A stretch of 64,000 nucleotides of DNA. It comes from Patescibacteria group bacterium (GTDB taxonomy: Bacteria > Patescibacteriota > Patescibacteriia > JACQRZ01). The position numbers and the translations under genes were made by a program. The notes under the pieces are model-generated. The model made no database searches. It had not been told where the DNA came from and saw only the letters and a program-made list of their open reading frames with translations. This document shows, piece after piece, positions 1 through 64,000 of this stretch (position 1 is the first letter of the stretch; each line of letters begins with the position of its first letter). Where the stretch lies: positions 9,240 through 73,239 of the forward strand of contig JBBTRI010000006.1 of NCBI GenBank assembly GCA_038065255.1. Reading direction: 5' to 3'.

Positions 1-42
1 GCAGTATGTAGTGCGCTTTTTGGCTATCTTGCTCTTGACGAC

Positions 43-459
43 ATGATGATGATCCATGAGCGTGTGGGATTTGTTCTCAATAACCTGACGCGATTGCACG
101 GAACCTATGAATCATTTAATTGGCTGTTGTATTTTTCACCATTCATTGTATTGGGAGCAATTGCATTTGTTCTTGTAGTCCGCTCCCTTTCTGGTATCAG
201 TGTTCGTGCGCACATACTCGCATGGATCGGTTTAGCTGGGTTTGTCGTGACACTTCTCACTGAAGCAGGCGGGAAAATGCTTCTTAGTGCCGGCCTTATA
301 TCTATCTACCACCAATCTATCATTTTAGAAGAAGCTTCCCTGCTATTTGGCGAAACTTTTTTTCTTATAGCGCTTGCGGTAGGAGCTTCTGAACTTTTTA
401 AGAAGGCGTTTATGTTGCGGGATAATGTAGCTTGGAATGACGCAGTATTTGATGAGTAG
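43..459 (+). CDS. Multi-pass membrane protein, hypothetical; the frame is open back to position 1, so the N-terminus may lie outside the window
   Basis: 138-aa ORF with several hydrophobic helices; no stop between nt 1 and 43 in frame. Confidence 0.45.
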   Translation: MMMIHERVGFVLNNLTRLHGTYESFNWLLYFSPFIVLGAIAFVLVVRSLSGISVRAHILAWIGLAGFVVTLLTEAGGKMLLSAGLISIYHQSIILEEASLLFGETFFLIALAVGASELFKKAFMLRDNVAWNDAVFDE

Positions 460-540
460 CAAAAAAGTAAAAGATAAGTCTTGAGCGCAACTTCACTCAT
501 GGATAAAAAATGCTATACTATCCATATATAACATTGCATC

Positions 541-1032
541 ATGCCTACTTCTGCACTCACAATACGAAATATCGTTTTTGGCGCTGAAGATAGCCTTGTT
601 TCAACACTTGGTTTTCTTGCTGGCATTTCTGTCGGTGGGTTTGAGGCACGCTTCATCCTACTTTCGGGATTGGTCTTGGTTTTTGTCGAAGCTTTTTCCA
701 TGGGTGTTGGCAGTTTTCTTTCGGAGGAATCTTCTGAAGAGTATGAACAGAAAAAGTCTGTACCGCTGGCACCATCGCTTCATGCCGGACTTACCATGTT
801 TGCCTCCTACCTCATTTCCGGTTTCATTCCGCTTGGCCCTTATTTTCTGTTTTCACCCACAACAGCACTTTGGGTGTCAATGGCTTGCTCGCTTATTGCA
901 TTATTTATCCTTGGATATTTCAGTGGGAGCGAGTCCGGAGTACATCCTTTTCGAACCGGCATTCGCATGCTTGTAATTGGCGGCGGTGCAATGATGATAG
1001 GAATAGTCATTGGTCAATTTCTTAAATTATAA
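541..1032 (+). CDS. VIT1/CCC1-family (DUF125) membrane protein, putative Fe/Mn transporter
   Basis: N-terminal GAEDSLVSTLGFLAGISVG motif typical of the VIT family, followed by C-terminal TM helices. Confidence 0.65.
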   Translation: MPTSALTIRNIVFGAEDSLVSTLGFLAGISVGGFEARFILLSGLVLVFVEAFSMGVGSFLSEESSEEYEQKKSVPLAPSLHAGLTMFASYLISGFIPLGPYFLFSPTTALWVSMACSLIALFILGYFSGSESGVHPFRTGIRMLVIGGGAMMIGIVIGQFLKL

Positions 1033-1417
1033 TAAATCCCGTCAGAGTTGAATCTGAGAGGTGTTGAGCATCTTACAAGTCGCATTGCTCGTTCAAAGCC
1101 ACTTGCAGTTATCAAAGGCAGATGATAGAGTCATGCTATGACAGGAGGAGGGAGTATTGTTCCTTTATGGATGCCATGTTTGAGTTTCATTAATACCATA
1201 AGTTTTGGGATTGGGCTTGCGCTGTATCTGGTTGGATTTTGGGGAGGAGTTGTTTCATTCTTTCTTTCGCCATCAGCATTCCCTGGATTTTGTGTATCGT
1301 TTTGCTGTGGAATTGCGTGTGGAGTTTTTACATGCTATCTCACAAACTATGAATGTTCATTCCATAGACATATCCCATCAGCCTAATATTCATTTATGCC
1401 CCTAGAGGGCTTTTTTT

Positions 1418-2038
1418 ATGAATTTACAAAATTTGTTTAAATGCGTAAAACTTACGCATGGGCTTCAGCAAGTGAAGCGCAGCATTTTTACAGCAGGAGA
1501 GGATAGGAGAGAGAATGATTCTGAACACCAATACCAGCTTGCCATGACCGCATGGTATGTGATTGTAACGGAAAATCTTCCCCTGAATGTTGATAAAGTC
1601 CTTAAATACTCTCTGGTGCATGACATGGTGGAAGTCTATGCGGGTGATGCGCATTTTTATGGCGATAGAAACGGCAAGGAAGAACGCGAGCGCGATGCGG
1701 CCAATCGCCTGCGCGCCGAATTTTCTGAAATTCCTGAATGGCACCAGCTTATTGACGATTACGAGCATAAGGTTGATAAGGAATGCCTTTTTATTTATGC
1801 TCTCGACAAGCTTTTACCGGCAATCAATATTTATTTTGATCGTGGACGTACGTGGCGTGAACAGCGCATCAGCCTTGACATGGTCGTAAATAAGAAACGC
1901 GAGAAAATCGCATGTTCCGAGGAGGTCATGGATTATTTCAATCAGCTTGTGGTACTATTGAAAGCTGAAGCACCTGATTTATTCAGCAAGACAACCGACG
2001 GTGCGCCGTGCACCAATCCTTGTTGTAGGGATAAATAA
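1418..2038 (+). CDS. HD-domain phosphohydrolase (YfbR-like 5'-deoxynucleotidase family)
   Basis: ENDSEHQYQLA ... LVHDMVEVYAGD His-Asp motifs. Confidence 0.65.
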   Translation: MNLQNLFKCVKLTHGLQQVKRSIFTAGEDRRENDSEHQYQLAMTAWYVIVTENLPLNVDKVLKYSLVHDMVEVYAGDAHFYGDRNGKEERERDAANRLRAEFSEIPEWHQLIDDYEHKVDKECLFIYALDKLLPAINIYFDRGRTWREQRISLDMVVNKKREKIACSEEVMDYFNQLVVLLKAEAPDLFSKTTDGAPCTNPCCRDK

Positions 2039-2040
2039 AT

Positions 2041-3021
2041 ATGAATAGAATAATACCCCCCGCCACGATTATTTTGGTAATGCTATTTTCAATCAACACC
2101 CTTGTCGGTATGCCTGTTTTCGCTGAAATTTGCGATCCAAATGCGCCTTCGTATTCACAGCCAGGATGTGTTGAAGGGGGACAGCAAAGCCCTTTGTATA
2201 CGCCTCCAGTGTCTACAATTCCATACACCCCTTCCACATCCACGACCCCCTATCAAGTTCCATTAAAGAGTCCATTATTTGAAAAACTCGATGGAGAAGA
2301 TGGTCGTAATGGGGATGTTACAGAAAGTGAAATTGATTCGGAAGAACTCCTCGACACTATACAAAGTACGCTTGATGATATTACGGCAATTCATACGCTT
2401 CTTGATAAACAAACACAATCGTTGATATATTTTTCCATTGATAGCAAGAAGGTAAAATCGAAACTCGCGGCAGTCCGTTCTCAGTTTAACACTATTAAGA
2501 AATCTCTTGATGATGAGGATGATGAAAAGGTTGAAAAAAGTCTTGAAGAAGTCGATATGTTCGTCAGCGCTACCTTTATCGAAGCACTCGGATCCGTTCA
2601 GCAAGCATATGACGTGGTGCGCCGATTACCAAATGCAAAGGTTCGCACTCTTCTGCGAAATGCATTCAAACCGATTGCAGCATCAATCATGCATGCTGAC
2701 TCAAGTACAGCACATGAGGCACTCTCACTCTATCTTCATGATACTAAAAAGAATAAAAAACTCTATGAAAGTAAAAAACTTTCTTCACGGAGTACAAAAA
2801 AACTTAACGAGAGTATAAAGGCATTGAATAAAAAGCTTTCGCCAGGTGAAAAAAATACTTCAGATCAAAAGACACAAGAACCAGAAGTAAAAAAATCTTC
2901 GGGCGTAGATACGAAGAGAATTAGCGACGATACAAAAAAACTCAATGATGCATTCCAGCGAAGCAACCAAAATGATGCACAAAATAGAGTTTGGAACCTC
3001 TATCAGAATATTGGCTACTAA
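2041..3021 (+). CDS. Secreted Lys/Ser/Thr-rich hypothetical protein
   Basis: N-terminal signal peptide; low-complexity K-rich C-terminus; start codon 2 nt after the previous stop. Confidence 0.5.
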   Translation: MNRIIPPATIILVMLFSINTLVGMPVFAEICDPNAPSYSQPGCVEGGQQSPLYTPPVSTIPYTPSTSTTPYQVPLKSPLFEKLDGEDGRNGDVTESEIDSEELLDTIQSTLDDITAIHTLLDKQTQSLIYFSIDSKKVKSKLAAVRSQFNTIKKSLDDEDDEKVEKSLEEVDMFVSATFIEALGSVQQAYDVVRRLPNAKVRTLLRNAFKPIAASIMHADSSTAHEALSLYLHDTKKNKKLYESKKLSSRSTKKLNESIKALNKKLSPGEKNTSDQKTQEPEVKKSSGVDTKRISDDTKKLNDAFQRSNQNDAQNRVWNLYQNIGY

Positions 3022-3089
3022 GCATATGTGTGTAGTGTCAGCGCTCGCTCAGTTTTAAGCGAATTTTTTAATATAATGTAAAAAAGAAT

Positions 3090-3674
3090 ATGGAAAAAAA
3101 TCATACTGTACTCCTCATAAGTGGAAGCATAAGAAAAGAATCGTATACGAGAAGCTTGACTGAATACATTGCAAGAACGTTTGAAAATAAGGGCATTTCT
3201 GCATATCACTGGAATTTACTGGAAAAACCACTGCCGATCATGATTCCGGAATTGCGGGACGATAGCGCCAACCATCCTGATGAGAATGTGCGGACATTCG
3301 CAGATCTTGCTTTAAGCTGTGATGCGACAGTACTCTCAAGTCCTATTTACCACAATTCATTTTCAGGTGTTTTGAAAAATGCGCTCGATCATTTAAGAAA
3401 CCCGCATTTTGCCTATAAACCAATGGGTCTCGTCAGCCATGGCGGCGATGGAAGTAAACAGGCTGTTGACCAGTTGAGAATTGTGGGGAGGGGAGTCAAT
3501 GCCATTGTGACGCCGACTATTATTTGTACAAGCGAAGATGATTTTGAAGGATTTGAACTTACATCAGATAGCATCAAAAAGCGAGTTGACCGTTTTTGTG
3601 ATGAACTCATGTTGTTTACTGAAACATTCAGATCAATACGCGCTGAACAACAAAAGATGATAAAAGATAAATAG
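3090..3674 (+). CDS. NADPH-dependent FMN reductase family protein
   Basis: LLISGSIRKESYTRSL N-terminus and flavodoxin-like fold pattern (SsuE/ArsH-like). Confidence 0.65.
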   Translation: MEKNHTVLLISGSIRKESYTRSLTEYIARTFENKGISAYHWNLLEKPLPIMIPELRDDSANHPDENVRTFADLALSCDATVLSSPIYHNSFSGVLKNALDHLRNPHFAYKPMGLVSHGGDGSKQAVDQLRIVGRGVNAIVTPTIICTSEDDFEGFELTSDSIKKRVDRFCDELMLFTETFRSIRAEQQKMIKDK

Positions 3675-3702
3675 TAAAATAATAGCTGGTCAATAAAGCA
3701 CT

Positions 3703-4350
3703 ATGAATTCTGAAGTAGATGTGTTTGCAAAAATCATCTGGGACTATATGCTCATGCACCATACATTGAAGCCCATGGATGCGCTATTTGTTTTAGGTTC
3801 AAATGATCTGCGAGTTGCCGAGCGAGCAGGGGACTTGTATGGGGAAGGACTTAGCAACTATGTTCTTTGTGCCGGGGGGAATGGCAAGGATTCATGGTTT
3901 GCAAAACCTGAAGCAGAAGTATTTGCAGAAGCCCTTCTCAAAAGAGGTGTTCCAAGAGAAGCTCTCATTCTTGAATGTGCCTCAACGAATACCGGAGAAA
4001 ATATATTGTTTATGAAAAAGGTATTGCATGATCTCAAGTTGCATTTCACTTCTTTCATTCTCGTTCAAAAGCCCTACATGGAGCGAAGGACATTTGCTAC
4101 ATTCAGAAAACAGTGGCCTGAAGCAGAATGTCTTGTAACATCCCCACAAATTTCTTTTGAAGAATATGGCAGGGACGAGGACTTCAAGAAACGGTATATC
4201 AATGTGATGGTGGGCGACCTCCTCCGGATTCAGGAGTACCCTGCATTGGGGTATCAGATTGAACAAGAAATTCCAAGCGAAGTATGGAACGCAGGGCAGA
4301 GATTGCTTATGCTTGGATTTGATAAGTATGCCTTGGCTGTACAAGAATGA
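3703..4350 (+). CDS. DUF218 / YdcF (ElyC/SanA-like) family protein
   Basis: ILECASTNTGENILF motif characteristic of DUF218. Confidence 0.6.
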   Translation: MNSEVDVFAKIIWDYMLMHHTLKPMDALFVLGSNDLRVAERAGDLYGEGLSNYVLCAGGNGKDSWFAKPEAEVFAEALLKRGVPREALILECASTNTGENILFMKKVLHDLKLHFTSFILVQKPYMERRTFATFRKQWPEAECLVTSPQISFEEYGRDEDFKKRYINVMVGDLLRIQEYPALGYQIEQEIPSEVWNAGQRLLMLGFDKYALAVQE

Positions 4351-4396
4351 CGTTTTGTGGTAGCATTGGTTTACTAACTCATAAGCGGCTAATGAT

Positions 4397-4546
4397 ATGA
4401 CAGACGAACAGAATGCAGAGGTTTCGGCACCGCAAGCTAACGAACCGAAAAGCGACGATCAGCAAGGCGCACCGGCAGCTTCGGGAACTTCAGAACAAGC
4501 AGAGAGTGGAGAAGGACAGTCAGATGCACCTGAAAAGACAGTTTAA
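4397..4546 (+). CDS. Small acidic hypothetical protein (49 aa)
   Basis: ATG ORF MTDEQNAEVSAPQ..., not in the ORF track because it is under 60 aa; immediately followed by a strong intrinsic terminator. Confidence 0.3.
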   Translation: MTDEQNAEVSAPQANEPKSDDQQGAPAASGTSEQAESGEGQSDAPEKTV

Positions 4547-4563
4547 GCGCACTGCTTAAAAAA

Positions 4564-4596
4564 AGCTCCTCCGTACCCGGGGGAGCTTTCTTTGTT
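4564..4596 (+). terminator. Rho-independent terminator
   Basis: agctcctccg-tacc-cgggggagct stem followed by ttctttgttg. Confidence 0.55.
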
Positions 4597-4624
4597 GTCA
4601 TGGGTTATTGTAGTATCACATATT

Positions 4625-5158
4625 ATGATGAAGCATACTATTCTTTCGAAAGCATTTTTCAGTCGGCCAGTGCTTCAAGTAGCCCCCGAATTACTTGGAA
4701 AGCATCTGGTGCGATTAAACTCTGATGGAAGTAGAGCAGAACATAGTATTATCGAAGTAGAAGCGTATGATGGTGAAAAAGATTTGGCGTGCCATGCATC
4801 AAAGGGTAAAACAAAGCGGACAGAAGTGATGTATGGGCCTGCCGGATATTGGTATGTCTATCTTTGTTACGGAATGTATTATATGCTGAATGTTGTGACT
4901 GGGGCGGTAGGATATCCCGCAGCAGTTCTTATTCGGGGATTGTCTGATGCTAGGGGACCGGGGATACTAACAAAGAAGCTGGAAATTTCCAAAGAGCAGA
5001 ATGAAAAGAAACTATCAAAAGCATCAGGTCTTTGGATTGAAGATCGCGGAATGAGTATTCCGAAAAAAAATATCATACGGACTCCCAGGATAGGTGTTTC
5101 ATACGCGAAGGAGTGGGCAGAAAAACCCTATCGATTTCTAGTGGAGGGGTATTGTTGA
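4625..5158 (+). CDS. DNA-3-methyladenine glycosylase (MPG/AAG family)
   Basis: VAPELLGKHLVR, EVEAYDGEKDLACHASKGKT, GYWYVYLCYGMYYMLNVV motifs. The track start at 4592 is a TTG inside the terminator T-tract, so the ATG at 4625 was chosen. Confidence 0.75.
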   Translation: MMKHTILSKAFFSRPVLQVAPELLGKHLVRLNSDGSRAEHSIIEVEAYDGEKDLACHASKGKTKRTEVMYGPAGYWYVYLCYGMYYMLNVVTGAVGYPAAVLIRGLSDARGPGILTKKLEISKEQNEKKLSKASGLWIEDRGMSIPKKNIIRTPRIGVSYAKEWAEKPYRFLVEGYC

Positions 5159-5188
5159 TAGTGAAAGTAAAAATTATAACAAAAAAGT

Positions 5189-5623
5189 ATGAGTGAAAAC
5201 AAATTTCCTCGAGGAATAGAGTTGGTTGTTGGAACGCTCATTGAGCGAGATGACGGTAGGATCCTTATCACTAAGTCGCCGAAATGGTCGGGAAAGTGGA
5301 CGGTACCAGGAGGACACATTGATCCAGGTGAGTCAATTCTTAATGCAGCCAAGAGGGAAGGCGAAGAAGAGACGGGGCTGTCTCTTGAGTCGGTATCAAT
5401 TGTGTGTCATGGAGAGAATATCGACTCCCTTGAGTTTCACCGTTCAGCTCATTTTATTTTCTTCATCTGTCACTTGAGAGTTATTGGCGGTGAGATATGC
5501 CTTCAGGAGAGCGAGCTCACAGAAAGTGCATGGGTACTGCCGGAAGAAGCTCTTCACTATGATTTGACAGAGATCCACCCAAGACTCTTACAAGCATTTA
5601 TAGATATTCAATCCATAAAATAG
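5189..5623 (+). CDS. Nudix hydrolase
   Basis: Nudix box GGHIDPGESILNAAKREGEEETGL. Confidence 0.75.
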   Translation: MSENKFPRGIELVVGTLIERDDGRILITKSPKWSGKWTVPGGHIDPGESILNAAKREGEEETGLSLESVSIVCHGENIDSLEFHRSAHFIFFICHLRVIGGEICLQESELTESAWVLPEEALHYDLTEIHPRLLQAFIDIQSIK

Positions 5624-5639
5624 CTGCTAGTATCATGGT

Positions 5640-6473
5640 ATGACTGGAATTTTTCTTATTGTTCTCGCAACATTGTTTGAAGAAGTTTCAACTTCAAGTG
5701 CAAAGGAGTCAATGTCACGACATATGGAAAGCATTGCATCGCGTGCTTTCCTGGTTGGAATGTGGGGGTTTCTTTTTTTGGGCCTCAGTTTGCTTGGCGG
5801 CGTTGAGTGGAAATTTAATACAGCCTCACTTCCTTTTTTCTTCTCGCGCGTAGCTATCGAAATCATCCTTACAAACATTACATTGAAAGCCATTACTACT
5901 GCCGATCGAAGTACATTTGGATTTTTCCGCACACTGACGATCCCAATTGTTCTTGGTATTGATGTGATGCTCGGCACTGTGCTATCGTTTTCACAAATCT
6001 GGGGCATTCTGGCTATTGTTGCATCGTTGTTTATTTTGTCATATCGGCATGCACTCTCAAGTAAAGGTATGGGAATTGCTCTGCTTTCTGCCATTGGTTC
6101 TTCACTTACCCTATCCCTCTATAAATTTGATATTACTCACTTTAATTCCGTTCCTGCCGAACAGATGTTATCCGGATTGATTATCTTGCCCTACTTTCTT
6201 TGGCATGCATTTGCGCGAGATAAAGAAAACCCTTTTGTATTATTACGTTCTAAGAAAATATTCAGCGAGTCGGCAGCAAGCGGTGTTGGAGGCATTTTAG
6301 CAAGCTTTGCTTATCTTTTTGCGCCTGCATCAGTGATAGTAGCAGTTCAACGGTCATCAGCAGTATGTTGGAGTATTGTCGCTGGCGCACTACATTTTCA
6401 TGAGCAGCATATTGTCGAGAAAGTGTCTGTTGTCGGATTAACCGTTATAGGCATCATATTGCTTGTCCGGTAA
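5640..6473 (+). CDS. Polytopic membrane protein (possibly DMT/EamA-like), hypothetical
   Basis: 277 aa with about 9-10 hydrophobic segments. Confidence 0.4.
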   Translation: MTGIFLIVLATLFEEVSTSSAKESMSRHMESIASRAFLVGMWGFLFLGLSLLGGVEWKFNTASLPFFFSRVAIEIILTNITLKAITTADRSTFGFFRTLTIPIVLGIDVMLGTVLSFSQIWGILAIVASLFILSYRHALSSKGMGIALLSAIGSSLTLSLYKFDITHFNSVPAEQMLSGLIILPYFLWHAFARDKENPFVLLRSKKIFSESAASGVGGILASFAYLFAPASVIVAVQRSSAVCWSIVAGALHFHEQHIVEKVSVVGLTVIGIILLVR

Positions 6474-6557
6474 GCACTGCTTATAAGAGCGTAAATGGTG
6501 TATGCTATATAGAGTAAGACTCAATAGTGTGATCGATGAGCCCTCTCTGCTTGAGGG

Positions 6558-7280
6558 ATGATGCTCACGTATGAAGCACCTCAAAAGGTTGATCGATACA
6601 TAGAATATGAACAGAGAGTGAAAAATAATTCTATTCATAAACCAGCTACTACTATGCATAAACATGCTCTAAAAATAGGAGTGTTTGCTGTTGCCTTGTA
6701 TCTTTTGTGTCTTTTGTGGAAGTTTACCATGACAGATCCTGCAGTCATGAATCTCCATCTTCTTTCTCTCAAATCGCTTTTTCCTGGTTTTTCCGGTTAT
6801 GATGCATTTAGTTTGTTGTGGGGAGCGATACTCGCATTTGTCTATGCATATCTTGCGTCGACAGCATTTCATGCCTTGCATAGCGACTGCTGTATTCAAA
6901 GAAATAATCAAAAGGATGAAAAGAATAAATGCCTCTGGGACGATAAACACATTATTCTCGTTGTTGCGATGCTTGCGATAGGGGTGCTTATCGGATTCAT
7001 TCTTTCACAATCAGAGACCCCCTATATGAAGCGGTCATTCAGAGATTCAACCTTTATGATGAGGGATGGAGGATCGTCAATGATGCAGATGGGAAGAATG
7101 ATGATGGGGCAGGGAAGAATGATGAATGAACGGGGTGAAAAATACAGCGATCAGGAAATGATGCAAAAAGGAAAAGAAATGATGGATAGCGGACAGATAT
7201 TCGAGCGTCAGGGATCATCTATGATGGAGCGCGGCGATGCTGCAAAAGGAATGATGGGAGGAGGCAGCGAGAAAGAATAA
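6558..7280 (+). CDS. Membrane protein with Met-rich repetitive C-terminal tail
   Basis: 3-4 TM helices followed by MMQMGRMMMGQGRMMNERGEK...MMQKGKEMMDSG...SSMMERG...GMMGGG; the start may instead be M33 (nt 6654). Confidence 0.45.
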   Translation: MMLTYEAPQKVDRYIEYEQRVKNNSIHKPATTMHKHALKIGVFAVALYLLCLLWKFTMTDPAVMNLHLLSLKSLFPGFSGYDAFSLLWGAILAFVYAYLASTAFHALHSDCCIQRNNQKDEKNKCLWDDKHIILVVAMLAIGVLIGFILSQSETPYMKRSFRDSTFMMRDGGSSMMQMGRMMMGQGRMMNERGEKYSDQEMMQKGKEMMDSGQIFERQGSSMMERGDAAKGMMGGGSEKE

Positions 7281-7295
7281 AGATACTCAACAAAA

Positions 7296-7327
7296 AGACT
7301 TCTCATAGGGAGAGGTCTTTTTGTTTT
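7296..7327 (+). terminator. Rho-independent terminator
   Basis: agacttctc-atagg-gagaggtct hairpin followed by tttttgtttt. Confidence 0.5.
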
Positions 7328-7408
7328 AGTGCAAGTATGTTTTAATGGCAAGATTAATATGATCAAATCACTGATTTGGTGTGATGATATTTTTGAGAAT
7401 ACAGCATT

Positions 7409-7993
7409 ATGGACACTAAATTAGTATTCGCGCTTGCTGCTACAGCCATTAATACCATTACGTTTCTGCCCTATATACGGGACATGGTATATGGCACTAC
7501 TCGCCCCCATACCTATACCTTTCTCATATGGATGATTACTCAGGGAACTGCGGTCGTAGGGTTGTGGTATGGTGGCGGTGGACTTGGGGCACTTAATCTT
7601 ACCGTTGGACTTTTGTTTATTTTTGGAGTGTTTCTTTTCTCGTTGTTTCATGGAACCAAGAATATCACGCGAAGTGATACTATAGTTCTCGTTGGAGCTT
7701 TAGCGGCAATTGGCGTGTGGTGGCAACTGCATAATCCAGTCCTCTCTGTTATTATGGTTACGGTTATTGATGTTTTGGGATATATCCCAACATACCGAAA
7801 AACGTTTGAAAGTCCCCGGAGTGAAACTGCCATATCGTGGGCAGGCGCTGCAATAGGTAATGTTCTGGCGCTTGGCGCCCTGAGCAGCTATAATTTTATG
7901 ACGATGAGCTATCTCATTGTACTTTCTTTGGCAAATATTATTGTAGCCCTCATCTGTATTATAAGACGCCCATTGTATAGTAAGCCGCAGTAA
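7409..7993 (+). CDS. Polytopic membrane protein; paralogue of the protein at 56886..57539
   Basis: Shared FLPY/FIPY...T.P motif and similar hydropathy profile. Confidence 0.45.
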   Translation: MDTKLVFALAATAINTITFLPYIRDMVYGTTRPHTYTFLIWMITQGTAVVGLWYGGGGLGALNLTVGLLFIFGVFLFSLFHGTKNITRSDTIVLVGALAAIGVWWQLHNPVLSVIMVTVIDVLGYIPTYRKTFESPRSETAISWAGAAIGNVLALGALSSYNFMTMSYLIVLSLANIIVALICIIRRPLYSKPQ

Positions 7994-8053
7994 ATACTAC
8001 TGTTGCAATAATTCAACAGATGATTATACTCACTACCAGATTGAAATAAGACT

Positions 8054-8497
8054 ATGATGCTTGGAAAAGAGGCACTTATACAGCATATCAAAAAGGGGTC
8101 GATTCGCATTGAACCGTTTTTAGAAAGCAGTCTTCGACCAGCGAGTATTGTTTTTACTCTTTCTCCAAAACTTCTTTTTCTTCAATCAGATGGTTCTTTT
8201 CGAGAAGAGAATATTGGCGAGCAAGGGAGAATAGTACATCCTGGAGAATTTGTGCTTGGATATACAGTAGAACACCTTATTTTAGGCATGAATGTCTGTG
8301 CAATATTTAACACACGTAGGGAATATGCTCGCCTGGGACTTGATGCGCTGCAGACAGATACTTTTGCCGAACCAGGTACTGACAATGTAATTGAGCTGCC
8401 AATCAGAAATGGTGGTCCAAATCCTATCAATCTCTTTATCGGCATGCCAATAGTTAAAGCCATGTTCCAAATCGTTCAGAATGCAGTAGAATTATAA
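8054..8497 (+). CDS. dCTP deaminase / dUTPase-fold protein (short, Dcd-like)
   Basis: IVHPGEFVLGYTVEHLIL ... ARLGLDALQTDTFAEPGTDNVIELPIRN aligns to the Dcd core (YLHPGELAL ... ARLGL ... HRIDPGWSG ... LEF). Confidence 0.6.
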   Translation: MMLGKEALIQHIKKGSIRIEPFLESSLRPASIVFTLSPKLLFLQSDGSFREENIGEQGRIVHPGEFVLGYTVEHLILGMNVCAIFNTRREYARLGLDALQTDTFAEPGTDNVIELPIRNGGPNPINLFIGMPIVKAMFQIVQNAVEL

Positions 8498-8502
8498 TTA
8501 TT

Positions 8503-8530
8503 GAGAGCGCGAAAAAAGCTCTCTTTTTTC
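8503..8530 (+). terminator. Weak intrinsic terminator
   Basis: gagagc...gctctc short stem followed by ttttttc. Confidence 0.3.
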
Positions 8531-8556
8531 TTTGCAGCCATGGTATACTACAAACT

Positions 8557-9030
8557 ATGAACGAAAAACAGGCTACAAATCAAATTGTGATCTATGAGCG
8601 TAAGGACGGCGCTCATTTTGAGGTGCGCTTAGTTGGAGAAACCGCATGGATGAATCAGGTACAGATTGGTAATCTCTTTGTAGTGAAAAAAGCCGCCATT
8701 TCTAAGCATATTAAAAATATTTATCAAGAAGGTGAGCTTGAGAGAAAACCAACTGTTTCCAAAATGGAAACAGTTCAGCGAGAGGGTGGGCGTATTGTTA
8801 AGAGAGATGTCGAATACTACAATCTAGATATGATTATTGCAATCGGGTATCGAGTAAATTCCCGCCATGCGACGAGATTTAGGATTTGGGCAACAAAAGT
8901 ATTAAAGGATTATATTGTTAAGGGATATTCGATCAACGAACGCCGCCTCAAAGAGGAGTACCAGCTAAAAATCAAAGATCTTGAGCGAACTATCGCAACA
9001 CTTCAGGCCGTACGCGATTCTCATAAATAA
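8557..9030 (+). CDS. RhuM-family (virulence protein RhuM-like) N-terminal domain protein
   Basis: IVIYE..DG...V.V..ETAWMNQVQIGNLF...ISKHIKNIYQEGEL...YNLDMIIAIGYRVNSRHATRFRIWATKVL; paralogue at 35175. Confidence 0.6.
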   Translation: MNEKQATNQIVIYERKDGAHFEVRLVGETAWMNQVQIGNLFVVKKAAISKHIKNIYQEGELERKPTVSKMETVQREGGRIVKRDVEYYNLDMIIAIGYRVNSRHATRFRIWATKVLKDYIVKGYSINERRLKEEYQLKIKDLERTIATLQAVRDSHK

Positions 9031-9053
9031 TAATTATTTATTAAAAATATTCT

Positions 9054-9239
9054 ATGGACCAAGTTCAGCAACCTGCCAAACAGCAAAACTATGGAATGAT
9101 TGGCCTTGTTATAGGTATCGTTCTTGCCATTGCATTTATTGTTATCGGATCGGTATTTTTTGGGCTCAAGCCGGGACCCTCGACTCCGACTAATTCATCG
9201 GATACGATTGATCCTTCCCTGTACGCCCCAACCCAATAG
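9054..9239 (+). CDS. Small single-TM protein, hypothetical
   Basis: 61 aa with one strong hydrophobic helix; tight spacing between flanking genes. Confidence 0.3.
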   Translation: MDQVQQPAKQQNYGMIGLVIGIVLAIAFIVIGSVFFGLKPGPSTPTNSSDTIDPSLYAPTQ

Positions 9240-9242
9240 AAC

Positions 9243-10001
9243 ATGGAGTGTTTAATAAAAATAAGACTCAATAAAAAAATCCATCTCACGGGCCGCTTGC
9301 GAGGGCCTCTCAAAAAACCCTTGGTCATTTTTGTCCATGGCCTCACGGGAAACATGGATGAACATATTTTTTATAACGGCGCCCGGTATTTTGAAGGGCA
9401 TGGCATTTCTTCATTTCGTTTTAATTTGTATGATTGGACACAAGGAACGCGCAAACTTGATATTTCCACGTTAGCGCTGCATGCATCCGATCTGGATTTT
9501 GTGGTGAAATATTTTCGAAAGAGGGGAGCAAAGAAGATTTTTGTTGTGGGTCATAGCTACGGCGGGCCTACGATCATGAAATCAAAAGATAAAGACTTTC
9601 AAGGAGTTATTTTTTGGGATCCAAGTTTCTTCACACTAAAGTATTTTCTGGAGAGTAAGTGGCTGCCAAGCATAAAGATGTATCTTTGCAGATGGGCATA
9701 TCCAGTTCTGCTTTCCAAAAAATATGTTGAAGAAGCTCGCAGAACAAATACTCTCGCGCTCATTCAGAAGTTAGCAATGCCCATTAAAATTATTACTGCA
9801 GGCAAGGGTGTTTTGGTAAAAACATCTAAAAAATATTTTAAAGCGCTTAACGTTCCAAAAGAATTAGTTATTCTCGATGGCGCAACCCATTGCTTTGATG
9901 AGGATGGATATGAGGAAAAACTTTTTAGCGAAACACTTTCTTGGGTAAGAAGGTGTTGTTCTATGGCGAAGATAAATCTTAATGATTCGTATGACCATTG
10001 A
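9243..10001 (+). CDS. Alpha/beta-fold hydrolase
   Basis: VIFVHGLTGNMDEH, nucleophile elbow VVGHSYGG, C-terminal GATHCFDEDG. Confidence 0.7.
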   Translation: MECLIKIRLNKKIHLTGRLRGPLKKPLVIFVHGLTGNMDEHIFYNGARYFEGHGISSFRFNLYDWTQGTRKLDISTLALHASDLDFVVKYFRKRGAKKIFVVGHSYGGPTIMKSKDKDFQGVIFWDPSFFTLKYFLESKWLPSIKMYLCRWAYPVLLSKKYVEEARRTNTLALIQKLAMPIKIITAGKGVLVKTSKKYFKALNVPKELVILDGATHCFDEDGYEEKLFSETLSWVRRCCSMAKINLNDSYDH

Positions 10002-10578
10002 TACGAGACAATTTCCATCACCTGATAGACGAGAACCCACTATAACCATTACTCAACTTGCTCCGGATGACTGGCAAGTATTGAGAGGTTTGAAATTAAA
10101 ATCTCTTGAGCAGGAACCAATTGCTTTTGAGGATGTTAAACAAGCCAGACTGAAGTATACTGATCGAACAGAAACAGAGTGGCGCGATATACTATCCGGT
10201 AAGATGTCGGGTGGCAGAGCTGGCGAGGTATTCACTGTTTTTGCACAAGATTCATTCACTGAATCATATGTGGGTATGGTTTCCGCTATTATTTCAGAGA
10301 ACTCAAAGACGGCAACTGTTCAGCATATGTATGTTGACAATGAGGGGTATCGGGGTAGGGGAATAGGGAGGCAGCTGTTACGAGAACTGATTGATAGAAT
10401 TACCGCAAAGGGAATTCAAAAGATTGAATTGCAAGTAGTTGTCACTCAAGAAGCTGCTGTCGGTTTATATACAAGTTTAGGATTTAAAGAAGTGAAGCGT
10501 AGTAAGAATGCCGTTCAGCGAGGGGATGCACACTACGATGAATATGAGATGGAGCTCATCATAGAAAAAGTAGAATAG
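9982..10578 (+). CDS. GNAT family N-acetyltransferase
   Basis: Acetyl-CoA binding motif YRGRGIGRQLLRELI. Confidence 0.7.
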   Translation: MIRMTIDTRQFPSPDRREPTITITQLAPDDWQVLRGLKLKSLEQEPIAFEDVKQARLKYTDRTETEWRDILSGKMSGGRAGEVFTVFAQDSFTESYVGMVSAIISENSKTATVQHMYVDNEGYRGRGIGRQLLRELIDRITAKGIQKIELQVVVTQEAAVGLYTSLGFKEVKRSKNAVQRGDAHYDEYEMELIIEKVE

Positions 10579-10587
10579 TATGATAAT

Positions 10588-11085
10588 ATGAGCGCAATTC
10601 GTGAGTTTGGCATGAAGCGAGAAAATGAGGAGCGGCGAGATGGTGGCTGTGCTGTTGTGTTTGATCCTACTACGCAAACGTTTGCTGTTGGCAAAAAAAC
10701 TAAAGGTGGATGCTACCTTCTCTTTGGCGGTGGCGTGGATAAGGAAGAAGATATTCAAGAGGGGACACTCAGAGAAGTAGTCGAAGAAAGCGGGTTGTAT
10801 GATTTTTTGCATGTTGAAAAGATAGATACAGTACTTACCCACTATTATAATTCTTTAAAAAAAGTCAATCGCGTTGCGCTTGCCACTTGCTTTCTCTTTA
10901 TTTTAAAAAGCTCAGACCGGAAAGAGACATGCCTTGAGGATCATGAACGATTTTCACTTACATGGGTAACAGCGGAAGATATTATATCAAATTGGAATGC
11001 GCATAATATCCATGGAGACGTTGATCATTGGCTCTATTTTTTTGATATGTCCCTCAAGCGAATGACGTTATTGGGATATATATGA
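10588..11085 (+). CDS. Nudix hydrolase
   Basis: GGGVDKEEDIQEGTLREVVEESGL Nudix box. Confidence 0.6.
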   Translation: MSAIREFGMKRENEERRDGGCAVVFDPTTQTFAVGKKTKGGCYLLFGGGVDKEEDIQEGTLREVVEESGLYDFLHVEKIDTVLTHYYNSLKKVNRVALATCFLFILKSSDRKETCLEDHERFSLTWVTAEDIISNWNAHNIHGDVDHWLYFFDMSLKRMTLLGYI

Positions 11086-11088
11086 TAT

Positions 11089-11796
11089 ATGCAAGTACGC
11101 ATCAATAAATACTTGGCAGATTGCGGTATTGCATCTCGTCGTGCTATAGATAAACTTATTGTCGAAGGGCGCATTGCCATCAACGGCGTTGTTTTGAAGA
11201 AACCCGGCGCTCAGGTGGAACAAGGGGATCGGGTCACCATGAACGGAAAGAGGATTGATCGTGCGCCATCAAATCATACATATATCCTTTTCAATAAGCC
11301 CGCAAATTGTATCACTACCGCGAGTGATCCACAGGGGAGAAAAACCGTTTTAGATTATGTTCGACTGCCTGCGCGCATGTTTCCAATCGGTAGGCTCGAT
11401 AGGGACACAACAGGAGTACTCATACTCACAAATGATGGAGATCTTGCGAATAAACTCATGCATCCGCGATATTCAGTTGAAAAGCAGTATCAAGTACATT
11501 TGAATAAACCGCTCACTGAAACACATAGAAAAACATTTGAGTCAGGTATTATGCTTGAAGGCAGAAAAACGGCTCCTTGTACAGCACGATTTGCGGGCAA
11601 TAAGAGAAACGTTGTCATTACATTGCATGAAGGAAGAAATAGGCAGATACACAGGATGTTTAAAGAGTTGGGGTATAGAGTGGAGCAACTTGAGCGTACA
11701 CGCTATGCAGGGCTTATGGCGAAGGGTCTGGGGCGGGGTGAGTGGCGAGAACTTACTAAAAAAGAAATTGAACAAATAACAAACAGTATTCTATGA
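11089..11796 (+). CDS. Pseudouridine synthase, RsuA/RluB family (S4 domain + catalytic domain)
   Basis: S4 motif RINKYLADCGIASRRAIDKLIVEGRIAING; catalytic GRLDRDTTGVLILTNDG. Confidence 0.8.
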   Translation: MQVRINKYLADCGIASRRAIDKLIVEGRIAINGVVLKKPGAQVEQGDRVTMNGKRIDRAPSNHTYILFNKPANCITTASDPQGRKTVLDYVRLPARMFPIGRLDRDTTGVLILTNDGDLANKLMHPRYSVEKQYQVHLNKPLTETHRKTFESGIMLEGRKTAPCTARFAGNKRNVVITLHEGRNRQIHRMFKELGYRVEQLERTRYAGLMAKGLGRGEWRELTKKEIEQITNSIL

Positions 11797-12365
11797 AAGA
11801 AATTGAAGTGAAGGCAAAGATTACGACTGTCGAGATTTTTAAAGAAAAGCTTGAGAAATTGGGTTGTCGTTTTGGCGAGGCGCTTATTCAGGAAGACAGT
11901 ATTTTTTTTCCGATTGGGATCGGTTTTCCCGATATCGTGAAAGATACCCCCATTGTCCGCGTGAGGGATTCGAATGGTACCATAATGCTAACCATGAAAA
12001 AGCGTGTTACAGGCGACAACGAGCTCATCAAACTAGAGAAAGAAGTCGTTGTCAGCGACAAGCAAGAGACAATGGAGATCGTTGAGCACATGGGTTTTTA
12101 TATGGCGGCAAGCGTACATAAGAAGCGGATAGAGTGTGCATATGAAGGTATGACCATCTGTATTGATGAGGTGGCTGAATTGGGAAATTTTATAGAAGTC
12201 GAGAAATTATCCGAAGCGGATAATGATACAGAAATTCAAGATGAACTATTCGAGTTTCTTCGATCGTTGGGGGTAAGTGATAATGATAGGGCGACAAAGG
12301 GGTACGATATTTTATTGAATGAAAAAACCGCTTCGAGCGAATCGAAGCGGTTGGGCGTGATGTAG
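11793..12365 (+). CDS. CYTH-domain (triphosphate tunnel metalloenzyme / CyaB-like) protein
   Basis: N-terminal EIEVKAKI motif and alternating charged beta-strand pattern. Confidence 0.55.
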   Translation: MKEIEVKAKITTVEIFKEKLEKLGCRFGEALIQEDSIFFPIGIGFPDIVKDTPIVRVRDSNGTIMLTMKKRVTGDNELIKLEKEVVVSDKQETMEIVEHMGFYMAASVHKKRIECAYEGMTICIDEVAELGNFIEVEKLSEADNDTEIQDELFEFLRSLGVSDNDRATKGYDILLNEKTASSESKRLGVM

Positions 12366-12382
12366 TGTAAGGTACGATTTGG

Positions 12383-12679
12383 TTAGCCGAATAGTTCTCC
12401 GAACTTGATGCGGGCGATGCTTGCAGCACGCTTGTTAAGCATGGCATCGATGCGGTATTTGAGCGGTTCTGGAAGGTGAGATGTATTGATGTGTTCGTCG
12501 AACGTTTTGGTGATAAGGAGTGAATCGTCATAGGACATGCCATGAGTATCGTCTTCGAGAACACCTAGGATGCCATAGAGGCGATTTGCCTGATCAGAGG
12601 ATAGCCCCTTTTTGAAGTTGGCGATAATTTCGCGAATTTCATGGAGTAGTGTTGGTAGAGCATGGATTCCGATCTGCAT
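12383..12679 (-). CDS. Hypothetical protein (98 aa from the SD-supported start)
   Basis: AAAGGAGG 8 nt upstream of ATG (MQIGIHALP...); the track ORF extends to 12754 but that stretch lacks an RBS. Confidence 0.4.
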   Translation of the reverse strand: MQIGIHALPTLLHEIREIIANFKKGLSSDQANRLYGILGVLEDDTHGMSYDDSLLITKTFDEHINTSHLPEPLKYRIDAMLNKRAASIARIKFGELFG

Positions 12680-12889
12680 AGTCGTAGCCTCCTTTGAGGT
12701 ACAAAAAAGCCCGCCCCAGAAGGGCAGGCTTCGATTGATCTTGAAATACATCAAGACCTACCCTCTGAGGCGCGCTCGAAGAGGTGACGAAGAGAAACTC
12801 GACCATGTCTTAATGTGTTTGTTGTGAATCATATACTGAGTATACCCTATATTCCTTCGATAATAATGTCAATAAAAACGCCCATGCTC

Positions 12890-12917
12890 TTGACAAAAAC
12901 GCAAAAACGTGTATACT
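12890..12917 (+). promoter_or_regulatory. Sigma70-like promoter for the DEAD-box helicase gene
   Basis: TTGACA - 16 nt - TATACT. Confidence 0.5.
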
Positions 12918-12993
12918 GTATATATTACTAACAAACATTGGTACTTGATGCCAATAGTGCTCGAATTTTTCGTCAGATATCAGATGTATATAT

Positions 12994-14412
12994 ATGGCCG
13001 AAGAGTTTAGGGCCATATATTTTTTTATGCACACACAGCAACAGTCGGGTGGAGGCTTTCATTCGCTTACCATCGCACCGACACTTTTAGAACGCATCAC
13101 GCATCTTGGATACACAACTCCAACCCCCATTCAGCATAAATCCATTCCGCCCCTTATTGAAGGGAAGGACGTATTGGGCATCGCCCAAACCGGTACCGGC
13201 AAAACACTGGCATTTGCAGTTCCTATGATTCAGCGTATTGCAAAACAGAAATGTCGAGGACTTGTGATTGTCCCTACGCGCGAGCTTGCATTGCAAGTGA
13301 ATGAGACATTTGAAAAAGTCGGCAAAAGCATTGGCTTGAGAACAGCTGTCCTTATCGGCGGAGCTGATATCAAGCGGCAAATAAAAACCTTACAGGCAAA
13401 TCCCCATGTAATCGTTGGAACGCCTGGACGTATCAATGACCACTTGGAACGCAAAAGCGTACACATGGAAAAAGTGAAAATATTGGTACTTGACGAAGCA
13501 GACCTTATGCTTGATATGGGATTTGAACCGCAGATCAAGCGTATTCTTGAAGTTGTCCCGAAAGATCGGCAAACAATGCTTTTTTCTGCTACCATGCCGC
13601 CGGCAATCCATACTATCGCTTCGCGATATATGTCATCTCCCTTGCGTATTGAAGTTGCCAAATCGGGTACGCTTGCCGAGAAAATACAACATGAGCTGCG
13701 CTATGTGTCGCAAACGTTGAAGGTTGAAGAACTTAAGAAAGTACTCCATGGAGCCTCAGGCACCACGATTGTATTTGTGCGCACCAAGCATACTGCAAAG
13801 AAACTGGCATATGCACTTCAGCTTGCGGGTATCAAGGCTGCGGAGATCCATTCAAATCGCTCTCTTGCACAGCGCCGAGCGGCTCTCGATGGATTTAAGT
13901 CAGGGAAATACCATGTGCTTGTGGCAACAGATATTGCGGCACGCGGGATAGATGTGATTGGCGTAAGTATGGTGCTCAACTTTGACTTGCCTGAGAATCC
14001 GGAAGACTATGTGCATCGCATCGGCCGAACCGGGCGAGCGGGCATGGCCGGACATGCGCTTTCTTTTGTTGCACCGGGTCAGCAAGGGCTTGTGAAACAG
14101 ATTGAAAGAGTAACGCGAACGAGCCTTCCGATTGCAGGAAACTCGGTAGCTGAGAAACTTCTTTCGAGAAAGCCTATTCTCAGAAAACCCATATCAAGAA
14201 AACCTTACCCGCAAAAATCGTTTACAGGAACATCGCACCATGGAAAACCTCGTAGCGAGCACGAGGTAACGCTCCATGAAATGGAGCATGCGTTTTCCAA
14301 AAAAAGTAAATCATGGAAAGGGCCGTCGGGTTCTCATGGTTTTGCGCGCGGAAAGAAGAATGGATTTCATAAGCAATCCGGATCCCCCAAGCAGCGCACA
14401 CATCGTTGGTAA
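12994..14412 (+). CDS. DEAD-box ATP-dependent RNA helicase with basic C-terminal tail
   Basis: Q motif GYTTPTPIQ, AQTGTGKT, PTRELA, DEAD, SAT, HRIGRTGRAG; alternative start ATG 13027. Confidence 0.85.
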   Translation: MAEEFRAIYFFMHTQQQSGGGFHSLTIAPTLLERITHLGYTTPTPIQHKSIPPLIEGKDVLGIAQTGTGKTLAFAVPMIQRIAKQKCRGLVIVPTRELALQVNETFEKVGKSIGLRTAVLIGGADIKRQIKTLQANPHVIVGTPGRINDHLERKSVHMEKVKILVLDEADLMLDMGFEPQIKRILEVVPKDRQTMLFSATMPPAIHTIASRYMSSPLRIEVAKSGTLAEKIQHELRYVSQTLKVEELKKVLHGASGTTIVFVRTKHTAKKLAYALQLAGIKAAEIHSNRSLAQRRAALDGFKSGKYHVLVATDIAARGIDVIGVSMVLNFDLPENPEDYVHRIGRTGRAGMAGHALSFVAPGQQGLVKQIERVTRTSLPIAGNSVAEKLLSRKPILRKPISRKPYPQKSFTGTSHHGKPRSEHEVTLHEMEHAFSKKSKSWKGPSGSHGFARGKKNGFHKQSGSPKQRTHRW

Positions 14413-14460
14413 TAAGAAAAAGTTTGGTATACTATTCAAGTAGTATTTCATATAGATATT

Positions 14461-15597
14461 ATGAAACATCACTCACTTTTATGGCTGAGTAATGTGGTTT
14501 CGTTATGCCTTCTTGCCGCACTATTGCATGCGTCCGGTGTTTGGGCTGCTGATAATGTCGATACCCTCCCTCCCGATACTTATTATAAAGCGCGTGTTAT
14601 AGGCGTTATTGCTTCTGAAGATAAAGACCATGTACAGTCGAGCGAAATTGTGCAACAAGTGCGCATCAAGCTGCTCGAGGGCGAGAAAAAGGGTATAGAA
14701 GTTGTTGCTCAAAATAATATACCCTCCAATCGCCAAAGCCAGCAAATGGTTTCTGCAGGAGATACCGTTGTTGTGGTTGAAAGCTACGGCATTGATGGTA
14801 GGGGGTATTATATTATCGATGCCTATCGTATTTCTTCACTTTTCATTCTTTTTTTCTTTTTTGTTGCACTCGTACTTTTCTTTGGGCGCTTGAGAGGACT
14901 TTCTTCACTGGTTGGCCTGGCATTCAGTATTCTTATTCTCATTTTCTATGTTGTGCCGCAGATTGCTGCTGGCAATGATCCCTTTTTGATAAGTATTTCC
15001 GGTTCTCTCGTCATTTTATTTTTTTCACTCTATCTTGCACATGGTTTTACCAAGCGCACATCACTGGCGCTTGTAAGTTCATTCATCACACTTATTGCAT
15101 CTTCCCTTCTTGCCATTGCATTTGTTGCTATCGCACATTTGTTTGGCACCGGAACGGAAGACGCACTCTATTTACAAATTGCAGGAGACCAGGCAATTAA
15201 TGTGAAGGGCCTATTGTTGGGTGGGATTATCATTGGTATGCTGGGTGTTCTTGATGACATCACCATAGGCCAAACAGTTGCGATCGATGAATTACGAAAG
15301 GCAAACGCCACGCTCACGCCGCAAGAGCTCTGTAAGCGAGGGTTTGCTATTGGTAAAGAGCATATTGCATCTCTAGTGAATACACTCGCACTTGCCTATG
15401 CAGGCGCTGCGCTGCCACTCCTGCTTTTGTTTTCTCTCAATGCATCCGGTCAGCCGCTCTGGGTAGTTGTGAATAATGAAATGCTTGCGGAAGAAATAGT
15501 GCGGACATTTATCGGCAGCATTGCCCTTATTCTTGCCGTTCCTATTTCAACCTATTTGGCAGCATATCTTCTGCCGCGCTTCAAGACATATCGGTGA
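14461..15597 (+). CDS. YibE/F-like membrane protein
   Basis: Signal/anchor, about 110-aa extracytoplasmic domain, then about 8 TM helices with the YibE/F-type pattern. Confidence 0.5.
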   Translation: MKHHSLLWLSNVVSLCLLAALLHASGVWAADNVDTLPPDTYYKARVIGVIASEDKDHVQSSEIVQQVRIKLLEGEKKGIEVVAQNNIPSNRQSQQMVSAGDTVVVVESYGIDGRGYYIIDAYRISSLFILFFFFVALVLFFGRLRGLSSLVGLAFSILILIFYVVPQIAAGNDPFLISISGSLVILFFSLYLAHGFTKRTSLALVSSFITLIASSLLAIAFVAIAHLFGTGTEDALYLQIAGDQAINVKGLLLGGIIIGMLGVLDDITIGQTVAIDELRKANATLTPQELCKRGFAIGKEHIASLVNTLALAYAGAALPLLLLFSLNASGQPLWVVVNNEMLAEEIVRTFIGSIALILAVPISTYLAAYLLPRFKTYR

Positions 15598-15606
15598 ACT
15601 TCTTTC

Positions 15607-16188
15607 ATGTGGGCTATGAAACAACAGCGACTCATTCACACATTTCTTTTTTGTGCAGGCATTGTATTATTGCTCGTAGGTGCTGCGCTTGCTGTGCGGG
15701 CGCAAAGAGTGGTTGGGATTTCCCAGCACCTTCACCGTCTTGCTGGTGAATCACATGATTTGCGCGATACAACCCTATCGTACGGATGCATAGCAGAGGA
15801 AAATATGCCCGATGAACGATGTACGCCAGGAGATATTTTTCCTCAGGCTACAGCAGAGCAGATATGTGTGCCCGGGTATAGCAGAAAAGCGCGCAATGTT
15901 TCTGTGTCACAAAAAAATAGAATATATGCATCATACGGCATTCGATCGCATAGGGTGGGAGAATATAATATTGACCATCTTATCAGCCTTCAGCTTGGCG
16001 GATCCAATGAAGATTCAAATCTCTGGCCGGAAGCCGAAAACCCTCGTCCCGGGTACCATGAGAAAATAAAAGTTGAAAATTTTTTGCATGGTGAGCTTTG
16101 TAAAGGAGAAATCACTCTTCGGCAAGCTCAGCGCTTGGTAGGACAGCATTGGAGAGACATACACTACCTTCTTCAAGGGATAGAGTAA
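15607..16188 (+). CDS. Membrane-anchored HNH-type nuclease domain protein
   Basis: N-terminal TM helix; YNIDHLISLQLGGSNEDSNLWPE HNH-like motif. Confidence 0.45.
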   Translation: MWAMKQQRLIHTFLFCAGIVLLLVGAALAVRAQRVVGISQHLHRLAGESHDLRDTTLSYGCIAEENMPDERCTPGDIFPQATAEQICVPGYSRKARNVSVSQKNRIYASYGIRSHRVGEYNIDHLISLQLGGSNEDSNLWPEAENPRPGYHEKIKVENFLHGELCKGEITLRQAQRLVGQHWRDIHYLLQGIE

Positions 16189-16207
16189 GTGTGCTAAAAT
16201 AATCAGT

Positions 16208-17515
16208 ATGAAATTACGATACAAAAAAACAGTGCGGCTTTCAGAACAAGAATATAAGATGGAAGCAAAGAAGCTTATAGCATACCAATCGCATCTGCGG
16301 CGCGTTGTAAGCGCGCATAATTATGCATATCCTGAAAGCTCTCTTGTTGTTCCAAGTGATGCACCGATGCAAAAAGAGATTTTTCAATGTGTGCAGCGTA
16401 CAGTGTCGTCCAGGCTTCGCTATATATTTTTGGTTGGCATTGGAGGGTCGGATTTGGGAGCAAAGGCCGTATACGATGCACTGCGAGGATACCGAGACGT
16501 ACTTGGAAAGGGATCTTCGCCTCAACTATTTTTTATTGATACGCTCAACATTCCGTTGATCTATGATATTCGCAAGCTTATAGCGTCGATCGCAGATCCC
16601 GCAGAATACCTTATTGTTATTATTTCAAAGTCCGGGACAACAACGGAAACAATTGCGGGCACAGAAGTCTTACTCGAAGCACTGCCTCGCCATGTAAAGA
16701 GTGCCGTCGACCGATGTGTTGCGATTACTGATGAAGATTCAAGGCTATGGAAGTATGCACAGAAAAACGGATGGTACGTTCTTGCAATTCCGCCAAGTGT
16801 AGGTGGTCGGTATTCGGTATTTTCTCCGGTAGGCCTCTTTCCACTTGCGGCAGCAGGATTCGATATTCGTGCGCTATGCAAGGGGGCTCTTAGCACGCGT
16901 TCTTGCTGTGTGAGTAGGGCATTGCCACTCAATCCGTCACTCCAATCAGCAATCGGCATTTTTTTACATATGAAGCGAGGATATGTAGTACATGATACGT
17001 TTTTGTTTTCGCCACAGCTCGAATCGCTTGGAAAATGGTATCGTCAATTGTTGGGGGAGAGTATCGGCAAGGAATATGACAGGGAGGGAAAACAAGTGGG
17101 GGTAGGTATTGTCCCAACCGTATCAATAGGATCGACGGATTTACATTCCGTTGGCCAGCTGTATCTTGGAGGACCCAAAAATATTCTCACAACATTTGTC
17201 CGGGTTGCGCATGCATCGCTTATTCGTGTGCCAAGAAAAGGGATGCTGCATGGCATTGTACCCGGTATTGAATCGCGCCCTCTTTCCCAAATCATGGACG
17301 CCATCCTAGATGGCACAAAAGCAGCATATGCAAAAAGATCCCTGCCGTTTTTTGAAGTGACGCTTGATAGCGTATCAGAAACAGAGTTAGGTGTTTTTTT
17401 CCAATGGAAAATGATTGAAGTCATGTATCTTGCACAATTGCTTGGTATCAATGCATTTGATCAACCAAATGTAGAAAGTTATAAAGCAGAAGCGCGAAAG
17501 CGGCTTACCCGATAG
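16208..17515 (+). CDS. pgi: Glucose-6-phosphate isomerase
   Basis: VGIGGSDLGAKAVYDAL and ISKSGTTTET sugar-isomerase motifs. Confidence 0.8.
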   Translation: MKLRYKKTVRLSEQEYKMEAKKLIAYQSHLRRVVSAHNYAYPESSLVVPSDAPMQKEIFQCVQRTVSSRLRYIFLVGIGGSDLGAKAVYDALRGYRDVLGKGSSPQLFFIDTLNIPLIYDIRKLIASIADPAEYLIVIISKSGTTTETIAGTEVLLEALPRHVKSAVDRCVAITDEDSRLWKYAQKNGWYVLAIPPSVGGRYSVFSPVGLFPLAAAGFDIRALCKGALSTRSCCVSRALPLNPSLQSAIGIFLHMKRGYVVHDTFLFSPQLESLGKWYRQLLGESIGKEYDREGKQVGVGIVPTVSIGSTDLHSVGQLYLGGPKNILTTFVRVAHASLIRVPRKGMLHGIVPGIESRPLSQIMDAILDGTKAAYAKRSLPFFEVTLDSVSETELGVFFQWKMIEVMYLAQLLGINAFDQPNVESYKAEARKRLTR

Positions 17516-17521
17516 GAAGAG

Positions 17522-20098
17522 ATGGTATACAATAAGAGTATGAATACCCTATCAAACAATACAAAGGTGTTTGATGCTTTTTCTTGTTCGCGCACCACTG
17601 TTCATACTCTGATGCGGAATATGAGCTCATCAGTGCATGGACTTTCTGTACTTAAGGCAGAAAAGCTGTTGCATATATACGGACACAATGAAATAGCACA
17701 AGGGGCACATAGGACGTGGTATGGGCATTTGGGTACTATTATTCGTGATCCGCTCAATGCGCTCCTTGGAGCATTGAGTGCCATATCCTACGGTACCGGC
17801 AGCAACGAGAGTGCTGTCATTATTGGCGTAATGGTGATACTGAGTATTAGTATGCGTTTTGTTCAAGAACATAGAGCTGACCGTGCGGAAGAGAAGCTCA
17901 AGCGCATGGTGAGCGCTCATACTCGTGTACTGCGAAATGGAAAAGAAAAAACTATCCATCTTAAAAATGTTGTTCCGGGAGATATTATTCTTTTGTCGGC
18001 GGGGGATCTTATTCCCGCTGATGTGCGTGTTATTGCTGCCAACGATCTAGCGGTTGATCAGTCCATTCTCACGGGCGAGTCATTGCCTGTTGAGAAAAAC
18101 CAAGAAGATATACATACTAATAGCTCCCAAGCAATTGAAGCGGCGAACCTCTGTTTTATGGGTAGTTATGTCCAGAATGGTTCCGGACGCGCCGTTGTTT
18201 ATGCTACCGGCATGCATACCTATTTCGGTTCTTTGGCGAAGAAAGTCCTTGAGCAACCGAGCGCAAACGATTTTGAACTATGGGTAAAGCATTTTACCAA
18301 GCTCATGGTGCGTATCATGCTTGTTGTTGCTCCGCTTGTATTTGTGATCAATGGTTTTGGGAAGGGGGATTGGTTTGAAGCATCTCTTTTTGCTTTGGCA
18401 GTTGCAGTAGGACTGACGCCGGAAATGCTGCCAATGATCATGACGATCAATCTTGGCAAGGGAGCGATCGATATGTCGCACAAAAAAGTCATTGTCAAAC
18501 AACTTGATGCCATTCAATCATTCGGATCCATGAATATATTATGTACCGACAAAACGGGAACGCTGACGCAAAACAAAATCGTTTTGGAAAAACATTGCGA
18601 TGTGGATGGCAAGGAGTCTGAAGATGTGTTGTTTTTTGCGTATGTAAATAGCTTTTTTCAAACTGGCTTAAAAAATCTGCTAGATAAAGCAATCTTGAGC
18701 CATGAACATATTTCCTTGAAGGGATATAAAAAAATAGATGAAATCCCTTTTGATTTTGTACGGCGCATGATGTCGGTGATTGTTCAAAAGGGGAAGAAGC
18801 GCATTCTAATTTCTAAAGGTGCACCGGAAGAAGTATTTCAACGCTGTACTCACTATGAACTCAATGGAGCGTTGTATCCATTGAATCATACTCTTACACC
18901 ACGACTCAAAAAAGAGTTTGATGTTCTTGGTAATGACGGATTTCGGATTATCGCATTGGGGTACAAAGAAGTACCCATAGCAAAAAAAGAGTTTACGCGT
19001 GATGATGAAAAGAATCTTACACTCTTGGGTTACCTTGCTTTTTTTGATCCTCCGAAAACAAGCGCAAAAGAAACAATTTCTGATCTTGCTCAACTTGGCA
19101 TTGAAGTCAAAGTACTCACGGGAGATAATGCGCTTGTTACTCAGAAAATCTGCCGTGAAGTTGGATTGGCTGTGCGCGGCATACTCTGTGGATCCGATAT
19201 AGAAGCACTAAGTGATGGCGAACTCGAAAAAAAGTGTGAACAGGTGAATATATTTGCGCGTATTTCCCCGCTCGATAAAGAACGTATTATCCGAGTGCTG
19301 CGGCAAGCTGGTAATGTGGTCAATTATCTCGGCGATGGCATTAATGATGCTCCGGCGCTTCGTGCCGCAGATGTTGGTATTTCAGTCGATTCCGCCGCTG
19401 ATATCGCAAAAGAATCCGCAGATATCATTCTGTTGGAAAAAAATCTTACTGTTCTTAAAGATGGCGTCATTGAGGGGCGCAAGATTTTTGCCAATATTAT
19501 CAAGTACATTAAAATGTCAGCAAGTTCAAATTTCGGTAATATTGTAAGTATCGTCGGCGGCAGTTTGTTTTTGCCATTCCTTCCCATGCTGCCTGTGCAA
19601 ATACTTCTCAATAATCTTCTCTATGATATTTCCCAAACTACACTGCCAACCGATACAGTTGACCCCGATATACTGGCGAGTCCGCAAAAGTGGGATGTTC
19701 GAGCAATTAAACGATTTATATTTTGCATAGGTCCCATCAGTTCATTGTTTGACTATCTTACGTTTTGCCTCATGTTATTTGTCTTTCAGGCATGGACAAA
19801 TCCAGCCCTTTTTCACACAGGATGGTTTGTGGAATCGCTTCTTTCACAGACGCTTATTATCCACGTTATTCGCACCAAAAAAATTCCATTTATTCAAAGC
19901 AATGCAAGCCTTCCCGTTATACTTACAACGATTGCCGTCGTCATAATTGGCATAGGACTGCCGTTTTCTCCGTATGCGTCGGCGCTTGGTTTTACGCCAC
20001 TGCCGGGGGCATATTGGATGTATATTGGCGCGATGCTTGTTGTGTATGGCATTATTACTCAAGGGGTTAAGGTATGGTTTTACCGCCGATATGCTTAA
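17522..20098 (+). CDS. P-type ATPase, MgtA-like (type IIIB Mg2+ transporter family)
   Basis: DKTGTLTQNK phosphorylation site, GDGINDAPALR, TGES, 10 TM segments. Confidence 0.85.
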   Translation: MVYNKSMNTLSNNTKVFDAFSCSRTTVHTLMRNMSSSVHGLSVLKAEKLLHIYGHNEIAQGAHRTWYGHLGTIIRDPLNALLGALSAISYGTGSNESAVIIGVMVILSISMRFVQEHRADRAEEKLKRMVSAHTRVLRNGKEKTIHLKNVVPGDIILLSAGDLIPADVRVIAANDLAVDQSILTGESLPVEKNQEDIHTNSSQAIEAANLCFMGSYVQNGSGRAVVYATGMHTYFGSLAKKVLEQPSANDFELWVKHFTKLMVRIMLVVAPLVFVINGFGKGDWFEASLFALAVAVGLTPEMLPMIMTINLGKGAIDMSHKKVIVKQLDAIQSFGSMNILCTDKTGTLTQNKIVLEKHCDVDGKESEDVLFFAYVNSFFQTGLKNLLDKAILSHEHISLKGYKKIDEIPFDFVRRMMSVIVQKGKKRILISKGAPEEVFQRCTHYELNGALYPLNHTLTPRLKKEFDVLGNDGFRIIALGYKEVPIAKKEFTRDDEKNLTLLGYLAFFDPPKTSAKETISDLAQLGIEVKVLTGDNALVTQKICREVGLAVRGILCGSDIEALSDGELEKKCEQVNIFARISPLDKERIIRVLRQAGNVVNYLGDGINDAPALRAADVGISVDSAADIAKESADIILLEKNLTVLKDGVIEGRKIFANIIKYIKMSASSNFGNIVSIVGGSLFLPFLPMLPVQILLNNLLYDISQTTLPTDTVDPDILASPQKWDVRAIKRFIFCIGPISSLFDYLTFCLMLFVFQAWTNPALFHTGWFVESLLSQTLIIHVIRTKKIPFIQSNASLPVILTTIAVVIIGIGLPFSPYASALGFTPLPGAYWMYIGAMLVVYGIITQGVKVWFYRRYA

Positions 20099-21431
20099 CG
20101 ACCGGAGAATAAGCCACCTTTTTTATAAAAGCGTAATAGGCACACTTATTATTGCTGCATTTCCGCTCTATGCTCAAGAAGCCCCACGAAGTTCCGATGT
20201 TGAAGAACTACAAACAGCATTACATACTATCGAGCGGCAGATTGTCGCGTATGAGAAAAATCTTTCGATCACCAAGAGGCAGCGTGTGGCTATTGGAAGC
20301 TTGTTGGAAACGCTTAAGGCGCAACGCATTAGCTTGCAGGAACAGATACGCCTCAGCGAACGTTCACGCGATGCCCTTCAAGACCGCATAGATGCGGTGA
20401 TTACTGACATCGATGCGCAGGAGCAAAGGGTGGAAAAAGCGCGAAAAGAACTTTCAGAACTTCTGCATATGCTTCGGCAGAACGCGAGTCGCTCATCGTT
20501 TGAGTCATTTGTTGTTCATGCGTCCCTTTCGGCCTATCTTGATGAGCAAGAGCAAACACTTCTTCTTTTGCGCATTCTTCATCTTCGGTATCTTTCGTTT
20601 AAAACCATACTTTTTGAATTGAACCAGAAAAAAAATGAACTGGATTCATATGTTAGAGAACTTGAGCATACGTTAAAAAAGAAAAGCATTCAGCAAGGAC
20701 AAGTTGACCAAAATTCTCGATTGCAAACGGTGCTATTGTCAAAGACAAAAGAAAAAGAAAAAACCACAGCACAACAATTGAGCGAGTCAAAGAAAAAAGC
20801 GCGAGCAATACGTGGCAGGATCTATGAACTGTTCAATGTCGGCAAACAGATTAATTTCGGTGCTGCGTATGAGATGGCACAGTGGGTCGGCAGTCAATAT
20901 CACATCCGACCCGCCTATCTTCTTGCTGTTCTGACACAGGAATCAAACTTGGGTAAAAATGTCGGTACCTGTAATCGCGCAACTGATCCGCCGGAAAAAC
21001 ATTGGAAGGTTATTATGAAGCCAACACGGGACCATAAACCTTTTTTGCAGATTACCAAAGAGCTTGGCCTTGATCCGGATACAACCCCCGTATCGTGTCC
21101 CATGATCCGGAACGGAAAACAGATTGGGTGGGGCGGCGCCATGGGTCCCGCACAATTTATTCCGTCAACATGGATGGGATATCGAGATAAGGTACGAACC
21201 GTCACAGGAGGCGCCGCTAATCCATGGAATATTCGTGATGCATTTATTGCTGCAGCAATTAAGCTAAGCAGTGATGGTGCACGCAATTCCGAGCAGAGTG
21301 AATTCAATGCAGCATTGCGTTATTTTTCCGGATCGGTCAATTTGACATATCGGTTTTATGGCGATAATGTACTTGCAATCGCAGAGCGGTATGAACAAGA
21401 CATTAAGCAGCTGGAAGCGTTACCTAATTAG
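20091..21431 (+). CDS. Secreted coiled-coil protein with C-terminal lytic transglycosylase (SLT_2/MltB-like) domain
   Basis: TQESNLGKNVGTCNRA ... GPAQFIPSTW; the start was moved to the ATG after the ATPase stop, because the track ORF overlaps the ATPase gene. Confidence 0.6.
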   Translation: MLNDRRISHLFYKSVIGTLIIAAFPLYAQEAPRSSDVEELQTALHTIERQIVAYEKNLSITKRQRVAIGSLLETLKAQRISLQEQIRLSERSRDALQDRIDAVITDIDAQEQRVEKARKELSELLHMLRQNASRSSFESFVVHASLSAYLDEQEQTLLLLRILHLRYLSFKTILFELNQKKNELDSYVRELEHTLKKKSIQQGQVDQNSRLQTVLLSKTKEKEKTTAQQLSESKKKARAIRGRIYELFNVGKQINFGAAYEMAQWVGSQYHIRPAYLLAVLTQESNLGKNVGTCNRATDPPEKHWKVIMKPTRDHKPFLQITKELGLDPDTTPVSCPMIRNGKQIGWGGAMGPAQFIPSTWMGYRDKVRTVTGGAANPWNIRDAFIAAAIKLSSDGARNSEQSEFNAALRYFSGSVNLTYRFYGDNVLAIAERYEQDIKQLEALPN

Positions 21432-21478
21432 TATTTTTTGAAAGAAATCCAATCCATATTTATAGTACCTATAGGTAT

Positions 21479-22237
21479 ATGCTTCATGATATAAAAAAAA
21501 TACTTACACTTGCATTTGGCATTATCCTTATTGGCATTGGAGCATTTCTTTTTTTGACGCGCTTTTCTGAGGAAACTCCCGGCATATCAACCAATCAGAG
21601 CGTTTCTTCAAATATTCAAGAGATAATCCGGAAGGAAGATACTCCTGTGTCGGCAGAGCAAAAGCCCACTCAATCGCAGAGTGAGCAAGCGCGTACTACT
21701 CGCTTCGTAATTGTTGGCAGTGCTTCGGAGGCATCGTTTACGATTAATGAAGTTCTTCGAGGCACGCCATTTACTGTTGTTGGGAAAACTCATGAAGTAG
21801 GAGGGAACGTTGACGTTGACTTCAGTAATCCATCTCAGACGAAAATAGGTGCGATCAGCATCAATGCTCAGGCATTTCGCACAGACAGTGCAAATAGAGA
21901 TGGCGCCATTAAGAGCTTCATACTCCATTCCGAGGATGCTGGCAAGGAATCGGTTACATTCACACCCACAACAATTACTGGTCTTCCGAAAGCTTTCGCT
22001 GCAGGCATCCCGCTTAATCTCACTATTGCCGGCAATCTCACTATTGCCGGTGTGACGAAACAAGTAGTGTTTAATGCTTTCAATGTCTTTGTATCGCCTG
22101 AATCTCTCACAGGTGATGCTCAAAGTACTATCAAACGATCGGATTACGGGCTGAGTATTCCGAATATCCCATTTGTGGCAAATGTTTCGGATGAGCTTAC
22201 TATTGCCCTCCGCTTGGAAGCGCAAGCAGGAAAATAA
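21479..22237 (+). CDS. YceI-like family protein (membrane-anchored)
   Basis: N-terminal TM helix; SFTINEVLRGTPFTVVGKTHEVGGNVDVDF YceI-type beta-barrel pattern. Confidence 0.5.
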   Translation: MLHDIKKILTLAFGIILIGIGAFLFLTRFSEETPGISTNQSVSSNIQEIIRKEDTPVSAEQKPTQSQSEQARTTRFVIVGSASEASFTINEVLRGTPFTVVGKTHEVGGNVDVDFSNPSQTKIGAISINAQAFRTDSANRDGAIKSFILHSEDAGKESVTFTPTTITGLPKAFAAGIPLNLTIAGNLTIAGVTKQVVFNAFNVFVSPESLTGDAQSTIKRSDYGLSIPNIPFVANVSDELTIALRLEAQAGK

Positions 22238-22256
22238 TTTTTTTAAGTACCTGTAT

Positions 22257-24311
22257 ATGATTCAATCCAATCATACCCATTGGTTTGTCCGACATACATT
22301 CATTACAGTTTTTGGAATCCTTGTGCTAGTAGGAGGAGCTTTTTTCTTGTACGGCATATTTTCAAAAAATAAAGAGCCGGCGCATTATAGCCTTTCATTA
22401 CTGAAACGGGGAACCATCATATCTTCGGTTACAGGAAGTGGTCATGTTTCCGCATCAAATCAGTTTGATGTTAAAAGCATGGTAAGCGGTACGATTATTA
22501 GTATTGATGTTTCAAATGGGAAGCATGTACAAGAAGGGGCGGTACTAGTACGTCTTGACAATAAAGATGCTGCTAAGGTTGTTCGGGATGCTCAGGTAAG
22601 TCTTCAGTCATCTGAACTTGCGCTCAAAAAAATAAAACAACCTCCCGATCGTCTTGCAGTACTTCAGGCAGAGAATGCTCTTACACAAAGCAAGAATGCA
22701 AAACAGCGTGCGGCAGAAGATCTTGATTCTGCTCGCATTGCCTTGCAAAAAATGATCCAACCCCCTGATGAACTTGCCTTATTGCAGGCTAACAATGCTC
22801 TTATATCTGCGCAGGAATCGCTACTAAAGACCAAAGACGATCTGAAAAAATCCCGCGAAGATGGTTTTAATGCTGTAGCAGACGCATTTTTAAACTTTCC
22901 AACAATCATGACTGGCTTGAATGACATGTTTTTTGTCAGCTCCATCGATCGCAATCAACTTAATGTTGATTGGTATGCAAACCAAATAACTCGATGGGAT
23001 TCAGATAAAGTTATTCGATATAAGCAAGATCTTGTTACCGGTTATGCGGCGGCTAAAAAAGAATATGATACAAACTTCGATCACTATAAAACATCATCCC
23101 GTTCGTCAGATCCTCAAACACTCGAAGCGCTTATTATCGAAACATACGAGACAAGCAAATTGATATCCGATACAGTGAAGGCTGCAAATAACTTTGTTGA
23201 TCTGATTCAAAATGCATTGAAGGAGCATAGCTATCCGCTGCCATCAGTCATGGCGACCCATAAAAATACACTGACAACATATACCAGCCAATCCAATATT
23301 AGCTCATCGAATCTTTTGGCGATTAAACAGGATATCGAATCAAAAAAGACATCGATTATAAGTGCCCAAAGGACCATTGATGATAAAACGGAAAGTTTGA
23401 GAAAACTTAAGGAAGGAGCCGACCCGCTGGATATCCAGGCGCAAAAAATTACTATTAAGCAAAGAGAAGATGCTATTTTTGATGCTGACCGTGCGATAGT
23501 AGAAAAAACGGAAAGTTTGAGAAAACTTAAGGAAGGAGCCGACCCGCTGGATATCCAGGCGCAAGAACTTACCGTTATCCAGCGCAAGAATACTCTTGTC
23601 GATGCACAGGAGAAACTTGGAGATTATACGATTCGAGCTCCGTTCAGTGGCGATATTGCCGCTCTACCGGTAAAAACCAATGATTCGCTCTCACCGTCAA
23701 GCATTGCGATAACGCTTATTACCAGCCAGAGTATTGTAGAACTTTCTCTCAACGAGGTTGATGTTGCAAAAGTCAAACGTTCTCAAAAAGTAACACTTAC
23801 GTTTGATGCACTCCCTGATGTAGCCATAAGTGGCAGCATTTCCGACATAGACACGGTTGGCACCGTGTCCCAAGGAGTCGTTACGTATATCGTAAAAGTT
23901 TCTCTTGATATACAGGATGAACGAGTGAAGCCGGGTATGAGCGCAAGTGGAACGATTATTATTGATATTCGTCAAGATGTTCTTGTGGCGCCGAACAGCG
24001 CTCTGAAAAGCCGCGGGGATGCATCGTATATTCTTGTGCCATCAGAATCTGTTCCACCAGATCGATCACAGCTCAATAATATCATACTCGCATCTGAACC
24101 GAGGGAAGCATTGGTTATAACAGGAGGAGCAAATGATACACTCACAGAAATTATTTCCGGGTTGAAAGAAGGCGATATGATAATTGTAAAAACCATTCAG
24201 CAACAATCACAACCGGTTCAATCACAGGCTCCCAGTATCTTTGGTTCGCCCGGGGGGAGTCGAGGGTTTGGCGGCGGCAGTTCCGGTGCGGCAGGAAGGC
24301 TTGGCAGATAA
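22257..24311 (+). CDS. HlyD/MacA-like periplasmic adaptor (membrane fusion protein) with long coiled coil and Gly-rich C-terminus
   Basis: N-terminal TM helix, VLVRLDNKDAAKVV, C-terminal DYTIRAPFSGDIAALPV beta-barrel motif; directly upstream of the ABC ATPase and FtsX permease. Confidence 0.7.
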   Translation: MIQSNHTHWFVRHTFITVFGILVLVGGAFFLYGIFSKNKEPAHYSLSLLKRGTIISSVTGSGHVSASNQFDVKSMVSGTIISIDVSNGKHVQEGAVLVRLDNKDAAKVVRDAQVSLQSSELALKKIKQPPDRLAVLQAENALTQSKNAKQRAAEDLDSARIALQKMIQPPDELALLQANNALISAQESLLKTKDDLKKSREDGFNAVADAFLNFPTIMTGLNDMFFVSSIDRNQLNVDWYANQITRWDSDKVIRYKQDLVTGYAAAKKEYDTNFDHYKTSSRSSDPQTLEALIIETYETSKLISDTVKAANNFVDLIQNALKEHSYPLPSVMATHKNTLTTYTSQSNISSSNLLAIKQDIESKKTSIISAQRTIDDKTESLRKLKEGADPLDIQAQKITIKQREDAIFDADRAIVEKTESLRKLKEGADPLDIQAQELTVIQRKNTLVDAQEKLGDYTIRAPFSGDIAALPVKTNDSLSPSSIAITLITSQSIVELSLNEVDVAKVKRSQKVTLTFDALPDVAISGSISDIDTVGTVSQGVVTYIVKVSLDIQDERVKPGMSASGTIIIDIRQDVLVAPNSALKSRGDASYILVPSESVPPDRSQLNNIILASEPREALVITGGANDTLTEIISGLKEGDMIIVKTIQQQSQPVQSQAPSIFGSPGGSRGFGGGSSGAAGRLGR
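23382..23564 (+). repeat. Two copies of a near-identical 60-bp segment spaced 120 bp apart (in-frame 40-aa repeat) within the adaptor gene
   Basis: aaaacggaaagtttgagaaaacttaaggaaggagccgacccgctggatatccaggcgcaa occurs at about 23385 and about 23505. Confidence 0.75.
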
Positions 24312-24313
24312 GT

Positions 24314-25033
24314 TTGCATATGATTGATCTGAAGAACATTTCAAAAACCTATACAACAGGGTCAGTTGAGTTGCAAGCACTCAAGGAAGTAAGCTTTTCC
24401 GTGAAGTCGGGAGAGTTTATTGCTATTATGGGGCCGTCAGGTTCCGGCAAGTCGACTCTCATGCAAATCATCGGAGCGCTTGATACGCCAACAAGCGGCA
24501 CATACTATCTTGAGGGAAGGGATGTTTCATCTCTTAATGAAGACGAGCTTGCGGATATTCGGCGAGAAAAAATCGGGTTTATTTTTCAGGCATTTAATCT
24601 TTTGCCGCGAACAACCGTATTGAGAAACGTCATGCTTCCTTTGGTCTATTCCGGAATACAGCATTCGCAGCGGATTATCAGGGCGAAAGCCGCTCTTGCA
24701 GCAGCCGGACTTGACGAAGGACACTATCATCATCTTTCAAACCAGCTTTCCGGAGGCCAGATTCAACGCGTTGCGATTGCGCGCGCCCTTATCAACAATC
24801 CATCGATTATTCTTGCAGATGAACCAACAGGCAATCTTGATTCGGCGACGGGAGAAATTGTTCTCGAAACATTCCAGCGTCTTAATAAAGAGCAGGGGAG
24901 AACGATCATACTTATCACCCATGAACGGTATGTTGCAGAACATGCCGAACGCATTCTCTTTATCAAAGACGGCATGCTTTGTGAGGATACCACGAATCAT
25001 AATCGTATCATAAAGGACTATGAGCATTCTTGA
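24314..25033 (+). CDS. ABC transporter ATP-binding protein (MacB/LolD/FtsE-like)
   Basis: Walker A GPSGSGKST, signature LSGGQIQRVAIARAL, Walker B ILADEPTGNLD. Confidence 0.85.
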   Translation: MHMIDLKNISKTYTTGSVELQALKEVSFSVKSGEFIAIMGPSGSGKSTLMQIIGALDTPTSGTYYLEGRDVSSLNEDELADIRREKIGFIFQAFNLLPRTTVLRNVMLPLVYSGIQHSQRIIRAKAALAAAGLDEGHYHHLSNQLSGGQIQRVAIARALINNPSIILADEPTGNLDSATGEIVLETFQRLNKEQGRTIILITHERYVAEHAERILFIKDGMLCEDTTNHNRIIKDYEHS

Positions 25034-26231
25034 TCTTTTAGAAGAAACAGTAAGCGCTCTATTATCCAATAAGGTTCGTTCCAGCCTTACTGTTTTGGGT
25101 ATTGTGATTGGAATTAGCTCCGTTATTGTGATGGTGTCGATAGGGCAGGGGGCGCAAAATGCAATTAAATCGAGTATTGAAGGTTTGGGATCGAATTTGT
25201 TAATGGTTATGCCAGGCATTGTGCAACCCGGAAGAGGGATTGTATCTGCCGGAAGAGGTTCTGCGCAAACACTCAAAAATATGGATACGGAGTTGTTAGA
25301 AAACATAGATGGTATTGCCGGTATTTCAGCTGAGCTGTCGAGAAGATTCCAGGTAAGCGCTCCGACGGGGAATAATACAAATACAACCATCATGGGATCT
25401 CAAGCATCATATACGACTGTCCACAACCTTATACTTTCTGATGGGTCATTTATAACCGATGCACAGGTGCGAAGTATGGGGCGCCAAGCAATTCTGGGTG
25501 CTACTGTCGCAAAGGATTTGTTTGGTGAATCAAACATGATTGGCAAGACAATTAGAATCGGCCAGTCGCTTTTTACGGTTGTCGGTACGCTTGCGAGTAA
25601 GGGTGGCGCAGGATTTTCCGGCCCTGACGATATGATATTCGTACCGGTTTCTACCATGCAAAAGGTATTAAGCGGAACGGATTATCTCTCATCGATTGCC
25701 ATAAGCGTTAAAGATAAGAACAGTATCGAGACAGTGCGAAGCGCGGTGAATGATGCATTGCTGGCATCCCATCGAATTGCTGATCCTGATTTTTCCATCA
25801 TCTCTCAAGAGGATGTTTTGGGAACACTCACGCAGGTGGTGAATACCTTCACATTATTTCTCGCATCGATTGCAAGTATCTCGCTTCTTGTCGGCGGTAT
25901 TGGTATTATGAATATGATGTTGACGAATGTTACGGAGCGCACCAAAGAAATCGGATTGCGTAAAGCAATCGGTGCGAGGCGCAAAGATATCACTCTTCAG
26001 TTTTTGAGTGAAGCCGTTTGTTTGACGCTTATCGGAGGATGTATCGGCATTGCTCTGGGTGTTGGAATATCGCTTTTGATAACATCAATCGGTGTGTTGC
26101 AGACGCATATCTCTCTTCCTTCCATTGCGCTTGCCTTTGGCGTGTCTGCGGGCATAGGCATTGTGTTTGGGTATTATCCGGCACGTCGAGCTTCAGCCCT
26201 CAATCCAATCCAGGCGTTACGCTATGAATAA
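25020..26231 (+). CDS. ABC transporter permease, FtsX/MacB-type
   Basis: N-terminal TM helix, large periplasmic domain, C-terminal 3-TM FtsX domain. Confidence 0.8.
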   Translation: MSILDLLEETVSALLSNKVRSSLTVLGIVIGISSVIVMVSIGQGAQNAIKSSIEGLGSNLLMVMPGIVQPGRGIVSAGRGSAQTLKNMDTELLENIDGIAGISAELSRRFQVSAPTGNNTNTTIMGSQASYTTVHNLILSDGSFITDAQVRSMGRQAILGATVAKDLFGESNMIGKTIRIGQSLFTVVGTLASKGGAGFSGPDDMIFVPVSTMQKVLSGTDYLSSIAISVKDKNSIETVRSAVNDALLASHRIADPDFSIISQEDVLGTLTQVVNTFTLFLASIASISLLVGGIGIMNMMLTNVTERTKEIGLRKAIGARRKDITLQFLSEAVCLTLIGGCIGIALGVGISLLITSIGVLQTHISLPSIALAFGVSAGIGIVFGYYPARRASALNPIQALRYE

Positions 26232-26249
26232 GTATTAATTTTATAAGAT

Positions 26250-26681
26250 ATGAAAAAAGTTATCGTAGGAATTATTGTTATTATTATTGTCGGTTCAGGT
26301 TCCTTTTATGGTGGGATGACGTACGCAAAGAAGAACCCACAACAGCGACCTAGTGGAGTAAACACCAGACTTCAAAACGCTGGTCAAAATGGAGTTTTGG
26401 GCGGTATGCGCGGAAATGGCGCCGGCGGTTTTGTGAACGGGGAAATTTTGTCAAAAGATGATAAAAGCATAATCGTAAAACTTCGAAACGGAGGATCAAA
26501 AATAGTCTTTATGTCCGCAGCGACAAAAGTCACAAAATCAGTGGAAGGATCATTTGCTGATATTACAATCGGAGAACAAGTAATGGTTTCCGGCGAGGAC
26601 AACAGCGACGGCAGCATGACAGCGCAATCGATTCAAATACGCCCCGATCAAGCCACATTCCAGCAGCGCCAGCGCCAATAG
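26250..26681 (+). CDS. Small secreted Gly/Asn-rich hypothetical protein
   Basis: Signal/anchor MKKVIVGIIVIIIVGSG; immediately downstream of the efflux operon. Confidence 0.45.
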   Translation: MKKVIVGIIVIIIVGSGSFYGGMTYAKKNPQQRPSGVNTRLQNAGQNGVLGGMRGNGAGGFVNGEILSKDDKSIIVKLRNGGSKIVFMSAATKVTKSVEGSFADITIGEQVMVSGEDNSDGSMTAQSIQIRPDQATFQQRQRQ

Positions 26682-26736
26682 AAGACTAGTTACCTGATTC
26701 ACACTTGCAATGGAAGCGAATATGCTGTAGACTGTT

Positions 26737-28209
26737 TTGATTATGGCGCAAGAAACAGTCGTACTTCGTTTTAACGAAGTGACATTTGAATATCAAGAAC
26801 ACAAACCTCTTTTGGAAGAGGCATCTTTTTCTGTGCGCAATGGAAGTAAGATCGCTCTTATGGGGCAGAATGGTGCAGGGAAAACGACTCTGTTTAAGCT
26901 AATCCTTGGCCAATGTTCACCTAAAGAAGGGAATATTGCGCTAACCCCCAAAGACGCCACCGTCGGCATAGCGCGACAGGTAATACACACTGAAGAGAAG
27001 GACAAAACCGTTAAAGAATGGTTCGCCTCGACGTTTGCGGAAGTGCCGTATAATATCGATAAGCGTATAGCTGACGTACTTGATGCTGTAAATCTGAAAA
27101 CGGATACAGATAAAAAATTACGAGAGCATTCCGGAGGTCAGCAGGCACGCCTACTCTTGGCGTATTCACTAATTCAGGATCCGGATATTCTTTTACTGGA
27201 TGAACCCACGAATAACCTTGATCAAGAGGGTATAGACCACTTAACTGGTTTTCTCATGGTCTATGATAAGACTGTGATTGTCATTTCTCATGATGCCGAA
27301 TTTCTCAATGCTTTCACCGACGGCGTGCTGTATCTGGATTCGCATACCAAGAAAGTGGAGCAGTATGTCGGCAATTATTATAATGTTGTGGAAGAAATAA
27401 CTAAGCGCATAGAGCGTGAACGCATGCAGAACGCGCGCGCGGAGACAGAGATCAAGAAAAAGATAGCTCAAGCGGAAGTGTTTGCCCACAAAGGCGGCAA
27501 GCTCCGTTCGGTTGCAAAGCGCATGCGCGAACATGCCGAAGAAATGGAAGAGACGATGGTAGATGTGCGCAGGGAAGACAAGACGATACGGGAGTTCTCA
27601 GTTCCAGCTCAAGAATTTTTCTTTGAATTCAGCGGCAGGATACTTGAGATAAATAAAGTAGGTATTATCAAAGAGGGTGAAGCTGTTGTGAAGGATCTGG
27701 ACGTCACATTGCGGAAAAATACACATCTCCTGCTTTCCGGCCCGAATGGCATTGGCAAGAGTACATTTTTAGAAAAGATCGTATCAGGTACAGCCGAAGG
27801 CGTTACTATCGGTTCTGATGTGCGCGTCGGGTATTATCGGCAGGACTTTTCCATATTAGACTACAATCAGCGAGCATACGACAGTCTGTGGGATGCCATG
27901 GAGGAAAAAGAAAATCAACTGCTACGCTCTACGGCTTCAGGATTTCTTTTGGACAGTAAAGCATTGGATACGACAATCAAGTATCTTTCTGAAGGGCAGA
28001 AAGGTTTACTTGTGTTTGCTCGCCTTGTGCTCATGCGACCAGGCCTTCTGATCCTTGATGAACCTACGAATCATATCAACTTCCGGCATTTGCCCATCAT
28101 TGCGCAAGCCCTCAATGAATATCAAGGCGCAATGATCCTTGTGAGCCACATTCCAGACTTTGTTTCAAAGATTCGCATTGACACGACCATTGATCTAGGT
28201 GTTTTATGA
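26737..28209 (+). CDS. ABC-F family ATPase (tandem ABC domains, no TM domain)
   Basis: Two Walker A sites (GQNGAGKTT, GPNGIGKST), two LSGGQ/LSEGQ signatures, linker between domains. Confidence 0.8.
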   Translation: MIMAQETVVLRFNEVTFEYQEHKPLLEEASFSVRNGSKIALMGQNGAGKTTLFKLILGQCSPKEGNIALTPKDATVGIARQVIHTEEKDKTVKEWFASTFAEVPYNIDKRIADVLDAVNLKTDTDKKLREHSGGQQARLLLAYSLIQDPDILLLDEPTNNLDQEGIDHLTGFLMVYDKTVIVISHDAEFLNAFTDGVLYLDSHTKKVEQYVGNYYNVVEEITKRIERERMQNARAETEIKKKIAQAEVFAHKGGKLRSVAKRMREHAEEMEETMVDVRREDKTIREFSVPAQEFFFEFSGRILEINKVGIIKEGEAVVKDLDVTLRKNTHLLLSGPNGIGKSTFLEKIVSGTAEGVTIGSDVRVGYYRQDFSILDYNQRAYDSLWDAMEEKENQLLRSTASGFLLDSKALDTTIKYLSEGQKGLLVFARLVLMRPGLLILDEPTNHINFRHLPIIAQALNEYQGAMILVSHIPDFVSKIRIDTTIDLGVL

Positions 28210-28362
28210 ATTCTTTTAATTCTAAACTCTTTTCCTCCGGGCATCTATCTGTCAGACTCGAATATTTTCCTACTGGAAAATTTCTCCGACTCCGGCCGTC
28301 GTAGTCCGTAGGGTCTTCCAGACAGATATCCCTTGGAAGAGCTTAGAATTGAAAGAATTAGG
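28207..28362 (+). other. Structured intergenic region with nested inverted repeats (possible cis-regulatory RNA or sRNA)
   Basis: gaattcttttaattc pairs with gaattgaaagaatta; catctatctgtcagac pairs with gacagatat; inner attttcc-tact-ggaaaat hairpin. Confidence 0.25.
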
Positions 28363-28404
28363 AATCAAATAATAGTAATGCTATACTAAATGATGTGAAA
28401 GGTT

Positions 28405-28806
28405 TTGCCTTTTACTTTTTTATCTTATAAAAATCCTATGCCAAATCTACAGGAGGTATTTGTAACCATCCAGGAAAGCAAGAAAAAACAACGTGAACTT
28501 CGCGCTATGTATCGCGAAGCACAAGTGCAGTCAGCGGATTACCAGGATATTGTTGCAGAAATAAAAACACTCCAAGAAAAAAAGAAAACAATTGAACAGA
28601 AATTAAAATCTGAATTTTCCAAAGAACTCGAACAAATTGACCAGCTCAAATCCGATCTTAAGGAAGAACAAGAAAAACTTGTGGCGCTTGCCATCGCCCA
28701 TCTTGCCAAAGGAGAGGCGATAAGAGTAATTGACAGTTACAATAACGTCTACGATCCTGTGATTAAGGTCTCCTTCAAGAAATCTGATGATCAACGAGCA
28801 GAGTAA
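28405..28806 (+). CDS. Coiled-coil hypothetical protein
   Basis: 133 aa, Lys/Glu-rich heptad-like sequence. Confidence 0.4.
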   Translation: MPFTFLSYKNPMPNLQEVFVTIQESKKKQRELRAMYREAQVQSADYQDIVAEIKTLQEKKKTIEQKLKSEFSKELEQIDQLKSDLKEEQEKLVALAIAHLAKGEAIRVIDSYNNVYDPVIKVSFKKSDDQRAE

Positions 28807-29589
28807 TTATTCGATTTCGTAGGTAAGTGTCACATTGACTCTCACCTCCTGTGAACCCGCTTGGATCGATGGGGCTGCTTTTAATTCTGCTGATCCTCCT
28901 CCTAGGTCATATGAAGCCATTCCCTGATAGGGGTAGGGTCTGTCCGATTCTTCGCTGATGGAAATAAGTTTACCAATCTTATATCCTCCTACTTCCGAAA
29001 GCTTTTGAGCTTTATCTTTTGCTACTTTGATAGCTTCCGTGAGAGCCCTGTGTTCAAGAAGTGTTGGATCGTCAATGGTAAAATCGGGCCCCGAAACATT
29101 ATTTGCACCCTTATCCACAGCGCCAGAGATACTATCGCCGATACTATTCAGCTCGCGTATTTTTACAAGGACTGTTTGAGAAATAGTATATCCATTAATT
29201 TCCGGTGGGGGACAGACGGAAGATTCTTGATCGCTTTTGGGTGGAGGACAATTGAAATACTGGTATCGCGGGTTAACGGAATAGCTCTGTGTTTGAATAT
29301 CTTTAGGATCTACTTTTTTGCTTTTGAAAAAGTCAGTTATTGCATTCATCTTGGTTGTGTTATCCTTTTGAAGATCGGAGAGATTTTTGCCGCCCTCTGT
29401 GATAACGCTAAACGTAAGCTGAGCGACATCTGGTATGGCAATGACTTTCCCCTCGCCATTGGCATTAAATGTCCGCTTTGAAGGCTGAGCGTTGCTGTAG
29501 GATTGTTCGTAGTTGAAGAAGACAATTCCGACAACAATCATGAATAGAATAATGGCAACACCAAGAGCATTTTTGATAATTGTATGCAT
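28807..29589 (-). CDS. SIMPL-domain (DUF541) protein, membrane-anchored
   Basis: N-terminal TM helix; paired beta-alpha repeats typical of the SIMPL/26 kDa periplasmic protein family. Confidence 0.65.
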   Translation of the reverse strand: MHTIIKNALGVAIILFMIVVGIVFFNYEQSYSNAQPSKRTFNANGEGKVIAIPDVAQLTFSVITEGGKNLSDLQKDNTTKMNAITDFFKSKKVDPKDIQTQSYSVNPRYQYFNCPPPKSDQESSVCPPPEINGYTISQTVLVKIRELNSIGDSISGAVDKGANNVSGPDFTIDDPTLLEHRALTEAIKVAKDKAQKLSEVGGYKIGKLISISEESDRPYPYQGMASYDLGGGSAELKAAPSIQAGSQEVRVNVTLTYEIE

Positions 29590-29685
29590 AGGAAAAAATA
29601 TGATTCTTACACATAGTATAGACTCTTTGGTTTTTGAGCGCCAGTTTGATATACTGAAAATCTCATAGCACTACTATTTACTACT

Positions 29686-30459
29686 ATGGACCCCATTGAA
29701 CAACTTTTAGTATCTATCATCAAACAGGCCGGGAAGATCACGATGGATTTTTTTGGCAATTCTCATGTAACGCATACCAAATCTGACGAAGCGGATGTGG
29801 TGACCAATGCCGACATGGCATCATCAAGCCTTATTCTTACAGCAATTAATGAACATTTTCCGGATCATGGCGTTATTTCAGAAGAGGAAGATGATGTTCG
29901 GGCAGATAAGGAATATGTGTGGATTGTTGATCCCATTGATGGTACAAGGAATTACGCCACGCATACGCCGCTCTTTGGCATTTCCATTGCAGTTGCACGG
30001 AATAGCATTGTTGAGTATGCGGCTATATACTTGCCTTGCACGGATGAGTTGTTTTATGCGAGAAAAGGCAGTGGAGCAACTATGAATGGAATTCCGATCC
30101 AATGCTCCAAGAAAGAAAGTCTTCAGAAAAGCTATGGCGCAGGATTTGCTTCATGGCACCGCGAACGACTTACGATTTTAAAAAAGTTTGTAGACGCGGC
30201 AGATGCATACGAATATTGGGTGTGTGGGACGGGATCGACTGTTGTATCGGCAGTATATGTTGCAGCAGGGAAAAGAGATTGGTTTATATCTAGTGATTGC
30301 AATGTGTGGGACTATGCGGCCGCTTCACTTATTTTATTAGGATCCGGATGTCGTGTGACGAATTTCAAAGGAGAAGAGTGGACACTTCAAGATGATGAGT
30401 TTTTGGCAGCAAATGAAGCACTCCATAAGCAATTGCTGAAAATCATCAATTCAAAATAA
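29686..30459 (+). CDS. Inositol monophosphatase family protein (SuhB/CysQ-like)
   Basis: WIVDPIDGTRNY and downstream WDYAAASLI motifs. Confidence 0.8.
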   Translation: MDPIEQLLVSIIKQAGKITMDFFGNSHVTHTKSDEADVVTNADMASSSLILTAINEHFPDHGVISEEEDDVRADKEYVWIVDPIDGTRNYATHTPLFGISIAVARNSIVEYAAIYLPCTDELFYARKGSGATMNGIPIQCSKKESLQKSYGAGFASWHRERLTILKKFVDAADAYEYWVCGTGSTVVSAVYVAAGKRDWFISSDCNVWDYAAASLILLGSGCRVTNFKGEEWTLQDDEFLAANEALHKQLLKIINSK

Positions 30460-30514
30460 AAATCGGCCGGATTCGATGATGCATGTGGTGCATTCTTCGA
30501 ATCCAGCCCTTGCT

Positions 30515-31540
30515 CTACAGAGCAATCTCCATGCCTTCGTATGCCGCTTTGGTTGGGATATCGCAGAGCGTTTCTACGAACGTTGCGAGTTCCGTGATCT
30601 TGTAGTCTGATGCTGCAGGGTCATGGTGTGTTGTCATGATGCGGAGCGGTGAGCCTGCGCGGGCAACTTTGGCGATGTACTCGGGATAGGAGTGTCCCCA
30701 GTTGAGCTTCTGGACGCTGCCGACACCAAGGTAGTCGTCGAGTGAGTACTGGCAATCGGTCGTCCAGAGATCTGCGCCAGCAACCAGGTCCTTGAGCGGG
30801 ACGGGAATGGCATCATTGCCGTAGGGCTCATGGTCGGTGGTGAAGCAGAATACCTTGTCATTGAAGGTGATGCGATAGCCGAATGTTTCCTGGGGGTGAT
30901 GGAGCTTGCGTGCCTTGATGATGATCGGACCCTCGTCAGACTGGATGGTGATTGTCCAGCCATCGTGAATGGTATGGAATTCCATTTCCATTCCAGTATG
31001 CTTGAGTTCACCGAACATGACTGGGAATACAGGGTGATCCATTTGTCCCTTCAGGACCGTTTCGAGATTCGCATCCCATTCCTTGCCGCCATAGAAGATG
31101 AACTTGTTCTTGAACACTCCCTTTGGCATGTAGAGCGGGTTGAAGAATGGCAGGCCCTGGATGTGGTCCCAGTGAACGTGGCTTTGCAGAATTATTCCCG
31201 AGAGCCCTTTGGCTTCGAGTGTTTCGGGCATGAGTGCGGAACCCAGTTCACGCAAGCCCGTGCCCATGTCGATGATGATGAGAGTCTTTCCGCAGCGCAC
31301 TTCCACACAAGTGGTGTTGCCACCATAGGTAGAGCGCACTTCGAAGGGGAGGTTCGCATCAACCCAATTCTCAAGAGTACTTTCCGATTGTTCCCCAAAC
31401 GACGGATCGTTTTGGGCAATCTTCAGAGCCTTGAGAATTTTCTCGCGAACCTTGGCGCCGGTGAGTGGCGAGGGGATGGACCCCCGCACTCCCCAGTACC
31501 GGATAATCATAGGCGCTTTCATGGTGTACTTCCTTGTCAA
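30515..31540 (-). CDS. MBL-fold metallo-hydrolase
   Basis: HVHWDHIQG metal-binding motif; beta-lactamase fold pattern. Confidence 0.65.
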   Translation of the reverse strand: MTRKYTMKAPMIIRYWGVRGSIPSPLTGAKVREKILKALKIAQNDPSFGEQSESTLENWVDANLPFEVRSTYGGNTTCVEVRCGKTLIIIDMGTGLRELGSALMPETLEAKGLSGIILQSHVHWDHIQGLPFFNPLYMPKGVFKNKFIFYGGKEWDANLETVLKGQMDHPVFPVMFGELKHTGMEMEFHTIHDGWTITIQSDEGPIIIKARKLHHPQETFGYRITFNDKVFCFTTDHEPYGNDAIPVPLKDLVAGADLWTTDCQYSLDDYLGVGSVQKLNWGHSYPEYIAKVARAGSPLRIMTTHHDPAASDYKITELATFVETLCDIPTKAAYEGMEIAL

Positions 31541-31646
31541 TGTACGTTACGTGGCTAAACTCACTCGAGCTTGCCTTCGTTGTACACCTTGACTCTATCC
31601 CCGGAAGGAGTAATGTACAATATGTATTAATAACCATTAGACAACT

Positions 31647-32423
31647 ATGCCAAATACCGAAGCAATCCTTTCAAAATTGGGCCTATCATCTTCTGAGCAA
31701 GAACTCTACCTCACTATGAGCATGCAGGGCGCGCTTACGGCTAGCGAGCTTATGAAGGCAACCCATATGAAGCGCCCCACACTCTACTACGCCCTCAAAC
31801 AGCTTGAAGATAAGGGACTGTTGCATAAGGTTGTAGCTGCACTTGGTGTCACGCGTTTTCAGGCGGAGCAGCCTGAAAAACTCGCAACACTACTTGAGTT
31901 GCGCCAAGAAGAAATAAAATCACTCATCGCAGATGTGCATGCATGGATTCCGGAACTCAAAAAGAAAAAAGAACTGCATGAAGGCTTGCCGGCCGTATCG
32001 TTTTATGAGGGCGAGCAGAATATGAAAATTGCCATTATGGAAACACTCTATGGGCGTTCGCGCCATATCGATTCCCTGGCGCCTAATGATAATTTTTTTT
32101 GGCAAGCCGGGCAGCCGTTTTCTCAAAAGTATATTGATCAACGCCGTGCAAGAAATATTACAACACGAAATCTCTGGGAGCAGCAGCTTAAGCCGGAAAT
32201 CATGCTGAAATCATACAAAGGACTTTCTCAAGTAAAAATATTGCCCAAAACAATGCATGGGAAATTTCGAACAACAATGTTTCTCTATGACGATATAGTT
32301 ATGTATATTGCAAGCAAAAAAAGCGGCTACGTACTTATGGTGAAATCACGAGAGCATTATGAGATGATGAAAGCGATGTATGATACGCTGTGGGAAATCT
32401 CAAAATCAGTGAAACTTGATTAG
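31647..32423 (+). CDS. TrmB-like wHTH transcriptional regulator
   Basis: N-terminal LSSSEQELYLTMSMQGALTASELMKATHMKRPTLYYALKQLEDKGLL helix-turn-helix. Confidence 0.45.
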   Translation: MPNTEAILSKLGLSSSEQELYLTMSMQGALTASELMKATHMKRPTLYYALKQLEDKGLLHKVVAALGVTRFQAEQPEKLATLLELRQEEIKSLIADVHAWIPELKKKKELHEGLPAVSFYEGEQNMKIAIMETLYGRSRHIDSLAPNDNFFWQAGQPFSQKYIDQRRARNITTRNLWEQQLKPEIMLKSYKGLSQVKILPKTMHGKFRTTMFLYDDIVMYIASKKSGYVLMVKSREHYEMMKAMYDTLWEISKSVKLD

Positions 32424-32569
32424 GTATATCTTTTGAAATGGGATTGTTTTTGATCTAACCCTGAAGCAGTTTGGAGTGGATAATCCTCTTGTATAAATTG
32501 CACAAAGGAGTACTTTTGGAAGGAGAAGAACTTGAAAAGAAAAAGAAAGAACTATTTCAACAATAGAGT

Positions 32570-33082
32570 ATGCACTATTCATATTGTTTGCTTTGCGGCG
32601 GTGCTCTTAAAAAAACACAAACTTGTTTCGTATGCGTGCAATGCGGTTATGAAGTGTACGAAAACCCAAGACCATCAAGCGGACTTATTTTTTTTACCGA
32701 TAGAAATGAAATCCTTCTATTAAAACGTTCAAGAGAACCTCGTTCTGGTGCATGGGGTATTCCCGCTGGTTTTGTAGATCAACAGGAGAGTTTTGAAGAA
32801 TCCGCAGTACGAGAAGTTCGTGAAGAGCTTGGAATATATTTAAAAACGATGACATATTTTCGATCATATGCTGATATTTATGATTATCAGGGAGTCACAC
32901 TCCCTATTTTGACAGCAATTTTTTGTGCACAACTTGCTCATGATGTGCAGATTAAGCTTGACGCTGAAAATTCTGAATATGCATTTTTTAAGTTTGAAGA
33001 TATTCCTTTTCATAACTTCGGATTTCAAAGCCACTCACAATCAATCCATGATTTTATAAATGAAAAGAATAAAATAATATGA
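32570..33082 (+). CDS. NudC-like Nudix hydrolase with N-terminal C4 zinc ribbon (NADH pyrophosphatase-like)
   Basis: CLLCGG...CFVCVQCGYEVYENP zinc ribbon followed by Nudix box GIPAGFVDQQESFEESAVREVREELGI. Confidence 0.6.
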   Translation: MHYSYCLLCGGALKKTQTCFVCVQCGYEVYENPRPSSGLIFFTDRNEILLLKRSREPRSGAWGIPAGFVDQQESFEESAVREVREELGIYLKTMTYFRSYADIYDYQGVTLPILTAIFCAQLAHDVQIKLDAENSEYAFFKFEDIPFHNFGFQSHSQSIHDFINEKNKII

Positions 33083-33498
33083 ATCAGACAATACTTGCTT
33101 TCGGGTATCCTAAAACATTGTTAAAGGAATATACTTATTGGGTTGTAATGCTTCGTCCACAACAGATCACAATAGGCTCTCTCATAGTGGCAGCGAAGTC
33201 AGATGTTACTAAACTCGGAGATCTTGAGAAAGAAGCGTGGTTGGAATTTTCTGGAGTAGCTCGCGAGATGGAAGAATTACTTACTCGCGTATTTGACGCA
33301 GAAAAGTTTAATTATCTTGCACTTATGATGAAGGATCCTAATCCTCATTTTCATTTCGTACCACGATATTCAAAGCCAGTAGTATTTAACGGTAAAGAAT
33401 ATATTGATGCGGATTGGCCTCTTAAAACTGAGCTAAGGGCGCTTGACTTATCAAGTGATGAATTCTTGTTAATTATGAATGCACTGAAGAAAGCATAA
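33079..33498 (+). CDS. HIT-like (histidine triad-like, degenerate) protein
   Basis: NPHFHFVPR motif resembles a HIT H-x-H-x-H motif with the first His replaced; overlaps the Nudix gene by 4 nt. Confidence 0.4.
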   Translation: MNQTILAFGYPKTLLKEYTYWVVMLRPQQITIGSLIVAAKSDVTKLGDLEKEAWLEFSGVAREMEELLTRVFDAEKFNYLALMMKDPNPHFHFVPRYSKPVVFNGKEYIDADWPLKTELRALDLSSDEFLLIMNALKKA

Positions 33499-33521
33499 AA
33501 TATCCAAGCTACACGAAGTTT

Positions 33522-34559
33522 ATGAATGAAAAGATAAAAGTTGGAATTATTTATGGTGGAAAATCTGCAGAACATGAAGTGTCGTTGGAATCAGCGAAGA
33601 GTATTATCAGCGCTATTGATAAAGAAAAATACGATATTACACCCATCTTGGTAGACAAAAGTGGTAAGTGGTCCTTAGATGGAGGTCAACATGTCGTTCT
33701 CGTTCCGCAGGGTAATGGAGGACTTATTAATTTGGATACTCAACAATCGGAAGGGAAGTTGGACGTTGCCTTTCCGATACTCCATGGACCCTTTGGAGAA
33801 GATGGCACAATGCAGGGCTTGCTTAAACTTGCGAATATCCCCTTTGTAGGCGCGAGTGTCTTAGGTTCGGCCGTTGGCATGGATAAGGACGTGATGAAAA
33901 GATTGCTTAGAGATGCGGGAATACCGATAGCGCATTTTATGACTATCACCGAGAAGACCATTCCGACATACGAAGAGGTTGTCAAAGAGTTCGGATCATT
34001 GGTATTTGTGAAGCCGGCAAATCTTGGTTCTTCGGTAGGCGTAAATAAGGCTAGTGATCAACTGTCGTTTGAAAAAGCGATTCACGAAGCTTTTCAGTAC
34101 GATAGAAAAAGTATCATAGAGGAATATGTAGAGGGTAGGGAGATGGAATGTTCCGTTCTGGGAAACGACGATCCGATCGCTTCTGTTCCTGGGGAAGTTA
34201 TTCCAACTCATGATTTTTATTCATATGATGCTAAATATGTTGACGAACATGGCGCGACGTTTGATATTCCTGCAAAAGTGTCTGATGAAGTTACAAAAAA
34301 GATCCAGGATCTAGCCATACAAACATATAAAACACTTTGTTGTGAGGGTATGGCGCGCGTTGATTTTTTTCTGAAATCCGATGGAGAAGTGATCGTGAAT
34401 GAGATCAATACCATCCCCGGATTTACGCCTATCAGTATGTATCCAAAAATGTGGGAAGCGAGCAAAATCTCATCAACTCAGCTTATTGACCAACTGATAC
34501 AATTGGCTTTCGATCGTTTTGAAAAGGAAAAGAAATTAATAACATCGTATGAAGCCTAA
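33522..34559 (+). CDS. ddl: D-alanine--D-alanine ligase
   Basis: KIKVGIIYGGKSAEHEVSLESA N-terminus; ATP-grasp motifs; C-terminal NEINTIPGFT. Confidence 0.85.
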   Translation: MNEKIKVGIIYGGKSAEHEVSLESAKSIISAIDKEKYDITPILVDKSGKWSLDGGQHVVLVPQGNGGLINLDTQQSEGKLDVAFPILHGPFGEDGTMQGLLKLANIPFVGASVLGSAVGMDKDVMKRLLRDAGIPIAHFMTITEKTIPTYEEVVKEFGSLVFVKPANLGSSVGVNKASDQLSFEKAIHEAFQYDRKSIIEEYVEGREMECSVLGNDDPIASVPGEVIPTHDFYSYDAKYVDEHGATFDIPAKVSDEVTKKIQDLAIQTYKTLCCEGMARVDFFLKSDGEVIVNEINTIPGFTPISMYPKMWEASKISSTQLIDQLIQLAFDRFEKEKKLITSYEA

Positions 34560-35160
34560 AGATATTATTCCGAAAGATACGCGTTATGTGCCGTTTGTTC
34601 AGGAGAAAACTCACTGTGTTCCTGCATGTATTTCAATGATTATGTATCATCAGGGCATCCCGCTTATTTCCCAACAAGTTCTTGGTCATGCCATGGGAAT
34701 GATAGTTCATAGGGATGATAAAAAATTATTTTGGAGTCCGCCAAAGGCATCCGCGAATTATATGGGAAGGGGATATTATGGTACGCAGATCGGATTAAAA
34801 AAGTATCATCCGAATACGGTATTTCCTAAGCTTGGCATCCCATTGGAAATGGTTTTTCATCCAATCAGCAGTTTTGATAAATCCGGTATAAAAAAATTTC
34901 TTCTTGAAACCCAAAAGAGCGATAAGGACATTATTGTGTGTTTTGATGCTGGGAAATTAAACGGTCATGGCAAAAGAGGAGGACACGTATCTGTATTTGA
35001 TGTTGTTGAGCCTTCAAAGAACAGCGTAAGAATTGTTGATCCTCAGCAAAGCAGGCCAAAGTGGCGGAATATTTCTATTTCATTGCTCTATGAATCAATG
35101 AAGTTGCACGGCGACAAAAATATGGGCGGTTTCTGGGAGTTTCGTAAGAAGATTTTGTGA
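34549..35160 (+). CDS. Hypothetical protein, possibly papain-like cysteine peptidase fold
   Basis: HCVPACISMIMYHQG Cys-containing motif near the N-terminus plus downstream His; weak. Confidence 0.3.
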   Translation: MKPKDIIPKDTRYVPFVQEKTHCVPACISMIMYHQGIPLISQQVLGHAMGMIVHRDDKKLFWSPPKASANYMGRGYYGTQIGLKKYHPNTVFPKLGIPLEMVFHPISSFDKSGIKKFLLETQKSDKDIIVCFDAGKLNGHGKRGGHVSVFDVVEPSKNSVRIVDPQQSRPKWRNISISLLYESMKLHGDKNMGGFWEFRKKIL

Positions 35161-35174
35161 TATACTGAAAGGAT

Positions 35175-35702
35175 ATGGAAAATGATAACCAAGTAGTCAT
35201 TTATACAGAAGACAATGGCTCAACTCGCCTTGAAGTTACTTTTCGAGACGAAACAGTTTGGCTTAATCTTAATCAAATTGCCAAACTTTTTGGACGCGAT
35301 AAATCCGTCATTTCGCGACATCTATCTTCTATTTTTAAAGAGAAGGAGCTAGATCGAAGGTCAACTGTTGCAAAAAATGCAACAGTTCAAATTGAACAAG
35401 GAAGAGAAGTTGTTCGTCAAATAGAGTATTTTAACCTTGATGCAATTATATCAGTTGGATATAGGGTTAATTCAAAACAAGCAACGCAATTTCGAATGTG
35501 GGCTACAGACACCTTAAAAGAACATATCTTGAAGGGGTATACAGTTAATGAAAACCGCCTTAGGGACAACCAAGCATTAAAACTGAAGGAACTTGAAAAA
35601 ACAGTATCATTACTTCAGGGAGTTATCCGCTCAAAAATACTTAATGATATCGTTGGTCACAAACTTGCTTTCGAAAGGATGATATATGGTATCGAGGCAT
35701 GA
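35175..35702 (+). CDS. RhuM-family N-terminal domain protein (paralogue of 8557..9030)
   Basis: VVIYTEDNGSTRLEV...TVWLNLNQIAKLF...YFNLDAIISVGYRVNSKQATQFRMWATDTL. Confidence 0.6.
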   Translation: MENDNQVVIYTEDNGSTRLEVTFRDETVWLNLNQIAKLFGRDKSVISRHLSSIFKEKELDRRSTVAKNATVQIEQGREVVRQIEYFNLDAIISVGYRVNSKQATQFRMWATDTLKEHILKGYTVNENRLRDNQALKLKELEKTVSLLQGVIRSKILNDIVGHKLAFERMIYGIEA

Positions 35703-36426
35703 AATTATACAGAAATTGACCGATGGCTTAAAAAAGAATCCGCACGTTTTCGCATTGTGGCTTGAAGGCGCTGATTCAAATAATACTGTTGATAAATTCT
35801 CCGACATCGATGTTTGGCTTGATGTAAAAGATGGTAAAGAACGAGAAGTGTTTCGGTCTATCAAAAAGATTTTGCAAAAGCTTGGTCCGACAACCCTCTT
35901 GGGCTTTCTTGATAATCCCAACCCCGATATTTTCACACGGGCATATCATCTTGATAATACTCCCCCAACACTTCTTATAGATATTTGCGTTCAGCGCCAT
36001 AGCCGTAATTTTGTTTTTATTAAAGAACATACGCATGAGCGTCCCAAAATACTTTTTGATAAGTGCACTGTGATACAGTATAAGAAGCTTAACGCAGCTG
36101 AAGAAAAGTGCATACAACAAAAGAGAATAGAGTTTCTTAAAAGTGCACTACGGCAAAAAGGGAGGATTATTGCTAAGATAAAACGCAAGGACTTCCTTGA
36201 AGCCCTTGCATACTATCACAAATGGGCACTTGCACCCTTAGTGGAACTTTTACGCATCCGATATGCGCCATTAAAGCGAGAATATCATCTTAAGCATGCT
36301 TCACGCGACCTCCCAAAGCGCGTTGTCGCACAACTTGAAGATCTCTACAAAGTAGCATCAGTAAAAGATATTCAATCAAAGCTTAGTAAAGCCTGTAAGC
36401 TTTTCTATCAAACCCTAAAAAAATAA
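35686..36426 (+). CDS. Pol-beta-superfamily nucleotidyltransferase (KNTase/ANT-like) with helical C-terminal domain
   Basis: FALWLEGADSNNTVDKFSDIDVWLDV (G-x-S...D-x-D motif); overlaps the RhuM-like gene by 17 nt. Confidence 0.5.
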   Translation: MVSRHEIIQKLTDGLKKNPHVFALWLEGADSNNTVDKFSDIDVWLDVKDGKEREVFRSIKKILQKLGPTTLLGFLDNPNPDIFTRAYHLDNTPPTLLIDICVQRHSRNFVFIKEHTHERPKILFDKCTVIQYKKLNAAEEKCIQQKRIEFLKSALRQKGRIIAKIKRKDFLEALAYYHKWALAPLVELLRIRYAPLKREYHLKHASRDLPKRVVAQLEDLYKVASVKDIQSKLSKACKLFYQTLKK

Positions 36427-36450
36427 ATAACAATACCTAATAAAACTATT

Positions 36451-37443
36451 ATGATCATAAAACTTGAAGATTTGAAAGCGGTTGCCAAAAAAGCGATCTT
36501 GAACTATGGATATTCGGAAAGCGAAGCAATTGTTATGCTTGACGTGATGCTTTACGCTCAAATGCGTGGCAACAATCAGGGAGTAGTGAAGCTTATTGGC
36601 AAGGGGATTCCGAAATCTGCAGCCACTCGTCCCATTGTAGTAGAAAAAGAAACAGCTTTGTCAGCTTTTTTTGATGGTGGCCAAAACCATGCCATGGTCG
36701 CTGTGAAATATGTAGTTGACGTGGCGATTTCAAAAGCAAAGAAATGCGGTATCGCAGTGGTAGGTATTCATCAGCTCAATACCTCATCGGGTGCACTTGG
36801 GTACTATGCGCGTTCAATCGCAGACTCTGGATTGGTTGGAATGGTGATGTGCGGTTCTATGGAAACAGTCGCAGCAGCAGGTTCTTCCCAGGCAATTTTT
36901 GGAACTAACCCATTTGCGATTGCAGTGCCTACAGCTACACAGCCCATGGTGTTTGATATGACGACTTCCGCAATGGCATTTTTTGGTGTTGTGCAAGCCG
37001 ATACTGCCGGAGTGCCTCTTCCTGAAGGAATCGCATATGACAAAGAAGGAAGTCCAACTACAAAAGCATCAGATGTGCTTGCCGGAGGAGCGCTTAAGTC
37101 TTTTGACGGAAGTCATAAGGGTTCAGGCCTTTCGATGATGATCCAGGCGCTTACCGGACCGCTTCTCCATTCGTATTTTACTGGTATTGGTGATGTTGGA
37201 AGTAATTGGGCAGGACATTTGATCGTAGCATTTGATCCAGAGCTTTTAGGTGGTCTTGCGTCGCTTAAAGAAGGCGTAAGTCAGATGATAGAAAAAGTAA
37301 AAGCAACAAAAAAATTGCCAAATGTTGATGAAATTTTTGTACCAGGTGAGAAGGGAGATAGGCTTACTCAGGCCATACTCCAATCAGGTGAGATAGAAAT
37401 TGAAGATAATCTTTATAATGAACTTAGAAAAATAGCTGCATAA
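36451..37443 (+). CDS. Ldh_2 family (malate/L-lactate/sulfolactate dehydrogenase-like) oxidoreductase
   Basis: Overall similarity pattern to the Ldh_2 family (YlbC/ComC/AllD type). Confidence 0.6.
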   Translation: MIIKLEDLKAVAKKAILNYGYSESEAIVMLDVMLYAQMRGNNQGVVKLIGKGIPKSAATRPIVVEKETALSAFFDGGQNHAMVAVKYVVDVAISKAKKCGIAVVGIHQLNTSSGALGYYARSIADSGLVGMVMCGSMETVAAAGSSQAIFGTNPFAIAVPTATQPMVFDMTTSAMAFFGVVQADTAGVPLPEGIAYDKEGSPTTKASDVLAGGALKSFDGSHKGSGLSMMIQALTGPLLHSYFTGIGDVGSNWAGHLIVAFDPELLGGLASLKEGVSQMIEKVKATKKLPNVDEIFVPGEKGDRLTQAILQSGEIEIEDNLYNELRKIAA

Positions 37444-37450
37444 TAATAAA

Positions 37451-37490
37451 GAGCCGCACATGCTTACCATGGCGGCGGTGTTTTGGTCTA
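37451..37490. terminator. Bidirectional hairpin between convergent genes
   Basis: agccgc...gcggcgg stem followed by gttttgg. Confidence 0.35.
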
Positions 37491-38735
37491 GTACACGCAT
37501 TTTTGTCTGAACGTGGTTGTGTAGCCGGACTGTTGCTTGAACCATTCTACACGCTCGGGATCGCCGATGGCTTTCTCGATGTTGTCGGAGAGCTTTACAA
37601 GGGAGATTCCATCAGCTTCGGTAGCCTTGATCACCAATGAGAGAGCTTTGAATCCCAGGTCATTGGTGAGGTTGGTTCCCCAGCCGAAGACGAACATGAT
37701 GCGCGTTGCGAATTGTTTGGCAAGGGCATTCATCGCTTTCACATCAAGACCGTCAGAGAATACGATGAGCTTTTCTCGTGCATCGATCCCGTAGAATGCA
37801 TACAGTGCGACGACCTGTTCTCCATATTCTGCCGGATCACCGGAGTCTTGGCGGGTGCCCTTCCATTGCACAGCACGTTCTTTGGTGAATACTTCACGGA
37901 AGAAGAATGGCGAACCATAGGTATCGGTGAGCGCCGTAGAGAGTGCTGATCCGTAGAGATCGTACCAGTCGTCAAGCAATTCTTGCTGAGTTGCGACAAG
38001 ATCATTGCCAAGCGATGCATACACCATCGAAAGTTCATGTGCATTGGTCCCAATGGCTTTGAGTCCATATTTCTTTGCAAGATACACATTCGAAGTTCCG
38101 ATGAATTGCGAAGTTGGTAGAGAGGCTGCAAGCGTACGGACAACATACTCCTGCCATTCTTTGCTGAATCTGCGCCGCGTTCCAAAATCCGAGAAGACAA
38201 TGAATTCATTTCCTTTAATAATCGCAATCTTATCGTCAAGGCGCTTTTTCCCTTCTTCGATACGAGTGCATTTCTCATCTTCAGTGAGTGAATCACACAG
38301 TGATTCACTATACAGCTCAGAAAGAATCGAAAGAGCGATTGTTTCCCAATACGTTACTTCTGCCCATGGGCCGCTGAACGTGAGCGTAAGCGTTCCGTTT
38401 TTTTCGACATCAAGCCGGTAACTCCCCAGTTTGAGTGTCGAAAGGAAGGCAAGATACTTCTTCCTGAAGAGCTTTACGCCATTGAGAGAAAGAGTTCTGA
38501 GGTATTCGATTTCATCATTAGACAGCGAGAGAGTGCGGACGTGGTCAAGCTCTTGCCGCAAACGTTGGATGTCAATGACGTTGCCCAGCTTCACCGACCG
38601 AGTTCTATTGGTCAGCGAAAATGTGACGCGTCGTTTGCCGTGCTTTAAGAAGATAAGCTGCCCCATCGTGAACTTATAGAAGTCAATGTCAAGAAGCGAT
38701 TGTATGATTGGTTCAGAACGAATTGTAAGGTGCAT
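37488..38735 (-). CDS. pncB: Nicotinate phosphoribosyltransferase
   Basis: N-terminal LLDIDFYKFTMGQ (NAPRTase D-x-Y-K-x-TM motif). The start was moved to the MHLTIRS ATG, which is preceded by GAGAGGAGAAAAAATA, because the track ORF has an 84-aa N-terminal overextension. Confidence 0.8.
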   Translation of the reverse strand: MHLTIRSEPIIQSLLDIDFYKFTMGQLIFLKHGKRRVTFSLTNRTRSVKLGNVIDIQRLRQELDHVRTLSLSNDEIEYLRTLSLNGVKLFRKKYLAFLSTLKLGSYRLDVEKNGTLTLTFSGPWAEVTYWETIALSILSELYSESLCDSLTEDEKCTRIEEGKKRLDDKIAIIKGNEFIVFSDFGTRRRFSKEWQEYVVRTLAASLPTSQFIGTSNVYLAKKYGLKAIGTNAHELSMVYASLGNDLVATQQELLDDWYDLYGSALSTALTDTYGSPFFFREVFTKERAVQWKGTRQDSGDPAEYGEQVVALYAFYGIDAREKLIVFSDGLDVKAMNALAKQFATRIMFVFGWGTNLTNDLGFKALSLVIKATEADGISLVKLSDNIEKAIGDPERVEWFKQQSGYTTTFRQKCVY

Positions 38736-38787
38736 TATTTTTTCTCCTCTCTCAACGTTCTTTTTGAAAAAAATATTGAGAGAGAAG

Positions 38788-38829
38788 GGGAGTAGAGGGA
38801 TTTGAAAGAGAATACATATCTCTACTCCC
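38788..38829 (-). terminator. Hairpin plus T-tract between the vWA gene and pncB (possible internal terminator/attenuator)
   Basis: gggagtagag ... ctctactccc perfect 10-bp inverted repeat followed on the minus strand by a T-rich run. Confidence 0.35.
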
Positions 38830-38836
38830 ATTGGGG

Positions 38837-39622
38837 TTAGGTGCCGAATCCTCCCAGAGCGCTGAAACCACCAGTCTTTATGTTGGAGAAGGCGGCAGCA
38901 TTCTGGCTGGCTCTGACGGCAGACTGAGAAACGAACTGGAAGCATTTCCGGATTTCGGAAGGGCTGTTGCCGGGCGTGAGGATGCACGCATCGGGAATGC
39001 CCATCTCCGCGAAAATGCGCCGGAAGTTGGTCTGTCCGTCATCGATGCCCATGGCGAGGATGAGGTGTTCCTCCTGGCGGAGCATGCTGTCTACGACATG
39101 TTTGATGGTTGCAGGCGTGTGCTGGGACGATCCGACATCTGCCCCATCCGTGATGATCACCGTGATCGTACGCGTCGGGACGTTGTTGTCGGCGAACTCC
39201 TTCTTTTTCGCCAGCGACCGGCCGAGGACGATCGCTGCTTTGTCGTAGAGAGGAGTGTTGCCGTAGGGGCGGAAGGTCGTGCCGGTAAGCGGCGCGATGT
39301 TGTCGATGAGCACGTATGGCGAGTAAGTGCCTTTGTTGAGCGCTTCGACGTGCATCAAGATGCCGCTTGCCTGCTTGGAATCCTTGAGAGCCTTCAGAGT
39401 GAGATTGGTTCCGTCGATGAGTACACGGGTGTTTCCCGCATGTTCGATCGAAGAGGAGTCATCGAGGAGGAGTGTGACGATGGTCGTTTCACTCGCCTCG
39501 ACGTCATCGACGCTGATGCCCATGGCGTCCTTGATCTGGGCACCGTAATCGATGATCTGGAGCGTCCGAAGGGCGTCTGCTGTGAGTTCGCCTTCATCCG
39601 CAAGTTCCTTGAATACGTTCAT
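38837..39622 (-). CDS. vWA-domain protein (TerY-like)
   Basis: MIDAS motif LLLDDSSSI ... T ... ITDGAD; Gly-rich C-terminus. The start was moved to MNVFKELADEG, which has AAGGGAG upstream and clears the upstream gene. Confidence 0.7.
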   Translation of the reverse strand: MNVFKELADEGELTADALRTLQIIDYGAQIKDAMGISVDDVEASETTIVTLLLDDSSSIEHAGNTRVLIDGTNLTLKALKDSKQASGILMHVEALNKGTYSPYVLIDNIAPLTGTTFRPYGNTPLYDKAAIVLGRSLAKKKEFADNNVPTRTITVIITDGADVGSSQHTPATIKHVVDSMLRQEEHLILAMGIDDGQTNFRRIFAEMGIPDACILTPGNSPSEIRKCFQFVSQSAVRASQNAAAFSNIKTGGFSALGGFGT

Positions 39623-39695
39623 GGTTGAGAGATCTCCCTTCTGTATGGTGTACGGGGAGGGACACCATACGATCGGCATCCCTCCCGCGGCGGTA

Positions 39696-40745
39696 TTACT
39701 TCCAGGTATCCATGGGATCGGTCGAGAGAACCACGTGCATGCCCGCTTTGGCATAGCGGTCTAGCGAACTTTCCGCCTGGACCGTATAGTCCACGACTCC
39801 CGGCACGACGACGGCGGAGGTGCAATCCCGAAGGATGTACACCTTCTCGGCGAGCGAACGGTCGCGCGCCATGATGTCGTCGAGCAGATCGTCGATGGAG
39901 CTCTTCACGCAGTGGCTTGCAGCCTGTCCTGCGATGATGAGCATGTCAGCGTTCGTGAGCTTGAGGAGGAGCTTGGTGTTGAGGCCTTCCGTGAGCGGCG
40001 CGCCGTCGTAGCGAGTCGTCACTTCAGGTTTGAACACGGAGTAGTTCTCGGTGAGCGGGTGCCCGCCCTTGATTTCCAGAAGCGATTGCCGGCCGCGCGC
40101 GAACGCGTGGAAAAGCCTCGCTTCATTGATCACGCCGGTGAGGGCATGCCCTTCCGTGCCGAGCAGGCAGTGGTAGGGCCAGAGGTAAAGAGTGTACTTG
40201 CCGGACTTTTCGAGTTCGGCGCAGTAGTGCTCCACCTGGTGATTCAGGAACGCCATCACTGCGCTTGGGTTCGCATCTCCGGCGATCCAGTTGGCAACAG
40301 CCGGATTGGGACGATAGATGCCCTGCCGGATCTCTTGCACCGTGATCATGGTGTGGGGGGACGGGTGCGAGCCGTCTTCCTTCAGCCAGAACGACGGGAA
40401 GAAGATCTGGAAGGGGTAGTGCGTATCGAGGGTGAGGGTGATGTCGTCGATGACGCCGAGATTGCGATAGATGAATTCCGCGAAGCGGACGTTGTCATCG
40501 ATCGCACCCCGGCCGCTGCGGGCCCCCACGTAGAGGGAGCCTTCCGGGAAGCAGAAGTCCTTCTGGAGGTCGATGCCGAGGACGTGAATCCGCGACTTTT
40601 TCACGGGCGCGATGGTGTGAGCAGCGCGCCAGCGCTCGGCCTCTTCGAAGACTTTCTGGGACGAGGGGTTGTATCCCCAATTCTCGGCATTCTTCGCCTC
40701 GAAGAGTGGTGGGATGGGGAGTGCGGGATTGGTCGATGTCTTCAT
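39696..40745 (-). CDS. pncA: Nicotinamidase-like cysteine hydrolase (isochorismatase superfamily), enlarged PncA homologue
   Basis: VLGIDLQKDFCFPEGSLYVG matches the PncA D-x-Q-x-D-F-C..GSL signature; DTHYP/SHPSPH metal-site His; catalytic Cys in AGQAASHCVKSS. Confidence 0.65.
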   Translation of the reverse strand: MKTSTNPALPIPPLFEAKNAENWGYNPSSQKVFEEAERWRAAHTIAPVKKSRIHVLGIDLQKDFCFPEGSLYVGARSGRGAIDDNVRFAEFIYRNLGVIDDITLTLDTHYPFQIFFPSFWLKEDGSHPSPHTMITVQEIRQGIYRPNPAVANWIAGDANPSAVMAFLNHQVEHYCAELEKSGKYTLYLWPYHCLLGTEGHALTGVINEARLFHAFARGRQSLLEIKGGHPLTENYSVFKPEVTTRYDGAPLTEGLNTKLLLKLTNADMLIIAGQAASHCVKSSIDDLLDDIMARDRSLAEKVYILRDCTSAVVVPGVVDYTVQAESSLDRYAKAGMHVVLSTDPMDTWK

Positions 40746-40765
40746 CGGGGGCGTCCTTTCGTGTT

Positions 40766-42637
40766 CTAGAGAGTTAGCGTGGTGATTTCATGTGCTGACA
40801 CGACTGCAATGCCGCCCTGGCAGGGAAGCAACGTGCAATCGGCATCAACAAAGTTTTCCGTGTCCGGGAATTCACGTGTTACGACCAGATCGGAACCTGA
40901 TTGCTCCACGCGCACGATACCCCTATCCGTTGGTACGAATAGGAATGGCCCAATCGCGCAACTTCCATTGAACGATGAGAGCCAGCTCGTGTTTGCGGCA
41001 TTGCCTTCCGCCTGCGCCAGGATTACTCCTCGCGCATTAATGAGATAGGTGCGCTGCATGAGCGTGCCGTACTCATCGGTACAGATCGTGAACCAACAGA
41101 GATCCTTAGAGAATCTGCAATTGGCATTGATGATCCGCCCTCTGATCTGAGGCAGACGAACGGAGTCGTTGAGGACTGAGCCTATTGGTTTTGCAATGAA
41201 GGCCTGCGCTAGTGTTCCTGCTCGGTAGAATCCGAATCCGAAAGCGGGTCCTGTCCAAAAGCGTGTGTAGCCGGCGAGTGCAGTGCCCAAGAGCCGTGGT
41301 TCATAGGTGTCATCTTTCAGTACGCGCCCTTGCTCAACCCAGTACAGACTCTCTCCGTCGGTTGCGAATTGCGTTTGTCCTTCGACTAGATCTGCCTGAA
41401 CGACTGAGCGTTGCCCTGACGGGCCATATCGCTCGATAATTCCTTTCGAAGCGATAATGGTATCTGTGCCCACTATGCCGTATTGCATGTCTGGAGTTGT
41501 TTTGCCGTTCACGATGAGTGTTCCTTGTTCACGCTTGAAAGCCCCCTGTTCGTAGGTGATCCATTGGAGCGTTCCGTTGCGTGCAGTTGCATGGATGATG
41601 ATCCTGGTCGTTTTGAAGATGCGTGTTGCTGTCACCGTTCCTCGAATGGTTATGTGTTCTTTAACAATCTGGCGTTGTGGTGTGATGCATGAAGGGCAGG
41701 TGCTTCGGGCGTGGAACAAGCTGCACGTCGGGCACTGCTGAAAGCGAAGAGTTGTGAGAAGCTGCTGAGGAAAGACCCCTCGTTTATCCCGCGTGAAGAT
41801 CTGAGTGAATTCGTGAATTAAGTCATCCGGCAGCATGGAGTAGTGGAGTGCTGGCTTGGGGTAGGCAATATCGGGATGAAAGACAGTCATACGTTCCGCA
41901 AGTCTCTCTCGGTGTCCCATTCTGTGCTTTGATTGTGATGGTTTGTGGATACCTCCATAGGGCCCGACATAGAGCAGAAGTTGCATGAGCATGCATGCAT
42001 ATGCATACCAGTCAGATGTTTCTCTATGGGGAGAGGACAGCATGATCGAATCTTGTATCGTACAGAGCATCGGATCGACGAATCGTTCCGTGAACATTCG
42101 GCAGAGATAGTGTCCAAACTGGAAACTATCCGTATCGATGATCATAGTTCCTGTTCCCTGTACGAGTATGTTGAGATCATTGAAGTCCCCAATTACAACG
42201 CCGATCGCATGGATTTTTTTGAGTGTTGCATGGAGATTTCGCATGATTGCCGGAATCACATCAACGGGGGTACTGCGGCGGAATGCTTTGTCGCTGTAGC
42301 GGATAAGCTCTGTCGCTCCTACGATTTTTTTCATGCTGTATCCCAGTATGCGATTGCTGCGCATATCAGTTGCGCTAGCCATTGGCGTAATGACTTCCGG
42401 TGGCAGGGATGTTGGAAATGCCATGAGTTTTGTCTGGTATTCTTCTAGACGCTCCCGTACAGCTCGCTGGATATCTGGTTGATTGGTAAAGTCGGGGTGG
42501 TCTGGCTGTTTGTAGAGTTTGAATACCAAATCATTTCCGATATCGTAGATGACTGCTTCACCTCCCTGGCCGATAATCCGCTTTGCTTCAAGCTTGAGTG
42601 GCTTGCCATTGAGATTGACGGTAGTCATTGCTCGCAT
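40766..42637 (-). CDS. Ser/Thr protein kinase with C-terminal zinc ribbon and large beta-rich domain
   Basis: Gly loop IGQGGEAVIY, catalytic VIGDFNDLNILV, DTDSF; CPTCSLFHARSTCPSC ribbon; about 300-aa C-terminal domain. Confidence 0.7.
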   Translation of the reverse strand: MRAMTTVNLNGKPLKLEAKRIIGQGGEAVIYDIGNDLVFKLYKQPDHPDFTNQPDIQRAVRERLEEYQTKLMAFPTSLPPEVITPMASATDMRSNRILGYSMKKIVGATELIRYSDKAFRRSTPVDVIPAIMRNLHATLKKIHAIGVVIGDFNDLNILVQGTGTMIIDTDSFQFGHYLCRMFTERFVDPMLCTIQDSIMLSSPHRETSDWYAYACMLMQLLLYVGPYGGIHKPSQSKHRMGHRERLAERMTVFHPDIAYPKPALHYSMLPDDLIHEFTQIFTRDKRGVFPQQLLTTLRFQQCPTCSLFHARSTCPSCITPQRQIVKEHITIRGTVTATRIFKTTRIIIHATARNGTLQWITYEQGAFKREQGTLIVNGKTTPDMQYGIVGTDTIIASKGIIERYGPSGQRSVVQADLVEGQTQFATDGESLYWVEQGRVLKDDTYEPRLLGTALAGYTRFWTGPAFGFGFYRAGTLAQAFIAKPIGSVLNDSVRLPQIRGRIINANCRFSKDLCWFTICTDEYGTLMQRTYLINARGVILAQAEGNAANTSWLSSFNGSCAIGPFLFVPTDRGIVRVEQSGSDLVVTREFPDTENFVDADCTLLPCQGGIAVVSAHEITTLTL

Positions 42638-43536
42638 ACCTCGTTTCTTTTTCCCAGAATCACCGTCGTATCATCCGGCAGCAACCCTGGATTTCTTGCA
42701 ATTGCTGTTCCGAGATTATTCATGCGGACAACATCTGTTGCTATCGCAGAAAGTCGGCGTCGAAGCGCATCACGATTCATCACGTAGCGTTCCTCAGTCC
42801 AGAATTGACTGACTGGTCCGATAGGTGAATCGGTTCCCGGAAGCATGTCGGATTCATGGCGCTGCAGGTGGGCTATTCCATCTGTTGCAAGAAGGAAATG
42901 ATGAAGATCATTGGTTGCTATCACTCGGTTGACAGTGAGAATGAGCGATTGTGGTGGCAGAGATGTTTTCACGAGACGATAAGCTAGGTAGGGCGGCGAA
43001 TTTGCTTCCGCTATTTCGAGCGGTAGGTGTTCGCCATTTATTACCATTGCGCCATCGCCAAGCGAAAAGAACGCAGCATGGGTTGCTGTCATGAGAACAC
43101 CGACAATCGTGAAGAGGAGATGGTCCTGCACAAAGATTGCACGATCCTCCACTTCCATACTGGTGATAAGTGCAGAGAGTTTTACACAGACACGCCCCGG
43201 TATTCCCTCGCGCCATTCCCAGTGATTTTGGTGATCAAAGAGGAGATGTTGGCTTTCCGGAGCGTAGTTGTTGAGCGCGCGCAGAACTTCACTGCATACA
43301 AGGCGCGCACCAAGCACTGCGCCAATTTCATTGTGGTTAGTAGTATTTTCATGTTGACTACCACTGCCGCACCCATCTGTTACGACCGCTATAGTTGCGT
43401 TGTGTTGATGTATGACACAGAAACCATCATGATTGTTTTTTCCCGATCGTATGTGATCACGTCCCGTTACTGATGCATGGGCAAATGTGAAAGGTAGGTG
43501 TGATTCAAGAAAGGTTTTTGTCGTAGACATTTTCAA
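42625..43536 (-). CDS. PP2C-family Ser/Thr phosphatase (PP2C_2-like)
   Basis: VTDGCGSG, ATDGIAHL and DDTTVI metal-binding Asp motifs; overlaps the kinase gene by 13 nt. Confidence 0.7.
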   Translation of the reverse strand: MKMSTTKTFLESHLPFTFAHASVTGRDHIRSGKNNHDGFCVIHQHNATIAVVTDGCGSGSQHENTTNHNEIGAVLGARLVCSEVLRALNNYAPESQHLLFDHQNHWEWREGIPGRVCVKLSALITSMEVEDRAIFVQDHLLFTIVGVLMTATHAAFFSLGDGAMVINGEHLPLEIAEANSPPYLAYRLVKTSLPPQSLILTVNRVIATNDLHHFLLATDGIAHLQRHESDMLPGTDSPIGPVSQFWTEERYVMNRDALRRRLSAIATDVVRMNNLGTAIARNPGLLPDDTTVILGKRNEVCEQ

Positions 43537-43622
43537 TGTACAGTTGCCGCATCGTAGAGATGCAGGTCTCAGAGCTTAGTAAGGTTTTCTGGTGGTTAAG
43601 TACTGAGATCTTCATTCTACAA

Positions 43623-43860
43623 GTGTACTAAGTACACTAACTAAGAGGCAAAAAATAATATGGAGACGTAAGGGAGGGGAGTGGTTTGTGATGCCTGCAA
43701 TTGAGATACTAATATTGTATTATATACACTAACTAAGAGGCGAAAAAATAAGTGGAAGAAGAAGCTATAGAGTGAAAAAAGAGATGGACAGACAGGAAAA
43801 ATGATAGAGTGGCAGTCATATAGGTGTATATAATACACTAACTAGGGATAAAAAAATAAA
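43623..43860. repeat. Three direct repeats (about 27 bp, spaced 92 and 109 bp) each preceded by a GTGTA(C/T)...(A/G)TACAC palindrome; candidate operator array
   Basis: tacactaactaagaggcaaaaaataa at 43633, 43725 and, as a variant, 43834; palindromes gtgtactaagtacac (43623-43637) and gtgtatataatacac (43823-43837). Confidence 0.6.
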
Positions 43861-43875
43861 TAGGGATAGGCACTA

Positions 43876-44592
43876 TCAGAGAATATCTACAAATTCGGGA
43901 ATGCGTTTTTTGAAGGTATAGAGTTCTGCGGGGCGGTTTGCCGTGCCTCGGCGTTTCTTTCCTGTTGCGCGGATAAGACCTAGTGAGAGTATTTTTTTGC
44001 GAAAGTTTCGCTTGTCAAGCTTGCGGCCGAGAATCACTTCATATACCGATTGCAGTTCGCTGAGTGTGAATTCTTTAGATAGAAGGCTATAACTGATGGT
44101 GCTATAGGCAAGTTTGCTTTTGAGGCGATCGATTGCTCGTGAGATGATTTCACTATGGTCATAGGCTAGCGAAGGAAGTTTTTTGATGGGAAACCAATCA
44201 ATTCCTGCATAATCAGCTGTCGTTTTTAATGACACATTGGTGCTTGGTATGAGTGCAAAGTAGGCGACGGATACTACGCGTCCGCGAGGGTCACGGTCTA
44301 CACGGCCAAATGTATAGAGCTGCTCGAGGTAGACGTCTTTGACGTTTGTTTTTGCTCGGAGATGGCGGAGGGCTGCCTCGTCGGCTGATTCGTCCGGCGT
44401 AATAAGTCCGCCGGGTATGGCCCACATGTTGACATAGGGTTGCCGTGTCATTTTGATAAGCAGTACTTTGAGTTGGCCATTCTGGATGGTAAAGATGACG
44501 ATATCAGTTGCAAGTATTGCGTGGACAAATTGTTTGAGTGGTGCGATGGGCATATACTTAGTGTCTAACATACACATACTAGCATATCTCAA
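43876..44592 (-). CDS. nrtR: NrtR-family transcriptional regulator (Nudix-like effector domain + C-terminal wHTH)
   Basis: Nudix-like WAIPGGLITPDESADEAALRHL, plus C-terminal ELQSVYEVILGRKLDKRNFRKKILSLGLI characteristic of the NrtR DNA-binding domain; the start may be a downstream Met. Confidence 0.7.
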   Translation of the reverse strand: MRYASMCMLDTKYMPIAPLKQFVHAILATDIVIFTIQNGQLKVLLIKMTRQPYVNMWAIPGGLITPDESADEAALRHLRAKTNVKDVYLEQLYTFGRVDRDPRGRVVSVAYFALIPSTNVSLKTTADYAGIDWFPIKKLPSLAYDHSEIISRAIDRLKSKLAYSTISYSLLSKEFTLSELQSVYEVILGRKLDKRNFRKKILSLGLIRATGKKRRGTANRPAELYTFKKRIPEFVDIL

Positions 44593-44739
44593 AACCCTGT
44601 CAAGAGGGAAGTCTGAGAATTATTGAGAAAAAGGAAATAGTACTGTATTTATGCGATAAAATACCACCTCTTCTTTTGTAGGAGTCTTTTAATCAATCCC
44701 AATTTTTGGTAGAGTAGGAAGAGTTATACACACTCACCT

Positions 44740-46224
44740 ATGACCATCCTTTTTCCTGGCAGGCACCATATTCTTACGTCATTTCAACATGATACACTTA
44801 AGTCGCTTGTGTACCACGGCTGGAAGGGCAAGAAGATACGTCGCATTGTCATTGCTGTCACATCAGCAAACCACGAAAATACCCGCCGCAATCCCTTGCC
44901 GCTCCATCTGCGCACTATGGCAATTCAAGAATGTTTTCGAGATATCGGGTGTGAAGTAAAAATCTATCCAATACCGGATACTGCGCCTACCAATGAATAC
45001 GCCCAGTATCTTCTTTCGCATATTCAGTACCAGGGAGGGCAACTGCTTCGGCCATCGAATACGCTGTTGGCATGCTCGACACCGGATGTCATCCGTTTGT
45101 TTACCAAGCTTGGTTTTAGCCATCATTCCATGGAGCTCGTTTCAGCAGCAACCAATAGCTATTCGGTGTCGCGCCCGTTTGAAGTTATCAATTCTCTCGT
45201 ACAAGCTGGCACAAACTGGAGAAAGGATCAAATATGGCGAATGTATGCCCATCTTTCATCCCAGCAGATTTATGATACGTATAATATTGGTGATCTGATC
45301 GTCGAGCTCTTTTCTGATGCCCTTCTCAATGATGATGCCGATATCACTGAAACGAGGAATTACCAGACGTATGCACTCTCAATGGACTCTGTTATACATA
45401 TCAAATTTCAGGACATCGAACCGTTTATAGTCGAAGGTAAAATTGTTGATGTGGGATGTTCAACCGGTTCATTGGTTCGTTTGCTTGCGAAGCATTTTAA
45501 CGAATCGGATATTATCGGTATCGAAGCAGTACGTCGTTTCTATGAATACTGCCGCTCGCAGGAGTATGATAACCCCTTTGTTTTTTTCTATAGAAGAAAT
45601 ATCACCGACCAAGTATTCAAAGATCACTCCATTAACACGTGTATTTATTCATCCGTTCTTCATGAAGTGTATTCGTATCTTGGTGAAAAACTTCTTCATA
45701 GGGTTCTTCACAACACGTATAAACAGCTTAAAAAAGGAGGGAGAATCATTATCCGAGATGTTGTGGGGCCTGAACACCCCAATTCAACCGTTCTTTTATC
45801 TCTCAATGAAAAAGACGGCAAAGCGAGTGGTGCAATCGGACAGCTTTCAACTTATGCAAAATTTTTCAGATTCGCTGAGGAATTCATTCCACGAAAAATC
45901 AAGTATACTGTCGTAACACGAGGAGGAGTGAGGTATATCAAGCTTCGCTTGCAAGATGCGTATGAATACTTGAGTAAAATGACGTATGTCGACAACTGGA
46001 AAAGCGAACTTCATGAAGAGTTTGGGTTTTATTCGTATACGGGTTGGGTGAAACTTCTTGAGCGAATGGGGTTCCGTATTGTAAATGGCTCAAAAACTTT
46101 TTCTAATGAATATATCATTAAAAACAAGTATGAGCCGCGAGCTACACTCTATGTGGCACAAGGATCATCATTGCGGCAGATCGACTATCCGCCGACAAAT
46201 ATGATACTCGTCGGTGAAAAATAA
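44740..46224 (+). CDS. Fusion protein: NadM-like (archaeal-type NMN adenylyltransferase-like) nucleotidyltransferase domain + class I SAM-dependent methyltransferase domain
   Basis: N-terminus GRHHILTSFQH and VTSANHENTRRNPLPLHLRTMAI ... YPIP resemble NadM GRFQPFHxGH / GSxx...RNP...ER.MI / YPIP; C-terminus VDVGCSTGSLV, IIGIE, IYSSVLHEV, LKKGGRIII MTase motifs. Confidence 0.5.
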   Translation: MTILFPGRHHILTSFQHDTLKSLVYHGWKGKKIRRIVIAVTSANHENTRRNPLPLHLRTMAIQECFRDIGCEVKIYPIPDTAPTNEYAQYLLSHIQYQGGQLLRPSNTLLACSTPDVIRLFTKLGFSHHSMELVSAATNSYSVSRPFEVINSLVQAGTNWRKDQIWRMYAHLSSQQIYDTYNIGDLIVELFSDALLNDDADITETRNYQTYALSMDSVIHIKFQDIEPFIVEGKIVDVGCSTGSLVRLLAKHFNESDIIGIEAVRRFYEYCRSQEYDNPFVFFYRRNITDQVFKDHSINTCIYSSVLHEVYSYLGEKLLHRVLHNTYKQLKKGGRIIIRDVVGPEHPNSTVLLSLNEKDGKASGAIGQLSTYAKFFRFAEEFIPRKIKYTVVTRGGVRYIKLRLQDAYEYLSKMTYVDNWKSELHEEFGFYSYTGWVKLLERMGFRIVNGSKTFSNEYIIKNKYEPRATLYVAQGSSLRQIDYPPTNMILVGEK

Positions 46225-46230
46225 TAATCT

Positions 46231-47130
46231 ATGAAACGCATTGCCATACTTGGAGCAGGGGAGCTTGGAAGCTGTATTGGGAAGCTTCTTCAAAAAAATA
46301 AAAAATTATCAATTGAATGGTGGGATGCCAATCCTCAAAAGGTGCCCAATCAAAAACCTCTCGCAACACTTGTCTCTTGTACAGATTTTTTGTTTCTCTG
46401 TGTACCGTCATGGGTGTTTCGCAAGGCGCTCGAACAGGTGCGGCCGCATCTCAAAAAAACGACCATTGTTGTTTCATTTGCAAAAGGTATTGAGCGGAAA
46501 ACACAGCTCACTATGGATGTGCTTTTGAATGAAGTATTGCATCGAAACCAACCCACTGTTCTTGTGAGTGGACCCATGCTTGCGGAGGAGTTGGAAATGA
46601 ATCTTCCCGCAGGAGGCATTCTTGCTGCAAAAAATAGGCGTGCGTACGAAAGAGTTGCCGCATTATTTGCACATACGCCAATCACATGCTGCTATTCGTC
46701 CGATGTCCGTGGCGTTGCGCTTGCGGGAGTTTTGAAAAATATCTATGCAACGGCTTTGGGTGCAGTTGACGGTTTGGGGTTGGGAATGAATGCAAGAGGG
46801 CTTGTTATTGTGCGAGCGGCAGATGAAATGGCGCGGATACTTCCTTTGCTTGGCGGCAAGGCTGCAACAACTTATTCATTGGCAGGTATCGGCGATTTGA
46901 TTGCAACCGGTTCAAGTAACTATTCGAAAAATTACAGTGTCGGTAAAGAACTTGCTCTGTCCGGCGTGTGCGGTATTGAAAGTGAAGGAAAATCTTCCAT
47001 TGCAGCATTTGAATCGATGCTTGGCGGCAAGGCAGCAACATTCAAGCTGTTTCAAGTTGTCAAAGCTATTTTGTCATGCAAAAAAGACGCCCGCTCAGCA
47101 TTAAGCCGTTATTTTAAGAAATGTGAATAA
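46231..47130 (+). CDS. gpsA: NAD(P)H-dependent glycerol-3-phosphate dehydrogenase
   Basis: N-terminal ILGAGELGS Rossmann motif; GVLKNIYATALGAVDGLGLGMNARG. Confidence 0.7.
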   Translation: MKRIAILGAGELGSCIGKLLQKNKKLSIEWWDANPQKVPNQKPLATLVSCTDFLFLCVPSWVFRKALEQVRPHLKKTTIVVSFAKGIERKTQLTMDVLLNEVLHRNQPTVLVSGPMLAEELEMNLPAGGILAAKNRRAYERVAALFAHTPITCCYSSDVRGVALAGVLKNIYATALGAVDGLGLGMNARGLVIVRAADEMARILPLLGGKAATTYSLAGIGDLIATGSSNYSKNYSVGKELALSGVCGIESEGKSSIAAFESMLGGKAATFKLFQVVKAILSCKKDARSALSRYFKKCE

Positions 47131-48283
47131 TCAAACCGCTGCACTCGTGCTTGATGTTGGCACATCGAGTATCAAGGCATTTGTATTTGATCAGACATAT
47201 CAGTGTTTGGCTCAAAGCGAACGAAAGCTATCAATATGTCATCCAAAACGTGCACATGTTGAGCAAAATCCAAAGGAACTTTTACGCTTGAGCGCCACAG
47301 TTCTTAAAACAGCTGTACGTTTATCGGGTATTCATCCATCGCGCATGGTGATGGGAATTACGAATCAGCGAGAAACAACCATTCTATGGGATGCCAAGAC
47401 TGGTAAGTCGGTCTATCCAGCAATTGTATGGCAGGATAGGCGAACGGAAAAACAATGCTATTCGCTCAAACGCCATGCATCTGATGTCCGTTCAAGAACG
47501 GGCCTTGTGCTTTCTTCTTATTTTTCGGCATCCAAAATAGCATGGGTACTTAGAAATGTTCCAAAAGCTCAGACTCTCATACGTCAAAATCGCCTACTGT
47601 TTGGCACTGTTGATTCCTGGCTGCTATGGAACTTTGTGGAAGGCAGGCCTCATCTGACAGATTTCACTAATGCAGCACGAACATTGCTTTTTAATATTCA
47701 GACGCTTTTCTGGGATACAAAACTTCTCGGTATATTCGGTGTGCCGCGAGAGCTTATGCCAAAGGTTGTTCCATCGCAGTACGAGTATGGCAGAGTAAAA
47801 AAAGAAATTCTTGGGTATTCTATTCCACTTCTCGCTGTATGTGGAGACCAGCAATCTGGTATGGCGGCAGCTGGCAGTAAAAAAGGTACAACGAAAGTAA
47901 CATATGGCACTGGTACGTTTGTGATGCAATCTCTCGGTACGATATTTGCAGCTCAAAAGAATTTTTTTACCACGCTCATACCCAATCATGGTACGCCGTA
48001 TTATGCACTCGAGGCAAAGATTGACGTTGGAGGCAAGGAAGTTGAACGGGCGCTCCATAGTAAAAAGAAGCTTATTGCACAGCTTACACGCATTGCATGC
48101 TTAGTGGATAAACGTCTTAAAGAATTACCCTTACAGCCACGCGTACTTGTGATAGACGGGGGTGTAACGCGGGATGGGCTCATGAAAACTATCCAGGAGC
48201 AGGTTTCGGGAATCCCCATACAGCCACTCTCGACGTTTCATGGCACAGCTCTTGGTATAGCAAAACTCCTTCTTGACAGGTAG
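47123..48283 (+). CDS. FGGY-family carbohydrate kinase, glycerol-kinase-like (short)
   Basis: ITNQRETTILWDAKTGKSVYPAIVWQDRRTE, GTVDSWLLWN, GDQQSGMAAAG, TYGTGTF. Confidence 0.7.
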   Translation: MNNQTAALVLDVGTSSIKAFVFDQTYQCLAQSERKLSICHPKRAHVEQNPKELLRLSATVLKTAVRLSGIHPSRMVMGITNQRETTILWDAKTGKSVYPAIVWQDRRTEKQCYSLKRHASDVRSRTGLVLSSYFSASKIAWVLRNVPKAQTLIRQNRLLFGTVDSWLLWNFVEGRPHLTDFTNAARTLLFNIQTLFWDTKLLGIFGVPRELMPKVVPSQYEYGRVKKEILGYSIPLLAVCGDQQSGMAAAGSKKGTTKVTYGTGTFVMQSLGTIFAAQKNFFTTLIPNHGTPYYALEAKIDVGGKEVERALHSKKKLIAQLTRIACLVDKRLKELPLQPRVLVIDGGVTRDGLMKTIQEQVSGIPIQPLSTFHGTALGIAKLLLDR

Positions 48284-48352
48284 TTTTGTCTTTCCATAAA
48301 CATTGGTAGTATAGTAGTGAGATAACAGAACCAAAATAACTATGAGCACCAT

Positions 48353-49915
48353 ATGAAATACCTTTTTTTAACGCTATCAATAATGTTTGCATTTGCATGT
48401 GCTCATACTGCCAATGCCGCACAGCTCAAAGACACGTTTAGCGGACGCATCCTTTTGCAGGTCCAGGAAAAAGGCAAAGCATGGTATATTGATCCGCTTA
48501 CGCGGACGCGAGCGTATCTTGGAAAACCTTCAGATGCTTTTCGCGTGATGAGGGAGTTGGGTTTGGGTATTTCGAATGCCAATTTGGAAAAGATTTCGGC
48601 ATCGGAAGATAGTGCGGTTCGTAATCGCTCATTTGCGTTGAAATTTGCAGGACGTATTTTGCTGCAAGTCGAAGAACATGGCGAGGCATGGTATGTGAAC
48701 CCCATTGATCTAAAGCGATATTTTCTTGGGCGCCCCTCTGATGCATTTACTGTCATGAGGGGACAGGGTTTGGGTATTTCAAACGATAATATTAATAAAA
48801 TTGCACCATCCCAAAAGTATGCGGATCCGGAACAGCCCGCAATGTCGGAATCCGCGAGTGTGCCATCCTCTCCAGTAAAAGAGCAGCTCCAGCAGCAAAA
48901 ACCGCAATTTAAAGAACCACCGGCATTTACGAATATCAGCGGTTCATACCGCTGTTGGAGCTATAATGTGAGTGGTGGCGGTGGGGGAGACTGCAGGCTT
49001 TTTGCACCCATTGTACTCAATAAGGATGGCACGTATTCAGTCTCGAGCGAAAAAGGGACCTATTCTGTAAGTGGAGATATTCTAACCCTCTCCGAGTCAA
49101 AGCTGCGCGGACCAGGCAAATTAATCGGCGGTACCCAGATACGCTTTGAATATGATTACAACAACTGGCACCATGTGGTTACGTATCTCAAAGAGGGCGG
49201 GACAACTGCCGTATCGTCAGATGGAGCGGTGTCGGAGGTGCCAGTGCAGATTACACTCGAATATCCAGAGAAAGATAGTGCGCTGAATTCCATCGTTACA
49301 ATGGAATTGGTGTTCGAAGGGCAGGATGTGAAAAAAGCAAGCTACAAGCCAACAGCAATTGCAGTGTGGGACGGCGACCGGCGCGTTACCGCTTCATTTC
49401 ACAAGGCAACAAGTACGCCTCAAACAGGAAAAAAATATGATGTGTATGCAAACTGGGGAACGGAAAGTACAAAAATGGGACAGATTGACTTAACAAATGC
49501 AAAAACGCAAGTGGTGACTGCCATTAAAGTTCTGAAAGCCGGCGGGACGAGCGTTGAGCAAAAAGAAGAAGCGCCTTCACCAGCGCCCGAGATTGTTGTC
49601 GAGATCGACCTCATTTACCCAGGTCGTGACAGCAGTCTTGGTTCGATTCAAACCGTTACGCTTGTGCCACAAGGACAGGATCCGACAACCGCTGTGTATA
49701 AACCCATGGCTCTTGCGATCTGGGATGGCGATCGCGCCATTGTCGGATCGTTTCATAAGGCAACCAATCAAGTCAAAATAAAAGCAGTATATGACGTGTA
49801 TGCTGATTGGGGTGCCTTTGGCGGATATGTGAAATCCGGCATACTTGATTTAACCAATACAACTGCAGGGCCGATCACTAAGCAGATTCAAACAACCATT
49901 TCAGGAACACAATAA
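48353..49915 (+). CDS. Secreted protein with two pairs of internal repeats, hypothetical
   Basis: Signal peptide; tandem about 55-aa repeats (GRILLQV.E.G.AWY..P......LG.PSDAF.VMR..GLGISN.N..KI) and a second about 70-aa repeat pair (YP..DS.L.SI.TV.LV..GQD......YKP.A.A.WDGDR...SFHKAT). Confidence 0.5.
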   Translation: MKYLFLTLSIMFAFACAHTANAAQLKDTFSGRILLQVQEKGKAWYIDPLTRTRAYLGKPSDAFRVMRELGLGISNANLEKISASEDSAVRNRSFALKFAGRILLQVEEHGEAWYVNPIDLKRYFLGRPSDAFTVMRGQGLGISNDNINKIAPSQKYADPEQPAMSESASVPSSPVKEQLQQQKPQFKEPPAFTNISGSYRCWSYNVSGGGGGDCRLFAPIVLNKDGTYSVSSEKGTYSVSGDILTLSESKLRGPGKLIGGTQIRFEYDYNNWHHVVTYLKEGGTTAVSSDGAVSEVPVQITLEYPEKDSALNSIVTMELVFEGQDVKKASYKPTAIAVWDGDRRVTASFHKATSTPQTGKKYDVYANWGTESTKMGQIDLTNAKTQVVTAIKVLKAGGTSVEQKEEAPSPAPEIVVEIDLIYPGRDSSLGSIQTVTLVPQGQDPTTAVYKPMALAIWDGDRAIVGSFHKATNQVKIKAVYDVYADWGAFGGYVKSGILDLTNTTAGPITKQIQTTISGTQ

Positions 49916-49917
49916 TT

Positions 49918-51432
49918 ATGCAAAAAACACTACTACGAATCGGCATTCCGGGAGTGCTTATTGTAGGGATTCTTTTGGGAGCGATGCCGAGTAGGATAGA
50001 TGCTGTAGCTAATACAGCTCGCGATATAAAACCCGAAGCATCGATAATGCTTATTGACCCTCCTGTTGCTACAGCAAATGTCATATCAATTGCAGTGAGA
50101 GGGCTTGACTGGGGACCATATTCGGAGCGGCAAAATCCAAAGGCATGGTTTGTTGATCCTGATGATACTACTATGTACGAACTTACAATTGCGCGGAATT
50201 ATCGTGATTGTACGCTTACATTGGCAATGCGTGGCGAGTGTTCCGATGACCAGCTTTTTTTGCGGCTCGAGATTCCTCAGGATGTGAGACTAAAACTAAC
50301 ACCCAAAATGTATGGACTGTATGTTGCAACAGAAAAAATGATAAACGCAATGGGGCAGTTTACTCTCGTTGCAAATCCTCTTCAAAAAAACATATCAGAA
50401 CCAACACTAGCTCTTTCGCCCGTGAAGGGTCCCACGGGTACTTATGTCATGCTGTTTGGTGCGGGTTTCACAGCAAAAGAAGGGCTTAATGTGCGTTTTG
50501 ACCGGGTAAAGGTATCGGTTGGGGGATATTTGGCGCCAGAAGATGATGGTACATTTGAAAATATTGGCATAACCATTCCTTCGATGATCGAACGGGACAA
50601 CGCAAAAATTACCATTATGCCCGGCACCCATACTATTGATGTTGTGAATAATAATCCTACAAATCCCCGCTCTGCTGCGGCGCAGTTTATGGTACAAGAA
50701 AAAATTGAATACGGCACTGGTGAAAAAAAAGATCAGAAAGAACTGAATCAGATAGAAAAAGACCGCAAAAAACAAGAGCAAATAGATAAAGAGCAAAAGA
50801 AACTCGAAGATGACCAAAAGAAACTCGAAGATGAGAAAGCAAAAAAAGAGAAAGAGCGAACAGAGCTTCAAAAACAACTTGCCGAACGCAAACTTAAGCG
50901 CGAACAAGAAGAGCTTCAAAAAAAACTAAAAGAAAATGAACGCAAACAGAAAGAACAAGAAAAAAAATTAAATGACATTGCTAAAAAACAAGACGGGCTC
51001 GAAAAGCGTGAAGATTCCCTTAAAACATGGTTTTGTGATCCTGAGCTTCCTCTGACATTTCAGTCTGGGTGTACCCCTCTTAAAAAAATACCGGTCAAAA
51101 GTCCATACGAAGGCAGGCCATGCAGTGCGGATATGCCCATTACATTTCAGCCGGGATGCATAGGGCAGATTTCTGCACTGCAAAAGAATTTATTTACTGG
51201 TAGGGCATGCTCAAGCGATATTCCTCTCGTATGGCAGGATGGGTGTGTTCAGCCTCCTCGGCAGGAAATGAGGGGAGAGTATGAAGGTAAGTCCTGTGAT
51301 CCATCAAGAGCTATTACATTTCAACCTGGATGCATTCCACCGCCCCCTAAACAACCTTTAGTGGAGTCTTTTGCGGGGAAGAAATGCAATCCGTACATTC
51401 CCCATTATTCTCAAATAGGATGCATCGAATAA
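49918..51432 (+). CDS. Secreted protein with Lys/Glu-rich coiled coil and C-terminal Cys-rich tandem repeats, hypothetical
   Basis: Signal/anchor; EKDRKKQEQIDKEQKKLEDDQKKLEDEKAKKEKE; 5 repeats of C-x3-5-P-[IL]-x-[FW]-Q-x-G-C. Confidence 0.5.
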   Translation: MQKTLLRIGIPGVLIVGILLGAMPSRIDAVANTARDIKPEASIMLIDPPVATANVISIAVRGLDWGPYSERQNPKAWFVDPDDTTMYELTIARNYRDCTLTLAMRGECSDDQLFLRLEIPQDVRLKLTPKMYGLYVATEKMINAMGQFTLVANPLQKNISEPTLALSPVKGPTGTYVMLFGAGFTAKEGLNVRFDRVKVSVGGYLAPEDDGTFENIGITIPSMIERDNAKITIMPGTHTIDVVNNNPTNPRSAAAQFMVQEKIEYGTGEKKDQKELNQIEKDRKKQEQIDKEQKKLEDDQKKLEDEKAKKEKERTELQKQLAERKLKREQEELQKKLKENERKQKEQEKKLNDIAKKQDGLEKREDSLKTWFCDPELPLTFQSGCTPLKKIPVKSPYEGRPCSADMPITFQPGCIGQISALQKNLFTGRACSSDIPLVWQDGCVQPPRQEMRGEYEGKSCDPSRAITFQPGCIPPPPKQPLVESFAGKKCNPYIPHYSQIGCIE

Positions 51433-51435
51433 TCT

Positions 51436-51888
51436 ATGCCATGCACAAAACAAAAGGGAGATATTACTAAAGTGAAGGCTGATGTCATCATAAATGCTGC
51501 AAATACGGAGCTCAATCACATCGGCGGTGTTGCGCAAGCTATTTCATTGGCTGCTGGCCCTGCACTTAGTGAAGAATGCAAGGATCAGGGATTTATTCCG
51601 TTGGGTGGGTATGTTGCCACCACAGCAGGAAACTTAAAAGCAGATATCGTTATTCATATTCCTACGATCGATTACCAGGCAGACGGAAAAATTATTGGGT
51701 ATGACCAGCTCCGTTCTGTTTGGCATGATGTATTAGATTATTGCGAGCAGGAAGGATTCCAATCCATAGCAGTGCCAATGCTCGGTGCGGGCGCATGTGG
51801 GATGGATGCAAAACGTATAGAAATTATACTTTCTAACGAAGCAAAGAAATATTCATCGCTCAATGTGATTATTGTCGTTAAGGGATAA
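51436..51888 (+). CDS. Macro-domain (ADP-ribose-binding/processing) protein
   Basis: ADVIINAANTELNHIGGVAQAISLAAG macro-domain motif; start 4 nt after the previous stop. Confidence 0.7.
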   Translation: MPCTKQKGDITKVKADVIINAANTELNHIGGVAQAISLAAGPALSEECKDQGFIPLGGYVATTAGNLKADIVIHIPTIDYQADGKIIGYDQLRSVWHDVLDYCEQEGFQSIAVPMLGAGACGMDAKRIEIILSNEAKKYSSLNVIIVVKG

Positions 51889-51896
51889 AAAAATGA

Positions 51897-51927
51897 GTCC
51901 GCTTCGGACTCATTTTTATACTATTCT
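51897..51927. terminator. Bidirectional intrinsic terminator
   Basis: aaaaaatgagtccg-ctt-cggactcattttt perfect hairpin flanked by A- and T-tracts between convergent genes. Confidence 0.6.
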
Positions 51928-52454
51928 TATTTTTTTGTAGTGGGTGCTGTTTTTTCTGTTTTCTCATCTGGTTTCTCGCCATCCGTGCTTTCGGTTGTTT
52001 CTTCATCGGCTTGGCTTGCCTTTTCAAGGCAGGAATTTGAAACATCATTGCATGCTTTCAGAAGCTGTGCGCTTACAGAATCGAGCTGTCGTTGGAGTTT
52101 GTCGATCTTTGCTTCCAGCGCTTGTACGTTTGATCCGACAGTTGCAATAGTCGGTTCTGTTTTTTTGCTTGCTGCGAGCGAACTGAGGCTTAATCCGAAC
52201 GAGAGGACAAGAAGTGCTCCAAGTCCCAAAAGTACTGCATGTGTATTTGTATGAATCTTGCATTGGATTTGCTGCTGTTCCTTGTTTTGGGGAGGCTGTG
52301 CTGTTTTGGGTAATGGCTGCGATAGGTTGGTTGCAGCTTTCTTGGTTGCGCGTGGTGGCATAAGCATGGTAGCGAAATGAATAATGTAATCCACAGTATA
52401 GCATCTGGCAAAAAAGGTGACAATATCTTCCTGTGCATATTCTGTTACTAACAT
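51927..52454 (-). CDS. Hypothetical membrane-anchored coiled-coil protein with basic N-terminus
   Basis: TM helix AVLLGLGALLVLSFGLSL, then coiled-coil region; the start may be the internal MLMPPRA Met. Confidence 0.35.
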   Translation of the reverse strand: MLVTEYAQEDIVTFFARCYTVDYIIHFATMLMPPRATKKAATNLSQPLPKTAQPPQNKEQQQIQCKIHTNTHAVLLGLGALLVLSFGLSLSSLAASKKTEPTIATVGSNVQALEAKIDKLQRQLDSVSAQLLKACNDVSNSCLEKASQADEETTESTDGEKPDEKTEKTAPTTKK

Positions 52455-52503
52455 TCAATAGAGCTCTTTTTCTTTTGGTGTATTGTGGTAGGATAGTCGA
52501 GAT

Positions 52504-54222
52504 ATGAAAAGCGATAACGTACAATCCGGTGCACGCATTCTTCATGACGCGCTTGTACATGAAGGTGTTACGGTACTATTTGGCTATCCGGGTTCTGACA
52601 TGCTGCCTTTTTATGATGAGCTGTATCATAGCAGCACTATTCGCCACATTCTTGTGCGTCATGAACAAGCTGCGGCGCACGCGGCGGATGGATATGCTCG
52701 CAGTAGCGGAGTGCCGGGTGTATGTATGGCAACATCAGGACCCGGATCGACAAATCTTATCACCGGGATTGCTGCGGCGTATGCGGATTCCATACCTTTG
52801 GTGGCGCTGACGTTTAATGCTTCTTCTGAATATCTTGGTAAAGGGGTATTTCAAGAAGTGGACATGATCAGTATTACCAACACTATTACCAAAAAGAATT
52901 GGCGCATTCGTTCTGTTGAAGAAATTCCCGCAATTATACATCAGGCATTTTACGAATCGCAGAAATATCCCCAAGGCCCCGTACTCATAGATATTCCTTC
53001 AGATATTATTCGAAAAAACGCATTAGGGAATGTTGAGCTAGAGACTATGAATGATCAAGGAGGCAGGCAATCACTTTCCGATGTAGAACGTGCAGCTTTT
53101 TTTTCTCTTCTTTCCCAAGCAAAGCGCCCGGTGTTTATTGCCGGAAGTGGCATAGTGCAATCGCAATCACACGTGATGTTCAGGAATCTTGTTGAGCGCT
53201 TGAATGTTCCTGTTGCCTCAACTGTTTCAGGGGTTGGAAGTATTTCCGAACATCATCCGCTTGCCTTGGAAGTTCTGGGTGTATTGGGAACGCCCTATGC
53301 TAATTCAGCATTACAGAAAGCAGATTGTATTGTCGCGTGGGGCATGCATTTTGAACCGCGCTCAACTGCTCGATTGGAGTATTTTGCTCCCAATGCAAAG
53401 ATTATCCAAATTGATATCAATCATAAAGCCTGCGGACTTTTTGTTCAGCCAACGCTTTGTTTGTCCGGAGATGTGAGTGCTATCATTAGCGACATGCTTG
53501 ACGATGAGCGCTCGCGTGCCTATAGAGCTCCCACGGAATGGATTGAACAAATTGCGCTTTGGAAACATTCATGCGCATTGCGCTCTGATGCGGCACCATC
53601 CGGCATTCAACCCTCGTTCATTATGGAAACACTGGAGCGAATAGTTCCGAATATCAGAATTTTTGCGGGCAACGGGCTTCACAAGTATTGGGCGCTTCGC
53701 CATTTTACCTACACCTATCCTCGGCAGTTTAATACTAATTCACGTTTTGGCGCTATGGGGTTTGCATTGCCTGGCGCAATCGGGGCAAGTATTGCATTGG
53801 ATGAACCGATTGTGGTCGTAACGGGGGATGGCGATATTCAAATGAATATACAAGAGTTGGCAACACTTGCTGATCTTAGTACTCCCGTGAAAATACTTGT
53901 GTTTAATAACGGATCACTGGGAGCTATTCGGCAACATCAGCATTTTTCATACGGTAAGAGATTTATTGGAAGTACTTTTGACAAGCCGCTTGCCATTGCC
54001 GAGATTGCGCAGAGCTATGGTATTCGTTCGGAAACGGTAGGTACGCATGAGTATATTCAGCCAGCTCTAGAGCGAGCACTTCACCATCCCGGTCCCTATC
54101 TTATTAATTTCGTGCTGCATCCCGATACCTATCTTGAGAAAAAAATTTCAATCAATGAGTCGCTTGATGCGCTTATTTGTCCTGTTGAACCGATTATTGA
54201 CACTCGGCATGATCTGGCGTAG
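52504..54222 (+). CDS. Thiamine-pyrophosphate-dependent enzyme (acetolactate synthase large subunit-like)
   Basis: GYPGSDMLPFYDEL, TSGPGSTNL, TPP motif GDGDIQMNIQELAT. Confidence 0.75.
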   Translation: MKSDNVQSGARILHDALVHEGVTVLFGYPGSDMLPFYDELYHSSTIRHILVRHEQAAAHAADGYARSSGVPGVCMATSGPGSTNLITGIAAAYADSIPLVALTFNASSEYLGKGVFQEVDMISITNTITKKNWRIRSVEEIPAIIHQAFYESQKYPQGPVLIDIPSDIIRKNALGNVELETMNDQGGRQSLSDVERAAFFSLLSQAKRPVFIAGSGIVQSQSHVMFRNLVERLNVPVASTVSGVGSISEHHPLALEVLGVLGTPYANSALQKADCIVAWGMHFEPRSTARLEYFAPNAKIIQIDINHKACGLFVQPTLCLSGDVSAIISDMLDDERSRAYRAPTEWIEQIALWKHSCALRSDAAPSGIQPSFIMETLERIVPNIRIFAGNGLHKYWALRHFTYTYPRQFNTNSRFGAMGFALPGAIGASIALDEPIVVVTGDGDIQMNIQELATLADLSTPVKILVFNNGSLGAIRQHQHFSYGKRFIGSTFDKPLAIAEIAQSYGIRSETVGTHEYIQPALERALHHPGPYLINFVLHPDTYLEKKISINESLDALICPVEPIIDTRHDLA

Positions 54223-54232
54223 AGTCGACAGT

Positions 54233-55273
54233 ATGAAAGCGCTTGTTAAATGCAGAGCAGAAAAAGGATTGGAACTGCAGGATATTCCCATACCTGAAGT
54301 GAAACCCGGCACGGTGCTTGTGAAAATTGCTGCCGCAGGCATTTGCGGAAGCGATCATCATATTTACAAATGGGATGACGGGCGCAACGCGCTTTCCAAT
54401 AACGTACCTTACATTCTGGGTCATGAAGGCTCGGGAACCGTCGAGAAAGTCGGCGAGGGTGTTACGAATATTGCGGAAGGCGATCGTGTTGCATTTGAAT
54501 CCCACATCCATGACGATTGCTCATATGTGAAGCGAGGACTGGAGAATATTTGTCCCCATAAGAGCATTCTTGGAATTGGCAGTAATGGTGTTTTTGCAGA
54601 GTATGCGCTTGTACCCCAACACATTGTCCGCATTGCACCGCTAAGCATTCCACTAACGGTTGCATCGGTATTTGAGCCTGCAACGATCGGCATCCGCGCA
54701 CTTGAACACCTCTCTGAACTCTTATCAAAGCAGCCACTGGGACGGAAATCGAAAGTAGCAGTATTCGGTGCAACAGGGATTATGGGCGGTGTAGCAGCGC
54801 TTGCAGCCCGATGGTTTGGATTTGATGTGTTGGCATTCGGACGCAGCAAAGAAAAACTCGCCGTCATTTCCAGCTTAGATTCGTCAATTACCACCTATGA
54901 CATTACTGATGTCGATATATCAAAAAAGCTATCAGAGCTTTCGGTGGATGCTGTGATTGAGACGACCGGAGCACCACAGTCTCTGGAAATCGGTCGCTCG
55001 CTCATTGTTTCGGCAGGAGTATGGATTCAGATCGGCATTTTCGGAAGCGATTCAGATGCATACCGAATACTTCTCAATGATGTTGTGCGTCGGGAAATTA
55101 TGCTCAAAGGGGTTGTAGGTCGTACGCGACGTGAATGGAACCGACTCTTTGATTTGGTCGGCAGTGGAGCGCTTCAGCTTACTCCTCTGATTACCGATCG
55201 GTACGCACTCGAGGATTTCGAAGCTGCATTCAGGGCAAAGGAGGGGATTAAGAGTGTCTTTGTCCTTGAATAG
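54233..55273 (+). CDS. Zn-dependent alcohol dehydrogenase (threonine/sorbitol dehydrogenase-like MDR)
   Basis: MKALVK..., GICGSDHHIY zinc motif, GATGIMGG Rossmann; the start was moved to the ATG after the upstream stop. Confidence 0.8.
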   Translation: MKALVKCRAEKGLELQDIPIPEVKPGTVLVKIAAAGICGSDHHIYKWDDGRNALSNNVPYILGHEGSGTVEKVGEGVTNIAEGDRVAFESHIHDDCSYVKRGLENICPHKSILGIGSNGVFAEYALVPQHIVRIAPLSIPLTVASVFEPATIGIRALEHLSELLSKQPLGRKSKVAVFGATGIMGGVAALAARWFGFDVLAFGRSKEKLAVISSLDSSITTYDITDVDISKKLSELSVDAVIETTGAPQSLEIGRSLIVSAGVWIQIGIFGSDSDAYRILLNDVVRREIMLKGVVGRTRREWNRLFDLVGSGALQLTPLITDRYALEDFEAAFRAKEGIKSVFVLE

Positions 55274-55298
55274 CCCAATTCGAGCACTCCAACAGCTT

Positions 55299-55335
55299 GC
55301 CGTTTTCCCACCAAGGGAAGGCGGTTTTTTATTTT
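55299..55335 (+). terminator. Rho-independent terminator
   Basis: gccgttttccc-accaa-gggaaggcgg hairpin followed by tttttt. Confidence 0.5.
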
Positions 55336-55363
55336 TCAGACGCTTATAATGTCAATAATCCAC

Positions 55364-55392
55364 TTGACATAATATGTAACAAATGATAGTCT
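55364..55392 (+). promoter_or_regulatory. Sigma70-like promoter
   Basis: TTGACA - 17 nt - TAGTCT upstream of the 55457 gene. Confidence 0.4.
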
Positions 55393-55456
55393 GTGTATAT
55401 CTCTTATGTATAAGAAGGGGTCTGTAGTTATCTACAGCTGTTAGGAGGAATAGTCA

Positions 55457-55966
55457 TTGGACGAAATAGCACCGAATGTTGTCAACTTCATTGAATATCA
55501 TCACGCATTCAACAAGGCAGGGGATACTGTAAGCTCGACAGGAGTCGGGCATTGCATTTCCGGAGAAATCATAGAACAGGCACGAGACATATATAGCCGC
55601 ACATTGTCGCGGTATGTTTCAATCTCTCCAGCACTCTGTGTCCTGGAGGATCGTATCAAGCAGCACATGCTTCAAGGGATTTTCTGCGGTGTCCGAGATG
55701 AAGATCTCTTGGCCGCAGCGGCTCTCGTGAGAGCGCACGGAGATTATCTATGCGACAACTGGGTGAGAGGGCAGGGAAGCGAAAGGGCGCGTATGTTGCG
55801 CATCATTCATCGCCTGTCATCCCGACTGAAGGGGATTGTCTCGGAACATCTTGCGCGGCAGAGTCTTGATCGTCCGCTTGACGATCCGTTCGATCCACCC
55901 CTGCTGGTGGTGCGGCAATGCCGTACACAGCTTGAGCGCGTGCTCAATGAACTTGGGATGTCCTAG
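55457..55966 (+). CDS. Hypothetical protein in a GC-rich (about 52%) islet
   Basis: TTG start 7 nt downstream of a perfect AGGAGG; codon usage distinct from the flanking DNA. Confidence 0.45.
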   Translation: MDEIAPNVVNFIEYHHAFNKAGDTVSSTGVGHCISGEIIEQARDIYSRTLSRYVSISPALCVLEDRIKQHMLQGIFCGVRDEDLLAAAALVRAHGDYLCDNWVRGQGSERARMLRIIHRLSSRLKGIVSEHLARQSLDRPLDDPFDPPLLVVRQCRTQLERVLNELGMS

Positions 55967-56019
55967 GTGTCCATATCCCACATCGGCCTTACCATTGCGA
56001 TAGGCCGATTTTTTTATCC

Positions 56020-56790
56020 ATGAGTATTGACATTCGGGGAAATATTACCTACCATTGTCGGTATCGAACATTGATAATGAATACAATCAAAAATGTGCGA
56101 GTACTGTGTTTCCATACTATCGGTACCGGTGGTGCGTCAACACTCGGGCCGCAGGAATTTATCGCATTATATAGAAAATATTCGGAAGAATTACATTACG
56201 AAAAAGCGTGGGAAAAGTATCGAGGCGACCACCATTACCAAGATCAGCATGAGTTTATGTATCGCCAACGCTTTTTCCGTGAATGGGGCGATCATTGCAA
56301 ATTCACTGTTCTTCGGGATAAGGTAACCAGAGAACTAATCTTTTGTTTTGCTCTCGAGCACAAGGATACGGATGTCTATATGTTCTCGCTTTATGCCCGC
56401 ATGGCTTGCATGCGCAATAGACAGGAAGTTCAGACCGATGACGGCCAGCTTGAAGAGGTAGTACTGGCCATCGCAAACGCCGATGCGAGCAAAGAACAAT
56501 TTGACTGGATCGGCTACGGCCATTTTTGGCTGGAGTATGGTGGTAGTGACTTAGGTAGTCACGATCGGCTCGGCATGGATTTTTCCTCCGATCATATTCA
56601 CAATGAAGGGTGCCCCTACTGGCATGAGGCGCTCGCGGATGCCGTGCGCCAACAGCTGGCCGAGTACTTTGGCGCCTATGTGTGTTTCACTATGTCACTC
56701 ATGCGCCAATCATGGCCGGTCCGCTGGGACGAGGAAAAAGCGGCAGCAGCCAAAGCAGATCCGGGTGATGGAATCCTCCTTGACTACTGA
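56020..56790 (+). CDS. Hypothetical protein in the GC-rich islet
   Basis: 256-aa ORF (alternative start at M20, nt 56077); His/Tyr/Trp-rich; no recognisable motif. Confidence 0.4.
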   Translation: MSIDIRGNITYHCRYRTLIMNTIKNVRVLCFHTIGTGGASTLGPQEFIALYRKYSEELHYEKAWEKYRGDHHYQDQHEFMYRQRFFREWGDHCKFTVLRDKVTRELIFCFALEHKDTDVYMFSLYARMACMRNRQEVQTDDGQLEEVVLAIANADASKEQFDWIGYGHFWLEYGGSDLGSHDRLGMDFSSDHIHNEGCPYWHEALADAVRQQLAEYFGAYVCFTMSLMRQSWPVRWDEEKAAAAKADPGDGILLDY

Positions 56791-56847
56791 CCGCACCAAC
56801 GATGCGGCGGGCTCTTATTAAAAGAGCTCTTTTTTTATTTCCGATCA

Positions 56848-56876
56848 TTGACAAAACGATCAAAAAATGCTAGTGT
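56848..56876 (+). promoter_or_regulatory. Sigma70-like promoter preceded by a terminator T-tract
   Basis: TTGACA - 17 nt - TAGTGT, 10 nt before ATG 56886. Confidence 0.45.
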
Positions 56877-56885
56877 GATCCAGCA

Positions 56886-57539
56886 ATGATCAACAGTATT
56901 CATTCGATCATTCAAACGTACATTTCTTCGTTTCACACATGGAAAGACTGGTCCCTCTTCGTTTCAGGAGTTTTGTTTATCGGTGGATTCATACCGTATG
57001 CAACCTCAATTTTACGCAGAGAAACAGTGCCGGTGAAAGTCACGTGGACGCTTGGCTTTATTCTCGATGTTATTGTGTTAATAGGAATGTTGGATAAGGG
57101 AAAAGCGAATTTTCAGATCGTCGGCGCATGTTTCGGCGCTGGAATCACCATGCTCCTCTCGTGGTCCTATGGCGCAAAAGGGTGGAAGCCTATTGATGTA
57201 GTTAGCGCCTGCGGGGCAGTACTGGGTATACTGCTCTGGAAACTTTTTGGCGATTCACTTGTCGGCATCATTATTGCATGCGTAACTATGTTTGTTGCTT
57301 GTGTACCAATGCTACAGGCAACATGGATCGATCCGAGTAAAGAAGACAAGCTCTCGTGGACAATCTTTTACGCCTCTTGTGTTTTTGCCGTCTGCGGTGT
57401 AAAAGAGTGGACACTTGTTGTTGCAGCCCAACCGGTAACATTTCTGCTTATCGAGCTTTCAATGGTGCTTTTGGTCTACCTTCGGCCACCAGCACTCAGT
57501 AAAACGCGTGAAAAGCAGTATTTCGAAAGCCCGTTATGA
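56886..57539 (+). CDS. Polytopic membrane protein; paralogue of 7409..7993
   Basis: 6 predicted TM segments; FIPY...T.P motif shared with the 7409 protein. Confidence 0.45.
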   Translation: MINSIHSIIQTYISSFHTWKDWSLFVSGVLFIGGFIPYATSILRRETVPVKVTWTLGFILDVIVLIGMLDKGKANFQIVGACFGAGITMLLSWSYGAKGWKPIDVVSACGAVLGILLWKLFGDSLVGIIIACVTMFVACVPMLQATWIDPSKEDKLSWTIFYASCVFAVCGVKEWTLVVAAQPVTFLLIELSMVLLVYLRPPALSKTREKQYFESPL

Positions 57540-57591
57540 TCACAGATCCGGGCTCTTTTTTATTGACAAAAAGTGAACTCTGGAATAGGCT
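57528..57591 (+). promoter_or_regulatory. Terminator hairpin followed by a sigma70-like promoter
   Basis: agcccg...cgggct stem + T-tract; TTGACA - 17 nt - TAGGCT. Confidence 0.45.
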
Positions 57592-57613
57592 CATTTTTGC
57601 GTACATTATCACA

Positions 57614-58291
57614 ATGAGAAAGAGTGCATTAGCAAAAACAAGCATGGCGTTTGCGATCTTCGGAGTTGCTATCGGTATTAGTACATTTACTGCAACAACA
57701 CCCATAGGTTTGCCTGATTTTTCCGTTTCGTATGCATCTACCACTGGTATCTTGCATAAAAATCGAAATGAAGAGTATCTCGTAGATGAAGCGGAGCGAC
57801 TGTACAGTATGTACTTAATGAGAAGCGAAGTGGAGATGTATAAGAAATTCCGCATTCGACTCTTCGCCAATGAAAAGCTTGCAGGGATGTTCAAAAAATG
57901 CGCACAAGCAAGAACCCCCCTGGGATTAGCTGATTCGTTCCGTGTGTATGTCACAACCTTGAGTGTCGATGTAAAAGCATCAGATGAAGCAATCATTGCT
58001 TTTTTGGTCAAAAATCTTCCTACTGCCACACAAAACAGAATTATCTACGACAAACTGTCAAAAGAAGCACAGGGCTTTGGACTTACACTTATCCTTGGTG
58101 ATCTGGAAGGATACAAGAAATTCAGAGGTCGCCTTCTTGCAAACAAGCGGCTTGCTGATGCATTTAGAGAAGCGTCACATGCAGGAATCAGTATTGGTCT
58201 TGGATCGAAGTTTGAATCAAGTACTACGGCAGCCACGATCAATATTCATGCAACTGACGAAGAAATCCTCACATTCTTTCTCGGCGATTAG
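57614..58291 (+). CDS. Secreted protein with two internal about 60-aa repeats, hypothetical
   Basis: Signal peptide MRKSALAKTSMAFAIFGVAIGI; repeats YKKFR.RL.AN..LA..F......A.....GL...F ... ATDE.I..F. The start was moved from 57536 because a terminator and promoter lie in between. Confidence 0.45.
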   Translation: MRKSALAKTSMAFAIFGVAIGISTFTATTPIGLPDFSVSYASTTGILHKNRNEEYLVDEAERLYSMYLMRSEVEMYKKFRIRLFANEKLAGMFKKCAQARTPLGLADSFRVYVTTLSVDVKASDEAIIAFLVKNLPTATQNRIIYDKLSKEAQGFGLTLILGDLEGYKKFRGRLLANKRLADAFREASHAGISIGLGSKFESSTTAATINIHATDEEILTFFLGD

Positions 58292-58297
58292 TATTTC

Positions 58298-58362
58298 GAG
58301 CTCCCCGGAGCTTTTTTTTATTGCGTCATGAGCCTTGACACTATCACTATGCGTGCTACTAT
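58298..58362 (+). promoter_or_regulatory. Terminator hairpin followed by a sigma70-like promoter
   Basis: gagctcc-cc-ggagct + T8; TTGACA - 16 nt - TACTAT. The track ORF at 58335 starts with the TTG of this -35 box. Confidence 0.45.
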
Positions 58363-58382
58363 GCGCGGTATCGAACATTACA

Positions 58383-58820
58383 ATGACTTGGACAATTCAG
58401 ACGATTGAAACTGTGCTTTCCTATCCCAAGGCAGTCATGACACTCGAAATCCCGGGCGGTGCAAGTGGTCGAAAAATCATCGATGCAGCGCGTGACAGTA
58501 TCGAGGAGAATAAGCAGGCAAACCAAAGCGTTGATCTCGTCGAAGAATACTATTATAGAGACGACGACATCCTCTTTGTTTTTGGACAGCAATCCCTCTG
58601 TCCTTACGAAGACATTATCCTTGCAGTGGATGCCGGAAGAGACTTTACGCATCTCATCCTTCCCGAAGGAGGCTATACGAGAGTGCGGGTGATCAGTCAT
58701 GAATGGCCGAGTCGTAAGCTTGCAGTTGGGTATGGCGATGAACAAATCGCAGAAGCTTGCCGACATTTCCGCGATCAGCTTGCCAGTCGTCTCAATATCC
58801 CTTCACAGCCAGGCGAATAG
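58383..58820 (+). CDS. Hypothetical protein (145 aa from the ATG start)
   Basis: ATG downstream of the promoter; no recognisable motifs. Confidence 0.4.
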   Translation: MTWTIQTIETVLSYPKAVMTLEIPGGASGRKIIDAARDSIEENKQANQSVDLVEEYYYRDDDILFVFGQQSLCPYEDIILAVDAGRDFTHLILPEGGYTRVRVISHEWPSRKLAVGYGDEQIAEACRHFRDQLASRLNIPSQPGE

Positions 58821-58846
58821 CCCTGGTTTTTTTATGGCATTTTTTA

Positions 58847-58875
58847 TTGACAAAAATTAGTATCTATGATAGTCT
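58847..58875 (+). promoter_or_regulatory. Sigma70-like promoter for typA
   Basis: TTGACA - 17 nt - TAGTCT preceded by a T-tract. Confidence 0.45.
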
Positions 58876-58920
58876 GCCTCTATTCATAAGGGGCTGAAGC
58901 CTTTTTTTATTACTCAACCT

Positions 58921-60732
58921 ATGCAGTCAATCAGAAACATTGCAATTATCGCCCATGTTGACCATGGCAAAACCACGCTTGTTGATGCACTTCTCAAGCA
59001 GGCGCATATTGCGTTTGGCAAAAATGTGAGCGAGGAACTCATCATGGATTCAAATGAACTCGAACGCGAACGCGGCATCACGATATTTTCCAAAAATGCG
59101 TCAGTTAATTATAACGGCACCAAGATCAATATCATTGATACACCCGGCCATGCAGATTTTGGTGGGGAAGTGGAGCGCGTTCTTCAGATGGCGGATGGCG
59201 CATTGCTTCTTGTTGATGCACAAGAGGGTCCCATGCCCCAGACGCGATTCGTGTTGAAAAAAGCGCTTGAAGCGGGGCATAAGATTATTGTCGTTGTCAA
59301 TAAAATCGACAAGCAAAATGCTCGCATCACGCACGCAGTAGAAAAAACATTTGAGTTATTTATTGACTTAGGCGCTACTGACGAACAGGTAGATTTTCCC
59401 ATAATCTATGCCGCCGCGCGCCTCGGTAAAGCAGGGCTTTCCGCTGATCTTGAATCGATGACAGACATTATGCCTGTTTTTGATGCAATAGTAAAGTATA
59501 TTCCGGAACCAACAGGTGACGATGCAAAACCATTTCAGATGCTTGTAACGTCGTTGGTAAGCGACACGTATAAGGGTAAAATTGCAATTGGTAAAATCTG
59601 GAATGGTTCCGTTCAGCAAGGATCGCCTATTACGCATATTTCCCGTGATGGTGAGAAAGCAAACCAAAAAATTACAGCACTTATGACTTTTGAAGGTTTG
59701 GGCCGCATTGAAGTGGAGGGCGCTCAAGCGGGAGATATTGTTGCAATCGCAGGCATTGCCCAGGTGAATATTGGCGATACGATTGCAGAAGTGGACCAAC
59801 CGCTTCAAATTACCCCCCATGCCATTGAGCAGCCAACCGTGAAGATGACCTTTGGCGTGAATACCTCGCCATTTGCCGGCAGGGAAGGGGATTACTGCAC
59901 ATCGCGCAATATTCGTGAACGCCTTGCAAAAGAACTTGAAACAGACGTTGCACTTCGTGTAGACGAAAGTACCAGTACCGATGAGTTTGTAGTGAGCGGA
60001 CGCGGAGAACTGCACTTGGCAATTCTCATCGAACGCATGCGGCGCGAAGGCTACGAGTTGCAGGTATCCCGCCCCGAGGTTATTTTAAAAACTAACGATG
60101 ATGGCGCACTCCAGGAACCTATTGAAGAAGTGTGGATTGATGTCCCTGAAGAACACATGGGTATTGTGATTGAAAAATTAGGAAGGCGGAAAGCAGAGTT
60201 AAAAAATATGCATGTTGATTCCGGCATGGCGACGTTTCATTATGCCATTCCAACACGGGGGCTTATCGGCTATCGCAGTGAATTTCTTACGGATACGCGT
60301 GGACTTGGTATTATGAATACGCTTTTTGGCGGGTACCAACCGTTTGCAGGGGATATTACAACGCGTTCACACGGATCATTGATTGCACATGAAGCCGGTA
60401 CAACGACGAGTTATGGAATAATCAATGCACAAGAAAGGGGATTGCTATTTGTGAAGCCAGGAGAAGCCATATATGAAGGTCAGGTAGTAGGAGCAAATGC
60501 CAAAGATGAAGATATCGAAGTAAATGTATGTAAGGAGAAGCGACTGACGAATATGCGTTCAAAGGGCGAGGGTGTTGCAGAAGGGTTGGATGTCGCAAAG
60601 GACGTTGGTTTGGAAGATGCGCTTGAATATATCGGAGAGGATGAGTTGGTGGAGGCAACGCCAAAAAACATACGACTTCGCAAAAAAGTACTCACGGCGA
60701 TTGATCGAAAACGCACAAAGCGGGATAATTAA
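58921..60732 (+). CDS. typA: Translational GTPase TypA/BipA
   Basis: NIAIIAHVDHGKTTLVD, DTPGHADFGGEVER, NKIDK G-motifs; EF-G-like domain order with a BipA C-terminus. Confidence 0.9.
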   Translation: MQSIRNIAIIAHVDHGKTTLVDALLKQAHIAFGKNVSEELIMDSNELERERGITIFSKNASVNYNGTKINIIDTPGHADFGGEVERVLQMADGALLLVDAQEGPMPQTRFVLKKALEAGHKIIVVVNKIDKQNARITHAVEKTFELFIDLGATDEQVDFPIIYAAARLGKAGLSADLESMTDIMPVFDAIVKYIPEPTGDDAKPFQMLVTSLVSDTYKGKIAIGKIWNGSVQQGSPITHISRDGEKANQKITALMTFEGLGRIEVEGAQAGDIVAIAGIAQVNIGDTIAEVDQPLQITPHAIEQPTVKMTFGVNTSPFAGREGDYCTSRNIRERLAKELETDVALRVDESTSTDEFVVSGRGELHLAILIERMRREGYELQVSRPEVILKTNDDGALQEPIEEVWIDVPEEHMGIVIEKLGRRKAELKNMHVDSGMATFHYAIPTRGLIGYRSEFLTDTRGLGIMNTLFGGYQPFAGDITTRSHGSLIAHEAGTTTSYGIINAQERGLLFVKPGEAIYEGQVVGANAKDEDIEVNVCKEKRLTNMRSKGEGVAEGLDVAKDVGLEDALEYIGEDELVEATPKNIRLRKKVLTAIDRKRTKRDN

Positions 60733-60917
60733 GCATAAAGCTCCGCTTCCCCTTGCCAAAATTCGAATAGTGTGCTAGTATAGAGAAGTAGCCTGTAGTG
60801 TCCTTCCATACGGAAAAAACAGGATCGTTTGGTTTTATCCATCGTTACCGTTTCCTACGTAGAGCAAGGGTCAAGGGTCGAAGCAGGTTTTTATTTTTTT
60901 ATGATGACCATACACTT

Positions 60918-61283
60918 ATGAAATTATACGTAGGTGGTCTCCCATTCGCAACGACTGATGATGAACTCAAAGAGCTGTTCGCAGCTCACGGGTCCGTCAC
61001 GTCGGCAAATGTCATTACAGACAAATTCTCAGGCCGCAGCCGCGGTTTCGGTTTTGTCGAGATGGGCAGCGATGCGGAAGGCCAGGCAGCCGTTCAAGCC
61101 CTTAACGGGACTCAATTCGGCGGCCGAACAATCACCGTTAGCGAAGCACGCCCCATGCGCGAAAAAAGCGATTTTGGCGGTGGTGATCGCGGCGGACGTG
61201 GTTTCGGAGGCGGCGGCGGCGGTCGTGGACAAGGCGGTCCACGTCGTGGCGGTTTCGGATCACGCGATGATTCACGATACTAA
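60918..61283 (+). CDS. RRM-type glycine-rich RNA-binding protein
   Basis: RNP2 KLYVGGL and RNP1 RGFGFVEM; C-terminal GGGRGFGGGGGGRGQGG tail; start moved to the ATG before MKLYVGG. Confidence 0.8.
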   Translation: MKLYVGGLPFATTDDELKELFAAHGSVTSANVITDKFSGRSRGFGFVEMGSDAEGQAAVQALNGTQFGGRTITVSEARPMREKSDFGGGDRGGRGFGGGGGGRGQGGPRRGGFGSRDDSRY

Positions 61284-61370
61284 ATCGAGATCAACAAAAG
61301 GACGTTTCGAAAGAGACGTCCTTTTTGTTTGCTTGAAAAAAGAGACAAATCACAGTAAGCTTCTAGTCAT

Positions 61371-62837
61371 ATGACCTGGCTCTACGAATCACATACTATT
61401 AAATCAGATCAAAACGGAACGATACGCATACTCCGCCGCTTTGGGCAATGGAAAATTTTGGTGGATCGGTTTGATGAGACATCAAACTACATGACCCATG
61501 TATTGAAACACCTTCTGCATCCCATACCGGTCGAAGCGATGCCGCGCCATATCTTGTTGCTTGGGCTTGGTGGCGGAGGGATTGTACCCCATCTTTTAAA
61601 GCATTATCCAATGCCTCGCATAACGATTATTGAATGGGATCCACACATGGTTGAATTGGCACAAAAAATAGGTAACCTTCCTTCAAAACACAGGTGGACA
61701 ATCCGACAAGGAGATGCTGCAAAAATCGTTCCTGCACTTTCAGAAAACTATGATCTAATCATTTTTGATTTATTTAAAGGAGAACATATTGTACCCGGTC
61801 TTTTGACTGAATCATTTATTGAATCGCTGAGTTCCGCACTTGCGCCGGGCGGCTATCTCTGTGTGAACGCATTTTCTCAACCTGAGTTTTTGGATTCCAT
61901 TGCACTGCGCTTGACCGTCCTGAAGAGATGGAAAAAATGGTACAACAATCTTGCCGTATTTCGGCACGAAGAATCAAAAAATCTTATCAGTAGAGTGCCT
62001 GATGGCTATCGTACGCACCGGAATTGCAAAGCCTATCTAGATCGGGATTCAAGCAATAAGAAGAATTTCAACGCGGTTGAGTCAAATGGCATTTGGGGAT
62101 TGCGCTGGAATCATGGGTTTATGCATTTTGAAAAGTATTTTGGCGATACCGAACCGATTGTCGATCCATCGGGGCCGAGGCGCATGCTCATGTGGCAGCC
62201 CGAGCGCCGTCTTGATATTCCTGCAGGGTGGCACCATCCATGGATCAAAATGGATTTGATGATGTATGGCTTCAGCGATATCGGCAATGGCGTGGAATAT
62301 TGGAAACGCTGGTCTGAGCATGCACAGCGGCATCGTAAGAAATGGCTTACGCAAACCGAATGGGAATTGTTCACACCCGATCCCCAAGATTTTTACAAAG
62401 CATACCGCAAAGCAAAAAAAGATATTTTGCTTAAAACTATGATGATTGATTATGTGAAGAAATTTGCCAAGCGGCATGGACAACTCGTTCATTTTATAGC
62501 AGCTCGGAGAAAAGGCATTCCTGATGCGCCCATTGAAGCAGGATTTGCTTTTCTTGATATTCCAGAAGTTCAGCAATCGCTCCATCTTGCATCATATATT
62601 TTGGAGTCCGCGAAGCAGAGCCCTGCAGGCACGGGCATGATGGAGTATTGGTTTGCTACCGCACGTGAACGCGGAATCCGCTTTTTGGATTTTGGCGTAT
62701 TCCGGCAAAAAGGCGAACCGCGTTCCTGGCGCGGTTTTACGCGGTTCAAAGGCCAATTTGATATCCAGTATCTCAAATACCCAAAGCCACTGGTACGCTG
62801 GACAGGATCATTAAAAGAGTTGTTTGTCAAAAAATAA
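61371..62837 (+). CDS. Fusion: spermidine-synthase-like (class I MTase fold) N-terminal domain + C-terminal GNAT/FemAB-like acyltransferase-like domain
   Basis: ILLLGLGGGGIVPHLL ... ITIIEWDP ... YDLIIFDLF PABS-like pattern; C-terminus AGFAFLDI ... GIRFLDFG acyltransferase-like (weak). Confidence 0.4.
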   Translation: MTWLYESHTIKSDQNGTIRILRRFGQWKILVDRFDETSNYMTHVLKHLLHPIPVEAMPRHILLLGLGGGGIVPHLLKHYPMPRITIIEWDPHMVELAQKIGNLPSKHRWTIRQGDAAKIVPALSENYDLIIFDLFKGEHIVPGLLTESFIESLSSALAPGGYLCVNAFSQPEFLDSIALRLTVLKRWKKWYNNLAVFRHEESKNLISRVPDGYRTHRNCKAYLDRDSSNKKNFNAVESNGIWGLRWNHGFMHFEKYFGDTEPIVDPSGPRRMLMWQPERRLDIPAGWHHPWIKMDLMMYGFSDIGNGVEYWKRWSEHAQRHRKKWLTQTEWELFTPDPQDFYKAYRKAKKDILLKTMMIDYVKKFAKRHGQLVHFIAARRKGIPDAPIEAGFAFLDIPEVQQSLHLASYILESAKQSPAGTGMMEYWFATARERGIRFLDFGVFRQKGEPRSWRGFTRFKGQFDIQYLKYPKPLVRWTGSLKELFVKK

Positions 62838-62843
62838 CCTATC

Positions 62844-64000
62844 ATGGGACGATTACTGTATATAGTGGAGCGTTTTACTTTTCGGCACCCGCTTATCACT
62901 CAATTTTTGAAGCGACGGTTTACGCCCGATGAGGCATTTGGACTGCATCTTACCATAGGTATTGCCATTATTCTCGTGTGTATTGTCGTATTCTATACGA
63001 CACTGGAAACGATCAAATGGCAGGATCCTTTTATACAGTACGATGTTGCGATTATCAATCTCGCGCAAGTATTTCGCGGTGCATCATTCAATGCCAGCAT
63101 GCTCTTTCTTACTGATCTTGGAAGATGGGAGGTAGTTGCAGTTGGTTTGATTCTTGCATTGCTTCTCTTCCTTTTTTTGCGCATGTGGCATGCAATTGTT
63201 GCGCTTATCATCTCTGTTGTTGGAGCTGAATTTTTTATTCTTCTTGGAACATTGCTTGTCAAGCGCCCGCGGCCCTATTTGGTGAATACAACTGCAATTG
63301 AAGTGGGGTTTAGTTTTCCCAGTAGCCACACGCTCTTGGCCGTTTCCTTTTACGGTTTTTTGACATACTTACTGTTTCGGACAACGCAGCGTGTGTGGCT
63401 TCGTGCTACTATTGCAATCCTTGGCGCAGCGATTGTTGGGTGTATAGGATTTTCGCGCATCTATCTCGGCGTTCATTGGCCATCAGATGTTATTGCAAGT
63501 ATAGCATTGGGCAGTGCATGGCTTGCCACACTCATTACAAGCCTCGAAGTGCGCCGCCGACTTAAACGAGGGATGATGATTCGACCAAAGCAATCACCAG
63601 TCCTTATTTTATTGTATGCATGTATTGGTACATTCTTTTTTCTCTTGTATGCATCGTATTTTTTTCGTACACATCCATTGCGCACTGCGTTGGACCCATC
63701 TCTTGATCGCATAGAGCTTGCACAGCATGAAATCATCCCTGCGTTTATGGCACAGTTGCCTCGGTATACCGAAGAAGTGACGGGATCTTCCACGGAACCG
63801 ATTAATGTCGTACTTGTCGGCACTCCCGAAGATATTCATTCGGCATTTCTCGCATCCGGATGGGTGGCATCCGATGAGTTAACCATGAAGAATGCTTTGC
63901 GCTCTGCATATGCAACTGTTTTTCAACGCTCGTATCCCGAAGCCCCCGGCATTACAACATTCTGGAATGGCCGACCCAATGATATCTCGTATGAAAAATT
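62844..64000 (+). CDS. PAP2-superfamily phosphatase (3' end beyond window)
   Basis: KRPRP, PSSHT and SRIYLGVHWPSD acid-phosphatase motifs with 5-6 TM helices; the ORF runs to the window end and is not in the ORF track. Confidence 0.65.
   Translation, partial: MGRLLYIVERFTFRHPLITQFLKRRFTPDEAFGLHLTIGIAIILVCIVVFYTTLETIKWQDPFIQYDVAIINLAQVFRGASFNASMLFLTDLGRWEVVAVGLILALLLFLFLRMWHAIVALIISVVGAEFFILLGTLLVKRPRPYLVNTTAIEVGFSFPSSHTLLAVSFYGFLTYLLFRTTQRVWLRATIAILGAAIVGCIGFSRIYLGVHWPSDVIASIALGSAWLATLITSLEVRRRLKRGMMIRPKQSPVLILLYACIGTFFFLLYASYFFRTHPLRTALDPSLDRIELAQHEIIPAFMAQLPRYTEEVTGSSTEPINVVLVGTPEDIHSAFLASGWVASDELTMKNALRSAYATVFQRSYPEAPGITTFWNGRPNDISYEK

Follow-up and report, generated by a model that had tools for sequence, protein, structure and literature searches.

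Which reaction does a phosphorylation switch control when it lies in one run with genes of NAD+ salvage? The question is raised by a 64,000-nucleotide stretch of DNA from a Patescibacteria group bacterium (the window, to which all positions refer), where the components of a TerY-P-like triad and two NAD+ salvage genes follow one another. The TerY-P triad consists of a vWA protein, a PP2C phosphatase and a Ser/Thr kinase fused to a Zn ribbon and is proposed to act as a phosphorylation switch; TerY-P-like modules reportedly protect against phage on their own (PMC11090510). Triads of the TerY-P and YegI-PphC-YegL types occur commonly, E. coli K-12 carrying one, and phage defence has been shown for related modules, yet no substrate or output is known for them.

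Organization of the locus

Five co-directional genes on the minus strand make up the run, and nrtR and three NrtR-type operators lie upstream of it. Domains were called by Pfam and NCBIfam scans with curated cut-offs, and hhalign, Foldseek and a structure model were used for weak cases. The genes are:

42625-43530, minus strand: PP2C-family Ser/Thr phosphatase, 301 aa (PF13672 PP2C_2, E = 6e-16; alternative TTG start at 43536)
40766-42628, minus strand: YegI-like Hanks-type Ser/Thr kinase (kinase domain, residues 1-295; C4 Zn ribbon, about 299-314; WD40-like beta-propeller, about 330-620)
39696-40745, minus strand: ISO, predicted long-form nicotinamidase (PncA-like cysteine hydrolase), 349 aa (hhalign, motifs; GC3 0.80)
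38837-39622, minus strand: vWA-fold protein with MIDAS motif, 261 aa (model, Foldseek, motif; GC3 0.73)
37488-38735, minus strand: pncB, nicotinate phosphoribosyltransferase, 415 aa (NF003704, TIGR01514, NAPRTase and NAPRTase_N)

From the PP2C gene to pncB, the junctions are an ATGA overlap of the PP2C stop with the kinase start, followed by gaps of 20, 73 and 101 nt. A preliminary description of this DNA had given gaps of 13-70 bp or overlaps; the overlap is correct and the range is not. The domain families named there were recovered in part: PP2C_2 and PncB were found, the latter above curated cut-offs (NF003704, 418 bits with a cut-off of 379; TIGR01514, 328 bits with a cut-off of 270), the kinase and isochorismatase matches stayed below the Pfam cut-offs, and the vWA protein had no Pfam match, whereas E. 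coli YegL matches PF00092. An Rfam scan of 37-45 kb returned no RNA families.

A conserved four-gene cassette

The PP2C, kinase, nicotinamidase and vWA genes form one conserved and apparently horizontally mobile cassette. Of 65 assessable species loci, 63 have all four, 61 of them in the same order (two have ISO-vWA-PP2C-kinase), ISO lies directly upstream of the vWA gene in 74 of 75 loci, and three look-ups begun from the nicotinamidase also ended in the cassette. Co-localization of these genes is far beyond chance. The idea that triad and NAD genes are mere chance neighbours has nothing in its favour beyond the single window, is refuted by the neighbourhood survey, in which the order is kept across several phyla and phages, and has practically no probability left. 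The NAD genes had been described as interleaved with the triad; the nicotinamidase gene is instead an integral cassette member, with no insertion between triad genes. Its linkage to the triad is recurrent, and that of pncB is occasional: just 10 of 63 loci have pncB next to the cassette.

The cassette is rare and patchily distributed over phyla (405 confirmed matches in 185,579 species genomes). Carriers are Myxococcota, Cyanobacteria, Patescibacteria, Planctomycetota, nine IMG/VR viral contigs and at least two huge-phage genomes, and those in culture include Archangium, Corallococcus and Myxococcus species and Nodosilinea nodulosa PCC 7104. A search of 72,556 plasmids for the vWA protein gave no copy. 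Matches to vWA proteins of the Pseudomonas phage psageK4 type belong to an unrelated replication module and were set aside. Apart from the four genes and nrtR, de novo clustering of neighbours revealed no universal partner, and high-GC shadow ORFs contaminated the clusters.

Base composition

The minus-strand run had been called GC-rich, and GC content in 1-kb windows indeed rises to 0.58-0.59 at 39-41 kb, vs 0.38-0.50 elsewhere, and over the nicotinamidase and vWA genes it reaches 58-60%. The windowed GC and codon profile is not flat and peaks at the ISO-vWA pair. The rise comes from the third codon positions, where GC content (GC3) is 0.80 in ISO, 0.73 in vWA, 0.54 in the kinase gene, 0.52 in pncB and 0.42 in the PP2C gene, and 0.26-0.50 in the remaining long ORFs of the window, with a single further outlier at 30515-31522. 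Long antisense ORFs, previously read as a trait of GC-rich DNA, are an expected by-product of the high GC3.

It seems somewhat unlikely to us that the GC-rich stretch is a recently acquired foreign island whose composition says nothing about function. A GC3 of 0.73-0.80 against a background of 0.26-0.45 would suit such an origin, as would the phylogenetic patchiness of the cassette and the fact that GC-rich Myxococcota are nearest to the window's ISO outside its own clade. However, ISO and vWA alone show the step, with no more than a mild rise in the genes for the kinase, PP2C and PncB, and it recurs in loci L097, L099, L001, L068, L070, L084, L028 and L091, on at least four branches and at about 50% protein identity, a divergence at which synonymous sites should have equilibrated. 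Moreover, other low-GC hosts carry fully host-like cassettes. The GC rise is real, but a foreign island is too simple an account of a feature that marks the ISO-vWA pair specifically and is found again in several separate lineages.

The predicted nicotinamidase and its vWA partner

Homology and intact catalytic residues predict nicotinamidase activity for ISO. Its C-terminal two thirds, the sole part that aligns to E. coli PncA, do so with an hhalign probability of 96% (E = 2e-9), and the WPxHC, KG..YS.F and xHCV(K) motifs align. A putative Asp-Lys-Cys triad (D59, K226, C279) and metal site (D107, H109, H192) are invariant in 25 sequences, D59, D107 and H109 falling outside the PncA-aligned stretch and being assigned by motif only. 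Family models match below their curated cut-offs (PF00857, E = 2e-3, 18.8 bits vs 27; NF008623, E = 3e-6, 27 bits vs 174), a profile sequence search of solved structures gave no match, and NCBI labels an identical protein 'nicotinamidase'. A suspected ISO-vWA fusion, the 583-aa ISO relative P0314, carries an unassigned N-terminal domain that is not a vWA domain.

ISO might act on another amide (e.g. NMN, nicotinamide riboside or a protein-linked group) with the vWA protein as substrate carrier or chaperone, which we consider very improbable. The sub-threshold matches to nicotinamidase models would be compatible with such a role, together with some 130 additional residues and an extended N-terminus that lack a counterpart in E. 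coli PncA, a further domain of about 235 aa, its function unassigned, in some members, and a tight ISO-vWA pairing that is unusual for a simple salvage enzyme. Against it stand the invariance of the nicotinamidase-specific WPxHC, KG..YS.F and xHCV motifs and of the D/H/H metal ligands, and the identity of the recurrent metabolic neighbour, PncB, which is the next enzyme of the nicotinate route; one locus (L099) has the full Preiss-Handler set.

The AlphaFold model of the vWA protein (pLDDT 91) retrieves integrin I and vWA domains in Foldseek (E = 1e-7, probability 1.0), and the MIDAS residues DDSxS, T123 and D159 (DxSxS..T..D) are invariant. A profile sequence search of solved structures with the vWA alignment gave nothing useful, and the likeness to YegL is remote (hhalign probability 26% over 50 columns). 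Mean pairwise identity is 71% in the C-terminal tail (SQSAVRASQ...GGF) vs 62% in the core.

The kinase-phosphatase pair and known triads

The window's PP2C protein and E. coli PphC belong to one Pfam family (PF13672). The kinase scores 20.9 bits in Pfam, below the cut-off, and its identity is confirmed in other ways: its profile aligns with YegI (hhalign 98.6%, E = 1e-15, 296 columns) across the GKGGE, GDxNxN and IDxDSFQ motifs, and all catalytic residues are retained. A public protein is 100% identical to the 620-aa reading. The invariant IDxDS motif is a non-canonical Mg loop of the DSD type; YegI, which has such a loop and is ATGA-coupled to a PP2C gene, is a proven autophosphorylating kinase (bioRxiv 10.1101/819920). 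The C-terminal domain of the window's kinase is a beta-propeller and not an OB fold. Mean pairwise identities of 56% for the kinase domain and 48% for the propeller, next to that of the vWA core, show slow evolution of all cassette parts, unlike the fast-evolving sensors of conflict systems.

The TerY-P architecture proposed for the locus is borne out by the presence of vWA, PP2C and Ser/Thr kinase-Zn ribbon proteins, the kinase being a clear YegI homologue, and is shared with described TerY-P systems (Anantharaman et al., 2012; Gao et al., 2020; PMC11090510). Known contexts of TerY-P are tellurite resistance, DNA processing and CoCoNuT, whereas the partner here is a nicotinamidase, and the defensive TerY-P-like variant (Gao et al., 2020) has an OB fold on its kinase in place of the propeller. 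The E. coli YegL-PphC (YegK)-YegI set has the same three components, including the Zn ribbon that follows the kinase domain, and the phosphatase and kinase genes of E. coli B are ATGA-coupled as in the cassette. However, the E. coli locus has neither nicotinamidase nor NrtR, its order is vWA-PP2C-kinase, and YegI ends in a two-pass membrane segment. PADLOC matched none of the five proteins to a defence model, TerY-P included, at E <= 0.01, nor any of the four cassette proteins at E <= 10. This absence carries little weight, because E. coli YegL, PphC and YegI are also unmatched. Our literature search found no description of the cassette or of the control of NAD+ recovery to which it points, although an earlier mention is possible in de Souza and Aravind (2012) and Anantharaman et al. 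(2012).

NrtR and its candidate operators

The following features lie upstream of the PP2C gene:

43876-44553, minus strand: nrtR, Nudix-related transcriptional regulator, 225 aa with ATG 44553 as start (the mechanical ORF begins at TTG 44592)
44561-44603, minus strand: promoter-like site and operator of nrtR (-35 TTGACA, 44603-44598; -10 TAGTAT, 44581-44576; operator GTGTCTAACATACAC, 44561-44575)
43614-43664, 43706-43756 and 43815-43865, minus strand: three direct repeat units of about 51 nt (repeat family D1)
43623-43637, 43715-43729 and 43824-43838, minus strand: GTGTA-N5-TACAC palindromes, one per repeat unit, candidate NrtR operators

According to Pfam, NrtR combines a Nudix-like domain with a C-terminal winged-helix domain (NUDIX, PF00293, E = 3e-14; NrtR_WHD, PF21906, E = 7e-26), and it also matches NF050029 (E = 4e-50). 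Its Nudix box, read from the translation, is degenerate (RE to RH, EE to AK), and its length in sister loci is 224-225 aa. The operator motif has four matches in the 64 kb, all beside nrtR, where 0.88 are expected and 0 of 100 shuffles reach four; its core matches the GT-N7-AC consensus of NrtR (PMC2330246). Of 61 other loci, 43 carry the motif ahead of their PP2C gene, often as a pair of sites spaced by 22 bp, and nrtR lies at most 3 kb upstream of the cassette in 33 of 56.

NrtR is released from DNA by ADP-ribose in vitro (PMC2330246), and a response of the present regulator to this ligand would follow from its family. The regulons of Rodionov et al. (2008) share with the cassette and its context the Nudix-wHTH regulator, the GT-N7-AC palindromes, the ADP-ribose effector and the targets pncA/pncB, prs and nadE, and they also include nrtX-nrtY targets; as described, they differ in that their PncA is short and that genes for a kinase, a phosphatase or a vWA protein are absent (PMC2330246).

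Metabolic neighbourhood

The sister genome L097 keeps the window's layout, with pncB in the same position. In L099 the order is NUDT9-like Nudix, NrtR, cassette, ADP-ribosylglycohydrolase, NadD-like, PncB, Prs-like and NadE; the cassette there is part of a full Preiss-Handler and ADP-ribose recycling operon. L001 has NrtR, cassette, Nudix, a gene of unknown function, PncB, Prs and NadE. In L091 the vWA gene is followed immediately by a NadD-like gene, in L094 and L095 the gene just before that for PP2C is PncB-like, and the huge phage LR756500.1 has a NadE-like gene at a distance of 3 kb from the cassette. In L103 the cassette is flanked by operons for ribosomal proteins and for ATP synthase. 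The Archangium cassettes contain an inserted STAND NTPase-TPR gene, and the Planctomycetota locus adjoins helicase, GIY-YIG and Metallophos genes.

A proposed NAD+ recovery operon or a conflict module

The preliminary description left two readings, a defence module and a phosphorylation switch on NAD salvage under NrtR, and the second is the best fit to the evidence. We put it at slightly better than even that the locus serves NAD+ recovery as an operon responsive to ADP-ribose, with its nicotinamidase under phospho-switch control. In favour are the conservation of the cassette, its association with nrtR and the operator motif, the NAD genes around it, the invariant nicotinamidase motifs, the homology of the kinase to YegI, the slow evolution of all parts and the housekeeping setting of L103. 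NrtR on the three operators before the PP2C gene and on the one at its own promoter would keep the operon off until ADP-ribose, a product of NAD+ cleavage, builds up. Nicotinamide, the other cleavage product, would be converted to nicotinate by the nicotinamidase and then to NaMN by PncB. We infer the switch step as a whole, and its substrate is a guess: kinase and PP2C may determine how far the nicotinamidase-vWA pair is phosphorylated, the SQS...SQ tail of the vWA protein being the most conserved candidate phosphosite, the MIDAS could act as a phospho- or metal-dependent clamp that turns the nicotinamidase on or off, and the conserved propeller of the kinase might read a conserved cellular ligand. 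The phage cassettes, which come without NrtR, would serve NAD+ rebuilding during infection; phage-borne copies fit counter-defence and also prophage-encoded defence. Against NAD+ recovery speak the low share of loci with adjacent pncB (10/63) and the rare, patchy occurrence, which resembles that of accessory or conflict modules. The anti-phage role reported for TerY-P-like triads (PMC11090510) counts against it as well, as do the sub-threshold family scores of the nicotinamidase, its partial alignment to PncA and its lack of a match among solved structures.

Alternatively, the cassette may be an anti-phage conflict module in which the triad detects infection and acts through the nicotinamidase as its effector. 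Destruction of nicotinamide after NAD+ cleavage would starve phage NAD+ reconstitution or lock in depletion, and NrtR would tie expression to ADP-ribose released by NADase defences. The TerY-P architecture, with its defensive relatives (PMC11090510), and the predicted control of NAD/ADP-ribose conflict systems by Nudix-wHTH regulators (PMC9503650) are in line with this. The same holds for the patchy, seemingly horizontal spread, the majority of loci without pncB, the STAND NTPase-TPR, helicase, GIY-YIG and Metallophos genes mentioned above and the use of nicotinamide by both NARP1 and NARP2 (PMC13464706). Still, we judge a conflict module of this kind distinctly unlikely: PADLOC gives no model match, all four proteins evolve slowly, the putative sensor propeller included, several genomes place the cassette inside complete NAD+ synthesis operons and one among housekeeping operons, and plasmid copies are absent. 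Defence by nicotinamide withdrawal would also make little sense in huge phages, which carry the cassette beside NAD synthesis genes.

Two further groups of systems resemble the proposed recovery operon. NARP1-3 are phage-borne sets for NAD+ rebuilding, and the cassette likewise occurs in huge phages and IMG/VR contigs near PncB-, NadD- and NadE-like genes. NARP1 comprises Adps and Namat, and NARP2 comprises Nampt and NMNAT. None of the three has a nicotinamidase or a kinase/phosphatase/vWA triad, and their defining enzymes are absent from the cassette, where Pfam and NCBIfam scans gave matches of PP2C, kinase and nicotinamidase type only and none for the vWA protein; the analogy is one of purpose only. 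NARP1 recycles ADP-ribose, NARP2 uses nicotinamide via NMN, and NARP3, a different system from the cassette, is PnuC plus a NadR-like protein (PMC13464706). The ARG-centred Nudix-/WYL-regulated systems, predicted to counter viral ADP-ribosylation, have an NrtR-like ADP-ribose-sensing repressor and an occasional vWA 'chaperone' (Iyer et al., 2022). Their ADP-ribosylglycohydrolase is shared with the cassette relative L099, but their core consists of this enzyme and phosphatases, without nicotinamidase or kinase-PP2C pair.

Significance

NAD+ depletion and reconstitution are now viewed as a central battlefield of bacteria and phages, and a nicotinamidase module common to bacteria and huge phages would add to it a new route and a layer of post-translational control. 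One intriguing possibility, tentative and on balance rather unlikely, is that the cassette is a widespread, so far unrecognized module for NAD+-centred conflict and repair that serves both sides, in bacteria under an ADP-ribose-sensing repressor and in huge phages constitutively, in which a YegI/PphC/YegL-type switch times the return of NADase-released nicotinamide to NAD+. If true, this would provide the first physiological output for TerY-P/YegI-type triads and a Preiss-Handler-type counterpart of the phage NARP pathways. Because the triad is locked to one well-understood reaction, nicotinamide to nicotinate, and to a regulator of known ligand, ADP-ribose, the hypothesis on the switch target is directly testable.

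In conclusion, this four-gene cassette is conserved in candidate-phyla bacteria as well as in giant phages, which points to a step at which NAD+ recovery is controlled. In Patescibacteria, which depend on salvage, the cassette route may be the main entry to NAD+ synthesis.

Results

Five same-direction genes on the minus strand fill 37488-43530 of the window, downstream of a regulator gene, nrtR.

Genes of the operon and its regulator, with the basis of each assignment
44553-43876, minus strand: nrtR; winged-helix and Nudix domain matches
43530-42625, minus strand: PP2C phosphatase; PP2C_2, E 6e-16
42628-40766, minus strand: kinase, 620 aa; below the Pfam threshold, assigned from model and invariant motifs
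40745-39696, minus strand: ISO, isochorismatase-fold protein, 349 aa; below curated family cut-offs (Pfam, NCBIfam), profile alignment to E. coli PncA
39622-38837, minus strand: vWA protein, 261 aa; no match in a Pfam scan, AlphaFold model and Foldseek
38735-37488, minus strand: pncB; PncB, 418 bits, exceeding the curated cut-off

An ATGA overlap joins the PP2C stop to the kinase start, the remaining junctions (kinase-ISO, ISO-vWA and vWA-pncB) measure 20, 73 and 101 nt, and a 345-nt spacer separates nrtR from the PP2C gene. Past the pncB end of the operon, and separated from it by one gene (Ldh_2, 36451-37443), lie RhuM/Bro-N-like and nucleotidyltransferase-like genes (35175-36426, plus strand), perhaps what is left of a mobile or toxin-antitoxin element. 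Their surroundings are housekeeping genes (Ddl, Ldh_2, GpsA and glycerol kinase).

The 261-aa protein has over 1,300 relatives, which share about 50% identity with it and an invariant DDSxS...T...TDGxD pattern. In a Foldseek comparison its AlphaFold model (pLDDT 91) matches integrin I and von Willebrand A domains (probability 1.0, E 1e-7), which identifies it as a vWA protein carrying a MIDAS site. Its most conserved part is the C-terminal tail SQSAVRASQ..GGF (residues 221-255; mean pairwise identity 71% versus 62% for the core), in which two SQ pairs are invariant and which ends in GGF. This last motif is doubled in the protein of the window (GGFSALGGFGT). The kinase model (pLDDT 88) has three parts: a Hanks-type Ser/Thr kinase domain, a C4 Zn ribbon and a WD40-like beta-propeller. 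The glycine loop, the beta-3 lysine, the GDxNDxN catalytic loop, the IDxDS metal loop and all four cysteines of the ribbon are invariant, and the propeller is well conserved (48% mean pairwise identity). In ISO, an Asp-Lys-Cys triad and an Asp/His/His metal site are both invariant. Its profile aligns with E. coli PncA (96% probability, E 2e-9) across the nicotinamidase signatures WPxHC, KG..YS.F and xHCVK, and an identical protein already carries the NCBI name nicotinamidase; a profile search of solved structures by sequence returned none for ISO. To judge from its sequence, ISO is probably a long, divergent nicotinamidase. Catalytic residues are intact in nicotinamidase, kinase and PP2C alike.

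Conservation was assessed from a vWA-profile scan of one genome per species, which gave 405 loci; the best 80 were analysed, and 65 of these had enough flanking DNA to be assessable. All four genes (PP2C, kinase, ISO and vWA, hereafter the cassette) are present in 63 of the 65, in the order PP2C-kinase-ISO-vWA in 61 loci and ISO-vWA-PP2C-kinase in two. The vWA gene lies immediately downstream of ISO in 74 of 75 loci among the best 80. The nicotinamidase is therefore not interleaved into a triad, as the preliminary description had it; it is a constant fourth member of a cassette made of two sub-modules that are kept together, PP2C-kinase and ISO-vWA. The proposed tie of the triad to both pncA and pncB holds for the nicotinamidase but not for pncB: only 10 of 63 loci include it (again among the best 80 of 405), chiefly in small genomes. 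De novo clustering of all neighbour genes revealed no additional universal partner, and three look-ups begun from the nicotinamidase also reached the cassette. Carriers include many Patescibacteria, Myxococcota (Archangium, Corallococcus, Myxococcus and Kofleriaceae), Cyanobacteria (Nodosilinea PCC 7104, Leptolyngbyaceae and Pseudanabaena), Planctomycetota, Entotheonella, Actinomycetota and others. In Archangium (L047, 3538-7322; also L016, L018 and L040), an opposite-strand gene for a STAND/NACHT-like NTPase and a gene for a TPR-repeat protein split the kinase from the nicotinamidase. The only clear solo vWA among the 65 assessable loci is a homologue with 47% identity in Spirochaetes bacterium GWB1_27_13 (L011), where the other three genes are absent within 10 kb.

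The spacer 5' of the PP2C gene contains three direct repeats of about 51 nt, each with one GTGTA-N5-TACAC palindrome; nrtR has a fourth such palindrome of its own, past its -10 element and ahead of its start codon. These four are the only matches in the 64 kb (0.88 expected; none of 100 shuffles reached four). NrtR sites have a GT-N7-AC consensus, and ADP-ribose frees NrtR from DNA (PMC2330246). The palindrome core fits this consensus, making the repeats candidate operators. As translated, NrtR of the window has a Nudix box whose catalytic glutamates are lost, as expected for a sensor. Elsewhere, nrtR is found within 3 kb upstream of the cassette in 33 of 56 other loci, and in 43 of 61 the operator motif recurs in the 400 nt preceding the PP2C gene, frequently paired 22 bp apart. 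The earlier suggestion of an NrtR gene with operator repeats beside the operon is thus borne out. At locus L103, which is flanked by ribosomal-protein and ATP synthase operons, an extra gene for a 482-aa protein with no Pfam match (2693-4141) separates nrtR from PP2C, and vWA is followed by a DUF1152 gene (8912-9862).

The cassette is recurrently linked to genes for NAD+ synthesis and ADP-ribose processing. The layout of the window is repeated in its sister genome (L097), and locus L001 has the order NrtR-cassette-Nudix-unknown-PncB-Prs-NadE. Most telling among the metabolic contexts is L099, a 12-gene super-operon (7174-20440) with a NUDT9-like Nudix gene, NrtR, the cassette, ADP-ribosylglycohydrolase, NadD-like, PncB, Prs-like and NadE genes. 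With steps named by Pfam families and the pathway outline of PMC2330246, this set is predicted to cover every step from both NAD+ cleavage products to NAD+ by the Preiss-Handler route.

The operon had been described as GC-rich. GC does peak at 0.58-0.59 at 39-41 kb, over nicotinamidase and vWA, against about 0.38-0.50 elsewhere in the window, but the rise is a third-codon-position effect with sharp borders at gene ends: GC3 is 0.80 in ISO and 0.73 in vWA, and only 0.54 in the kinase, 0.52 in pncB and 0.42 in PP2C. C occupies half of all third positions in ISO and vWA (C3 = 0.50), and the long antisense ORFs noted previously result from these GC- and C-rich third positions. Other long ORFs of the window have GC3 of 0.26-0.50. 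The only other strong compositional outlier is a metallo-beta-lactamase-fold gene (30515-31522, minus strand; GC3 0.66, C3 0.41). The step recurs in the sister genome and in distant low-GC genomes (L097, L099, L001, L068, L070, L084, L028 and L091), with ISO and vWA at 0.59-0.85 (above 0.7 except in L028), kinase and PP2C at about 0.5 and a lower host background. The protein distance trees place these loci on four or more branches, and one recent transfer does not account for the recurrence; other low-GC carriers have host-like cassettes without the step. It may reflect selection on the gene pair or its repeated replacement.

Nine IMG/VR contigs of 41-436 kb also have the cassette (vWA identity 42-53%), and nrtR is absent from all nine. 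At L094 and L095, a PncB-like gene is immediately upstream and the neighbours are phage-type (RepO-like, DUF5131, RNA ligase, methylase and ParB). On the 436-kb viral contig of L091, a NadD-like gene immediately follows vWA; the contig also encodes a major-vault-protein-like protein and RtcB. Some cassette nicotinamidases, as in L091 (7894-9672) and protein P0314, have in common an N-terminal domain of about 235 aa without a match (24% identity between these two, E 4e-20). A diverged yet complete cassette, ISO-vWA-PP2C-kinase, occurs in two published huge-phage genomes, LR756500.1 and LR745208.1 (462 and 485 kb). In LR756500.1 (GC 23%; L105, 70547-74613) the ORFs of the four genes overlap, a NadE-like gene lies at a distance of 3 kb and a sigma factor is nearby; in LR745208.1 (L106, 213265-220514) they are accompanied by one additional ORF. 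ISO matches were also seen in LR756511.1 and the 6.5-kb record MT837596.1.

Discussion

All parts of the cassette are of known kinds. A tblastn search of plasmid records matched E. coli yegI, which in K-12 stands in the locus yegL (vWA) - pphC (PP2C_2) - yegI. The kinase profile aligns with YegI over 296 columns (98.6% probability, E 1e-15), a stretch that takes in both the unusual metal loop and the Zn ribbon, and the ATGA overlap of PP2C and kinase genes is found in both; the vWA protein, however, resembles YegL only remotely. YegI is active as a Ser/Thr kinase, phosphorylates itself and depends on its DSD loop; its gene overlaps pphC by ATGA, and neither substrates nor a function have been assigned to it (bioRxiv 10.1101/819920). 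With vWA, PP2C and Zn-ribbon kinase all present, the TerY-P-type architecture proposed initially is upheld. TerY-P has been proposed as a phosphorylation switch, and a variant whose kinase bears an OB fold protects against phage (PMC11090510). The main alternative to the reading favoured below is a conflict module whose effector step would be the removal of nicotinamide. PADLOC models had no match to the operon proteins, a weak test in that the E. coli yegL-pphC-yegI triad was missed too. We consider a conflict module unlikely, but it is not cleanly separable from the favoured reading, since restoring NAD+ after attack by NADases would serve both.

We lean slightly towards NrtR/ADP-ribose-controlled recycling of nicotinamide, with the ISO-vWA pair under a kinase/PP2C phospho-switch. 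From what is known of the families, ADP-ribose would de-repress the operon, ISO would deamidate nicotinamide and PncB would lead on to NaMN. Kinase and PP2C would determine how the ISO-vWA pair is phosphorylated; in that pair the MIDAS site could act as a clamp and the conserved vWA tail is a candidate phosphorylation site; the kinase propeller may sense a conserved ligand. The searchable full-text literature, in which the key comparative-genomics work is only partly covered, yielded no description of a nicotinamidase-triad association, and no link to NAD genes was found for TerY-P. New here are the constant association of a triad of the YegI/TerY-P kind with a nicotinamidase under NrtR, and the occurrence of this association in huge phages.

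Follow-up and report, generated by a model that had tools for sequence, protein, structure and literature searches.

A patescibacterial nrtR gene is separated from the NAD-salvage operon behind it by three direct repeats, and these, together with a fourth palindrome at the nrtR promoter, are very probably operators at which NrtR acts as a repressor. Along the direction of transcription, each repeat places a run of T residues a short, set distance ahead of its predicted NrtR box. This phased T-run in boxes that follow nrtR is new here and statistically solid, and goes unmentioned in the NrtR literature that we examined. Patescibacteria are tiny, mostly uncultured bacteria that need to scavenge NAD precursors; a literature search found no paper naming both NrtR and Patescibacteria, and as far as we could find this is the first sequence-level view of NrtR gene regulation in the group.

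Predicted operator sites around nrtR

A repeat search of the window, the whole 64-kb stretch of DNA analysed, returned a family of three co-oriented 51-nt direct repeats (43614-43664, 43706-43756 and 43815-43865), the second and third copies being 76% and 65% identical to the first. Spaced 92 and 109 nt apart, these repeats of about 51 nt take up the 345-bp spacer that separates the nrtR stop (43876) from the ATG of the PP2C gene (43530), so that the array sits, as the initial annotation had it, between nrtR and the first gene of the operon. That annotation had also described three repeats with palindromes, which proved real both in the repeat search and in pattern counts against shuffled sequence: the 27-nt repeat core occurs in the 64 kb only at 43633 and 43725 (shuffles expect 0), and GTGTA-N5-TACAC with at most one mismatch has four matches in the window against 0.88 expected, a count attained in no shuffle. 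The two core copies are distinguished by a 1-nt indel (GGC-A6 versus GGCG-A6) rather than by the a/g substitution first reported. Units 2 and 3 have an identical 17-nt stretch, GCCTCTTAGTTAGTGTA, in common, which suggests a past duplication or conversion.

Because nrtR and the PP2C gene both lie on the minus strand, each unit read along transcription consists of a T-run, 11-13 nt and a palindrome. Unit 1 has seven T on the operon strand (43850..43856, minus strand), 19 nt past the nrtR stop and 11 nt upstream of a predicted NrtR box (43824..43838; GTGTATATAATACAC, operon strand GTGTATTATATACAC) that forms a perfect 6-3-6 palindrome, with 0 mismatches and 26.3 bits. The six T of unit 2 (43743..43748, minus strand) lie 13 nt upstream of its predicted box (43715..43729; TTGTATTATATACAC, operon strand GTGTATATAATACAA; 1 mismatch, 24.8 bits), and the six T of unit 3 (43650..43655, minus strand) lie 12 nt upstream of a predicted box (43623..43637; GTGTACTAAGTACAC, operon strand GTGTACTTAGTACAC; 0 mismatches, 21.0 bits) whose palindrome extends to 8-1-8, AGTGTACT-A-AGTACACT. 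A fourth box at the nrtR promoter, missing from the initial list, is a candidate auto-repression site that we term operator O0 (44561..44575; GTGTCTAACATACAC, minus strand GTGTATGTTAGACAC; 1 mismatch, 23.7 bits). Scored with a weight matrix derived from 168 sites of other loci, the four boxes reach 21-26 bits, against 11.8 for the next-best site in the window and a shuffle maximum of 15.7.

In its 21-bp form the box reads TTAGTGTA-N5-TACACTAA, with TTA/TAA flanks symmetric to 3 nt on either side, and all four window boxes have GT-N7-AC inside GTGTA-N5-TACAC. The NrtR operator described for NAD regulons is a 21-bp palindrome with the core GT-N7-AC (Rodionov et al., 2008; PMC2330246), and those systems resemble the window in having a Nudix plus winged-helix regulator acting at such a palindrome, and sites that adjoin nrtR and precede NAD salvage genes, with more than one site per region possible: NrtR sites stand in tandem before Shewanella prs-nadV, and in Synechocystis a site lies between nrtR and nadE (PMC2330246). 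By analogy ADP-ribose would be the expected effector here; Shewanella and Synechocystis offer documented cases of tandem NrtR sites and of release by ADP-ribose. The window differs in its patescibacterial host; in its three sites, each within a directional T-run-N11-box unit; in a spacer with neither terminator nor canonical promoter; and in an operon that adds a PP2C/kinase/vWA triad. Mycobacterial NrtR represses its own and neighbouring NAD genes through a promoter palindrome, and the site at 44561-44575 is predicted to work likewise, but the mycobacterial auto-repressor site, GTTTTCGA-N7-TCGAAAAC (PMC6800001), differs in half-site sequence and in length (23 bp against the window's 21 bp), and that system has one site in a divergent promoter region and targets de novo synthesis rather than salvage genes.

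The nrtR gene (43876..44553, minus strand) encodes 225 aa plus stop, its start placed at the ATG at 44553 because the upstream ATG hits a stop in a related locus (L001). The protein has a Nudix domain and, at its C terminus, an NrtR winged helix (Pfam NUDIX 3.1e-14 and NrtR_WHD 6.7e-26, both above cut-off); among solved structures its nearest matches are BtAraR and Shewanella NrtR (PDB 5bs6 at 9e-46 and 3gz5 at 5e-41). The Nudix catalytic box reads RHLRAK instead of REUXEE and is thus degenerate, a trait it shares with characterised NrtR sensors (PMC2330246). Against the NCBIfam equivalog NF050029 it scores 170 bits with a cut-off of 400, so we treat it as a member of the family rather than as that equivalog.

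A promoter scan predicts a strong nrtR promoter, TTGACA-16-TAGTAT with a TG before the -10 (10/12 matches; -35 hexamer at 44598..44603, -10 hexamer at 44576..44581, minus strand). Operator O0 abuts this -10 and spans the predicted transcription start. L001, L005, L006, L008 and L009 keep this promoter, and the first two retain O0 as well; elsewhere among the loci, hexamers resembling TTGACA are most frequent 22-25 nt ahead of a box. The gene at 44740, at first taken to be nadM-like, is a SAM-methyltransferase according to Pfam.

Boxes and phased T-runs across NrtR loci

We compared the window with up to 160 further NrtR loci from many phyla; some counts come from 80 genome loci, and gene calls in related loci are crude ORF calls. 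The boxes were gathered with the window's own pattern, so the logo core is circular, and the independent evidence lies in positions, flanks and downstream genes. Across the 80 loci, 27 boxes fall in the 15.7 kb directly upstream of nrtR against 48 in the remaining 988 kb, an enrichment of about 35-fold, and 23 of these loci have a box at the nrtR promoter. Exact boxes number 81 in 160 loci, compared with 0-5 for each of 29 permuted-arm controls of equal base composition. The box accompanies nrtR in Patescibacteria, Chloroflexota, Planctomycetota, Myxococcota, Acidobacteriota and contigs labelled DPANN.

Away from nrtR, boxes stand 20-60 nt ahead of pncB (9), nadA (2), a NAMPT-like gene, pnuC, nadE and pncA. 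The initial annotation had expected such palindromes upstream of other NAD genes if they were NrtR boxes, and many scattered copies if they were a dispersed element; they are enriched ahead of NAD genes in related loci, and further copies are absent within the 64-kb window. All four boxes and their T-runs are retained in two relatives whose NrtR is 87% identical, L001 (GCA_964411735.1) and L005 (SRR22388306), while the sequence and the distances between boxes have diverged, spacing being 92/109 nt in the window, 76/93 in L001 and 52/71 in L005. The NrtR domains, the GT-N7-AC core, the enrichment and this footprint all support the proposal that the palindromes are NrtR boxes, which would link the operon to NAD/ADP-ribose sensing. 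Box number varies, with three per nrtR-downstream spacer in the window clade, two in L006, L101, L121 and L042, and one in many lineages with the same operon; related T-run-box units occur in about 20 distinct lineages.

The T-run-to-box offset peaks sharply at 11 nt (range 10-13). A phased T-run precedes 32 of 45 boxes downstream of nrtR, versus 13 of 132 elsewhere (Fisher p = 9e-15) and a background rate of 1.4% of positions; those downstream of nrtR are always oriented along transcription, and none of the 22 promoter boxes has one in the 21 loci with both kinds of box. At least five lineages (L009, L111, L140, the L145 family and L154) have only 12-17 nt between the end of the T-run-N11-box unit and the start codon that follows. 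A promoter would not fit there, and transcripts would have to come through nrtR.

Possible modes of action

Judged by homology, NrtR would be a non-catalytic Nudix sensor joined to a winged helix, binding as a dimer to TTAGTGTA-N5-TACACTAA at low ADP-ribose; rising ADP-ribose, a breakdown product of NAD, would take it off the DNA. The placement of O0 over the transcription start suggests auto-repression of nrtR, and the three downstream operators would hold the PP2C/kinase/pncA-like/vWA/pncB operon off. A terminator scan finds no intrinsic terminator on the operon strand after nrtR, and a consensus scan of the nrtR-PP2C spacer finds no canonical promoter on that strand at the three units; the single match of the promoter scan in the spacer, TATACA-18-TATCAT, is not conserved. 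With neither element in the spacer, the most coherent reading is a roadblock to read-through, in which bound NrtR would halt RNA polymerase arriving from the nrtR promoter. The array was initially assigned to the promoter region of the operon; the spacer has no canonical promoter, and the units may act instead on read-through from the nrtR promoter. Three blocks in series would make a tight stop, and a T-run 11-13 nt upstream of each box would leave a halted polymerase holding a weak U:A hybrid, which would make release easier. A roadblock assisted by U-run release is quite possibly, though short of probably, the main mode of action. Polymerase stalls about 14 bp ahead of a roadblock, as is known from work with EcoRI-Q111; our literature search returned neither a published roadblock with a phased U-run nor a polymerase stall distance.

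Repressor roadblocks have been described for PurR, GalR, CcpA, CodY and LacI, and single ones are leaky (PMC10310618, PMC4132739), which would explain the use of several in series. By analogy with these, a repressor downstream of the promoter would stop the elongating polymerase; in the known cases the polymerase is removed mainly by an Mfd-dependent route and a phased U-run is not described, whereas the T-run of the window is fixed 11 nt from the operator. Intrinsic terminators, like the window, have 6-8 U where the polymerase would stop, directly past the stop codon, but the U-run of the window has no preceding hairpin; a bound operator 11 nt downstream would substitute for it, and with protein-bound DNA in place of the hairpin, termination would depend on ADP-ribose. 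No hairpin abuts any of the window T-runs, the preceding 45 nt folding at 0 to -3.5 kcal/mol, and we rejected a reading of the units as intrinsic terminators because the G+C-rich hairpin before the U-run is absent.

A more specific proposal, which we offer tentatively and hold on balance to be doubtful, is that T-run, 11 nt and NrtR box form a hairpin-less, ligand-gated terminator: bound NrtR would halt the polymerase with its active site over the U-run, the weak hybrid would let the transcript go, and ADP-ribose would open the gate to read-through. Three such gates would stand in series here, and about 20 lineages, from Patescibacteria and other phyla, would have a single gate behind nrtR. 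Some T-run units read as promoters, so the T-run could be an UP element or a -35 surrogate instead of a release signal. Were it to mark transcript release assisted by the repressor, it would represent a simple metabolite-controlled terminator and a possible design principle, relevant to organisms with reduced transcription-termination machinery; were it merely a promoter element, the array would be an ordinary though well-documented set of operators.

The reading closest to the roadblock takes each repeat as a weak promoter with a built-in operator, and thus the array as three tandem NrtR-controlled promoters; it differs solely in where the operon transcript starts, both could hold, and we consider it possible, if rather less than probable. 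The T-run and the bases that follow (TTnnCn) would supply an UP element and -35, the right arm TACACT or the hexamer just past the box would be the -10, and NrtR would occupy the spacer and -10; a constraint on how far the -35 lies from the -10 would then also fix the T-run-to-box distance. Promoter-like arrangements can be read in L088 (TTGACA-17-TACACT), L107 (TTGACA-18-TACACT), L154 (TTGTCT-16-TACAAT), unit 2 of L005 (TTGTTA-16-TATAAT) and unit 3 of the window, the most promoter-like of the three (by eye a weak TTGCCT-18-TACACT, or alternatively TAGTTA-18-TAGAAT). The putative -35 shows an excess of C at its fifth position (18/25), and in other loci real TTGACA hexamers stand 7 nt or 2 nt ahead of a box, in matching registers. 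However, the consensus scan detects no promoter at the three window units on the operon strand, the G conserved in -35 hexamers is almost always missing from the putative one, and the -7 T is missing from the right-arm hexamer in window unit 1 (TACACC), L111, L140 and the L145 family. Units of L111, L140 and the L145 family moreover end 12-15 nt before the start codon, and in the L145 family the box is followed immediately by the Shine-Dalgarno sequence; the true nrtR promoters of the same loci lack phased T-runs (0/22), and promoter-like hexamers fall at differing units among three close relatives.

Other readings are less probable. Several boxes are kept per spacer (three in the window clade, two in L006, L101, L121 and L042) and Shewanella has tandem NrtR sites, as would suit cooperative NrtR binding or looping, but joint action of this kind needs regular, helically phased spacing. 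The initial annotation saw three regularly spaced sites; centre-to-centre distances of 92/109, 76/93 (L001) and 52/71 bp (L005) are neither constant between these loci nor multiples of 10.5 bp, which makes phased looping unlikely, and many lineages with the same operon have one box. Looping also leaves unexplained why a directional T-run is confined to the region downstream of nrtR. Co-occurrence cannot name the binding protein with certainty, and another DNA-binding protein accompanying nrtR might bind the palindromes while NrtR binds elsewhere; this is very improbable given that the box tracks nrtR itself across many phyla, fits the GT-N7-AC core and 21-bp symmetry of the family, stands at the nrtR promoter in 23/80 loci and is followed by exactly the published set of NrtR regulon genes, and that we found no other conserved regulator gene in NrtR loci. 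Every box could form a hairpin of 5-8 bp in a read-through transcript, the spacer RNA does somewhat better than shuffled sequence in folding (z = -2.3), and a conserved two-hairpin leader follows box 3, features that an attenuator, processing site or small RNA would share; yet the arms are invariant rather than covarying, an Rfam search of 36-46 kb matched no family, the U-run lies upstream and not downstream of the hairpin and so makes a terminator in neither direction, and the same box is also found in parts of promoters that are not transcribed, where it overlaps the -35, the spacer or the -10. We therefore see little prospect of an RNA-level element. Least credible of all is a dispersed or selfish repeat or chance duplication without regulatory role: the 17-nt identity of units 2 and 3 (GCCTCTTAGTTAGTGTA) would suit it, but no additional copy exists in the 64 kb, all copies are positionally conserved in two relatives, related units recur in about 20 lineages, and the repeats are strongly linked to nrtR and NAD genes.

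The stretch that leads from box 3 to the start codon of PP2C (43547..43608, minus strand) comprises two conserved hairpins (43567-43608 and 43547-43565) that correspond to inverted repeat I2; 5 of their 14 pairs show compensatory changes (RNAalifold, 4 sequences). Three further candidates in this region were rejected. A 65-aa ORF on the operon strand (43641-43838), starting inside box 1, is spurious, L001 having GTG TAA there; plus-strand mini-ORFs after AAGAGG motifs are antiparallel to the operon and not conserved; and the C-rich, G-poor composition that might mark the array as a Rho loading site is shared by the window and L001 but is only weak in L005, and L006 and L089 lack it, so that it is not a general feature.

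The downstream operon

All five operon genes lie on the minus strand. The first (42625..43530) encodes a PP2C-type phosphatase (Pfam PP2C_2 6.2e-16; 59 bits, cut-off 24) whose start, ATG TCT ACG, is conserved in L001 and L005. The second (40766..42637) encodes a 623-aa kinase-like protein with a long C-terminal part, in which a CPTC...CPSC zinc-ribbon motif follows the kinase-like region; its Pfam Pkinase score of 20.9 bits is under the 31.7 cut-off, its NCBIfam matches to kinase regions of lanthionine synthetases are weak, and a PDB sequence search matched nothing. A 349-aa nicotinamidase-like protein of the isochorismatase fold, pncA-like, comes third (39696..40745), its matches to Pfam Isochorismatase (1.9e-3) and NCBIfam PRK11609 nicotinamidase (3e-6) both below cut-off.

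The fourth gene (38837..39622) encodes a 261-aa TerY-like vWA protein for which Pfam gives zero matches. PDB sequence searches with the pncA-like and vWA proteins yielded nothing useful, so the vWA identity rests on a fold search: the AlphaFold2 model (pLDDT 89) has integrin I and vWA domains as its best Foldseek matches (E 1e-7), and the invariant residues of a MIDAS motif are D54, D55, S56, S58, T123 and D159. Last comes pncB, nicotinate phosphoribosyltransferase (37488..38735; NCBIfam NF003704 417.6 bits, cut-off 379; Pfam NAPRTase), with the Shine-Dalgarno sequence gagaggag upstream of its start ATG. We rejected the operon as a known anti-phage defence system, since PADLOC models match none of its proteins at E <= 0.01, the sole match being a weak Nudix-type one to NrtR itself.

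The TerY-P triad, as outlined in a later paper, consists of a vWA protein, a PP2C and a Ser/Thr kinase with a zinc ribbon (Anantharaman et al., 2012, cited in PMC11090510). The operon has counterparts in its PP2C and its MIDAS-bearing vWA protein, and its CxxC...CxxC kinase-like protein may correspond to the kinase. It differs in that these three genes are interleaved with the pncA-like gene and pncB and placed under NrtR, and in that the kinase scores below its Pfam cut-off; no tellurite-resistance or restriction genes were found near the operon. The PP2C/kinase/vWA triad would thereby answer to the ADP-ribose sensor that also governs the pncA-pncB salvage genes, a testable hint at the stimulus to which the triad may respond.

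The repeat array and its palindromes

The spacer between the nrtR stop codon and the ATG of the PP2C gene (43530) spans 43531-43875 (345 bp, minus strand), between the genes at 43876-44553 and 42625-43530. A repeat search found in it a direct-repeat family of three 51-nt copies at 43614-43664, 43706-43756 and 43815-43865, spaced by 92 and 109 nt, with the second and third copies 76% and 65% identical to the first. The 27-nt core quoted by the initial annotation has just two occurrences in the 64-kb window (43633 and 43725), where chance would give none; the A/G substitution described between these two best copies is actually a 1-nt indel. Every one of the three repeats contains the palindrome GTGTA-N5-TACAC (the box), and at up to one mismatch the window holds four boxes against 0.88 expected, a number reached by no shuffle, confirming the three annotated direct repeats with palindromes. 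Three of these boxes form the array; the fourth, at 44561-44575, had not been listed.

Along the direction of transcription each unit consists of a T-run (6-7 T), 11-13 nt, and the box, and it is this extra one-sided T-run part that makes the direct repeat longer than the palindrome. We number the units 1 to 3 in that direction (boxes at 43824, 43715 and 43623). The spacer's array part (43623-43875) is C-rich and G-poor on the operon strand (C/G 2.7); among NrtR loci fetched for comparison, the ratio is 2.5 in L001 and a weaker 1.3 in L005, and L006 and L089 lack the skew. Rho loading might benefit from it, or it might reflect lineage composition alone.

NrtR and its candidate operators

The gene at 43876-44553 (minus) encodes NrtR, with Pfam domains NUDIX and NrtR_WHD and with BtAraR and Shewanella NrtR as closest solved relatives; the protein is 100% identical to one from a Patescibacteria metagenome-assembled genome. 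In the Nudix box RHLRAK replaces the REUXEE of active hydrolases, a degeneracy that characterised sensor-type NrtR proteins share (PMC2330246). Publicly the protein is annotated as 231 aa, with an additional stretch (44554-44571) that starts at an ATG within the promoter operator. Comparison with relatives, which place the start six codons downstream, makes ATG 44553 the most likely start, because in L001 the frame from the upstream ATG is interrupted by a stop codon; the leader is then about 16 nt, without a Shine-Dalgarno sequence.

A promoter scan predicted a strong sigma-70-type promoter for nrtR at 44603-44576 (minus; TTGACA, 16 nt, TG-n-TAGTAT). The fourth box begins right after the -10 and thus covers the predicted nrtR start site, which is by analogy the classical layout for auto-repression, experimentally established with such a layout for mycobacterial NrtR (PMC6800001). 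This arrangement is kept in five other loci (L001, L005, L006, L008 and L009), and over all loci compared the preferred position of TTGACA-like hexamers is 22-25 nt upstream of a box. Divergent from nrtR, at 44740-48283, lie a SAM methyltransferase (by domain search; initially called nadM-like), a glycerol-3-phosphate dehydrogenase and a sugar (FGGY) kinase, an order shared by L001. None of the three is a NAD gene, and the only box before them is that of the nrtR promoter, 165 nt away.

The array and promoter palindromes are very probably NrtR operators, as the initial annotation had suggested for the array, a reading supported by the published core, the footprint in relatives, enrichment at nrtR and NAD target genes. 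Most NrtR motifs are 21-bp palindromes with the core GT-N7-AC (Rodionov et al., 2008; PMC2330246), which GTGTA-N5-TACAC contains, and flanks lengthen the box to TTAGTGTA-N5-TACACTAA. L001 (GCA_964411735.1) and L005, whose NrtR is 87% identical and whose gene order matches, each retain three spacer boxes and one nrtR-promoter box, while the intervening sequence and distances are altered. We compared 160 NrtR loci (NrtR 44-70% identical), a first 80 taken from species-representative genomes and a further 80 from metagenomes; since sites were collected with the window's own pattern, only positions, flanks and target genes are independent evidence. Boxes with up to one mismatch in the first 80 loci numbered 27 in the 15.7 kb within 200 nt upstream of nrtR and 48 in the other 988 kb, a roughly 35-fold enrichment, with 23/80 loci having one at the nrtR promoter. 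The exact box occurred 81 times in the 1.46 Mb of all loci, against 0-5 times for each of 29 permuted-arm palindromes. Boxes away from nrtR were intergenic, 20-60 nt before pncB (9 cases), nadA (2), a NAMPT-like gene, pnuC, nadE and pncA, the same genes as in published NrtR regulons. Scored with a matrix made from the other loci's sites only, the window's four sites reach 21-26 bits, and no other position in it rises above noise.

In every feature examined the array fits the NrtR-operator family: it has a cognate regulator, the family's symmetry and core, a place ahead of NAD genes, and conservation in relatives. Binding by a different regulator is unlikely, and so, with no further copy in the 64-kb window, is a dispersed repeat. 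An RNA-level element is also unlikely, having no Rfam match and invariant arms, with the box also found at untranscribed promoter positions. Phased looping between regularly spaced sites, raised initially, is unlikely because the spacing differs among three relatives (92/109 bp in the window, 76/93 and 52/71 bp).

A phased T-run and a possible roadblock

We measured how far the end of a T-run (at least 5 T) lies from the box in 182 non-identical boxes: the distribution peaked at 11 nt (27 cases), with 10, 7 and 6 cases at 10, 12 and 13 nt and 0-5 at each other distance. The phased T-run accompanied 32/45 boxes within 450 nt downstream of nrtR, always oriented as nrtR, against 5/78 nrtR-promoter boxes and 8/54 boxes elsewhere (Fisher p = 9e-15). 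In the 21 loci with both kinds of box it was found at 0/22 promoter boxes; the chance rate in the spacers of those loci is 1.4% of positions. The unit recurs in about 20 sequence-distinct lineages. Its most compact form is in the L145 family from soil metagenomes (L145, L147, L153, L165, L127, L144 and L161), where only about 60 nt separate nrtR from a 385-aa nadA-like gene and hold T8, 11 nt, the box TTCGTGTA-N5-CACACGAA, a Shine-Dalgarno sequence and the ATG. Folding found no hairpins before the T-runs, which rules them out as ordinary intrinsic terminators, and a terminator scan found none after nrtR.

Sequence and comparison place one NrtR-type operator on the nrtR promoter and three in a co-directional spacer with neither terminator nor canonical promoter. 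As in its family, NrtR would repress and be freed from DNA by ADP-ribose. Polymerases starting at the nrtR promoter would enter the spacer, so NrtR bound there would act at least partly as a roadblock. A polymerase stalled at a DNA-bound protein reportedly has its active site about 14 bp ahead of the obstacle, from work with EcoRI-Q111. As the operator reaches 3 nt beyond GTGTA, this distance would put the RNA 3' end within the U-run, whose weak hybrid would favour transcript release; the fixed position of the T-run suggests a function. Single roadblocks are leaky, 25-40% of polymerases passing LacI at O2 (PMC4132739), which would explain several units in series. We propose this roadblock with release tentatively, as a possible mechanism.

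The main rival is that the units are weak promoters, the T-run and next bases serving as UP element/-35 and the operator covering the spacer and -10. Convincing promoter-like units do occur in some relatives (L088, TTGACA-17-TACACT; L154, TTGTCT-16-TACAAT; unit 2 of L005, TTGTTA-16-TATAAT), and unit 3 of the window is readable as TTGCCT-18-TACACT. However, a promoter scan found none at the window's three units, the conserved G is missing from nearly every putative -35, and the T-run layout is not that of nrtR promoters in loci with both box kinds (0/22). In five other lineages (L009, L111, L140, L154 and the L145 family) the unit ends 12-17 nt before the next start codon (of pnuC in L009, PP2C in L111, the nadA-like gene in the L145 family), too close for a promoter to fit between. 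In L154 and the L145 family, box and start codon have a Shine-Dalgarno sequence between them, and the right arm is poor as a -10 in L111, L140 and the L145 family (TACACC, TACACG and CACACG). Judged by this layout, transcripts in these five lineages must come through nrtR, which favours the roadblock reading; the two models are not exclusive.

The downstream operon and other genomes

The spacer leads into five genes, from 43530 to 37488 (minus): a PP2C phosphatase (42625-43530), a kinase-like protein with a CxxC...CxxC motif, a nicotinamidase-like (pncA-like) protein, a 261-aa protein annotated "hypothetical" (38837-39622, minus), and PncB (NCBIfam score over cut-off). The 261-aa protein, without a Pfam match, is a predicted vWA domain with an invariant MIDAS motif by structure prediction and Foldseek; it is about 50% identical across Patescibacteria, Chloroflexota, Planctomycetota and one cyanobacterium. 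Calling this a NAD-salvage/TerY-P operon was reasonable: a TerY-P-like triad (PP2C, zinc-ribbon kinase-like, vWA) is interleaved with pncA-like and pncB genes in one operon under predicted NrtR control. No operon protein matches the PADLOC defence models. Twelve loci share the order nrtR, PP2C, kinase, pncA-like and carry 1-3 boxes after nrtR; PP2C is just 29-70% identical over these, so the gene order is old.

Compared with described NrtR operators, the array differs in its patescibacterial host (a literature search found no paper treating both NrtR and Patescibacteria), its triplication, its phased T-run, unmentioned by Rodionov et al. (2008; PMC2330246), and an operon that includes the PP2C/kinase/vWA triad. 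This kind of element is already known, and the basic result will not surprise a specialist; what appears new is the directional T-run-N11-box unit and the predicted link between a TerY-P-like triad and an ADP-ribose sensor.

Two hairpins in the leader that follows box 3 and precedes PP2C (43547-43608, minus) are kept in L001, L002 and L005, and some of the changes there are compensatory. PP2C itself lacks a Shine-Dalgarno sequence, and a conserved ACATTGAAAAT precedes its ATG. G+C is 52-55% over the kinase, pncA-like and vWA genes (38000-42000) against about 43% in the remaining window, a sign that this block may have a different origin or be under a compositional constraint.

Four contigs labelled Woesearchaeota or Nanobdellati (DPANN archaea; L010, L020, L025 and L040) encode NrtR homologues 46-50% identical, with GTGTA-N5-TACAC boxes in front of nadA and of FAD-oxidoreductase genes. 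Either the two domains have this regulator and operator in common or the contigs are mis-binned. NrtR-box modules are duplicated before several operons within one genome in L042, L103 and L105: L042 has a two-box module of about 110 bp (8750-8860 and 14290-14400), a TTGACA-type box then a T-run-type box, and the module is about 80 nt in L103 (1057, 2266 and 3838) and L105 (214 and 3065).

Follow-up and report, generated by a model that had tools for sequence, protein, structure and literature searches.

A NadM-derived domain fused to a class I SAM-dependent methyltransferase, encoded divergently from nrtR in a Patescibacteria genome

Beside the gene for the NAD regulator NrtR, a Patescibacteria contig carries an open reading frame in which a domain resembling the NMN adenylyltransferase (NMNAT) NadM is joined to a SAM-dependent methyltransferase (MTase). 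The locus raises the question of whether the first domain still acts as an adenylyltransferase, and of what a methyltransferase might do in the setting of NAD salvage. The analysis followed up an annotation (the original prediction) made from the letters of a 64,000-nucleotide stretch of DNA, here called the window. The features of the window are collected in Table 1.

Table 1. Positions of the fusion gene, its domains and the surrounding features in the window
Feature	Position	Strand	Remarks
NadM-like/class I methyltransferase fusion ORF	44740..46224	+	494 aa, ATG start
N-terminal NadM-derived Rossmann-like domain	44740..45330	+	aa 1 to ~197; 1f9a homology, Foldseek, AF2 model pLDDT 93
Low-confidence linker	45331..45357	+	aa 197-205; pLDDT <50; leads into DITxTRxYxxY before motif I
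C-terminal class I SAM-dependent methyltransferase	45358..46224	+	aa ~206-494; Pfam, NF005379, Foldseek
nrtR (Nudix + winged-helix regulator)	43876..44553	-	NUDIX + NrtR_WHD E 7e-26; NF050029 E 4e-50
Candidate NrtR operator GTGT-CTAACAT-ACAC	44557..44579		nrtR/fusion divergent region; PWM score 9.0 (weak)
Three 51-nt direct repeats (family D1)	43614..43865		between nrtR and PP2C operon; spacing 92 and 109 nt
gpsA-like NAD(P)H glycerol-3-phosphate dehydrogenase	46231-47130	+	Pfam + NCBIfam
Short glycerol kinase	47123-48283	+	Pfam + NCBIfam
NrtR-box-preceded operon	37488..43536	-	PP2C to PncB
PP2C	42625-43536	-	
Kinase-like protein	40766-42637	-	623 aa
Nicotinamidase-like protein, divergent in sequence	39696-40745	-	349 aa
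Unknown protein	38837-39754	-	305 aa
PncB	37488-38987	-	

The fusion gene and its distribution

The start Met of the ORF was, by alignment, the same Met at which its homologues begin, and in a homology search a protein from a Patescibacteria MAG matched it with 100% identity. Homologues amounted to 1052 full-length hits, and the Patescibacteria and DPANN, ultra-small bacteria and archaea that have shed most of their metabolism, yet keep the fusion at 55-60% identity; homologues from cultured Bacteroidota and Leptospira were 36-40% identical. The same fusion, which the original prediction had proposed to seek in other genomes, was found in 440 GTDB species of CPR, DPANN archaea, cultured Bacteroidota, Leptospira and Planctomycetota. 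A profile of the N-terminal domain matched only 280 clusters in 1.84 billion representatives, the full-length ones being nearly all 480-570 aa long.

The possibility that an assembly error or frameshift had joined two separate genes was rejected, since the identical architecture recurs in >1000 proteins from these 440 species, some of them represented by complete genomes of cultured strains. The artefact is further opposed by the even composition along the whole ORF and by a confident two-domain AF2 model of the whole protein (pLDDT 89.5); its probability is negligible, and a real, conserved family uniting a NadM-like domain with a methyltransferase is practically certain. No homologue was found in the phage genomes searched, and a role in phage NAD reconstitution is therefore without support.

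As the original prediction had supposed, no functional description of such a fusion was found, the public names of its homologues being only "transferase", "hypothetical" or "methyltransferase domain-containing". The paper on the NrtR regulon mentions no methyltransferase and lists nrtX-nrtY as unknown targets (PMC2330246); follow-up literature on nrtX-nrtY was sought and none was found. The fusion is likewise unmentioned in the Aravind-lab survey of NAD/ADPr systems (PMC9503650), and searches of the literature on bacterial pyridine N-methyltransferases and NadM-MTase fusions returned nothing relevant.

The two domains

The N-terminal domain was compared with NMNATs by profile and by structure. 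A profile of 23 sequences matched the M. jannaschii enzyme (MJ0541, 1f9a) at E 1.2e-7, hhalign against the same structure gave 97.3% probability (E 2e-11), and in Foldseek each of the 12 best PDB matches of the domain model was an archaeal NMNAT, with E values from 1e-8 to 4e-7 and a target-normalised TM of 0.73-0.82. The resemblance to NadM that had been read from the strings GRHHILTSFQH (aa 7-17), VTSANHENTRRNPLPLHLRTMAI (aa 40-62) and YPIP (aa 76-79) is thus beyond chance, the nucleotidyltransferase fold is present in the model, and the first ~200 aa were found, by profile homology and predicted structure, to derive from an archaeal-type NMN adenylyltransferase. In spite of this significant homology the curated family models stayed far below their thresholds, with 17.3 bits for TIGR01527 (cut-off 181) and 17 bits for NF002243 (cut-off 127).

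Like NadM (1f9a; M. thermoautotrophicum 1ej2/1hyb; TIGR01527), the domain has a Rossmann-like HIGH-superfamily fold of ~190 residues. In both, strand 1 ends in G-R, and strand 2 is followed by (G/T)S...NP...R, strand 3 by YPIP-D and an aromatic residue, and strand 4 by S-(G/T)-(N)-P. The family motifs, for which residue frequencies were taken from 178 members, read G7-R8-H9-H10-x-L-T13-x-F15-Q16, T41-S42-A-N-H45-x-N-T48-R49-R50-N51-P52...R58, Y76-P-I-P-D80, S113-T114-P115 and E132-L133. The half-site for the pyridine mononucleotide (T41-S42, N51-P52, R58, D80, F/Y87 and S113-T114-P115) was invariant or nearly so and aligned with NadM; by this alignment the elements that hold the pyridine mononucleotide there (TS..NP..R, YPIPD with the aromatic residue, and STP) are kept here. 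Unlike NadM, the family adds the invariant residues H9, H45, T48, R49, R50 and E132, extends ~30 aa further at the C-terminal end of the domain and is nearly always joined to the methyltransferase.

The two ATP-phosphate signatures of NadM, in contrast, are lost as judged from the alignments. Where the HxGH box would be stands the near-invariant GRH(H/Q)xLTxFQ: the equivalent positions T13-x-F15-Q16, placed in register from the AF2 secondary structure, held Thr in 173/176, Phe in 167 and Gln in 175 of the 178 members, and the preceding G7/R8 (148/148) and H9 (145/148) were equally constant. The original prediction of a "degenerate H-x-G-H" box was right that the box is altered; it had let the box end in H17, which is unconserved (H59/F37/Y32 of 178 members), whereas the two His correspond to T13 and Q16, both of them near-invariant. 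PPAT is an active enzyme with Thr in place of the first HxGH His, a counterpoint to the reading favoured below. The second signature, SxTxxR / ISSTxxR where helix E begins, was unrecognisable; hhalign left a 13-residue gap opposite YSGTEIRRR, with an alternative register YS..RP possible, and R145, the sole candidate Arg, is Leu or Met in a distant branch. The family may be described as a natural HIGH-superfamily nucleotidyltransferase whose signature motif has been swapped for a different, equally conserved one. In view of TxFQ in place of HxGH, the non-canonical second ATP motif and the low scores of the curated models, the label "NMN adenylyltransferase domain" was not retained.

What the domain does was considered under two main readings. 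The one that we tentatively favour, and to which we give somewhat less than an even chance, is that a NadM-derived module has been rebuilt for nucleotide binding and coupled to SAM methylation of an NAD-related metabolite, as a core target of NrtR. The main reading of the original prediction was that the domain is an active NMN/NaMN adenylyltransferase, with a relocated catalytic set (G-R-H9-H10, R49/R50) replacing HxGH, and that the methyltransferase modifies its precursor or product; this bifunctional enzyme appears unlikely, with a chance that is nevertheless appreciable. The NadM homology and fold speak for it, as do a pocket ringed by near-invariant basic residues and the invariant R8, which corresponds to Arg11 in the ATP site of the M. 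thermoautotrophicum enzyme; judged from the sequence, the conserved Arg/His-rich loops (R8, H9, H45, R49, R50, R58) would be expected of a catalytic site as well as of a binding module. It is opposed by the replacement of HxGH, whose Gly has given way to a bulky Phe, by the unrecognisable SxTxxR motif, with R145 not retained in the distant branch, by the scores against curated NMNAT models, and by the replacement of H10 with Gln in Chryseolinea and Niastella.

The methyltransferase motifs that had been placed at aa ~215-400 held up. Pfam Methyltransf_11 (40.3 bits, cut-off 21.2), Methyltransf_25 (37.4, 27), Methyltransf_31 (33.9, 27) and Methyltransf_12 (30.6, 30) matched aa 231-345 above their curated cut-offs, and NF005379 matched aa 205-442; of the two kinds of domain model suggested for checking the fusion these were detected, whereas Pfam CTP_transf_like gave no match on the protein even at E<=1. 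Motif I was VDVGCSTG (aa 236-243), followed by the acidic residue E262, N287 and H308-E309..S312-Y313; V-D237-x-G239-C-x-x-G243, E262 and N287 were near-invariant among the 178 members, and H308/E309 were invariant, as were T203, R206, Y208 and Y211 in the segment preceding motif I. In strand order the AF2 model agreed with class I methyltransferases, to which ~880 Foldseek hits were obtained, with small-molecule enzymes matched at E ~1e-9. From sequence and model, the C-terminal 290 aa were identified as a class I SAM-dependent methyltransferase that is intact and bears a conserved cap rich in acidic and aromatic residues, and the predicted architecture of a NadM-type fold plus such a methyltransferase holds.

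With the class I small-molecule enzymes (Methyltransf_11/25/31; NF005379 PRK06922; 3g5l, 1vlm, 3bkw) this half shares the GxGxG of motif I, the acidic residue after strand 2, a fold of seven strands and, following strand 5, an inserted cap; a D/N after strand 3, another hallmark of class I, is present as well. It differs from them in that the cap insertion of ~90 aa (aa ~345-440) bears the family-specific motif YxDNWxSExHEEFGF. A PDB sequence search and Foldseek against PDB returned only generic class I methyltransferases and no close characterised relative; the nearest relatives, PRK06922 (best NCBIfam) and Bacillus plasmid homologues, are uncharacterised and lie in uninformative contexts (CRISPR/Fic, plasmid backbone).

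These properties bear on a third reading, in which the NadM-like domain is no more than a sensor of NAD, NMN or ATP and gates a methyltransferase that acts on protein, RNA or lipid outside NAD metabolism. The loss of the catalytic motifs speaks for it; the methyltransferase half has no specific characterised relative, METTL6-type RNA methyltransferases occur among its weak matches, and the NMNAT domain of NadR doubles as a co-repressor site. The cap, however, is conserved as strongly as in a small-molecule enzyme, and the best structural matches are small-molecule methyltransferases. We regard this reading as improbable, and it is taken up again below with the neighbouring genes.

Neighbouring genes and NrtR operators

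A homologue of nrtR was located <=10 kb from the fusion in 58/85 loci, together with NADK (31 loci), NadE (19), PF15891 (18) and PncA (16) within the same distance. An unbiased census of 108 immediate neighbours was headed by NUDIX (17), NrtR_WHD (16) and ADP-ribosylglycohydrolase (5), NrtR_WHD being the top specific family, and it contained no second functional theme, which speaks against a methyltransferase acting outside NAD metabolism. Within 10 kb of the fusion, no seed homologue of a gene of NAD metabolism was detected in Leptospira or in some planctomycete loci, and in Leptospira the fusion gene follows a thiolase gene; this favours the sensor with an outside substrate and is also a counterpoint to the binding module that we prefer.

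The usual setting of the fusion was an NAD-salvage cluster, often one already equipped with a canonical NMNAT. By our count, ~17/24 of the NAD clusters with the fusion also held an adenylyltransferase of the NadM, NadD or NadR type, and a Bacteroidota operon with the fusion already has NadV and NadM-Nudix. This suggests that the fusion is not the housekeeping NMNAT; the context also counts against the adenylyltransferase label and against the bifunctional enzyme. For the Bacteroidota operon it had been considered that its 299-aa Nudix protein might lack an NMNAT domain, leaving the fusion as sole candidate; this was rejected, as the protein matches NadM-Nudix structures.

Other observations on gene order favour an active adenylyltransferase and are counterpoints to the binding module. 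No other NMNAT-like gene was found near the fusion in this window or in loci L005, L008, L014/15 and L036; the fusion is the sole NMNAT-like gene in the PncA-like/PncB locus of the window and in L005 (pncB, then the fusion). In several loci it lies on the same strand as the NAD kinase gene, directly before or after it, with a 4-nt overlap in L033, an adjacency that would suit an NAD-producing enzyme.

In the window the fusion ORF and nrtR are divergently oriented. The true start of nrtR is likely not the TTG at 44592 but an ATG at 44553, a choice based on the sequence and the promoter position: a sigma-70-like nrtR promoter (TTGACA-16-TAGTAT) was recognised at 44603..44576 on the - strand, and the candidate operator, which includes a TGT-N7-ACA match at 44562-44574, overlaps its -10/TSS. 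Downstream, the stop of the fusion is separated by a 6-nt gap from the gpsA-like gene, which overlaps the glycerol kinase gene; these two genes (46231..48283) are probably co-transcribed with the fusion, and their pairing with it did not recur in the other loci examined. The order of the PP2C-PncB operon is shared by L005/L006, with PncB and then the fusion at the end, and the module also adjoins the fusion in L029, L030 and L036.

The published core operator of NrtR is GT-N7-AC (PMC2330246). In the divergent CPR/DPANN loci this palindrome was found in 16/16 cases at a fixed distance, ~53 nt upstream of the fusion ATG, so that in these ultra-small lineages the fusion is the gene that shares an operator with the NAD regulator. 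The window holds 17 TGT-N7-ACA sites, 4 of them inside the 950 bp around nrtR, and each of the 51-nt repeats carries a perfect short NrtR-like palindrome (GTGTAC-TAA-GTACAC, TGTAT-TAT-ATACA and GTGTAT-ATA-ATACAC). The link to NrtR, which the original prediction had drawn from the divergent arrangement, became far stronger through the 58/85 loci and the common operator, and on the sequence evidence the fusion very probably belongs to the NrtR/NAD regulon. A simple scan of the Bacteroidota fusion loci found no common GT-N7-AC operator. All that emerged was a lineage-specific palindrome, ATTTTGC-N11-GCAAAAT, in two loci.

Proposed function and known systems

Under the reading that we prefer, the family would be a core target of the ADP-ribose-responsive regulator NrtR, which would de-repress it together with the salvage genes while NAD is consumed. 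The remodelled NadM pocket would no longer serve as the NMN adenylyltransferase of the cell and would instead bind one of the pyridine or adenine nucleotides that take part in the NAD cycle (NMN/NaMN, NAD(P) or ADP-ribose), as a substrate-recognition module or a sensor. The methyltransferase domain would use SAM to methylate either that ligand or a near relative of it among the metabolites of the NAD cycle.

Two-domain proteins of comparable design are known. NadM-Nudix (Synechocystis slr0787, 2qjo; Francisella, 2qjt) joins an NMNAT-type domain to a second catalytic domain related to NAD, as the fusion may do, and NadR joins NMNAT to a ribosylnicotinamide kinase and uses its NMNAT domain also as an NAD sensor; their genes lie in salvage loci controlled by NrtR or NadR, and NadM itself is tied to NrtR-regulated salvage. 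The fusion differs from both in having a SAM methyltransferase as partner and in a weaker structural match (Foldseek E ~1e-4). To our knowledge, a SAM methyltransferase has no known role in prokaryotic NAD metabolism; the routes of NAD biosynthesis and salvage there count as all but completely mapped, and no SAM-dependent step is among them. The only well-known SAM methylations of NAD-cycle pyridines of which we are aware are those by eukaryotic NNMT and by plant nicotinate N-methyltransferase (trigonelline synthase), which for that reason are the obvious functional analogy. Nicotinamide, nicotinate and a nucleotide, the substrates put forward in the original prediction, are conjectural candidates. 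Unlike the fusion, these enzymes are without a nucleotidyltransferase-like domain, and they show no specific sequence relationship to it; Pfam gave no match at E<=0.1 to the NNMT_PNMT_TEMT and plant SABATH-type families, and only generic Methyltransf_* models were hit.

The joining of a methyltransferase to an NMNAT-like domain, its conservation and the operator common with NrtR argue that the picture of NAD/ADP-ribose homeostasis still lacks a reaction or control point. More specifically, the family might use SAM to methylate, in a reaction so far undescribed, a pyridine nucleotide or a derivative of ADP-ribose held in the rebuilt NadM-derived pocket, a proposal that we consider possible and rather doubtful. 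Candidate reactions would be ribose O-methylation, or carboxyl or phosphate methylation, of NMN, NaMN, NAD(P) or ADPR. If so, the product would be a new metabolite of the NAD cycle, its synthesis switched on by NrtR in CPR, DPANN, Bacteroidota and other phyla. Such a product might be a form of the cofactor that resists NADase or serves as a store, or it might neutralise reactive ADP-ribose or tune the effector of NrtR. Cultured bacteria with an orthologue (Marivirga tractuosa, Niastella vici, Chryseolinea lacunae and Leptospira kobayashii) make the question directly testable.

Architecture and distribution of the fusion family

The 494-aa reading frame joining a NadM-like N-domain to a class I SAM-dependent methyltransferase (the fusion) has an unremarkable base composition along its length and contains all of the sequence strings quoted in the original prediction; its product is identical to a Patescibacteria MAG protein. 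More than 1000 homologues were found, almost all full-length at 485-505 aa, with 55-60% identity across Patescibacteria (CPR) and DPANN archaea (Nanoarchaeota, Pacearchaeota and Woesearchaeota); members of a more distant branch are longer (about 530-540 aa) and about 40% identical. With each GTDB species represented by a single genome, a scan found relatives in 440 species, and cultured free-living carriers include Marivirga tractuosa (complete genome), Niastella vici, Chryseolinea lacunae, Fulvivirga, Leptospira spp., Planctomycetota and Myxococcota. An assembly artefact, such as the frameshift join of two genes considered earlier, was therefore excluded as the origin of this recurring architecture. 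In an exhaustive HMM search among 1.84 billion representatives, the N-domain alone was found in only 280 clusters, whose complete proteins were nearly all 480-570 aa, so that the N-domain is practically confined to the fusion. Both folds are already known, and public databases list the proteins by generic labels ('transferase', 'hypothetical protein', 'uncharacterized protein', 'methyltransferase domain-containing protein'); no description of the family, its altered motif or its place in the NrtR regulon was found in the literature.

NadM-derived N-domain and methyltransferase domain

The NadM resemblance claimed for the N-terminal 200 residues needed proper testing, because single-sequence matches to archaeal NMNAT models were sub-threshold (E about 3e-3, 17 bits). 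A profile built from 23 N-domains matched the M. jannaschii NMN adenylyltransferase structure 1f9a (E 1.2e-7), and hhalign of the N-domain against the 1f9a sequence gave 97.3% probability (E 2e-11; target residues 24-125 verified). The AlphaFold pLDDT was 89.5 for the full-length protein and 93 for the N-domain alone, and the best 12 PDB matches of the N-domain were all archaeal NMNATs (about 193 aligned columns, target-normalised TM 0.73-0.82), followed by NadM-Nudix, human NMNAT and cytidylyltransferases. On this evidence NadM ancestry is established, and the objection that a nucleotidyltransferase fold might be lacking falls away.

The H-x-G-H box, described in the original prediction as degenerate, is absent in its canonical form. 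H17, its supposed last histidine, is variable; in the register set by secondary structure, T13 and Q16 stand where the two histidines would be, and F15 takes the place of the glycine. Among 178 distinct family members, T13 (173/176), F15 (167) and Q16 (175) were near-invariant, with an invariant G7-R8-H9 followed by H/Q10 upstream; thus, where NadM has its HIGH motif, the fusion family has a different conserved motif. Facing the YSGTEIRRR helix, the second ATP-phosphate motif of NadM, the hhalign alignment of the N-domain showed a 13-residue gap, and R145, the only candidate arginine for this motif, is replaced by Leu or Met in the distant branch. The mononucleotide-side elements of NadM were kept (T41-S42, N51-P52, R58, D80 with F/Y87, and S113-T114-P115), and family-specific invariant residues were added (H45, T48, R/K49, R50 and E132). 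Judged from sequence, the catalytic signatures differ from those of an NMNAT; because the replacement motifs are near-invariant, the mononucleotide elements retained and invariant residues added, the pocket is rebuilt under strong selection rather than decayed.

The C-terminal part is a methyltransferase, as proposed, with Pfam Methyltransf_11/25/31/12 above curated thresholds on residues 231-345. Near-invariant columns comprise motif I (VDxGCxxG), the acidic E262, N287 and the H308-E309..S312-Y313 segment, and in the model the class I fold has its seven strands, with about 90 residues inserted past strand 5. Foldseek matched the domain to hundreds of small-molecule methyltransferases of class I (E about 1e-9), none of which stood out as a specific neighbour. 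The closest curated model was NF005379/PRK06922 (E 2e-20, aa 205-442); tracing of this group and other Bacillus plasmid relatives revealed no characterised member. The cap motif YxDNWxSExHEEFGF is acidic- and aromatic-rich; by inference, this composition would fit an acceptor that is cationic (pyridinium or amine) or carries a diol.

Linkage to NrtR and NAD genes

The predicted divergent nrtR neighbour was confirmed by its domains, and the same arrangement was found in 3/3 close homologues on long contigs, where the adjoining clusters encode PncA, PncB, NadE, NAD kinase, NadD/NadM-Nudix, NadR, PnuC, NadB, ADP-ribosylglycohydrolase and a PF15891 protein. Within 10 kb of the fusion, homologues of NrtR were found in 58 of 85 loci, of NAD kinase in 31, NadE in 19, PF15891 in 18 and PncA in 16. 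In the distant branch the fusion lies directly 3' of pncB, and an unbiased Pfam census of 108 immediate neighbours was led by NUDIX (17), NrtR_WHD (16) and ADP-ribosylglycohydrolase (5). No competing functional theme was seen among these neighbours; a sensor-gated methyltransferase with a non-NAD target is regarded as improbable. In Leptospira loci a thiolase gene precedes the fusion and no NAD genes were seen nearby. In the planctomycete locus nadK overlaps the fusion start by 4 nt. Across several phyla the family belongs to NAD loci linked to NrtR, and its close branch has a predicted operator.

Tentatively, the N-domain would be a nucleotide-binding module, either substrate-presenting or sensing, and the methyltransferase domain would probably act on an NAD-cycle metabolite. 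A bifunctional enzyme, in which an active NMNAT/NaMNAT has relocated its catalytic residues, appears less likely: the Arg/His-rich invariant pocket, the coupling to NAD kinase and a window locus without another NMNAT (the rest of the 64 kb has no homologue of NadD, NadM, NadR, NadE or NADK) favour it, but both ATP signatures are non-canonical and canonical adenylyltransferases usually occur in the same clusters (about 17/24 fusion-containing NAD clusters, manual count). For these last two reasons the N-domain is more likely a binding module than the adenylyltransferase of the pathway. The family is broadly conserved and closely tied to a regulon that is well studied. It suggests that a SAM-dependent step is missing from the known NAD/ADP-ribose metabolism, and can be tested in cultured organisms.

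The PF15891 protein (about 150 aa, nucleoside 2-deoxyribosyltransferase-like) is frequent in CPR/DPANN NAD clusters and often lies immediately 3' of the fusion in convergent orientation. Operons of the nrtR...nadK-fusion type in Bacteroidota and a planctomycete conserve a small protein of 120-144 aa together with an SPFH/Band 7 protein of about 340 aa; such a membrane-scaffold pair is unexpected for an NAD operon.

Candidate operators and the window locus

In 16/16 divergent CPR/DPANN loci, a palindrome with the consensus ATAGTGT-N7-ACAATAAG, followed by TATTTAAA, was located about 53 nt 5' of the fusion ATG, and it matches the published NrtR operator core GT-N7-AC (PMC2330246). TGT-N7-ACA was not enriched over the window as a whole (17 observed, 14.8 expected), yet four of these sites fall inside 950 bp around nrtR. 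Because candidate NrtR sites cluster there, the window holds an NrtR-centred locus of three units. One site overlaps the -10/TSS of a good sigma-70-like predicted nrtR promoter; the other three are perfect short palindromes of NrtR-box type (GTGTAC-TAA-GTACAC, TGTAT-TAT-ATACA and GTGTAT-ATA-ATACAC) inside direct repeats, each followed by CTAACTAAGAGGC.AAAAAATAA. An array of three operators would be out of the ordinary for NrtR. Two Chitinophagaceae loci (L054 and L079) share a different perfect palindrome, which may be a lineage-specific NrtR operator distinct from the GT-N7-AC type.

Features of the window and of other fusion loci (L numbers denote surveyed loci of other genomes)
Feature	Location	Strand	Remarks
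Fusion ORF	44740-46224	+	uninterrupted 494 codons, ATG start
nrtR (unit 1)	43876-44592	-	NUDIX + NrtR winged-helix domain, E 7e-26; divergent from fusion
Unit 2			fusion-gpsA-glpK
Unit 3	37488-43536	-	PP2C, kinase-like, PncA-like, 305 aa, PncB
Candidate operator, TGT-N7-ACA	44562-44574		nrtR/fusion divergent region
Three 51-nt direct repeats	43614-43865		spacing 92 and 109 nt; 340-bp nrtR-PP2C gap
glpK (glycerol kinase)	47123-48283		386 aa vs about 500; overlaps gpsA end
Stand-alone second Nudix protein	32570-33082		170 aa; phmmer E 2e-8
ATTTTGC-N11-GCAAAAT	L054, L079		5-35 nt upstream of fusion ATG, nrtR/fusion divergent region
PF15891 protein	L001 7533-7994; L002 10814-11278; L004 9392-9832		15 further loci
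Small protein + SPFH pair	L035 6562-8048; L033 7698-9063; L053; L062
Chryseolinea-type Bacteroidota operon			nrtR, NadM-Nudix-like, NadV, 144 aa, SPFH, NAD kinase, ARH, fusion
Planctomycete operon			nrtR, 120 aa, SPFH, nadK, fusion, pncB, pncA, pnuC, nadR

A module of a PP2C phosphatase, a 623-aa protein (weak protein-kinase/LanL-type kinase match), a 349-aa divergent nicotinamidase-like protein and a protein of 280-305 aa that matches no family recurs in NrtR/NAD loci of unrelated lineages (the window, L005/L006, L029, L030 and L036). PncB lies directly 3' of it in the window and L005/L006 and 5' of it in L036, and the fusion is the last gene of the string in L005/L006 and L036. The module suggests that nicotinamide salvage is phospho-regulated or has an extra branch. 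Positions 38000-42000, where the 305-aa and PncA-like genes and part of the kinase-like gene lie, have a GC content of 0.52-0.56 against 0.39-0.47 elsewhere in the window, and horizontal acquisition of the module is possible. The window glpK product has a strong FGGY_N domain and a weak remnant of FGGY_C, and may be truncated or degenerate. The stand-alone Nudix protein shows weak similarity to the Nudix portions of NrtR and NadM-Nudix.
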